NCBI GenBank assembly: GCA_030667645.1
Contig: DAOUVM010000001.1
Coordinates: 1 to 31,726, forward strand
Direction of reading: 5' to 3'
Source: Ardenticatenales bacterium
Lineage (GTDB): Bacteria; Chloroflexota; Anaerolineae; Promineifilales; UBA4811
DNA length: 31,726 nucleotides
Below the pieces are notes generated by a model that saw nothing but the letters and a program-made list of their open reading frames with translations, was not told the origin of the DNA and did not search any database. Position 1 is the first letter of the stretch, and each line of letters begins with the position of its first letter. The position numbers and the translations under genes were made by a program. This document shows, piece by piece, positions 1 to 31,726 of the stretch.

Positions 1-2171
1 GCATTGACCGCCACCAACGCATCGTCCGGCAGGTTGGCCTCAGCCCACTCTATGACCGCCAGGTCATCCGAACGAAACAGCACCGTCTCGGGACTCACCA
101 TGTCGATCATCTGGCGCACTCCAAAGAGACCGCTCCAAACAACGGCGGCCGTCATGCAGCCATACGCCAACATCCGCGCAGCCGGGTGAGGTGCGGCCAA
201 CCGCAGCCAATCGTCCACCATCCAGCCCAGGATGATGCCCACCGGAACGTAGAGACTAATGAACCAGGTATTGTTGTTGATCAGCCAGACGGCGGGCAGA
301 CCCAGCTTGTCGCTATTGATGATCACAAAGACCGCTGCGACCCAGGCTCCCAGCATGGCGACGGAACGCTTTCGCCGAAGGAGCGCCCAGAGCAACCCAA
401 CGGCGCCTGCGACAAGCCAGGCTCGCTCCCATCCGTAGGTCAGATACCCCCATGGGATATCATTGTACCCACCCAGGCTGCCTGGCTGCCCCAGGTTTGG
501 CAGCATGGGGATGAGTCGCTGCTCGCCCACACGGATCAGCCATGGAATCGAAACTCCAGCCATCACACCGACGACGACACCCAGCCAACCCAGGAGTGAA
601 CTCATTGCAGCTCTCCCTGGCTCGGGCGCTCGAGCCGGGGAACGAGAGTCGGGCCGGGATGGCACGGTAGCCCACACGCCGATCACAGCCACTGGCAACC
701 AGACCAAGGCATAGATCCAGACGCGTGCGTGAACCAGAAAGAGACCACCGAGGAGGAGTCCCAGCCTGATCGCCCGGCGGCCGAGGACGACGAATGCCAG
801 CCGGTCCGCAGAGCCAAAGAAGCGAAAAGACAAGCCCAGGAGCGGGGGAAGGATCAACAAGCCGCTCAGTTGTGTGTAGCGTCCCCAGGATAGATAATAC
901 GCGGGGAAGAGCGACAACAGGGCGACGAAAAAGGCAGCGAGAAGGCTGGCTCGCCTCCGGCCGGTGAGCAACACTGCCCCAGCATACACAGAGAGGGGAG
1001 CGAGCGCATTCAACATTTGGCCTCCGACGAGCAGGATTTGCGGCAGCGGCAAATCGGTCATCCAGTGCAGGGATGCCGCCAGCGTGTGAAAGCCAAAGTG
1101 GTAATAAAAGATATCCACCGGCATCCACGGCCGATATCCGACCGGGACCGTCCCGCTGTCGGCCATCATGCGGCTGATGAGTACGTGCTGCGGCGAATCG
1201 ACCCAGGGTGGCATCACCAGGTCCCGGATTGCCAACATGCGAACTGACAAACCCAACAACAGAATCAGCAGCAGGACGACTGTTTCCCGGCCAAGGTGGA
1301 GAGAGGGCCGGCGACGGCGCCAACGCAATACCAGAAGCAGTGCAGCGGCTCCGAGCGCCAGCCACAGGGAAGCACCACTCCACCGGCCGCCGATCTGGGT
1401 CAGGCAGAGCCAACCCAGTGGCAGGCAAATCAGGCTCCCGGCAAGAGCTACACCAAGCCGCACACCCAGGTCCCGGGAGGAAATTGACCGCGAGGGGAAG
1501 AGCACCAGGCCGGGGAGAAAGAGCAGCAGGGAGAGCGCGCCAAATAGCCCAAGTTGCCCGGCGGTGAATTGGGATAGGTCCCGGAGTGCTGCCGACAACA
1601 AGTAACGATAGAAGGACTGAAAGCGGAGATCAAGCGGCCGGGCCTGGCTAGCGGACGAGTCGCCCGGCTGTAATTCCACCGTGAGTTCGCCGCGCTGGTA
1701 GCCGTCTAGAGAGTACGCCCAGGCGGTGACCCGGTTGGCGGAAGTTCCCTCCAGCCGCAGCGTATATTCCCGCCCGGCCGAACGAGCGAGCGGCGGAAAC
1801 GCGAATCGCAGCGTCTGGTTGTGGGTCAGCGTCAGCGCATCCCAACTCTGGGCGTGCAATGGCCTGCCAGCACCATCCAGCAGGCTCAGGGTGAGAACAG
1901 ATACCTCAGCCTCGCGCGGGCCGGTGGGTTGGTGGACCACTAGAAGCAACTCCAAGGCGGTCAGACCATCATGCCGGGCCACAAAGCTCTGTTCCAGCGC
2001 TAGGATGGCAGTGGGAACCGGAGCGGGAACGTCGAGCCGGTCCTGGCGTTCGTCCACAGCCAATATCGGTCCGGGCCAGCCGATGCGCGAGGCCAGCAGC
2101 AAGGTCGCGACCGCCACCAGCCCTACTATCCAATAGAGCGGCCGTTCCCTTGAAAGGAGAGAGAGCTTCAT
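1..2171 (-). CDS. Large polytopic membrane protein, GT-C-fold glycosyltransferase-like (DUF6541/ArnT-like); 3' end runs off the window
   Basis: Hand translation from ATG at 2171 (MKLSLLSRERPLYWIVGLVAVATLLLAS...) reads open to position 1 (>=723 codons), ending ...RSDDLAVIEWAEANLPDDALVAVNA. N-terminal anchor, soluble beta-rich segment, then many TM helices with MPPWVDSPQH, YYHFGFH and YYLSWGRYTQL motifs. Missing from the ORF track because it has no stop in the window; ORF 460..1428 is a shadow frame. Confidence 0.85.
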   Translation of the reverse strand, partial: MKLSLLSRERPLYWIVGLVAVATLLLASRIGWPGPILAVDERQDRLDVPAPVPTAILALEQSFVARHDGLTALELLLVVHQPTGPREAEVSVLTLSLLDGAGRPLHAQSWDALTLTHNQTLRFAFPPLARSAGREYTLRLEGTSANRVTAWAYSLDGYQRGELTVELQPGDSSASQARPLDLRFQSFYRYLLSAALRDLSQFTAGQLGLFGALSLLLFLPGLVLFPSRSISSRDLGVRLGVALAGSLICLPLGWLCLTQIGGRWSGASLWLALGAAALLLVLRWRRRRPSLHLGRETVVLLLILLLGLSVRMLAIRDLVMPPWVDSPQHVLISRMMADSGTVPVGYRPWMPVDIFYYHFGFHTLAASLHWMTDLPLPQILLVGGQMLNALAPLSVYAGAVLLTGRRRASLLAAFFVALLSLFPAYYLSWGRYTQLSGLLILPPLLGLSFRFFGSADRLAFVVLGRRAIRLGLLLGGLFLVHARVWIYALVWLPVAVIGVWATVPSRPDSRSPARAPEPGRAAMSSLLGWLGVVVGVMAGVSIPWLIRVGEQRLIPMLPNLGQPGSLGGYNDIPWGYLTYGWERAWLVAGAVGLLWALLRRKRSVAMLGAWVAAVFVIINSDKLGLPAVWLINNNTWFISLYVPVGIILGWMVDDWLRLAAPHPAARMLAYGCMTAAVVWSGLFGVRQMIDMVSPETVLFRSDDLAVIEWAEANLPDDALVAVN

Positions 2172-2223
2172 TCAAACACTCAATTGACTGGTGTCACTGC
2201 AGCGGCGCAGCGCGGCCCTCGTT

Positions 2224-4827
2224 TCAGCCGGAAGAAAAGCGGCGCTTCCACTCGTAGAGCTTGTTGATAGCATCCAGCGGGGTCACGTTGGTTACATCCA
2301 GGGCCTTCAACTCGTCGAGCAGTGGGCTGGATTCAGGAAAGAGCGCCATCTGCTGGCTGGCTCCGAGATGGCTGGGGCGGCTCACCGCCTGGGGAGCACG
2401 GAGTTCCAACTCTCGGAGCAACTCGGCTGCCCGCTTGGTGACGGCGGCCGGAAGCCCGGCCATCTCCGCCACGTGGATTCCATAGCTACGGTCTGCCCCG
2501 CCGGGAACGATCTGGTGGAGAAACACGGGCCGGTCTCCCTCTTCGGTTACAGCCACGTTCAAGTTGGCAACGCCAGGGTATAGATCTTCCAGATCCGTCA
2601 ACTCGTGATAGTGGGTGGCAAAGAGAGTTTTGCACTTGAGAGCGGGGTGATTGTGGATGTACTCTATGACAGCCCAGGCAATAGAGAGTCCATCGTAGGT
2701 GCTAGTTCCCCGGCCAATCTCGTCCAGCACGACCAGGCTGCGGCCACTGGCATTGTTGAGGATGTTGGCCGTTTCGACCATCTCTACCATAAAGGTAGAT
2801 TGGCCAGCATAGACCTCGTCCTGCGCTCCCACGCGGGTGAAAATGCGGTCCACCAACCCGATGCGAGCCTCCTCGGCGGGGACAAAGCTGCCGATCTGAG
2901 CCATGAGCACGATGAGCGCCACCTGACGCAGGTAGACGCTCTTGCCAGACATGTTGGGCCCGGTGATGATGAGAACGCGCGCACCATCCTCAAAGGTCAC
3001 ATCGTTGGGCACAAAGCGCTCCCCCTCCAGCGCTTGCTCGACCACCGGGTGGCGACCGGCCCGAATCAGCAGGGAGTCCTGGCCGGTCAGTTCCGGCCGG
3101 ACATAGCCGGCGCGCACCGCTGCCTCGCCAAGCCCGGCAACAACATCAAGGTGAGAGAGGGCAGCGGAGAGCTCCAGTAGACGGGTCGCCGCTGCTCCCA
3201 CCTGCTCGCAGACCTGGCGGAAAAGGGCATGCTCAATCTCAACCTGCCGTTCATCGGCGTTGAGGATCACTGATTCGTACTCTTTGAGCTCGGGAGTGAT
3301 GTAGCGTTCGGCATTGACCAAGGTCTGCTTTCGGACAAAGTCAGCCGGCACGGCGGCCGTGTTCACTTTGCTCACCTCAAGATAGTATCCAAAGACCTTG
3401 TTGAAACCGACCTTGAGCTTTTTGATCCCGGTTCGCTCCCGTTCGGTACGCTCCAGGTTGGCAATCCACTCTCTGGCATCGCGCGCGGTTGCCTGCACAC
3501 CATCCAGCTCGGCGGAAAATCCGGCCCGGATCACCCCTGGTTTGGACAGCAATCGAGGTGGCTCGTCGGCAATTGCCTGGGTGAGCAGACTCAAGGTCTC
3601 GGAACAGGGAGGCAGAGCAGGAAGGTCCTCCACCCCCACCAATAGATCCCGTATCGGACCCAGGGCCTGCAAAACCGCTCGTATACCGACCAGATGGTTG
3701 GGGCGAGCGTTGCGGCTCACCAATCGATTGGTGAGCCTTTCCAGATCAGCCAGCGGCCGCAGGAGCGCGCGGAGTCCAGCTCGCAATTCACCGTCGCGGA
3801 CAAATACCTCCACCTTGTCCAACCGCGCGTTAAGCAAGGCAAGGTCCAGCAGCGGCTGATTGAGCCAACGACGCAACAGCCGCCCACCCATGGGAGTGAC
3901 GGTCGCGTCCAGCACATCGAGCAGCGAACCTCGCTTGACTCGGCCCCGAATGCTCTCTGTCAACTCGAGGTTGCGGCGGGTGGCTGCATCTAGAGCCATG
4001 AATTCAGAGACGCAGTAGGTGGAAAGAGTGACCAGTTGCGCCAGGGAGCCAATCTGGGTTTGCTGCAGATACTGGAGGGCCGCCCCGGCGGCGCGGATCG
4101 CTTCAGGCTGTCGATCGCATCCATAGCCCGCCAACGTGCTGACGCGAAAGTGGGTCTGAAGGACCATTCGCGCGTTCGCCTCTTCAAAACGCCAATCGGG
4201 AAGGTAAGAGATGGATGAAACGGCCGCCCTCACCTCCCGCCAAGGGGAGGGATCCCGGGCCGACTCGAGCAGCACTAGTTCGGACGGGGCTAGCCGATGA
4301 AGCTCATCCAGCAACTGGCCAAACGCCTCTTCTCTCGATGATTCCCGCGAGCTAGAGCCGGAGATCTGCACCGTCGCAAACTCGCCGGTGGAGATGTCAA
4401 CATAGGCCAAGCCATACCGCCGGCCTTCCGCGTCAGCCACCACGGCCGCCAGATAGTTGTTCTGCTTGTTTTCCAGCAGCTCCGATTCGATGATCGTGCC
4501 CGGGGTTACGACGCGCACCACCTCGCGCGGAACCAGCCCCCCAATTGGCTCACTCCCCAACTGATCGCAGATGGCCACGTGATAGCCCTTGGCCACCAGT
4601 CGGGCTATATAGCCGTCGGCCGCGTGGTACGGGACGCCAGCCATCGGTATGCGCACCCCTTTCGAGATCGGCCGGCTGGTGAGCACGAGATCGAGTTCCC
4701 GGGCCGCGACTTTGGCATCATCGTCGAAAGTCTCGTAGAAATCACCCAGCCGGAAAAACAGAATGGCGTCCGGGTATTGACGCTTGACCTCCAGATACTG
4801 ACGGCGAACAGGAGTTTCTTTGGTCAC
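2224..4827 (-). CDS. mutS: DNA mismatch repair protein MutS (MutS1)
   Basis: TPVRRQY...FFRLGDFYETF mismatch-binding motif, Walker A ITGPNMSGKS, STFMVEM, DEIGRGTST, FATHYHEL; GTG start. Confidence 0.98.
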   Translation of the reverse strand: MTKETPVRRQYLEVKRQYPDAILFFRLGDFYETFDDDAKVAARELDLVLTSRPISKGVRIPMAGVPYHAADGYIARLVAKGYHVAICDQLGSEPIGGLVPREVVRVVTPGTIIESELLENKQNNYLAAVVADAEGRRYGLAYVDISTGEFATVQISGSSSRESSREEAFGQLLDELHRLAPSELVLLESARDPSPWREVRAAVSSISYLPDWRFEEANARMVLQTHFRVSTLAGYGCDRQPEAIRAAGAALQYLQQTQIGSLAQLVTLSTYCVSEFMALDAATRRNLELTESIRGRVKRGSLLDVLDATVTPMGGRLLRRWLNQPLLDLALLNARLDKVEVFVRDGELRAGLRALLRPLADLERLTNRLVSRNARPNHLVGIRAVLQALGPIRDLLVGVEDLPALPPCSETLSLLTQAIADEPPRLLSKPGVIRAGFSAELDGVQATARDAREWIANLERTERERTGIKKLKVGFNKVFGYYLEVSKVNTAAVPADFVRKQTLVNAERYITPELKEYESVILNADERQVEIEHALFRQVCEQVGAAATRLLELSAALSHLDVVAGLGEAAVRAGYVRPELTGQDSLLIRAGRHPVVEQALEGERFVPNDVTFEDGARVLIITGPNMSGKSVYLRQVALIVLMAQIGSFVPAEEARIGLVDRIFTRVGAQDEVYAGQSTFMVEMVETANILNNASGRSLVVLDEIGRGTSTYDGLSIAWAVIEYIHNHPALKCKTLFATHYHELTDLEDLYPGVANLNVAVTEEGDRPVFLHQIVPGGADRSYGIHVAEMAGLPAAVTKRAAELLRELELRAPQAVSRPSHLGASQQMALFPESSPLLDELKALDVTNVTPLDAINKLYEWKRRFSSG

Positions 4828-4941
4828 ATCTCACTCGCTTGAGCGCGATTCCCCTCTCGCGCCAACGACTGCCAATACGTCCTGGTCCACGTCTCCCCGC
4901 CATGACCAGAGAGGCGAACAAGGCCCAACGGGCCTCCACAC

Positions 4942-6300
4942 CTATTGGACAACCACCACTTTGTCCTCACCAATCCGCTCAGATATCTCCTTCCACGCTG
5001 TGAGCGCGTCTCCCGCAACGAACAATGAGCCGGTAATGCAGATGACATCATCCGAGCCCGCCATTTCCCACGCCATGGCGATGGCGGATGACACGGTGGG
5101 AGCTTGTCGAGCGGCAAAGCCTTGCTCCTCCCACCGGCGGTGCAGGTCGGCCGGATCAGCGGCACGCGGGTGATCGGCGGCGGTGAGAATGACCTCATCC
5201 GCCGTGGACACGAGCACCCGGATCATTTCTGCCAGATCTTTGTCGGCCGTGGCCCCAAAGACGAGGATGCGGCGGCGATCCGGGAACAATGCCTCCACCG
5301 TCTGACGAACCCACCGGACGGACGCTACATTGTGCGCGCCATCCACGACAACAACCGGCCGCCGGTGGAGGATCTGGAACCGACCCGGCCATTCCACCTG
5401 CTGGAGGCCGCGCCGGATGGCCTGATCGGTCAACCGGGGCAAACCCTGCCGGGCGATGTCCAGAGCGGCCAACGCTACCGTGGCATTGATCACCTGATGC
5501 TCACCCAGGAGAGGGATATGGTAGCGGCCTCCTGGCCGGCCGAAGCACTCGGGGCAATCGGCGCAGAACCATTGTCCATCCAGATCGGCATGGCCCGGTT
5601 CATACTGCCAGTCCCGGCCAACCAGCGTGAATCCGGCGCCCTTGTCGGCTGCGATCCGCTCCAGAACAGCCAGCGCTTCCTCAGGTTGGGGTGCGCTGAC
5701 TAGAGGCACACCGGGTTTTATGATCCCACCCTTTTCGGCCGCGATTTCTGCCAGCGATTCTCCAAGAAGATGAGTATGGTCATAGCTCAAGGAGGTGATG
5801 ACAGATACAAGGGGGGAGATGACGTTGGTAGCATCGAGCCGGCCGCCCAATCCTACCTCGATCACCGCCACCTCGACCTGGCAGCGAGCAAAATGCAAGA
5901 ATGCCAACGCAGTCATCAATTCGAACGTGGTGATGCCCTCGACCTGGGCGACGGTCGGACGGACATCCGACACGAGGCTCACCAGATCGGTGGGCGAGAT
6001 CCAGGATCCATTCACCTGAAATCGTTCAGCCAGGGACTGGAGATGGGGCGAGACGTACAATCCGGTTCGCAGACCGGCGGAGCGCAACGCACTGGCGCAA
6101 ATCGCGGCCGCCGAGCCCTTGCCCTTGGTGCCAGCAATGTGAATGGCCGGATAATCCAGATGAGGATTCCCCAGGAGCCCCAGGAGACGCGCCGGCCGCG
6201 TTGGGTCGATCACTCCCGGTGCATACCGGTACTGCGGCTCGACCTCATAGTTGGTAAAGCTGTAGATATAGTCGAGCGCCTGAGTGTAAGAGATCGTCAT
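4942..6300 (-). CDS. folC: Bifunctional folylpolyglutamate synthase / dihydrofolate synthase
   Basis: IHIAGTKGKGS, SPHL, EVGLGGRLDATN, HQVINA, WPGRFQ, DGAHN motifs; start reassigned to ATG 6300 (MTISYTQALDYIYS) after an AGGA RBS. Confidence 0.95.
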   Translation of the reverse strand: MTISYTQALDYIYSFTNYEVEPQYRYAPGVIDPTRPARLLGLLGNPHLDYPAIHIAGTKGKGSAAAICASALRSAGLRTGLYVSPHLQSLAERFQVNGSWISPTDLVSLVSDVRPTVAQVEGITTFELMTALAFLHFARCQVEVAVIEVGLGGRLDATNVISPLVSVITSLSYDHTHLLGESLAEIAAEKGGIIKPGVPLVSAPQPEEALAVLERIAADKGAGFTLVGRDWQYEPGHADLDGQWFCADCPECFGRPGGRYHIPLLGEHQVINATVALAALDIARQGLPRLTDQAIRRGLQQVEWPGRFQILHRRPVVVVDGAHNVASVRWVRQTVEALFPDRRRILVFGATADKDLAEMIRVLVSTADEVILTAADHPRAADPADLHRRWEEQGFAARQAPTVSSAIAMAWEMAGSDDVICITGSLFVAGDALTAWKEISERIGEDKVVVVQ

Positions 6301-6357
6301 GGTTCCTGTCTGCCGGAATGCTGACCCTCCAATCCGTGGGTGAGGGCGAGCGCGGTG

Positions 6358-6385
6358 ATTGTATCGAATCGAGGGTGAAAAGCAA
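6358..6385 (-). promoter_or_regulatory. Putative sigma70 promoter for folC-mutS
   Basis: Minus strand TTGCTT-16 bp-TACAAT, ~55 bp upstream of the folC ATG. Confidence 0.45.
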
Positions 6386-6407
6386 GGGTGACGGTGGCAC
6401 AAAGTAT

Positions 6408-6436
6408 TTGACACGCCCCTGGCGGTTTGGTACACT
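6408..6436 (+). promoter_or_regulatory. Sigma70 promoter for the Ig-repeat protein / GT2 unit
   Basis: TTGACA-17 bp-TACACT with an extended -10 TG. Confidence 0.75.
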
Positions 6437-6488
6437 GGCTCGCAATGGATGCCTGCACTCGCCGGCCGCAGATTGGTGGAGATCCCTC

Positions 6489-7802
6489 TTGCGCATTCCC
6501 CGCCTACTAGCTATCGCCCTATCCCTGGTCGGTTTGGCGGTGATCATCGCCACCTTGTATGGCACGCTGAACCTTGACCGCAGCCTGATCAGGGACGCTG
6601 ATTTCAGCTTGGACACCATCACGCCCAATGCGGATGGAGATCGCGATGTCACGCGCATTCAATACACACTCTCTCGCAGCGCGAATCTGTCCATCTACTT
6701 TGGTGACGAGGACGGACGTACATACTATTTTCGGCGGGATAGGCGGCGATCAGCAGGAGAGTACGCAGTTCTGTTCAGCGGTGTGGTGGAGGGCTTTGGC
6801 CGGCCGGGAGAAGAATTTGAGGGATTGGTGGAAGCCCGCCTGCTGCCTGATGGCAAGTATACCTGGTTCATAGCAGCTAGTGACGCAGCCGGAGTAGTGG
6901 AGAAACAGAGCGGCCGGCTTACCGTGCGCGAAGGGGCGCCGCTCGTCCCGGACATTCAGGGTTTCAGCGCCGCCCCCTTACATTTCACGCCTAACCGGGA
7001 TGGCATCTCGGACCGAGTCACGATCAACCTCTATCTGCCCAAACCGGCCCAGGTGAGAGTGTTCGCGCTAGGTGAGGATGGTGTAGAGTATCCCATTGAC
7101 GAAGTAGAGCGGGACGTGCCACCGGGCGAAGCGGGCATGCACCAATTCGACTATGCGGGTGGAGTGGACGACGGGGCCACCCCGCCCCCGGACGGATCCT
7201 ATCAGATATGGGCAGTAGCCGAGGATGACGAGGGGCAACGGGTCAGCAATACGATCGAGCTGACGCTAGAGCACGGCGGTATACCACGGGCGGACATTGT
7301 GCAGGCCAGCATAGATTGGTCAGCCAAGACGATAGTCCTGTGTGATACGCTCTACTTTACGCTGACAGTGGAGAACTATGGCGATGCGCCCATCCGAACG
7401 ACGGGTCCCTCTCCCGGCACTGTGTATGACAGCGATTGGAACTTTAACAAGCTTGGCTGGCACGTAGAATCGGGCGCCTGGAGGGTAGCCATTGGTTTCG
7501 ACAACCAGTTGAGCGACTATCCACACCGGTGGGCGGTGGGCAGCAGAGACGATCTGGTGCAGATCGGGGAACACTGGTACCTTCCGGCCGGCGAGCGAGC
7601 GACAATCACCGGCGGGATACGGTTTGTTGATCTCCCGGCCCGCAATCCATCCTACTATTGGGCCGGCCTGATCCACGAGGATGTGGAGATCAGTCAATTC
7701 AACAATCGAGTCGATCCCCTGTTCCTCACCATCGGTGCGACCGATATCCAAGCGCCGGCCCCCTGCCCAAGCCGGACACCTGAGATAAAAACCGGCGGCT
7801 AG
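6489..7802 (+). CDS. Membrane-anchored extracellular protein with two FlgD-Ig-like repeats and a C-terminal domain of unknown function
   Basis: TTG start at 6489 after GGAG; N-terminal hydrophobic helix LLAIALSLVGLAVIIATLYG; two repeats TITPNADGDRDVTRIQYTL and HFTPNRDGISDRVTINLYL, each followed by a DG-x-Y beta motif. Confidence 0.75.
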   Translation: MRIPRLLAIALSLVGLAVIIATLYGTLNLDRSLIRDADFSLDTITPNADGDRDVTRIQYTLSRSANLSIYFGDEDGRTYYFRRDRRRSAGEYAVLFSGVVEGFGRPGEEFEGLVEARLLPDGKYTWFIAASDAAGVVEKQSGRLTVREGAPLVPDIQGFSAAPLHFTPNRDGISDRVTINLYLPKPAQVRVFALGEDGVEYPIDEVERDVPPGEAGMHQFDYAGGVDDGATPPPDGSYQIWAVAEDDEGQRVSNTIELTLEHGGIPRADIVQASIDWSAKTIVLCDTLYFTLTVENYGDAPIRTTGPSPGTVYDSDWNFNKLGWHVESGAWRVAIGFDNQLSDYPHRWAVGSRDDLVQIGEHWYLPAGERATITGGIRFVDLPARNPSYYWAGLIHEDVEISQFNNRVDPLFLTIGATDIQAPAPCPSRTPEIKTGG

Positions 7803-7805
7803 GCG

Positions 7806-8738
7806 ATGCTGGATCTCGCCGTCATCATTGTCTCTTGGAACGTGCGCCAGTTGCTGGAAGAGTGCCTGGCGTCGGTGTACCGGAGCCTGTCGGTTTGCAC
7901 ATCAGCAGGCAAGGGGTCCGGGCTGGCAGCTTCGGTCTGGGTAGTGGACAACGATTCGGCCGACGGCACACCGCAGATGGTGCGAGAGCTTTTCCCGCAA
8001 GCCCGATTGATGGCGAACACGGAGAACCTGGGCTTTGCCGGCGGGAATAACCAGGCCATTGAAAGCGCGCTGCCAGAGACCCCTCGCCATCTCATGCTGC
8101 TCAACCCCGACACGGTCGTCCAGGGCAGAGCATTGGAGACACTGGTCAGATTTATGGATCGCACACCCAATGCGGGTATGGCCGGGGCTCGACTGGTGGA
8201 CGGAGATGGGTCTTTTCAGCACAGCGGCTTTCGGTTTCCAGGATTGGCGCAAATCCTCTTGGACCTTTATCCTCTTCCAGCGCGCCTGCACGAGACGCGC
8301 CTGAACGGACGCTACCCAAGGCCGTGGTATGAGGCCGATGCCCCGCCGTTCCGGATCGATCACCCGCTGGGAGCTGCGGTGATGATTCGACGCGAGGCCA
8401 TAGCGACCGTGGGTCTGCTGGACACCCAGTTTTTCATGTACTGTGAAGAGATCGATTGGGCTATGCGAATCAAAGCCGCCGGCTGGGATATCTATTGCGT
8501 ACCAGCGGCCGAGATCATCCACCTGGGCGCTCAGAGCACCTCGCAGATCAAGGCCGCTTCATTCGTGAACCTGTGGCGCAGCCGCTTCCGGCTATACAGA
8601 AAACACACTTCCGGCCTTGGGATGTGCCTGGCACGTTGGCTGGTCCAGCTCGGAATGAGACTCAGAGCACGCCAGGCTGATTCGGAGACGCTGAGGTCGG
8701 CGTACCGGGAGGCAAGGGATGCATGGAGCTGCGGATGA
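7806..8738 (+). CDS. Glycosyltransferase family 2 (WbbL/rhamnosyltransferase-like)
   Basis: AVIIVSWNV, VVDNDSADGT, NLGFAGGNN, LLNPD, FFMYCEEIDW motifs. Confidence 0.93.
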   Translation: MLDLAVIIVSWNVRQLLEECLASVYRSLSVCTSAGKGSGLAASVWVVDNDSADGTPQMVRELFPQARLMANTENLGFAGGNNQAIESALPETPRHLMLLNPDTVVQGRALETLVRFMDRTPNAGMAGARLVDGDGSFQHSGFRFPGLAQILLDLYPLPARLHETRLNGRYPRPWYEADAPPFRIDHPLGAAVMIRREAIATVGLLDTQFFMYCEEIDWAMRIKAAGWDIYCVPAAEIIHLGAQSTSQIKAASFVNLWRSRFRLYRKHTSGLGMCLARWLVQLGMRLRARQADSETLRSAYREARDAWSCG

Positions 8739-9475
8739 ATGAGATTGCAGCCGTGATCCTGACGCTCAACGAGCAGAAACAGATCAAGGAGTGTATCGCA
8801 AGCGTCCGCTGGGCAGACCGCGTCGTCGTATTCGACACCTATAGCACCGACCAGACGGTCCCGCTGGCCCGCTCGGCCGGCGCAGAGGTCTTGCAGCACC
8901 GGTTCGAGAACTATGCGCAGATTCGTAACGCGGCGCTAGAGGCGGTTCAATCCGACTGGGTCTTTTTCATAGATGCGGACGAGCGCGCAACATCAGCCCT
9001 CACGGCCGAGATCCGGGAGGTGACAGCCAATCGGCCGGAGAACGGCTGGTGGGTTCCCCGTCACAATTACCTGTTCGGCAAACTCACGCTGGGTGCGGGC
9101 TGGTACCCGGACTATCAGATGCGGCTGATACGTCGTGGAAAAGGGATCTATGACCGCCCGGTGCACGAGGTAGTAATCCTGACCGGAGATGCTGGCTATC
9201 TCCAAAACCCGCTGCTTCACTTTAATTATGAAACGATAGCCGAGTTTCACGCCAAGCAGGCCCGCTACTCTGACTATGGCGCCGAGAGGTTGCACAGTGA
9301 GGGTCTACGACCGAGGGCGTACAGCCCTGCCACGCAGTTTCTCCACCATTTCTACTGGCGGTTCATCAGCCTTCACGGGTACCGGGACAGACTGCATGGG
9401 CTGCGACTCTGCCTGTTGACCGCCTGGTATGAAGCTATCACATACCAGAAACTGCGGCGACTGTGGGCAGATTGA
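8735..9475 (+). CDS. Glycosyltransferase family 2 (KdtX/WaaE-like small beta-glycosyltransferase)
   Basis: VILTLNEQ, VFDTYSTDQT, FFIDADER, YPDYQMRL, VHE motifs; ATGA overlap with the upstream stop indicates translational coupling. Confidence 0.92.
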   Translation: MNEIAAVILTLNEQKQIKECIASVRWADRVVVFDTYSTDQTVPLARSAGAEVLQHRFENYAQIRNAALEAVQSDWVFFIDADERATSALTAEIREVTANRPENGWWVPRHNYLFGKLTLGAGWYPDYQMRLIRRGKGIYDRPVHEVVILTGDAGYLQNPLLHFNYETIAEFHAKQARYSDYGAERLHSEGLRPRAYSPATQFLHHFYWRFISLHGYRDRLHGLRLCLLTAWYEAITYQKLRRLWAD

Positions 9476-9500
9476 CGCACCCCCAGGTTCCTGCTATACT
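9472..9500 (+). promoter_or_regulatory. Sigma70 promoter for the HNH endonuclease
   Basis: TTGACG-17 bp-TATACT with extended -10 TG; the -35 overlaps the upstream stop codon. Confidence 0.7.
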
Positions 9501-9571
9501 GCCCTGAATTCTGACCCGCGGGCTCTCTGGTCACGAGTGCAAAGTCTGCGGTGGAAATCCGGAGTCGGAAG

Positions 9572-10075
9572 GTGAACACGCCAGTTCTGGTTCTCAACGC
9601 CAACTATGCGCCGCTAAATGTCTGCACCACCCGCCGGGCAATGGGTCTGCTGCATATGGAAAAGGCGATGATCATCTCCAACGGCCGGGGAGTGATTCGC
9701 ACGCCGACCACGACCTTTCTTCGGCCGTCTGTCATCCGACTTGGATATATGGTCAAGCGGCTGCGCCCCCGGGTGAAACTTACCAAGAGAGAGATCCTGC
9801 AGCGGGACAACCACACGTGCCAATACTGTGGTCGACAGGGTCCCGGGCTGACCATCGACCACATAGTCCCCCGGCACAGGGGCGGCGCCCAGTCATGGAC
9901 GAATCTGGTCACCGCCTGCCAGGCCTGCAATCGGAAAAAGGGCGGCCAATCAGCGCAAGATGCCCAGATGCAGCTTTGCCAGGAGCCCTCCGAACCTCCC
10001 GCTTCAGCAACCTATCTCTACCGTCGGCATCTGCAGAAAAATCAAGAGTGGCTTGTGTTTGTCGAGGGATGGTAG
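9572..10075 (+). CDS. HNH endonuclease (McrA/HNH_5-like, Zn-binding)
   Basis: N-terminal VLVLNANYAPL motif, RDNHTCQYCG, TIDHIVPRHRGG, NLVTACQACNRKKG; GTG start at 9572 after GGAG. Confidence 0.92.
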   Translation: MNTPVLVLNANYAPLNVCTTRRAMGLLHMEKAMIISNGRGVIRTPTTTFLRPSVIRLGYMVKRLRPRVKLTKREILQRDNHTCQYCGRQGPGLTIDHIVPRHRGGAQSWTNLVTACQACNRKKGGQSAQDAQMQLCQEPSEPPASATYLYRRHLQKNQEWLVFVEGW

Positions 10076-10091
10076 CCCCGACTCTTGCGGG

Positions 10092-10565
10092 TCAGGCGCT
10101 GTTCTGGCGAGCAGCAGCCACGATTCCTGGCAACCCCTCCTCAATCTGGCGCTCCAACTCGTCGGCTGTCCGCCGATAATCGTTCAGCGAGCCGCCATAC
10201 GGGTCCCGGATGTCATAGGGTGGACCAGCCATCTCTGTCAACCGAAAGATCTTGGCGGCTGCCGACGCACACTCGGCGCGCAGCGCTTCGACGTGGCCAG
10301 CCGTCATCGTGAGCACCAGATCAACCTTTGCCAACAGGGCGGCACTCGCGTTCCGGGAACGGTGGCGGCTCATATCCAGCCCGCGCTCTCGCATCACTGC
10401 CACGCCGTTCTCGGTGGCAGGGAGGCCATCCTGAGCCCAGGTACCGGCCGAGATGATCTCCCACTCTCCGGGGATTCGCTCTTGCGCCAGCTTCTGCCGC
10501 AGGTAGACCTCGGCAATGGGTGAACGGCAGATGTTGCCGGTGCAAACAATGAGAATTGATGGCAT
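10092..10565 (-). CDS. Low-molecular-weight protein phosphatase (LMW-PTP family)
   Basis: P-loop VCTGNICRSP, SAGT, D-P-Y-G catalytic loop (DIRDPYGG). Confidence 0.93.
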   Translation of the reverse strand: MPSILIVCTGNICRSPIAEVYLRQKLAQERIPGEWEIISAGTWAQDGLPATENGVAVMRERGLDMSRHRSRNASAALLAKVDLVLTMTAGHVEALRAECASAAAKIFRLTEMAGPPYDIRDPYGGSLNDYRRTADELERQIEEGLPGIVAAARQNSA

Positions 10566-10595
10566 TGCGATTTCCTTGTCGCGCCTGAGACGGCG

Positions 10596-11711
10596 TCAAA
10601 GAGGGATCATCTCGACGAGCGCAAGCAAGCCGCCGGAAACAAGCGAGTGCCCACCCAGTACAACCGGGACAGAGGATGACAGAGCGCCGGCGGTAAACGC
10701 TCTCAGGAACGGCTCCTGGACGCGATCCACCCATCCCAGGTCAGATGCATATCGGTCTTCTGCCGAGGGCCAGAGGCCCCGATGGGCAAGTATCACGCGG
10801 TTGTCAAGAAAGATGGCGTCGGTCCACTGTTCGAGAGTGTGAAAGAAGGCATCCATGCCCACCTGCTCCAGGTATGCTCCGAGAATCGATCTGACCTGAC
10901 CGCCCGCCTGGCGTCCGCTGGCAACCATGCCCCGTTCTTCGGCAATCATGCGCACCCAACAGAGGGTCTCCCGCTCCAGGGCAGCCCACGTGCTCGATGC
11001 CACCCGGCCGCCGATCATGATGTGTTTGCCCTCAGAACGCAAGACCGCCAGCCCTTGATCCAACCGGCCAGTGTCGAGGTCCAACTCGGCCAACTTGGCC
11101 GCCAGATGTTGTCCGCATCCCGGGTGACGAGAAAGGATCATGAGGTCGGTCGGTGTGTCAATGTCCAACCGGCTGGCAGCGGAGACAGGCAGGGTGTCGG
11201 CCGGTAAACCTGCCTCTCGATGGAGCACCCAGGCAATCGCGTTGTCGCGAACCACCCGAGGGGCATACTGGGCCAGGACACTCGCGGGCGTAAAGGCAGC
11301 CCAGTCGGCGGAATGCAGGTTGTTGGTGATCAGCAATCTCTCGGCCGCCAAGGTCTCTTGCGCTATGGCCGCCAAATCGACTGAGTTCAGCAAGGGAGCT
11401 GCCCCCGCCCCCATGTAGAGAACATGTGTTAACCCATAGTGGCCGATCACACTTGCCAACCGGCGTCCGAAGTGAAAGGGATGCCGCGTGTCATCCAGGT
11501 CAACAACGCAATCAAGCGGAAGACCGCTGGCCCAGAGCGGGTCATTGGTGACGACGATGAGTTGGTCAAAGAGACCGGTGGCTTGAGAAGCCACCAAGGT
11601 GTCCAATGCGGCCGCCTGACGCGCATCCTGCATCCAGCGGCACGCCGGCTCTGGAGTAGCCACAGAGCCCACCATCACTACCAACCCCAGCTTTGTCACT
11701 GACTGCGACAT
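10596..11711 (-). CDS. Nucleotide-diphospho-sugar-transferase-fold protein (CofC/DUF2064-like N-terminal half) of unknown function
   Basis: Start at ATG 11711 after GAGGAG; FHFGRRLA, GAGAAPLL, NNLHSAD and RLDIDTPTDL resemble GT-A/CofC-type motifs; extra C-terminal ~150 aa. Confidence 0.6.
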   Translation of the reverse strand: MSQSVTKLGLVVMVGSVATPEPACRWMQDARQAAALDTLVASQATGLFDQLIVVTNDPLWASGLPLDCVVDLDDTRHPFHFGRRLASVIGHYGLTHVLYMGAGAAPLLNSVDLAAIAQETLAAERLLITNNLHSADWAAFTPASVLAQYAPRVVRDNAIAWVLHREAGLPADTLPVSAASRLDIDTPTDLMILSRHPGCGQHLAAKLAELDLDTGRLDQGLAVLRSEGKHIMIGGRVASSTWAALERETLCWVRMIAEERGMVASGRQAGGQVRSILGAYLEQVGMDAFFHTLEQWTDAIFLDNRVILAHRGLWPSAEDRYASDLGWVDRVQEPFLRAFTAGALSSSVPVVLGGHSLVSGGLLALVEMIPL

Positions 11712-11864
11712 GGGATCTCCTCGGCGCCGGTTCAAGACCTCAATGGAAGGTGAATGCCAGCAATTCAACCGCTGGCGCGACCAGAACCAGAGCGCCACCA
11801 TGCAGACCCCAGTACGCGGGGCGCATGCGTCAGAGTGCCCTGGGCCACGATTGCAGCGGCTCGA

Positions 11865-12416
11865 TCAGTCCAGCTCGGGGATGAGCAGACCGTAGCCCTT
11901 GTCGCTGCGCGAGTACAGCACGTTGATGCCATTCTCCTCCGCACTGAAAAAGACAAAGAAATCGTGCCCCAGCAGCTCCATCTGCTCAATAGCTTCTTCC
12001 TGCATCATGGGCACCACCGAAAATCGTTTGACTCGCACGATCTCGCCCGCATCTTTTTCAAGTGTGTCCTCATCAAGCGGGAGTCCCATATCTTCCGCCG
12101 TCACAGTGCGCCGTACCCGTTGCCGTTTGCCCTTGTAACGGGCGATCTGCCGATACATCTTGTCCACAACCCCGTCAATCGAGGCAAACATATCCCCGGT
12201 TCGCACTTCGGCCCGCAGGATTACCCCACGATCGCTGCGAATCGTGAATTGCGCGACCTGGCGATCAGCGGCGCTCCTGGCGTTCTCCAACGAGAGGTCC
12301 ATCCGAGCGCCGGCAACGGCGGGCAGAAAGCGGTCCAGCTTGCCAGCTTTGCGCTGCACATATTCCTCCAGCCGCTGCGTGAGCTCCATATTGCGACCCG
12401 TTATCTGTAGTTCCAT
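11865..12416 (-). CDS. hpf: Ribosome hibernation promoting factor, long form (HPF/RaiA/YvyD)
   Basis: MELQITGRNMELT, DMFASID...KMYRQI..YK, C-terminal EEAIEQMELLGHDFFVF...INVLYSRSDKGYGLL; GAGGAGG RBS. Confidence 0.96.
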   Translation of the reverse strand: MELQITGRNMELTQRLEEYVQRKAGKLDRFLPAVAGARMDLSLENARSAADRQVAQFTIRSDRGVILRAEVRTGDMFASIDGVVDKMYRQIARYKGKRQRVRRTVTAEDMGLPLDEDTLEKDAGEIVRVKRFSVVPMMQEEAIEQMELLGHDFFVFFSAEENGINVLYSRSDKGYGLLIPELD

Positions 12417-12431
12417 TGTGCCGTAACCTCC

Positions 12432-13232
12432 TCAGAAAATCGTTTGGGGAATCCGATCGCTCTGCCCGAAACCGGCATCTCCGACTGCCCCAGTGACAGG
12501 ATCCCAATTTGTCCGGGCGAGCGTAAAGGCAAATACATTGGCTGCGCCAACCCTGCGCAGAACCTCGGTGCAGGCATCCAGCGTGGAGCCGGTGGTGCAT
12601 ACATCATCCACCAAGAGCACCGAGCGCCCCTTGACCCAGGGTCCGCTCGCCGTGAACGCACCGGCAACATTCTTACGACGATCAGGCGCACTGAGGCTGG
12701 TTTGCGCCTCTGTGATCCGGGTGCGCTCAAGCCCTTGCGAAAGCACCGGAAGTTTGATTTGCGCCGCCAGTTCCCGGGCGAGGAGAGCAGCCTGGTCATA
12801 CCCACGCTCACGCAACCGCGTTGAGTGAAGCGGAACCGGCATGATACAATCCACGGGAAACGGCTCCTCGTTCCACGCCGAGACCATCAACTCGGCCAGC
12901 GGGGAGGCGAGTTCGGTCCGGCCGCCGTACTTGAACGCGTGGATCGCGCGTCTCATCGCCCCCTCGAATCCGACGGCTGCCCGCACACCATCCATTCTCA
13001 ATGGCCGGATCGAGCAAAAGGGACAAGCTGTCCGGCATGCGGCAGCATCCAGAGCCCGCCCGCACCGGAGGCAAAAGGGGGGTTCGACCCACGAGATAGA
13101 GCGGCGGCAAGCTGGACAGAGTAGAAAGTCCACACTACCACAACCCGCGCAAATCGGAGGAAAAATCAGATCGAGCGCTGCACGCCAGAAGCGAGATACC
13201 GTTGCACGCCCGCGGATGGTTGGCGCCATCAC
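12432..13232 (-). CDS. comF: ComF family competence protein (Zn-ribbon + PRTase-like domain)
   Basis: LDLIFPPICAGC, four CxxC pairs, IHAFKYGG, PVPLH..RLRERGYDQA, LLVDDVCTTGSTL. Confidence 0.94.
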   Translation of the reverse strand: MMAPTIRGRATVSRFWRAALDLIFPPICAGCGSVDFLLCPACRRSISWVEPPFCLRCGRALDAAACRTACPFCSIRPLRMDGVRAAVGFEGAMRRAIHAFKYGGRTELASPLAELMVSAWNEEPFPVDCIMPVPLHSTRLRERGYDQAALLARELAAQIKLPVLSQGLERTRITEAQTSLSAPDRRKNVAGAFTASGPWVKGRSVLLVDDVCTTGSTLDACTEVLRRVGAANVFAFTLARTNWDPVTGAVGDAGFGQSDRIPQTIF

Positions 13233-13243
13233 GCCGGGCCAGG

Positions 13244-14179
13244 CTATAGAATTCCCAGAACGCCAGACCGAAGCACCTGGAAGCCGGCCGGGCCCAAAAG
13301 CACGAGCAGCAGCGAGGGGAAGATCAGGAAGACCATCGGAACGACCATCTTGACCGGCGCCTCCTGGGCCCTCTTTTCCGCAAGCTGGCGTCGCTTGACT
13401 CGCATCTGGTCGGACTGAATTCGAAGCACCTTGGACAAGCTGACTCCCAACTGCTCTGCCTGCACCACGGCCGCAATGAAGGTCGTCACATCCGAGACTT
13501 CCAGGCGATCCGACATGGATCGTAAAGCCTCCCGCCGAATCCTACCCAATTGAACCTCCTGCAAGACTCGGCCGAACTCCCGTGACAGATCGTTGTCCCA
13601 CTTTTCAGCGACGCGCTTGAGGGCGGAATCAAAGCCAAGGCCGGCTTCGACACAGATCGTCAGCAGATCGAGGGAGTCGGGCAGGGCCCGCGTGATGTTG
13701 AGTTGACGCCGATCTATCGTGCTCCGGAGCCACATCCCGGGAAGGATAAAGCCCAACAGGGCCATTCCGGCAGCGAACATGATCCGCCGACCGGGCTGCG
13801 CCCCAAAACGCCACATCAGGAAGTAGATGAGGGCAGAGAGGCCCACGGTGGCGACAAGTCGGATGGCCCAGAATTCGGCCGCCGACAGACGGCGAGACAG
13901 ACCAGAAACCTCGAGCTTGTGAGCGGTGCTCTCTAGCGTCTTTTGGGGAGTGAAACGCACGACCAGATTGGCCAGTCCACGCATCAGCGGGACCAGGATC
14001 CGATCACTGAACGAGAGTGACAACTCTACTTCTTCGAGAGATACAGCCTCGTCGCGCGCACCGTACTCGGCCAGGCGGTCCCGCAATGGGTCACCCTCTG
14101 CTCGGCGCAGCAACACGAATCCAAAGGCAATCATGGATAGTAGAAAAACCAGCAGTCCCGCTATCACTACCGGGTTCAT
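13244..14179 (-). CDS. tadC: Tad pilus inner-membrane platform protein TadC (T2SS F family)
   Basis: LPDSLDLLTICVEAGLGFD, AEKRAQEAPVKMVVPMVFLIFP motifs; follows tadB. Confidence 0.93.
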   Translation of the reverse strand: MNPVVIAGLLVFLLSMIAFGFVLLRRAEGDPLRDRLAEYGARDEAVSLEEVELSLSFSDRILVPLMRGLANLVVRFTPQKTLESTAHKLEVSGLSRRLSAAEFWAIRLVATVGLSALIYFLMWRFGAQPGRRIMFAAGMALLGFILPGMWLRSTIDRRQLNITRALPDSLDLLTICVEAGLGFDSALKRVAEKWDNDLSREFGRVLQEVQLGRIRREALRSMSDRLEVSDVTTFIAAVVQAEQLGVSLSKVLRIQSDQMRVKRRQLAEKRAQEAPVKMVVPMVFLIFPSLLLVLLGPAGFQVLRSGVLGIL

Positions 14180-14206
14180 GCTACACCTCCCCCCCCAAAA
14201 ATACGT

Positions 14207-15199
14207 CTAAATGTCAATATCCGCCAGCTTCCGCATGGCCACAAAGCCACTGAAGATCAGAATGAGGCCAAAGCCCAAGACCAGCCACCCGCAGGGCAAT
14301 ACCCCAGGAATCACCCACGGCGGCTCTCTGTTGAAGAGCTCATTAATATAGCCAGGGTTGGATACCCTCAGAAAGAGGGTCAGCGCCACCGGGAGCCCGC
14401 TGATGACATAGCCGGACATCGTCACCTGAGCCGTCAGGGTAGCGATCTCGCCCCGAATCCGGACCCGCTCCCGTATCGTGTGGCTGATAATAGCTAGAAT
14501 CTCGGCTAGATTGCCTCCCACTTCCCGCTGGACATTGACAGCCGTGACAACCAGATCCATATCATCGCTGGGGATCCGGATCATCAGATTGTTCATCGCC
14601 TCTTCCAGAGTCATACCCAAGCGCACTTCTTGCACAACTCGTTCGAATTCAACACTCACCGGCGGGGGGGTCTCGGCCGCAATCGTCTCCATCGCCTGCA
14701 AGACACTGTAACCCGAACGAAGCGCGTTGACCCAAAGATTGAGTGTGTCGCCAAGCTGGTTGTCAAAATCCTTTAGTCGCTTTTTTGCTGCCTGTTTCAC
14801 ATAGATGCGGGGCGCCATGAAACCAGCAGCTACACCAACCAAGGTGAAAGGAATGCTCTCGCCGAACAGGAACCAACTGATTATGGCAAAACCTAACAGG
14901 GACAAAAGGCTCAGCACCAGGTATTCGCTGACCCTCAGCTTGAGGTCAGCCTGCTGCAACTGAGCCTTGATGTTCTGCGCAAAGCCACGCTCTGCTACAG
15001 TTTCTTCCAGCCGGTCGGCAAAGACGGAGGTACGTTCCGCCCGCGCCGCAGGCGCCACCGCTGCCGTTTTATCCTCGGCGATTTGGCTCAGTCTCTCATC
15101 AACCTCGGAGCTCGAGCCCGCTCGCACGGTGGCGATTATCCCACCCACGACAAGCAGGAGGGCAACCCCAGCCAGAACCAATATCAGTCCAGGAGGCAT
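14207..15199 (-). CDS. tadB: Tad pilus platform protein TadB (T2SS F family)
   Basis: FDNQLGDTLNLWVNALRSGYS, QREVGGNLAEIL, TLTAQVTMSGYVI motifs. Confidence 0.93.
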   Translation of the reverse strand: MPPGLILVLAGVALLLVVGGIIATVRAGSSSEVDERLSQIAEDKTAAVAPAARAERTSVFADRLEETVAERGFAQNIKAQLQQADLKLRVSEYLVLSLLSLLGFAIISWFLFGESIPFTLVGVAAGFMAPRIYVKQAAKKRLKDFDNQLGDTLNLWVNALRSGYSVLQAMETIAAETPPPVSVEFERVVQEVRLGMTLEEAMNNLMIRIPSDDMDLVVTAVNVQREVGGNLAEILAIISHTIRERVRIRGEIATLTAQVTMSGYVISGLPVALTLFLRVSNPGYINELFNREPPWVIPGVLPCGWLVLGFGLILIFSGFVAMRKLADIDI

Positions 15200-15217
15200 C
15201 TCACATCCCCTTGGCCA

Positions 15218-16594
15218 CTAGCGCCGTCGCTGTCCGATGCCGAAAATGGCTGGCGGCAACATGATGCCTGCGGCCTGAATCTGTCTGATGAACTTGGGCC
15301 GGATGCCGGTGGGCCGCAGCCGGCCGATGACCGTGCCGTCTTCCACACCGGTCTGCTCAAAGCCAAAAATCTCCGACATGGTGATAATGTCCCCCTCCAT
15401 ACCCTGAATTTCGGTAACACTGACCACTTTGCGCGTCCCATCGCGCATTCGATCCTGGTGAACAACCAGTTGGATGGCGGATGAAATCTGCTCCCTGATG
15501 GCGCGAATCGGCAAGTCCATGCCGGCCATCAGGACCATGGTCTCCAGGCGGGCGAGGGAATCACGCGGGCTGTTCGAATGGGCAGTGGTAAGGCTGCCAT
15601 CGTGCCCAGTATTCATCGCCTGCAGCATGTCCAGCGCCTCTGCCCCTCGGCACTCTCCAACGACAATCCGGTCTGGGCGCATTCGCAAGGTGTTGATGAC
15701 CAAGTCACGAGTCGTAATCTCGCCCCGGCCTTCGATGTTCGGTGGACGCGATTCGAGCGTGACGACATGTTCCTGGCGCAATTGGAGCTCGGCCGCGTTT
15801 TCGATGGTCACTATCCGCTCATCATTAGGGATGAACCCCGACAAGACGTTCAGCAAAGTGGTTTTTCCGGAGCCAGTACCGCCAGAGATCACAATGTTAA
15901 TACGGCCAATGACCGCCGCACGCAGAAACTCGACAGCCTCAGGCGTGATACTGCCAAAGCCAATCAGATCCTGGATCGTCAGGGGGATCTTGGAGAACTT
16001 GCGGATTGTCACCGTGGGACCCACCAGAGAGATGGGCGGAATCACCGCGTTCACACGCGAACCATCAGGCAGGCGGGCATCAACCAAGGGAGAGCTTTCG
16101 TCGATTCGCCTCCCCAGTGGAGCCACAATCCGGTCAATGATTCGCATCAAGTGATCGTCAGTCTCAAACGTGGCGTTGGTTCGTTCGATCTTGCCCTCAC
16201 GTTCAACGTAGATGTTCTTTGGGCCATTAACCATGACCTCAGTAATCGACTCGTCGGCCAGCAACGGTTCCAGGGGGCCCAATCCCAGGATTTCGGCCAC
16301 AATCTGCTCAAAGAGGCGCCGCCGCTCGCTCCGGCTGAGAACGATGTTCTCCTCCATCAAGATGGTCTCAAACATCTCCTCGATGGTGGCCCGGACCTCA
16401 CCCGTCTGAGTGATGTCCATGGCCGGGTCAAGCTCCGCAATGAGCTTTTCCTGGATACGACGTTTGAGATCTCGGTAGGCGTCACGAGAGCCGGCCATAG
16501 GGGCTTGGCGTTTGACCCGCATCTCTTGCAGCACAGATTGGCTCTCCGCCACTTCCGGGCCTTGGCCCTTCTCAAGCCGCTTTAGTAGTGACAC
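15218..16594 (-). CDS. cpaF: Tad pilus assembly ATPase CpaF/TadA
   Basis: GLGPLEPLLAD, ARLPDGSRVN, Walker A GGTGSGKTT, RMRPDRIVVGECRG, MNTGHDGS. Confidence 0.97.
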   Translation of the reverse strand: MSLLKRLEKGQGPEVAESQSVLQEMRVKRQAPMAGSRDAYRDLKRRIQEKLIAELDPAMDITQTGEVRATIEEMFETILMEENIVLSRSERRRLFEQIVAEILGLGPLEPLLADESITEVMVNGPKNIYVEREGKIERTNATFETDDHLMRIIDRIVAPLGRRIDESSPLVDARLPDGSRVNAVIPPISLVGPTVTIRKFSKIPLTIQDLIGFGSITPEAVEFLRAAVIGRINIVISGGTGSGKTTLLNVLSGFIPNDERIVTIENAAELQLRQEHVVTLESRPPNIEGRGEITTRDLVINTLRMRPDRIVVGECRGAEALDMLQAMNTGHDGSLTTAHSNSPRDSLARLETMVLMAGMDLPIRAIREQISSAIQLVVHQDRMRDGTRKVVSVTEIQGMEGDIITMSEIFGFEQTGVEDGTVIGRLRPTGIRPKFIRQIQAAGIMLPPAIFGIGQRRR

Positions 16595-16618
16595 GACATC
16601 CTCCCGCGAGACACCCGG

Positions 16619-17875
16619 CTACCGGCTGCCGAATAGGCGACTGAGACGGGAACGCCCGCCCGGCACGGCGACTGGTTCGGACGCGGGCACTCTGACCCGG
16701 TCATATATCCCACGTAACTCGTTGGCCAATTCGAATACAGCCTCAGAAACCGGCTTGCCTGGTTCGCGAAGAACAAACGGGACGCCCCGGTTGACTGAAA
16801 ACATCACCGTCCGGTCATCGGCGGGAATCGAGGCCGTCACCGCGTGCTTTATGGTGTTCTCGATGTCACTCGGGCTGATGCCCGCGTGTCTGTCCACTCG
16901 ATTCAAGACGAGCATGACCCTCCCACGCTCATAGTCCAGTTGATCAATGACCTCAAAGAACAGCCTCATGTTCTTGACGCAGGGAATGTCCGGAGTGGCA
17001 ATCAGGAGAATCTTGTCTGCCTGATCGAACACCGCCAGCATGACATCCTGCAGCGAGGTGGAGGTATCAACAATAATATAGTCGAATAGGCCACACAGAA
17101 GCGAAAGCGTCTCTTGCAGATGTTGCGCGGTGATCAGTTCGCCCATCTCTGGCCTGGGAGGGGGAAGCAGCGCTTTCAAGCCAGAATCATGGGTGGCCAG
17201 GACACTGCTGATCAGATCAGTATCCAACTCTTCAAACCGCTCAGCAATGTCCACCAGACTGTGCGTGCCGGTCAGATTGAGCAGGACCCCCATGTCGCCA
17301 AAGGAGAGGTTGGCATCAACCACAACCGTGTTCTTGCCCGCCTGAGCCAGTACGACTCCGAGGTTGGCAGCCACCACGCTGCAACCCACGCCCCCCTTGG
17401 GGCTAAAGACCGCAATGACCCTGCCTTGTCTAGGTGGAGGCGCGGCAACTGCAGCAGACTCCCCTGGGCCCGCGGGCTGGACCATCACCTTGCTGCTGCG
17501 TTCGTAGACCTGATGAATGGTGGCAATCAGCTCGTCGCTGGAGAAGGGTTTTGTGAGGAAATCGCGAGCGCCGGCTAACATGGAGCGTCGGATGTAGTCC
17601 GACTCCCCCTGAACCGACATCATGATGACCTGAGCAGTAGGCGTTTCCCGAGTGATGATTTCGCTGGCACTGATTCCGTCCAAGCCGGGCATGTTGATAT
17701 CCATCAACACAACGTGCGGACGTTTTTCTTTGGTCAGCTCGACCCCTTCCTCGCCGGTGCCAGCCTGACCCACCACCTCGATGTCGGATTCGAATTGGAT
17801 GAGCTTGCGCAGATTATCCCGTGTCTCTGGGATATCATCAACGATCAGTACCCGAATCTTTTCCGTCGATTCCAT
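16619..17875 (-). CDS. cpaE: CpaE/TadZ pilus localisation protein: N-terminal receiver domain + MinD/ParA-like domain
   Basis: REC motifs VDD...LMDINMP...MSV...FLTKP; MinD-like FSPKGGVGCS, VDANLSFGD, DYIIVDT; lies between cpaB and cpaF. Confidence 0.9.
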   Translation of the reverse strand: MESTEKIRVLIVDDIPETRDNLRKLIQFESDIEVVGQAGTGEEGVELTKEKRPHVVLMDINMPGLDGISASEIITRETPTAQVIMMSVQGESDYIRRSMLAGARDFLTKPFSSDELIATIHQVYERSSKVMVQPAGPGESAAVAAPPPRQGRVIAVFSPKGGVGCSVVAANLGVVLAQAGKNTVVVDANLSFGDMGVLLNLTGTHSLVDIAERFEELDTDLISSVLATHDSGLKALLPPPRPEMGELITAQHLQETLSLLCGLFDYIIVDTSTSLQDVMLAVFDQADKILLIATPDIPCVKNMRLFFEVIDQLDYERGRVMLVLNRVDRHAGISPSDIENTIKHAVTASIPADDRTVMFSVNRGVPFVLREPGKPVSEAVFELANELRGIYDRVRVPASEPVAVPGGRSRLSRLFGSR

Positions 17876-17930
17876 GCTTTCCCTAGATTAGATTCCGTAC
17901 CCTCTTGATGAATGTTCGCAAAGCGCGTGC

Positions 17931-19109
17931 CTACTCGCCGGTAGCGCCCTGGCGGATATAGTCTTCAATCCCATACAGGGGAGGTTCAAACCCATACTGT
18001 AACTTGGGAGGAACAACCATATTGTACGTCTCCATCAAGTACTGGAGAGTCACAGCACTTGTCTGGAACTGTGCGACCTCGCCTACCGGTCGGATCACGA
18101 AATCAATGTCCGCGTTGATCTCCCAGGCGAACTTGATCACGAGCGCTTCCTGCGGAGTAACGGCCAGCAGAATCACTCTGGGCTTGATCGGTTTCGGCGC
18201 CGGCGCCGGTGGTCCTTCTTGCTCGGCGTCCTCAGGGACAGGAGTCGGCGTTGGGGCAGCCAGAGGATTGATGCCGATTTCTTCTTCCTCTGCGGTCGGG
18301 TAGCGGCCAACACGTACTACCACCGCATCCTGCACGGTCAACTGCGTGACCAGGCGGGGACGCTGGTTCGCCTCACCAGGTATGACGTTGAAAATGAGCC
18401 CCAGTGGCCCTTCCTCGATCCTGCCAGAAGGAAACTCGGTAAGCGTCAACTCTTGTGCTCCCTCGGCCGTTTGCGATATATCCAGCACCTGGGTTCTGTT
18501 AGGCAGCTTGGTGTGGAACTCTTCATCCAGATCCACCAATGCCAGCGAAGCCATCAAGTCAATGTGATCGCCTGGACGCAGAGCGTATGCTACTGCAGCA
18601 GTTGGATCCTGATCGATGGAGGGCAGCGGAATGGCCATAAGCACCCGGCCGCTGGGAATAGCCAGCGCGGCATCACTCCCAGTCCCGGTAAGATCAATCA
18701 TGTCGATGACCATAGTGGTCAAGATGGGCTCAAACCGAACGGCGCTGGTGCGCATGCGTTGCCCGATCACCATTTCAAGGACATCCTGCACGCCAGCGGC
18801 CGCCTCCCCGGCAGGGGGGCTGACGATGGCATCGGGCGGGACCGCATCAGATGGCCAATCCCACAAGGCAATGGAATCACCGGTGATCTCCCATCCACGC
18901 GGGATGTCCTGAACCGCGATGACGATCTGGGTCATCGGCGGAACCGGAGTAGGTTCATCTTGCAGTTCGGTGAGAAGGGGAATCGAGACGGTCTCCCCGG
19001 CCTCTTGCGCTTCTCCGCCAAACAGCCCCATCTGAAAGCCGACCCATGCAATCCCGGTGACAACGATCAAAACGATACCCACTATGACGATGATTATGCC
19101 GCGCTTCAT
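17931..19109 (-). CDS. cpaB: Flp pilus assembly protein CpaB/RcpC (SAF domain)
   Basis: N-terminal TM helix, IVIAVQDIPRGWEIT SAF motif, VAYALRPGDHIDL, LLAVTPQEALVI; first gene of the tad cluster. Confidence 0.88.
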   Translation of the reverse strand: MKRGIIIVIVGIVLIVVTGIAWVGFQMGLFGGEAQEAGETVSIPLLTELQDEPTPVPPMTQIVIAVQDIPRGWEITGDSIALWDWPSDAVPPDAIVSPPAGEAAAGVQDVLEMVIGQRMRTSAVRFEPILTTMVIDMIDLTGTGSDAALAIPSGRVLMAIPLPSIDQDPTAAVAYALRPGDHIDLMASLALVDLDEEFHTKLPNRTQVLDISQTAEGAQELTLTEFPSGRIEEGPLGLIFNVIPGEANQRPRLVTQLTVQDAVVVRVGRYPTAEEEEIGINPLAAPTPTPVPEDAEQEGPPAPAPKPIKPRVILLAVTPQEALVIKFAWEINADIDFVIRPVGEVAQFQTSAVTLQYLMETYNMVVPPKLQYGFEPPLYGIEDYIRQGATGE

Positions 19110-19174
19110 GGAATCTCTCCTTTTTTAGTGGATTGATGAGACTGCGCCACGAAAGATCGCACCCGAGTATTCAG

Positions 19175-19202
19175 AGTATACTCCTCTCAATCCGTTTGTC
19201 AA
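19175..19202 (-). promoter_or_regulatory. Proximal sigma70 promoter of the tad-comF-hpf operon
   Basis: TTGACA-16 bp-TATACT, ~65 bp upstream of the cpaB ATG. Confidence 0.7.
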
Positions 19203-19481
19203 CCACAGCCGCTGCCAGAAGGTGGATTGCCGTAGTAACATCGCTTCCGACCCGGCCGGAAGCAAAGACTCGAAAGCCCCCGGCTGCTCTCCAGAATCCT
19301 TGGATGTGTTTGCCACCAAGAGACACAAGCCCATTCCATACCAATGATACACTCGACACGATCAGACGATCGATTGTACGTATCGTCCTGCCCGTTCCGT
19401 CGCAAGAAGCATGCCCGAACTCGCAATGGACCATCCCCCGAAATATGCGAATGGTTCTGTCTCAATTGGCTTGTCGATGCC

Positions 19482-19510
19482 ATTGTACAGAGGTTCCGAT
19501 AAAAAAGCAA
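19482..19510 (-). promoter_or_regulatory. Distal sigma70-like promoter upstream of the tad operon
   Basis: TTGCTT-17 bp-TACAAT on the minus strand in the 585-bp kinase-cpaB spacer. Confidence 0.55.
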
Positions 19511-19694
19511 CCGTGGTCCGCGAGAGCGTGGAAAACAGGGTGGAGGGTATGGAAGCAGGAACAAGGGCGCGTGGACGGCCCGGCCCATGCCTGCGCCTAC
19601 CGACTGGACGCTACATGAGGCCCGACAGCACCTGCCGGGTCTGTGCTTGAATTCATTCACGGCTCCGTTTCCGCGTACATCGGCCGCGCCCAAA

Positions 19695-20759
19695 TTAACC
19701 GGTGGTGGGGATGGACACAGCAACGTGCGTTCCCTGTCCCGGGTCGCTGTTAATTTCCAGCGTACCCCCCAACATTTCGATCCGCTCCTGCATGGTACTA
19801 AAGCCGACGGTCTGACGCTGGCGCGCGCTGGAAAGCGCCTCCTCTACATTGAACCCGGCGCCATTATCATCCACTGTGGCCTGAACCCAGTCATCCTCCA
19901 GCTCAATGGCGATACGCACTTGAGAGGCCTGGGCGTGGTCACGGACGTTATTGAGTAGCTCCTGAATAATGCGGAAGATGGTGACCTCAACATACGGTTC
20001 CAGTCGTTTTTCCTTGCCCACAATGGTGACTTCGGCGGGGATGTTGTTCTTGTTCTTGAAATTCTCAGCATACCGGCGCAGAGTAGGAACCAGCCCCAGG
20101 TCATCCAGCATCATCGGCCGCAACTCGAAAATAAAGTCCCTGATCCGCTGGAAGGTATCGGTGGCGGCCCCCTTGAGTCCCGCCAATTCCGCCTGCGCCT
20201 GCTCCGGATCTCCGTCAAACATTCGCTGGCAGATCTCTGTTTGGAGGATAAAGTTAGTCATGGACTGGGCTGGCCCGTCGTGCATTGCTCGCGAAAGACG
20301 GCGCCGTTCCGCTTCCAGAGCGCCCACCAGTCGCACAACAACGGGTTCCTCGCCGCCGGCCGCTTTCCCGGCCAGACCCGCGGCCGGTCCTACCGCACCA
20401 TCGGTCGCTTCCAGGAAACGACGCAGCAAAGTCATATAACGTTCCATGTTCTTCTGGTCGCTCTGGAGCTTTTCCAGTTGCCCCCGCATAGTAAACAGAC
20501 GCTGCTGCACATCATGAACAGCGTCGTAGGCTTCGCGAATGTCATCCCGCGGCACGGTTGCGAGGTTGGTCTGGATGTGACGCAAGTGATTCGTGGCTCG
20601 AGCATGGCGCCGAGCTAGTTTCTCCACCTCGCCAGTGCTCTGCTGAATCAGTACATCGATCTCCTTGAGCTGTCGCTGCACCTGATCGAATTCTTTGCGG
20701 CTGTCCTCCAGCAGCAGTTCAAGGGGAGACTCTTCACTCGTTGCGGTAGGTTTGGCCAT
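19695..20759 (-). CDS. Soluble DegS-like sensor histidine kinase (coiled coil + HisKA_3 + HATPase_c)
   Basis: No TM segment; long N-terminal coiled coil; H-box MHDGPAQSMTN, FELRPMMLDDLGL, FRIIQELLNNV..HAQAS, DDNGAGF, PGQGT. Confidence 0.9.
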   Translation of the reverse strand: MAKPTATSEESPLELLLEDSRKEFDQVQRQLKEIDVLIQQSTGEVEKLARRHARATNHLRHIQTNLATVPRDDIREAYDAVHDVQQRLFTMRGQLEKLQSDQKNMERYMTLLRRFLEATDGAVGPAAGLAGKAAGGEEPVVVRLVGALEAERRRLSRAMHDGPAQSMTNFILQTEICQRMFDGDPEQAQAELAGLKGAATDTFQRIRDFIFELRPMMLDDLGLVPTLRRYAENFKNKNNIPAEVTIVGKEKRLEPYVEVTIFRIIQELLNNVRDHAQASQVRIAIELEDDWVQATVDDNGAGFNVEEALSSARQRQTVGFSTMQERIEMLGGTLEINSDPGQGTHVAVSIPTTG

Positions 20760-20771
20760 TTTCTCCTCTGT

Positions 20772-21467
20772 TCATGAGTTCTGGGCATCCTGCAGACGGA
20801 CCCAGCCACGGCCCAATGCATAAACGGCGGCCTGAGTCCTGTCGCTCACATCAAGCTTGCGGAGGACCGACGTCATGTGGTTTTTTACCGTTTGGTGACT
20901 GATGCCGAGTTGATAGGCAATCTCCTTGTTACTGAGACCCTTGGTCACGAGCTTGAGGACCTCCATTTCGCGGGGAGACAGAGGCATGAACACGTCTTCC
21001 ATGTCCAGACCCGCGGCGCCGGCCTTGGCAGCCACCTCACCATCCAACCAAAGAGCGACCCCTGACTCGGTCAAGATGTCGTCATCTATCACATAGAATC
21101 CCTTGATGGCCGTATGGATGGTCTCCACCAGTCGATCCGGCATGATATCCTTGGGGCAGTACGCGGAAGCTCCCGCACGGATGGCGTGAAACACCTGCTC
21201 TACATTGTCATAGCCAGTGAGCATGATCACCTTGATGTCGCGCTGTTCCGCCTTGATCTGGCCGGTGACCTGCAACCCATTCATAGTGGGGAGATTGATG
21301 TCCATGATGACCACATCGGGGCAGAGCGTGCGGGACAATTGCAAGGCTACCTCGCCATCGGCCGCCTCGCCAACGACCTCAAAATCGGCCTCCGTCTCAA
21401 GGATATCTCTGACTCCCTGACGGAACACCGGATGATCGTCAACAACTAGGACACGTATTGGCTTCAT
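20772..21467 (-). CDS. NarL/FixJ-family response regulator (DegU-like)
   Basis: REC VVDDHP...MDINLP, LuxR HTH LSPREMEVL...GLSNKEIA..LGISHQTVKNHMTSVLRKL. Confidence 0.95.
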   Translation of the reverse strand: MKPIRVLVVDDHPVFRQGVRDILETEADFEVVGEAADGEVALQLSRTLCPDVVIMDINLPTMNGLQVTGQIKAEQRDIKVIMLTGYDNVEQVFHAIRAGASAYCPKDIMPDRLVETIHTAIKGFYVIDDDILTESGVALWLDGEVAAKAGAAGLDMEDVFMPLSPREMEVLKLVTKGLSNKEIAYQLGISHQTVKNHMTSVLRKLDVSDRTQAAVYALGRGWVRLQDAQNS

Positions 21468-21527
21468 CTGGCAGCCTCCTGGACCCTGGCACCGAAGCTA
21501 CCCGAGAGTAGCCTCTCCCACCAGGAG

Positions 21528-21557
21528 AGTATATCACAAAAGGAGGCCAGCGGGCAA
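21528..21557 (-). promoter_or_regulatory. Sigma70 promoter of the two-component pair
   Basis: TTGCCC-18 bp-TATACT with extended -10 TG; AGGAGG RBS before ATG 21467. Confidence 0.6.
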
Positions 21558-21684
21558 CCGAACGCTTGAGGGCGTCGACAAAGACGCGGGACGCAGGTCC
21601 GCCGGCTGTTCGGCCCCGGGGTATTTGGCACAACAGCCTGGTCCCACGGGACCGGCTCCGTTTCCACACACCCTGCGCCGAAGA

Positions 21685-23265
21685 TCACGGCCTGTCTGAG
21701 GAGGGCAGCCGGTAAACTGAACAGTTGTTCAACCCCTCCGCCCGCGTCCAGTGCGAGCCCGTGCTGTAGAGAAACCGCACTCTGGGATGCCGGGTCACAA
21801 ATTCATAGGGCCAGCCCGGCGCGGTGACCAGGTAGCGTGCCGGACTCGCAAGGATGAATTCGGCCAACTCGCTTTCCGCGGCGATCACCGGGACCACCTC
21901 TGGGGAAACAAGTCCCGCCAGATCCAGGATGGGCCGATGCGCAAAGTACCCAATGGCGCCGATGTCATGCGCTGCGATCCATTCATCAGGCTCAGTGTGC
22001 TCGAACAGCCACTGCGCGACGGTCACCATCTCGCTCTGGATGATCTGCACGTCTTTGGCATAGGCCCGGGCGCCCACGGCGAGAAATGCCAGCGTGAGAA
22101 TCCCTGTCGCCAGCAACCAGCTTCGGCCGATGACCCGCCGCCAGAAGGTAGGATGACGCCGCCGCAGCCAGTGCAGGGATCCGGGCACTCCATACAGGAT
22201 GATAGCGGGAATGATGGGGAAGAGGTAGCGGCCGTGCTGATAGGTGACGGGGAGACGGAGAGCGTAGAGAAGCAGGTGGGCGGCAGAGTACAAGAGAAGA
22301 ATCAGGTGACCGGGAAAGCACGGGATGGAGGGAAGAGACGAGGGTGATAGGCAACGCCTGCTGATCTTCCAGATACTCACAAGCAAGCCCGGAACGAGCA
22401 AGAGCTGAAAGCCAGTGAACGGGGGCAGCACGACGCGCGCCAGACGCAACAGAAACGGAACGGCCAGTTGGGCCGCGTATTCGGCTTGTTTGGCATACAG
22501 CGTATTGGGCCACAGCCGGCCGCTAAGTTGGAGATTGAGGAGCACGTAAGGCGTCATCAGCAAGGTCAGGGGAACCAACGCCGCGCCGGCGGCACGGAGG
22601 GCATGGCGCAGCGTCCAGCAGCCACGGATGACCAGCCATCCCCCCCAGAGCACGACGAGTCCCACCAAGATAATCCCCTCCGGCCGGGTGAGAACCAGCA
22701 ATCCACCAAGAAGACCAATGACAGCCCAGGTCCGGACGACAGGATGGACGCAATCTCTTGGCACATCTGCACCCGTGAAGATCGGCGGGAGGCGGTCGAC
22801 AAGGGCGAGAGAGAGGGCCACGTAAAGGATGGTCTCCATCCCGCTGACAGATGCCCAGACCAGATGCCATTCGCCGACACACAGAAAGCCCACGACCGGA
22901 GCAATCCAACGCTCATCGGGAAAGAGGCGAGCGCTCACCCGGTGTGCCAGCCACCCGGTGAGCGCCAGGCAGACGACTCCCATTCCCCAGGCCCACCAAT
23001 CGTACGGGAGGCGAAACAGATATCCAACTGCCAGCACCAAAGTCCACAACGGCGCAGTAGATCCCGCGCTCGCCTGCCCCGGTGTGAACTCGAACCGGCC
23101 GGTCAGCGCCAGACTGCGGGCATATGTCTGATGAATCCAGGCATCATCCAGCGGAAAACCGGAATCGCCCAAGAGGGCAACCGCAATCAAGTATGCAGCC
23201 GCCCACCCGGCCGCCAAGGCCAGGTAGATGGGCAACCAACGCCGCTCCTCAGTCAGCCAACGCAT
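21685..23265 (-). CDS. Polytopic GT-C-fold glycosyltransferase-like membrane protein (ArnT/PMT-like)
   Basis: First-loop acidic motif FPLDDAWIHQTYAR, GSTAPLW, SGMET, LTRPEG, HDIGAIGY, many TM helices; start reassigned to ATG 23265. Confidence 0.82.
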   Translation of the reverse strand: MRWLTEERRWLPIYLALAAGWAAAYLIAVALLGDSGFPLDDAWIHQTYARSLALTGRFEFTPGQASAGSTAPLWTLVLAVGYLFRLPYDWWAWGMGVVCLALTGWLAHRVSARLFPDERWIAPVVGFLCVGEWHLVWASVSGMETILYVALSLALVDRLPPIFTGADVPRDCVHPVVRTWAVIGLLGGLLVLTRPEGIILVGLVVLWGGWLVIRGCWTLRHALRAAGAALVPLTLLMTPYVLLNLQLSGRLWPNTLYAKQAEYAAQLAVPFLLRLARVVLPPFTGFQLLLVPGLLVSIWKISRRCLSPSSLPSIPCFPGHLILLLYSAAHLLLYALRLPVTYQHGRYLFPIIPAIILYGVPGSLHWLRRRHPTFWRRVIGRSWLLATGILTLAFLAVGARAYAKDVQIIQSEMVTVAQWLFEHTEPDEWIAAHDIGAIGYFAHRPILDLAGLVSPEVVPVIAAESELAEFILASPARYLVTAPGWPYEFVTRHPRVRFLYSTGSHWTRAEGLNNCSVYRLPSSDRP

Positions 23266-23321
23266 TCGAATCCACCCGACGTTGACCGATCCCATTCATG
23301 GCATGGTAATCCCGGGCCCAT

Positions 23322-23350
23322 TTGCCCCATCTTGAAGGAAATGCTACCAT
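23322..23350 (+). promoter_or_regulatory. Putative sigma70 promoter of the GNAT gene
   Basis: TTGCCC-17 bp-TACCAT with extended -10 TG. Confidence 0.5.
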
Positions 23351-23375
23351 CTCTTCTCATACCATGCTACCCTGG

Positions 23376-24230
23376 ATGGACCAAACTCAACAGTCGCTCA
23401 CCGTCCGGCCGGCCTGCGCGGCAGACGGCCCGGCCATTGACCGACTGCTGCGGAGCGCTCTGCACACCCACACCCATTCGGACTGGCGGTCGCCGATTGA
23501 TTGGATAGGCCGGTCTCCCGCGTTCGTCGCTGAGAATCGATATGGCCCGGCCGGCTGCCTGATCACATCGACCGATTCGCCTCCGTCCGCCTGGGTGCGC
23601 GCGGCGGCTGCCACGATTGACGCACCAGCGGCTGTGGTCATGAACAAGCTCTTGAGCGCCAGTCTGGATGCTCTCGCCGGTCAAGGCATCTCCTCGCTAG
23701 CTGCCATGCCCACCGCCGCTTGGCTTGGCCCCGTACTCGACGCCCTGGGCTTTACAGTCGTGGAGCAAGTCGAAACCTGGGTGAAGGATGGCCTGACCGC
23801 CCCCAGACCAGGAGCGGGCGCTATCCAGGTGCGGCCAGCCAAAGCCGCGGAGATGGTGATCCTGGCGGTCATCGAGCAAGCCGCCTTTGCCCCGCGCTGG
23901 CAACTCAGTGCAGAGACACTGGCGCTGGCCTGGAGCCAGGCAGCCACATTCACCGTCGCCGAGCAGAATGGCAGGATCACTGGATTCCAATTCAGCCAAT
24001 CAGAGGGCGATCGAGCGCATCTGGTGCGCCTCGCCATAGACCCGATCGTCCAGCGAACCGGCGTCGGCACCCGCCTGCTGGCGGATGGACTCTCCCGCTG
24101 CGCCGCGCTGGGCCTGACGCACATCTCACTCAACACCCAATCCGACAACTTGGCGTCCCACCGCCTGTACGCCGCGTTCGGTTTTCACCGATCCGGCCAT
24201 CCTCTGCCCGTGTGGGAACGACAGGTGTAG
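23376..24230 (+). CDS. Tandem-domain GNAT N-acetyltransferase (C-terminal RimI-like domain)
   Basis: C-terminal motif A HLVRLAIDPIVQRTGVGTRLL, NTQSDNLASHRLYAAFGF; degenerate N-terminal GNAT; start at ATG 23376 or 23364. Confidence 0.85.
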   Translation: MDQTQQSLTVRPACAADGPAIDRLLRSALHTHTHSDWRSPIDWIGRSPAFVAENRYGPAGCLITSTDSPPSAWVRAAAATIDAPAAVVMNKLLSASLDALAGQGISSLAAMPTAAWLGPVLDALGFTVVEQVETWVKDGLTAPRPGAGAIQVRPAKAAEMVILAVIEQAAFAPRWQLSAETLALAWSQAATFTVAEQNGRITGFQFSQSEGDRAHLVRLAIDPIVQRTGVGTRLLADGLSRCAALGLTHISLNTQSDNLASHRLYAAFGFHRSGHPLPVWERQV

Positions 24231-24269
24231 CTCGATCATCCCATTGCTTCAATCTGCATCTGTGTGCAT

Positions 24270-24929
24270 CTATGCGAAATACGACGCGCTCAGAGCAATC
24301 AAGAGTTGACCGGCATAGTAGAATACCAAGCTTATCCGGTGATACCTGAACGGTCGTCGAAACCGGCGAATCGCCAGGATGAGATCCGAGAGCCAGAAAA
24401 GCGTGGCTCCGGCCGATATCAGCCAGGCTTGCGTCAGCGAGAGATTCTCGCCAAAGAAGGCGGCAAAGGCACGGTTGGCCATCAAACAGATGATCAACAC
24501 ATAGAGGGCGACGGGGACCTTGATCCCCCCCAATCCAGGCAGCAGGTAGCGGTAGACAGCGACGCCAGCCACCAGCAGAACCGCGGCGGTGATAAGATCG
24601 GCCGGATGGAAACCGTTGTAGACGCCAAAAAGAACCGCGTACACAACATGGGCCGCCAAAAACGCCACCAGGCCGAGTAGGAACGCTTTCCGGCTGGGGA
24701 AGATCAGCGCCACATCGCCCGCGAGGGAACATACCAGGCCAACCAGCAGCCAGGCACTGTAGCGGGAATCAATCACGGGCGCTCGCCAGGAAAGCGCAGC
24801 CACCAAGATGACCAGAAGCGTGGCTGTCGGTTTGAAAAAGAAGACCGCCTTTTTCGCCCCGCGAAACTCGGCACGAATGAGCAACAGCACAGCCGCGACC
24901 AGCAGCGGGATGGGAGCAAGATGGATCAT
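24270..24929 (-). CDS. YhhN/TMEM86-family lysoplasmalogenase-like membrane protein
   Basis: FKP, GLVCSLAGDVAL, FLLGLVAFLAAHVVY, LFWLSDLILA, YYAGQLLIALS motifs. Confidence 0.9.
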   Translation of the reverse strand: MIHLAPIPLLVAAVLLLIRAEFRGAKKAVFFFKPTATLLVILVAALSWRAPVIDSRYSAWLLVGLVCSLAGDVALIFPSRKAFLLGLVAFLAAHVVYAVLFGVYNGFHPADLITAAVLLVAGVAVYRYLLPGLGGIKVPVALYVLIICLMANRAFAAFFGENLSLTQAWLISAGATLFWLSDLILAIRRFRRPFRYHRISLVFYYAGQLLIALSASYFA

Positions 24930-24990
24930 TTAGATACCCCTCCAATCTATGCCAGAGGCCAAGAAACCATCCCCTCGGAACCTCCTGCCA

Positions 24991-25019
24991 AGTCTATCAC
25001 CCGGAGGTGATGGAGGCAA
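24991..25019 (-). promoter_or_regulatory. Sigma70 promoter of yhhN with an operator-like palindrome in the spacer
   Basis: TTGCCT-17 bp-TAGACT (extended TG); ATCACC-N4-GGTGAT at 24996-25011 fills the spacer. Confidence 0.55.
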
Positions 25020-25244
25020 GGGCAAGCGACCAGGGTGTTGAGGCACAGTTAGCACTTGTTAAGGAATCACTTCCCGTTTTGAATGGTGATTCGCGGGTAG
25101 AGCCGGTCACAAAAGGATCAAGTTGTCTCTCAGCAAGCACTTGGAGAACATTGCGCCCAGCAAGAGGGAGCGAAATCTGGGCCGTTGTTCGGCCGGCTCA
25201 GGCCGGGGAGCAATGGGGTACAGATCTGAACTCTCCCGACGGGT

Positions 25245-26930
25245 TCAAGGTTTGGGCATGCTCTTCAGGGCCCCATAGGCGGCCCGAGGGCTCCAATCCG
25301 GCCGGACGAGCCCCCAGTAGCACTGCTCAGCGCCTGCGCCAGCGACGGGACAAAAGTTCAGGTTCCAGACAAACATCACGCCCATATAGCCGCCTGATCG
25401 CGCCAGCGAGAACGCCTCCGTCAAATAGTCGGCCTGATCCGCTTCCGAGTTGTAGGCAACAAACTCATAGCCCGGCCGTGCTCCGCCCGCGAGCCCATCC
25501 AGCGAGCCCCATCCAAACTCAGTCGCCCACAATCGGGCACCCTGGTCGCCCCAGCGGACCATGATGTTCCAATAGTCCTCTATGGTGTGCCTGAAGAAAA
25601 AGCTGGGATGATCATTGTGACTCGGGACATCTGGCTCCTGACGGCAGCAGTATATGCTGGCTTGGTTGGCCCATCCGTTTGGATGAGCGCCAATCGCATC
25701 GGAGACATTCTTTAGCCCGGCCGCGTACATTGCATCGAGATAGACGCGATCGTCAATGGCGGTCACGCCATCGTTCCAGCCGGTGGGGGCCGGCGCCCCG
25801 CTGACCACGACCGCCCCCGGATCAGCCGCCTTGACCGCGTTATAGGCCCCAGCCAAGAGCTCAATGTAGAGAGATGCGCTGAGCTGCTGACCGTTCCATT
25901 CCCGACGCAGGTTCTGCTCGTTCCATATCTCGTATGCATCCACCCGGCCGGCGTAGCGAGCGGCCAGAGCGCCGACAAAGGTCCAATAGTCATGATAGCT
26001 CAACGGCGGGCCGTCTTCTTCCATGGAGGATCGCGCCCAGGCCGGCGCCTTGACGACGCTGAACAGCAACCGCAGCCCATGGGCATCGGCCGCGTTGACC
26101 ATGGCGTCCAACTCGCTCCATTGGATCCGACCCGGCACGGGCTCGAACACTTTCCATTCGATCTGCTGCTTGACCCAGCTCAGCCCAAGGTCATTCACTG
26201 CCCCCAGGACCTGGCTCATATCCTGCCCCGGCAGATGGACCTGAATTCCATACCCAAACCCAGCGTCCGGCGATGGCGGCGGAGATGGAGAAGGAGAAGG
26301 GGGAGCCGGCGCCGGATCGCCCTGACCTGGAATCCACAATTGCTGCCCCACAGCTATCAGATTAGGGTTGGCAAGGTCATTTGCGCTGATGATGAGCGAC
26401 ACGGTGGCGCCATACCGTGCGGCTATTCGGAACAGAGTATCGCCTACCTGCACCGAGTAGTAGAAACCTTCCCCCGGTTCGGGAGCGGGAGAAGGCGACG
26501 GCAAAGGCTCCTGCACACCAGGGATGAACAACTGCTGTCCCGGGAAGATGAGAGCTGGATTGACAATCCCATTGGCCTGGGCAACGAGCGCCGAGGAGAC
26601 GCCAAACCTCCGGGAAATGCTGAACAGCGTGTCACCGCCCATCACTGTGTAGTAGCTTCCATCACCAGCAGGAGGGGGGGGGGCGGGAGTTGGCTCCACT
26701 CCTGCTGGCATGACCAGCGGCTGGCCGGCATGGATGGTATAGCTGGTCAGCCCGTTGGCCTGCATGATCTCCGCGACGGTTGTAGAGTAGCGGCGCGCAA
26801 TGCTGTAAAGCGTATCGCCTGCCTGCACAACATAGACGATCTCATCGGCCGTGGCAGGCGTCACCCACAGGAACAGAACCAGGAACACCAACAGCACACT
26901 CACCCTGACAGCCAGCCTGGAAACGCGCAT
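25245..26930 (-). CDS. Secreted protein: 3 LysM domains + clan GH-A glycoside hydrolase (GH39/GH5-like)
   Basis: Signal peptide (..TPATA|DE); three LysM repeats (YVVQAGDTLYSIA, YTVMGGDTLFSIS, YSVQVGDTLFRIA); Pro-rich linkers; acid/base YEIWNEQN and nucleophile WATEFGW; ATG 26930 after GAAGGAG. Confidence 0.9.
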   Translation of the reverse strand: MRVSRLAVRVSVLLVFLVLFLWVTPATADEIVYVVQAGDTLYSIARRYSTTVAEIMQANGLTSYTIHAGQPLVMPAGVEPTPAPPPPAGDGSYYTVMGGDTLFSISRRFGVSSALVAQANGIVNPALIFPGQQLFIPGVQEPLPSPSPAPEPGEGFYYSVQVGDTLFRIAARYGATVSLIISANDLANPNLIAVGQQLWIPGQGDPAPAPPSPSPSPPPSPDAGFGYGIQVHLPGQDMSQVLGAVNDLGLSWVKQQIEWKVFEPVPGRIQWSELDAMVNAADAHGLRLLFSVVKAPAWARSSMEEDGPPLSYHDYWTFVGALAARYAGRVDAYEIWNEQNLRREWNGQQLSASLYIELLAGAYNAVKAADPGAVVVSGAPAPTGWNDGVTAIDDRVYLDAMYAAGLKNVSDAIGAHPNGWANQASIYCCRQEPDVPSHNDHPSFFFRHTIEDYWNIMVRWGDQGARLWATEFGWGSLDGLAGGARPGYEFVAYNSEADQADYLTEAFSLARSGGYMGVMFVWNLNFCPVAGAGAEQCYWGLVRPDWSPRAAYGALKSMPKP

Positions 26931-26944
26931 GTCACGCTCCTTCG

Positions 26945-27133
26945 ATTCAACGTCCGGCAGCAATCCAATGACCCCGACTGCGGCAATTCAGCTCTTCTCG
27001 GAACAGACAGTGTGTTCGGGGAGAGCTACTTTCGCTGAGCAGCCATTACTCTCTCCATTTCTCACTTTCGTGGACGTTCAGAGGTGTCATTGAAGCGGCG
27101 CTCGTGCCCGAGTGTCCGAACTTCTGAACCGTC
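26945..27133 (-). ncRNA. Candidate structured 5' leader / cis-regulatory RNA (unclassified)
   Basis: ~200-nt leader with a 5'-terminal 10-bp helix, two clear and one weaker GNRA-capped hairpins and further stems; no match by eye to known riboswitch consensus sequences. Confidence 0.35.
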
Positions 27134-27139
27134 ATCCAA

Positions 27140-27168
27140 ATGATACCCGAGTTGACTGGAAAGACCAA
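27140..27168 (-). promoter_or_regulatory. Putative promoter of the LysM-GH gene
   Basis: TTGGTC-17 bp-TATCAT; predicted start (~27133) coincides with the first base of the leader helix. Confidence 0.45.
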
Positions 27169-27375
27169 CCTTCACAGGCTTGACATCAACAAGTCAAATC
27201 CTTCTCAGCGAAGAAGTAGGAGTGTGGAAACACAAGCGCGGCCGCGTCTCCTCTGCAATTCCGTAGCTACAGAAGAAAGGGTGGCAGAGGAGGGTCGCCG
27301 CAGCCCCTTTTTCAACACGCTCAGATGAGAGTGATTATCCCTCGGAATGTTGTCCGACACTCGTGGAAATTTGCT

Positions 27376-27404
27376 TTGACCTGTTCCAGGCAGCGGGGTA
27401 TAAT
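27376..27404 (+). promoter_or_regulatory. Near-consensus sigma70 promoter of the Ser/Thr kinase
   Basis: TTGACC-17 bp-TATAAT. Confidence 0.8.
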
Positions 27405-27459
27405 CTCGCTTCGCATACCAGGAGGAGCTCTCGACCGACGACCGGAGACTGCACGCAGC

Positions 27460-29301
27460 ATGACACAATCGCTCATCGGCAAAACCATCGACAGGTACCA
27501 GGTCTTGGAGCACCTCGGGCGGGGCGGGATGGCCGAAGTCTACAAAGCGTACCAACCGACGTTAGACCGGTACGTGGCCATCAAGCTGATGCACTCTTTT
27601 CTGGCAGATGACCCCGACTTTTTAGGCCGCTTTCAGCGAGAAGCAAAAGCAGTTGCCAGTCTGCGTCATTCCAACATCGTGCGGGTGTACGATTTTGATG
27701 TGGCAGATGGCCTCTACTACATGGTGATGGAGTTCATTGATGGCCACACTTTGAAGGCGAGGCTGTTCGAGCTGGCAGCAGAGGGCGACCTGCTGCCGAG
27801 AGAGGAGGTCCTGCAGATCACGGCCGCCGTGGCTTCCGCGCTTGCCTATGCGCATCGACGAGACATGGTCCACCGGGATATCAAGCCGGCCAACGTAATG
27901 ATCAACAGGGATGGTCAGGTGATCCTGACCGACTTTGGGATCGCAAAGATCCTCAGCGGCCCTCAGTTCACTGCGAGTGGCGCCATGCTTGGCACGCCTG
28001 CGTACATGTCGCCGGAACAGGGATTGGGGGAGCCCGGAGATGCGCGAAGCGACATCTATGCGCTGGGCGTAATGTTGTTCCAGATGGTAACGGGCCAGCT
28101 TCCCTTCGACGCCGATACACCGCTGGCGATCGTTCTTAAACACGTCAATGATCCATTGCCGATCCCCAGCCAGATCAACCCCAGCCTGCCAGCGGAGATC
28201 GAACGCGCCATTCTCAAGGCGATGGCCAAGGATCCGGAACACCGCTTCCAGACGGCTGAGGAATTCATAGAACATCTGGAACGCTCAAAGACGAGTTTGC
28301 CTGGGGCGGATACCGTGGTGGCAGCCACCCGGCCGGGGCAGCCGGCAAACGTGCAGGGCGCCACCGTCGTTGCCCCACGCGCTGGGGCCAGGCCGACCGT
28401 CGCCCAACCCCGTGCCAGGGCGGGCGGGGCGAAACCATGGCCGTGGTTGGTTGGGCTGGGAGCCATTTCGCTGGTGGCAATCGTTGCAGTCCTGGGCATG
28501 TTGGGCGTTTTCGAGTTTGGAACCGGGACCGCTACTCCCACTGCAACTCTGATGGTGGCCGTTGCCCCCACGATAGAAGCTACCACACCCCCACCGACCT
28601 CCACGCCCAGCCGTACTGCAGAACCAGAGGCAACGCCGATCGATCCCATTGACGCAGCGTCAACAGCGCTGGCGCGGCAGTTTGCCACCTTGACGGCACA
28701 GGCGCCGACCCTGCCGCCGCCCACTGCCACCAGCACACAGACACCAACGCCAACCCCAACCGCGACTCATTCACCCACTCCTCTGCCCACTCCGACGGCA
28801 GCCTGCGACTATGCCTACGAGATGGTGGCGTATTATGTATATGACAATCCGGGCAGCTATGACGAGACACGGGGGCGAACCGTTGCTCCCTCTGGCACCC
28901 AGTTCCCATTTTCGGTCCAGATTCTGAACCAGAGCACGTGTTCGTGGCCGGAGGACAGCCAGTTGGTGCTGGTGAGCGGAAACGCGCTGGAAGCAGAAAC
29001 TGCCATCAGCGCCGGGGGCGAGACCGATCCAGGCGCCACGGCCGAGTTTTCCACCAGAATGAGATCGGGGGACGAAGCTGGCCTGATGACCAGCGTCTGG
29101 GCAGTGGAGATCGCGACGGGTGCACCCATTGGCGACCCCTTGGAGATCAATGTCCTGGTGTATGAGCCGGCCACCCCTACGCCGTACGTCGCTCCTCAGC
29201 CAACAGCCACTCCCTCCCCCGAGGCGGAAGCAGGTCCGATTGAGTTCAATCATTTGTTCGTGACTGCGAGTACGCCGGGGACCAGTGGCGATGTTGGATG
29301 A
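27460..29301 (+). CDS. Hanks-type transmembrane Ser/Thr protein kinase with Pro/Thr linker and extracellular NBR1-Ig-like domain; C-terminus apparently frameshifted
   Basis: LGRGGMAEVY, VAIK, HRDIKPAN, DFGIA, GTPAYMSPEQ, SDIYALG; TM WPWLVGLGAISLVAIVAVLGMLGVF; Ig-like segment ILNQSTCSWP...PGATAEF...SVW; ATG 27460. Confidence 0.93.
   Translation: MTQSLIGKTIDRYQVLEHLGRGGMAEVYKAYQPTLDRYVAIKLMHSFLADDPDFLGRFQREAKAVASLRHSNIVRVYDFDVADGLYYMVMEFIDGHTLKARLFELAAEGDLLPREEVLQITAAVASALAYAHRRDMVHRDIKPANVMINRDGQVILTDFGIAKILSGPQFTASGAMLGTPAYMSPEQGLGEPGDARSDIYALGVMLFQMVTGQLPFDADTPLAIVLKHVNDPLPIPSQINPSLPAEIERAILKAMAKDPEHRFQTAEEFIEHLERSKTSLPGADTVVAATRPGQPANVQGATVVAPRAGARPTVAQPRARAGGAKPWPWLVGLGAISLVAIVAVLGMLGVFEFGTGTATPTATLMVAVAPTIEATTPPPTSTPSRTAEPEATPIDPIDAASTALARQFATLTAQAPTLPPPTATSTQTPTPTPTATHSPTPLPTPTAACDYAYEMVAYYVYDNPGSYDETRGRTVAPSGTQFPFSVQILNQSTCSWPEDSQLVLVSGNALEAETAISAGGETDPGATAEFSTRMRSGDEAGLMTSVWAVEIATGAPIGDPLEINVLVYEPATPTPYVAPQPTATPSPEAEAGPIEFNHLFVTASTPGTSGDVG
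28699..28800 (+). repeat. Pro/Thr-rich low-complexity linker (codon-level tandem repeats)
   Basis: Encodes QAPTLPPPTATSTQTPTPTPTATHSPTPLPTPTA. Confidence 0.7.
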
Positions 29302-29528
29302 CCCTGACTCCATATGGCGGAGTCGGCCAACCCTACACCTTTTTCATTTTCGATGCCGATCAGCCTTCCCGCTACTATGGCGGCAATCAGGATCACCTCA
29401 TACAATCCCGGCGCTGTTTTCTCTGGATACACGAGATCAAGCTCCAAGATGACGCCGGGAACTCTATAAGCAAGAATATCTCGGTCTCACCCCACGATCT
29501 TTTCCCTGGAGGATGTACGGAACCCTGA
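29244..29528 (+). CDS. Probable frameshifted C-terminal extracellular domain of the kinase (annotated separately as 76-aa ORF 29298..29528)
   Basis: The -1 frame is open from 29244 and reads VQSFVRDCEYAGDQWRCWMTLTPYGGVGQPYTFF...SRRCFLW...GGCTEP*, protein-like well before the ATG at 29298. Confidence 0.65.
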   Translation, partial: VQSFVRDCEYAGDQWRCWMTLTPYGGVGQPYTFFIFDADQPSRYYGGNQDHLIQSRRCFLWIHEIKLQDDAGNSISKNISVSPHDLFPGGCTEP

Positions 29529-29658
29529 TCTGGGTGCCCAGAGGAATGATGGGGAGATCAACTGCTCCGATCATGGGGGGTTGACCTGGCACACTTTGTG
29601 CACTGGATAGTGGTATCGCGCGACTCTAGCGCGGTGCTAGTTGATAGGTGAGGACACT

Positions 29659-30699
29659 ATGAATCTGTTCAACGAGCGTCCACTCGTGGCCGGCCTGGTC
29701 ATTGGCCTCGTGATTGGCATTCTGGTAGGCTGGCTGGGGCTTGGCTGGGGAATATGGCCGGTCGAGTGGACAGACGCCAGCCCAGCACTGCTACGAGATG
29801 ATTTCCGGTCCGACTATGTCAAGATGACGGCCGATCAGTATGTCCGCTCCCGGGACGTCAACGAAGCAAAGAACCGAATGATGGATTGGCATGAAGGTGC
29901 GCCCGAGTACACTTGCTCCCTGGCAAACGATACGCCGGTGGGAACAGTGGCAAGGATGAACCTGCTGGAACTGGCTCAGGTTCTGCAGCCTGGCATTTCG
30001 TGCGACAACATAACGGCGGCTGCTCCCGTCGAGGATCCAGGGCAATCACTCATCGGGAAGCTGGGCATACTCTGCGGGGCCCTCTTGCTGGCACTGGCGT
30101 TGGCCGGAGGCACCTTCTACCTCGTGTATCTGCGCGGGGGGCGAAAGGAGCAGACCGGTCAACTTCCCACTGACGAGCCGGCGGCTTCATTAGGCGCTGC
30201 TTCGGGGCGCACGATACCGCTGGCGCAATTCCCGACCGAGTACAATATCGGACACGACACCTATGATGATTCCTTTAGCATTGAAACCGCCACTGGAGAA
30301 TTTCTGGGCGAATGCGGATTGGGAATCTCTGAAACCATCGCGGCAGGCGACCCCAAGAAGGTCACTGCTTTTGAGGTATGGCTGTTTGACAAGAATGACA
30401 TCCGCACGATCACCAAGGTGATCATGAGCGATCACGCCTACCACGATGATGCGCTCAGGGCAAAGCTGGCTCCCAAAGGAGAGGCGGGGTTGGCCAAACC
30501 CGGGGATACTGTGGTGCTGGAGACAGCATCGCTCATTGTCAATGCCCGCATCGTTGAAATGGAGTACGGAACCGGTGAGCTTCCGCCGCAGAGCCATTTT
30601 GACCGACTGGTGGTCGAACTCGCCGCCTGGGCCAAAGAGGGCGAGGAGCCGGCCGAAGGCGACCTGAGCGGCTCGGGTGAGAATGAATCCTCGCTCTAA
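29659..30699 (+). CDS. Conserved hypothetical membrane protein (two TM segments, extracellular helical domain, acidic cytoplasmic C-terminal beta domain)
   Basis: ATG 29659 after GAGGA; TM1 LVAGLVIGLVIGILVGWLGLGWGIWPVEW; TM2 LGILCGALLLALALAGGTFYLVYL; C-terminal YDDSFSIE..GEFLGECG...VTAFEVWLFDKND. Confidence 0.8.
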   Translation: MNLFNERPLVAGLVIGLVIGILVGWLGLGWGIWPVEWTDASPALLRDDFRSDYVKMTADQYVRSRDVNEAKNRMMDWHEGAPEYTCSLANDTPVGTVARMNLLELAQVLQPGISCDNITAAAPVEDPGQSLIGKLGILCGALLLALALAGGTFYLVYLRGGRKEQTGQLPTDEPAASLGAASGRTIPLAQFPTEYNIGHDTYDDSFSIETATGEFLGECGLGISETIAAGDPKKVTAFEVWLFDKNDIRTITKVIMSDHAYHDDALRAKLAPKGEAGLAKPGDTVVLETASLIVNARIVEMEYGTGELPPQSHFDRLVVELAAWAKEGEEPAEGDLSGSGENESSL

Positions 30700-30819
30700 C
30701 CCAGGCGCCAACTCGATTAATGATGGAGGACCCCGATGCCAAGGCATCGGGGTTTTTTGAACCAGAATTACCGATAGGGGACGTATCAGAAGCGTTTCCG
30801 GCGTTCGGCAGGACGGACC

Positions 30820-31338
30820 ATGCAGGAGAGATCACAAAGCACGGCAATCGGAGTGTTGATTCTTGCTGTTCTCGCGGCCATGATGGCCTGGTACTGGCCA
30901 AGACAAGAGTCGCGGGGCGAGGCGTCCCCCGCAGCTCCAGAGCGGCCGATCACCACGGAGGCACCGGCGCCGGCCAGCCCTATCGCCACCCTGGAGCCCG
31001 CCACCCCTACTCTATTGGTGGGCGCGGCACTGGTCATGTGGGAGCCGCACCTGGTTGAACCGGGGGAGACGATTCAATCGATTGCGAATCAGCACGGCAC
31101 ACCGATCGCCCTGCTGGCAGTTTATCTGACAGTCGATGATCTGACGCCGGGAAACCTGATTGAGGTCCCGGTACCCAACCCGGCCGTGTGTCCTTCCCGC
31201 AGAGTCCACGTGGTAGAATCAAGCGAGACATTGTACAGCATCTCTCAACGGTACAACGTGACCATCGAAGCGATTATGGAGACCAATTCGTGGACGGAGA
31301 GCTTGATCAGAGCCGGGGACGTGCTTTGCATCCCGTGA
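30820..31338 (+). CDS. Membrane-anchored protein with two LysM domains
   Basis: N-terminal TM, Pro/Ala/Thr linker, LysM1 HLVEPGETIQSIA..., LysM2 HVVESSETLYSISQRYNVTIEAIMETN...LIRAGDVLCIP. Confidence 0.88.
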   Translation: MQERSQSTAIGVLILAVLAAMMAWYWPRQESRGEASPAAPERPITTEAPAPASPIATLEPATPTLLVGAALVMWEPHLVEPGETIQSIANQHGTPIALLAVYLTVDDLTPGNLIEVPVPNPAVCPSRRVHVVESSETLYSISQRYNVTIEAIMETNSWTESLIRAGDVLCIP

Positions 31339-31641
31339 GATGCCGCTCGACGACCGGCGTGATGCCTCTCAAGCATGCATCCCAGATGCCCGCCGGGCGT
31401 GTTTGTGACCGAATGCGATGATGGACCCATGATTCAATAGGTAGGTTCGCACCGCGAGGTCATCAAAGCGGCCATGAGCGCCAGTGATGAGGATAAATCC
31501 TGTCTGCCAATCCCCGCCATCAAGCAGCCCGCGATGACGCAGTCGAACCACCCTGGAGCGAGCGGAACATGGCTCCACAGATGCGATGCCGAAGAGAGCA
31601 GCCGTCTGAAACAGTACCGAAACGGGGCGCAGAGCCGATCC

Positions 31642-31726
31642 ATGAAAACCGCTGACTTTTGCTATGACTTGCCGCCCGAATACGTCGCCCAGACCCCGGT
31701 AGAGCCGCGCGACAGCGCCAAGCTGA
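31642..31726 (+). CDS. queA: S-adenosylmethionine:tRNA ribosyltransferase-isomerase, 5' fragment (runs off the window)
   Basis: MKTADFCYDLPPEYVAQTPVEPRDSAKL matches the QueA N-terminal F-D-Y-x-L-P-x-E-L-I-A-Q-x-P...RD-x-S-R-L pattern. Confidence 0.88.
   Translation, partial: MKTADFCYDLPPEYVAQTPVEPRDSAKL

Follow-up and report, generated by a model that had tools for sequence, protein, structure and literature searches.

Does a run of same-strand genes that joins a DegS-type two-component pair, a Tad pilus machine, ComF and a ribosome hibernation factor form an inherited module in which the pilus serves DNA uptake, or are these genes neighbors by descent alone? The question is raised by the window, the whole 31,726-nucleotide stretch analyzed here, which comes from an uncultured Chloroflexota bacterium with a 78%-complete genome. 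An earlier note on this DNA described a run of genes, all on one strand, between 21467 and 11865; all ten were confirmed on the minus strand at the coordinates given. In this direction, the order is regulator, kinase, a 585-bp gap, cpaB, tadZ, cpaF, tadB, tadC, comF and hpf. Domains were called with Pfam profiles, and NCBIfam/TIGRFAM scores were set against curated cut-offs.

21528..21557, (-): promoter-like site TTGCCC-18-TATACT with TG, upstream of the regulator gene; 9/12 consensus matches
20772..21467, (-): NarL/LuxR-type response regulator (DegU-like architecture), 231 aa; Response_reg 106 bits and GerE 82 bits
19695..20759, (-): soluble DegS-type histidine kinase, 354 aa; PF05384 DegS, HisKA_3 and HATPase_c, without a membrane segment
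19110..19694, (-): ORF-free 585-bp spacer from kinase to cpaB; no plausible ORF
19175..19202, (-): near-consensus sigma-70-type promoter TTGACA-16-TATACT, ~66 nt before the cpaB start codon; 11/12 matches
17931..19109, (-): CpaB/RcpC-like pilus assembly protein, 392 aa; weak RcpC and SAF matches, under the Pfam cut-offs
16619..17875, (-): TadZ/CpaE, 418 aa; Response_reg 103 bits and a ParA-type/MinD-type ATPase (ParA, AAA_31, CbiA)
15218..16594, (-): CpaF/TadA pilus motor ATPase, 458 aa; T2SSE 212 bits
14207..15199, (-): TadB platform protein, 330 aa; T2SSF (PF00482) 80.7 bits
13244..14179, (-): TadC platform protein, 311 aa; T2SSF (PF00482) 66.7 bits
12432..13232, (-): ComF (ComFC/GntX family), 266 aa; DZR_2 39 bits and Pribosyltran 37.5 bits, both above cut-offs
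11865..12416, (-): long-form ribosome hibernation-promoting factor (HPF), 183 aa; PF02482 82 bits and PF16321 81.5 bits

The gene products carry the expected parts to differing degrees. CpaF is 62-76% identical to other Chloroflexota CpaFs and clades with them, and the TadZ receiver is canonical, retaining the DD pair, the acceptor aspartate in MDINMP and the lysine. CpaB, which has an N-terminal membrane anchor, scored under the TIGR03177 cut-off (49.6 bits) and is homologous to the cpaB products of syntenic loci at 25-38% identity. ComF, present in a single copy in the genome, combines an N-terminal double zinc ribbon with a C-terminal phosphoribosyltransferase-like domain; its best NCBIfam matches were below threshold (GntX NF008616, 125 versus 304; TIGR00201 comF, 108 versus 233.55), and its sole match among solved structures, by sequence, was a weak one to ribose-phosphate pyrophosphokinase. 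HPF scored above the TIGR00741 cut-off and is of the long form, since both Ribosomal_S30AE and the C-terminal dimerisation domain Ribosom_S30AE_C are present. Rfam at the gathering threshold and a tRNA scan found no non-coding RNA in the window. A single sediment DNA run was the only one containing most of the stretch, and no RNA runs were listed.

Spacing and promoter-like sites divide the locus in two. The intergenic distances from cpaB to hpf, recomputed from the gene coordinates, are 55, 24, 18, 27, 11 and 15 bp, as had been reported. Translation of comF starts 11 bp past the tadC stop without a Shine-Dalgarno sequence, and hpf has GGAGG 9 nt ahead of its ATG, abutting the comF stop codon. 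A consensus scan revealed no promoter or terminator that stands out between cpaB and hpf; in this organism, cpaB to hpf would be transcribed together. The TTGACA-16-TATACT site before cpaB was the best-scoring of the 11.5 kb scanned, in a region whose total number of sites was not above that of shuffles. Upstream, the regulator and kinase genes are 12 bp apart and are probably a transcription unit of their own, because an ORF-free gap of 585 bp with a promoter before cpaB parts them from the pilus genes. On this point the earlier reading is corrected: the pair would be a unit separate from the pilus operon.

The spacer itself yielded no Rfam match, contains no trace of an flp gene and resembles none of the other loci or contigs, whereas in relatives the equivalent gap between kinase and cpaB is occupied by at least one flp pilin gene. 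In one of these relatives (L016), wastewater metatranscriptome contigs bridge kinase and flp, tadZ and cpaF, tadB and tadC, and tadC and comF, with the proviso that RNA-library contigs may include DNA and that genes joined on one contig need not share a transcript. The ends of its hpf contigs were considered as transcript ends and discarded; they are common to three runs (14125-14130, 14681) and were read as assembly breakpoints. The earlier note also proposed a search for flp pilins that share upstream motifs. Two flp genes with the G/xxxxEY motif lie outside the window, on contigs C299 and C15. The regions upstream of cpaB and of each flp gene share two 10-mers, but so do ~5% of random 250-bp segments, so these are too weak to mark a regulator box.

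The explanation we put forward, tentatively and at somewhat under an even chance, is an inherited Chloroflexota module of two transcription units, in which the DegS-type pair controls a Tad pilus that serves DNA uptake together with ComF. The first unit would consist of the soluble DegS-family kinase and its NarL/LuxR-type regulator. In the second, a strong promoter before cpaB would drive CpaB, the receiver-bearing TadZ, CpaF, TadB and TadC, which would supply the core of a Tad/Flp machine in cytoplasm and membrane, and would continue into comF and hpf with no visible break. Judging from the gene neighborhood, the kinase would phosphorylate the regulator, which would in turn switch the cpaB promoter and the dispersed flp genes; the kinase could also phosphorylate the intact TadZ receiver, giving direct control of the machine. 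ComF would be co-produced with the pilus motor, and the Tad pilus, the sole type IV filament encoded in the genome, would capture DNA for import by ComEA, ComEC, ComF and DprA. As for a coupling to ribosome hibernation, hpf would be the older neighbor of comF, probably tied in by shared expression during starvation or stationary phase and not by a mechanistic role. Weighing against the two-unit explanation are the missing local flp gene, the distance and separate promoter of the pair, and a gene order that is the reverse of degS-degU.

The linkage of tad and comF, on which this explanation draws, is conserved across the phylum. Among loci found through CpaF, it was present in 26 of the 27 informative ones (Chloroflexota and Thermomicrobiota with sequence downstream of tadC), from six NCBI classes: Ardenticatenia, Anaerolineae, Caldilineae, Thermoflexia, Limnocylindria and Chloroflexia. 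The distance to comF was at most 700 bp in 21 of these loci and 0.7-8 kb in five, and comF was absent in one. No such link was found in 15 Bacillota loci or in 14 loci of other phyla, also found through CpaF. A second survey, through ComF, drew 60 loci from some 48 families; a Tad operon stood directly upstream of comF in nine families and 1.5-2.5 kb off in two more. In these loci, the genes flanking the core block differ outside the window's own class, which marks the core block as the conserved unit.

The strongest alternative is that gene order was kept by descent with no functional link: the Tad pilus would serve adhesion, aggregation or surface motility, and comF-hpf would be an old housekeeping pair downstream, read through or transcribed separately. 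We regard this as a substantial possibility, well short of an even chance. The comF-linked CpaFs all fall in one clade (SH-aLRT 96). This single origin fits an inherited module, but the tad-comF pattern would also follow from the two having come together just once in an ancestor. In the survey through ComF, comF had no adjoining Tad operon in about 36 of the 48 families, and ComF was found in 273 of the 301 Chloroflexota genomes surveyed. Being near-universal and mostly without an adjoining Tad operon, ComF is independent of Tad, and their adjacency could persist by descent alone. Moreover, the comF-hpf pair occurs without a Tad operon in many Chloroflexota families and in one Bacillaceae genome, in line with the earlier caveat that this adjacency is common. 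The separation of tadC and comF reaches 0.35-7 kb in some lineages, and the roles assigned to Anaerolineae and Chloroflexales Tad pili in the literature are adhesion or motility (PMC4877987, PMC7332563).

Descent alone accounts less readily for other features of the loci. The adjacency of tad and comF has been kept over six classes despite changing flanks, and even where comF-hpf is broken (L091, L103, L110, L111 and L119), and in Anaerolineae the tadC-comF gap is typically 5-80 bp. Of the 20 Firmicutes loci with DegSU and Tad, seven continue into comFA-comFC, and inheritance within one phylum is therefore insufficient. The genome also retains ComEC, DprA and ComF, although it offers DNA uptake no type IV filament besides Tad. 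Its two T2SSE-family ATPases are both of the CpaF type, and PilB, PilT and ComGA were not found among them. A Peptidase_A24 prepilin peptidase gene lies outside the window, on contig C45.

Of the three uptake genes proposed for a check, ComEC and DprA were thus found in the genome itself, and ComEA only in relatives (18 of 21); searches with HHH_3 and TIGR00426 matched only a 733-aa Tex-like frame. Similarly, PF07811 detected no TadE, TadF or TadG minor pilins. Since the genome is 78%-complete, the absence of ComEA and TadE is not established. The search for a ComFA orthologue returned only a 21%-identical helicase fragment.

Is the pair indeed of the DegS type, and does it belong with the pilus? 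The N-terminus of the kinase, the only one of its kind in the genome, matches PF05384 at 46.6 bits (cut-off 27.6) over profile positions 22-124 of 159 only, and hhalign against Firmicutes DegS N-terminal domains gave 97.6% probability (E 4.5e-12), collinear over 107 columns with a motif in common. The regulator keeps the DD, D56 and K106 positions and groups with tad-linked Chloroflexota regulators (SH-aLRT 98). The kinship to DegS/DegU claimed earlier is therefore upheld for the domain; the kinase-core and regulator trees, whose backbones did not resolve, showed no grouping with DegS or DegU, and orthology is accordingly neither shown nor rejected. In this locus, as in every Anaerolineae locus examined, the regulator gene precedes the kinase gene, the reversal relative to Bacillus that the earlier note had flagged.

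The DegS-Tad association extends to a second phylum. A Tad operon stands beside degS-degU in 30 of 60 DegS-anchored loci of a Firmicutes phylum, and in named Firmicutes, true DegS (133-182 bits) and DegU adjoin TadE-TadG-CpaB-receiver-TadZ-CpaF-TadB-TadC. A DegS-like kinase goes with a receiver-bearing TadZ in each of the 15 loci where it occurs, and it is missing from all 21 loci whose TadZ has no receiver. That the pair instead acts on other targets, such as an upstream membrane glycosyltransferase or cell-envelope genes, as a NarL-type system of general function, and that its DegS-like N-terminus is a generic coiled coil, is improbable: the pair's own promoter and distance from cpaB, the partial DegS match with weak coiled-coil matches to crescentin and SMC, the trees, and a conserved GT-C-like gene directly upstream of the pair in Anaerolineae lend it some weight, but against it stand the collinear profile-profile alignment, the like-built pairs beside Tad operons in two phyla, the restriction of the kinase to loci with a receiver-bearing TadZ, and the pairs of relatives, which end just ahead of flp genes.

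How does the two-unit module compare with known neighborhoods? In Bacillus subtilis the order is degS-degU-degV-comFA-comFB-comFC ... hpf(yvyD), with the flagellar genes between comFC and hpf; in Mesobacillus campisalis we confirmed DegS-DegU-DegV-ComFA-ComFC-HPF. As in the window, a soluble DegS-type kinase and a NarL-type regulator are followed by comF and then hpf on one strand. The window differs in its reversed regulator and kinase, in having neither ComFA nor flagellar genes, and in the Tad operon that stands where degV-comFA-comFB do; this last point corrects the earlier description of Tad as replacing the flagellar genes. Closer in content are loci of Clostridia-type Firmicutes, for which we found no describing paper; for example, in Pelotomaculum propionicicum (L153), a DegS kinase, a LuxR-type regulator and CpaB to TadC lie on one strand as here. 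Unlike the window, these loci run from kinase to regulator, hold TadE, TadG and pilins between regulator and cpaB, and have ComFA but no adjoining hpf. Two-component control of Flp/Tad pili is known in Proteobacteria, e.g., PprA-PprB of Pseudomonas aeruginosa, which resembles the window in being a dedicated system adjoining or acting on a tad locus, but belongs to another kinase family, with a membrane sensor and without a DegS domain or a comF link.

The nearest described locus is the Anaerolineales Tad/Flp cluster flp/pilA-cpaB-cpaE-cpaF-tadB-tadC (Xia et al. 2016, PMC4877987), which shares core genes, order and phylum with ours and was transcribed in digester metatranscriptomes. Its description ends at tadC and mentions neither an upstream kinase and regulator nor a downstream comF-hpf. 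The window, in contrast, has no local flp gene, and in the same study no transcription was seen for Anaerolineae clusters without a preceding pilin gene. We found no paper describing the regulator-Tad-comF-hpf block. Transformation requires Tad pili in Micrococcus luteus (PMC4322843), Liberibacter crescens (PMC8513845) and Bifidobacterium (PMC13660472), and DNA transport needs ComFC (PMC9005727). As here, Tad is the sole type IV filament of these transformation systems, accompanied by ComEC, DprA and ComEA (here, in relatives). In the available portions of the three reports, transformation is demonstrated by mutants and no com gene is described within the tad operon, whereas the window is known from its genes and has comF inside or beside the operon.

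Overall, the two-unit module stands as a well-supported hypothesis of comparative genomics. A broader and rather unlikely extension is that DegS/DegU, Tad and ComF, with HPF, were an ancestral block of monoderm Terrabacteria. A DegS-type kinase would first have controlled a Tad competence pilus, perhaps sensing through the TadZ receiver; the whole block would have been kept in Chloroflexota, and DegSU-Tad in many Clostridia-type Firmicutes, some with ComFA-ComFC, while the Bacillus degSU-degV-comF...hpf neighborhood would be what remained after loss of the Tad operon. This could account for the hitherto unexplained Bacillus arrangement, and the DegS-type pairs beside receiver-TadZ Tad operons in two phyla suggest that DegS-DegU began as a controller of surface appendages. 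Phosphotransfer from kinase to TadZ could be assayed biochemically. Tad-dependent transformation is so far known only from a few Actinomycetota and one alphaproteobacterium; if our explanation is true, it would extend to a third phylum, the large, mostly uncultured and environmentally dominant Chloroflexota, with comF at the end of tad as a genetic handle for testing it.

The window corresponds to contig C173 in a metagenome-assembled genome of 2.32 Mb (309 contigs, 78% complete). The nearest relatives of its CpaF come from Promineifilaceae and Ardenticatenaceae MAGs (75% identity), which fall in the class Ardenticatenia of Chloroflexota by NCBI names and in Anaerolineae in GTDB-style groupings. 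Genes were assigned from the ORF list and from Pfam and NCBIfam scans of the window, which gave the following block:

20772-21467, minus strand: response regulator, REC and GerE domains
19695-20759, minus strand: histidine kinase; DegS domain PF05384 (46.6 bits, cut-off 27.6), HisKA_3 and HATPase_c, without a membrane segment
19110-19694, minus strand: ORF-free gap of 585 bp between kinase and cpaB
17931-19109, minus strand: cpaB, weak RcpC/SAF matches
16619-17875, minus strand: tadZ, receiver domain (103 bits) and ParA-type ATPase
15218-16594, minus strand: cpaF, T2SSE
14207-15199, minus strand: tadB, T2SSF
13244-14179, minus strand: tadC, T2SSF
12432-13232, minus strand: comF, double zinc ribbon and PRTase-like domain; top family matches GntX/comF, under the curated cut-offs
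11865-12416, minus strand: hpf, long form

The gaps from cpaB to hpf that the earlier note had read as 55, 24, 18, 27, 11 and 15 bp are exact by the ORF coordinates. The comF gene, whose start lies 11 nt past the stop of tadC, lacks a Shine-Dalgarno sequence; hpf carries a GGAGG 9 nt ahead of its ATG, abutting the comF stop. The best promoter-like site of the region, TTGACA-16-TATACT at 19202-19175, is located about 66 nt before cpaB, and a second one is found upstream of the regulator gene. These two sites suggest separate transcription units for the regulator pair and for the pilus-comF-hpf run; for the regulator pair, the single-operon idea was an overstatement. Between cpaB and hpf, promoter- and terminator-like matches do not exceed their frequency in shuffled sequence. 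The spacer at 19110-19694 resembles nothing else, and nearly all relatives have one to five flp pilin genes there.

Several neighbors accompany the block. Directly upstream of the regulator gene, 21685-23295 (minus strand) encodes a 536-aa polytopic membrane protein, kept in many Anaerolineae loci; Pfam gave no match, a language-model search led to PMT_2/GT-C glycosyltransferases, and the protein may act as a glycosyltransferase for pilin or the envelope. Downstream of hpf and on the same strand lie a gene for a 401-aa protein (10596-11801), with no assigned family and a weak CofC/DUF2064-like lead, and one for a low-molecular-weight phosphotyrosine phosphatase (10092-10565). Among the relatives' loci, the former comes after hpf or comF in L003, L029, L125 and L129 as well, and the latter is also downstream in L003, L016, L029 and L086. 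An HNH endonuclease ORF on the plus strand (9551-10075), just past the phosphatase gene, ends the co-directional run.

To assess how widely the linkage is kept, we surveyed 80 CpaF-anchored loci from the genome collection with 10-kb flanks and counted those from Chloroflexota and Thermomicrobiota in which cpaF, tadB and tadC occur in this order and sequence is available downstream. In 21 of these loci comF lies within 700 bp of tadC, with hpf right behind it in 20; in five more it lies 0.7-8 kb away, and in one, from a Dehalococcoidia MAG, it is absent near tadC. The linkage was found in none of 15 Bacillota loci and none of 14 loci from other phyla. By name, the loci with it belong to Ardenticatenia, Anaerolineae, Caldilineae, Thermoflexia, Limnocylindria and Chloroflexia; tadC and comF are typically separated by 5-80 bp in Anaerolineae and by 350-550 bp in the others. 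The proposed tad-comF-hpf linkage is thus borne out across Chloroflexota. A ComF-anchored survey (60 loci, about 48 families of the phylum) found Tad immediately before comF in nine families and at a distance of 1.5-2.5 kb in two more; other families have comF without Tad, often with hpf still next. ComF itself occurs in 273 of 301 sampled genomes of the phylum.

In a quick maximum-likelihood tree of CpaF, every comF-linked Chloroflexota copy falls in one clade (SH-aLRT 96), which fits a single origin followed by long retention. In the main rival to the reading favored below, the block order would simply have been kept by descent, with the pilus serving adhesion or motility only, which we regard as possible though somewhat doubtful. 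The tad-comF pair is retained even where comF-hpf is broken (L091, L103, L110, L111, L119). Some loci vary in their cpaF genes: family f28 genomes (L104, L142) carry a second cpaF between comF and hpf (tadC ... comF-cpaF2-hpf), and L091 has two in tandem within the operon. L010, a contig of 3 kb assigned to Solirubrobacterales (Actinomycetota) by binning, falls inside the Anaerolineae CpaF clade beside L137, probably a binning error.

The likeness of the kinase to DegS, also proposed earlier, held up in a profile-profile comparison of N-terminal domains between 23 Chloroflexota tad-linked kinases and eight Firmicutes DegS proteins. The match (97.6% probability, E 4.5e-12) extends collinearly across 107 columns, includes a common motif and indicates that the sensor domain is of the DegS type. 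Deep branches of the kinase-core and regulator trees lack resolution, and orthology with DegS/DegU is neither shown nor rejected by them; the Chloroflexota tad-linked regulators form their own clade, apart from the genome's other NarL-type regulators (SH-aLRT 98). Here the regulator gene precedes the kinase gene, whereas the DegS-DegU system has the reverse order. In L030, L031, L110, L111 and L133 (loci of the Limnocylindria type and others from outside Anaerolineae), the regulator sits between two kinases, an upstream HisKA_3 kinase of a separate clade and a downstream DegS-like one, followed by 3-5 tandem flp genes. The TadZ receiver keeps all phosphorylation residues, both here and in Pelotomaculum. 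Among CpaF-anchored loci, which include non-independent relatives and some truncated stretches, TadZ bears a receiver in 15 of 15 with a DegS-like kinase, and the kinase accompanies a receiver-less TadZ in 0 of 21.

The same pairings recur in Firmicutes. Tad-adjoining kinases of five named loci have full DegS domains (133-182 bits), and Pelotomaculum propionicicum has the order DegS, DegU, TadE, TadG, CpaB, receiver-TadZ, CpaF, TadB, TadC. Within the GTDB phylum that includes Pelotomaculum, DegS occurs in 91 of 151 genomes; there, 30 of 60 DegS-anchored loci have a Tad operon on the degS strand, 27 of them 1-4 kb past degU and three just ahead of degS; in seven loci ComF lies behind degU without Tad. 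When 20 DegSU-Tad loci were extended beyond tadC, seven showed ComFA-ComFC in the same orientation after another 1-4.3 kb. Mesobacillus campisalis has DegS, DegU, DegV, ComFA, ComFC and HPF unbroken. The recurring pairs are regulator-Tad, Tad-ComF, regulator-ComF and ComF-HPF, and all are present at once in Chloroflexota. Of the Bacillus-like locus suggested in the earlier note, the outline stands, but Tad occupies the degV-comFA-comFB slot rather than replacing the flagellar genes.

Elsewhere in the genome, ComEC, DprA and an A24 prepilin peptidase are encoded on other contigs. Two Flp pilins, both of 48 aa with a GQGLVEYALIL motif, lie on C299 (1695-1838, beside glgC) and C15 (9512-9649). 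ComF and HPF are single-copy, and only this kinase has a DegS-like N-terminus. Neither TadE nor ComEA was found in the 78%-complete genome; 18 of 21 relatives do have ComEA, members of the same genus among them. ComFA was not found in the genome. The only two T2SSE-family ATPases are of the CpaF type (the window copy and one on C296), with no PilB, PilT or ComGA, and near-complete relatives resemble the genome in this. Judging by gene content, a type IV filament for DNA uptake, if these organisms use one, has to be a Tad pilus. The C296 copy (53% identity) belongs to a second Tad-like cluster at about 4745-8870, minus strand, with platform-like genes ahead of it and neither a DegS-like kinase nor comF beside it; L038, L049 and L062 have the same alternative order. 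The region upstream of cpaB (19110-19360) shares two 10-mers with the flp upstream region of C15 (CGGGTCGGAA and ACCTTCTGGC) and two with that of C299 (TGGCGCAGTC and ACGGCAATCC (reverse strand)). Since about 5% of random 250-bp segments match as many, these are no more than a hint that a regulator site is shared.

DNA of the window turned up in no RNA run. Expression could be followed in the relative L016, an activated-sludge MAG of Ardenticatenaceae whose locus appears in four metatranscriptome runs of one wastewater study. Contigs span the kinase 3' end to flp, tadZ-cpaF, tadB-tadC and tadC-comF, the last covering 13212-13620 (tadC end 13362, comF start 13437). They are compatible with co-transcription and are not proof of it, since DNA can be present in RNA libraries and contigs are not transcripts. 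In three runs the contigs over hpf (14125-14681) have both ends in common, and we take these ends for assembly breakpoints; a conceivable alternative is a transcription start specific to hpf within the comF 3' end.

The Anaerolineales Tad core cluster has been published without the regulator pair or comF-hpf (PMC4877987), and Tad-dependent transformation has been described in Actinomycetota (PMC4322843, PMC13660472) and Liberibacter (PMC8513845). Our literature search found no paper on tad-comF or DegSU-Tad linkage; the cross-phylum counts of these linkages are what the present analysis adds. Tentatively, and at a little short of an even chance, we favor a reading in which a DegS-family two-component system would control the Tad pilus operon, ComF would be produced together with the pilus because the pilus acts as the DNA-uptake filament, and hpf would be an older neighbor of comF that shares a starvation-type expression with it.
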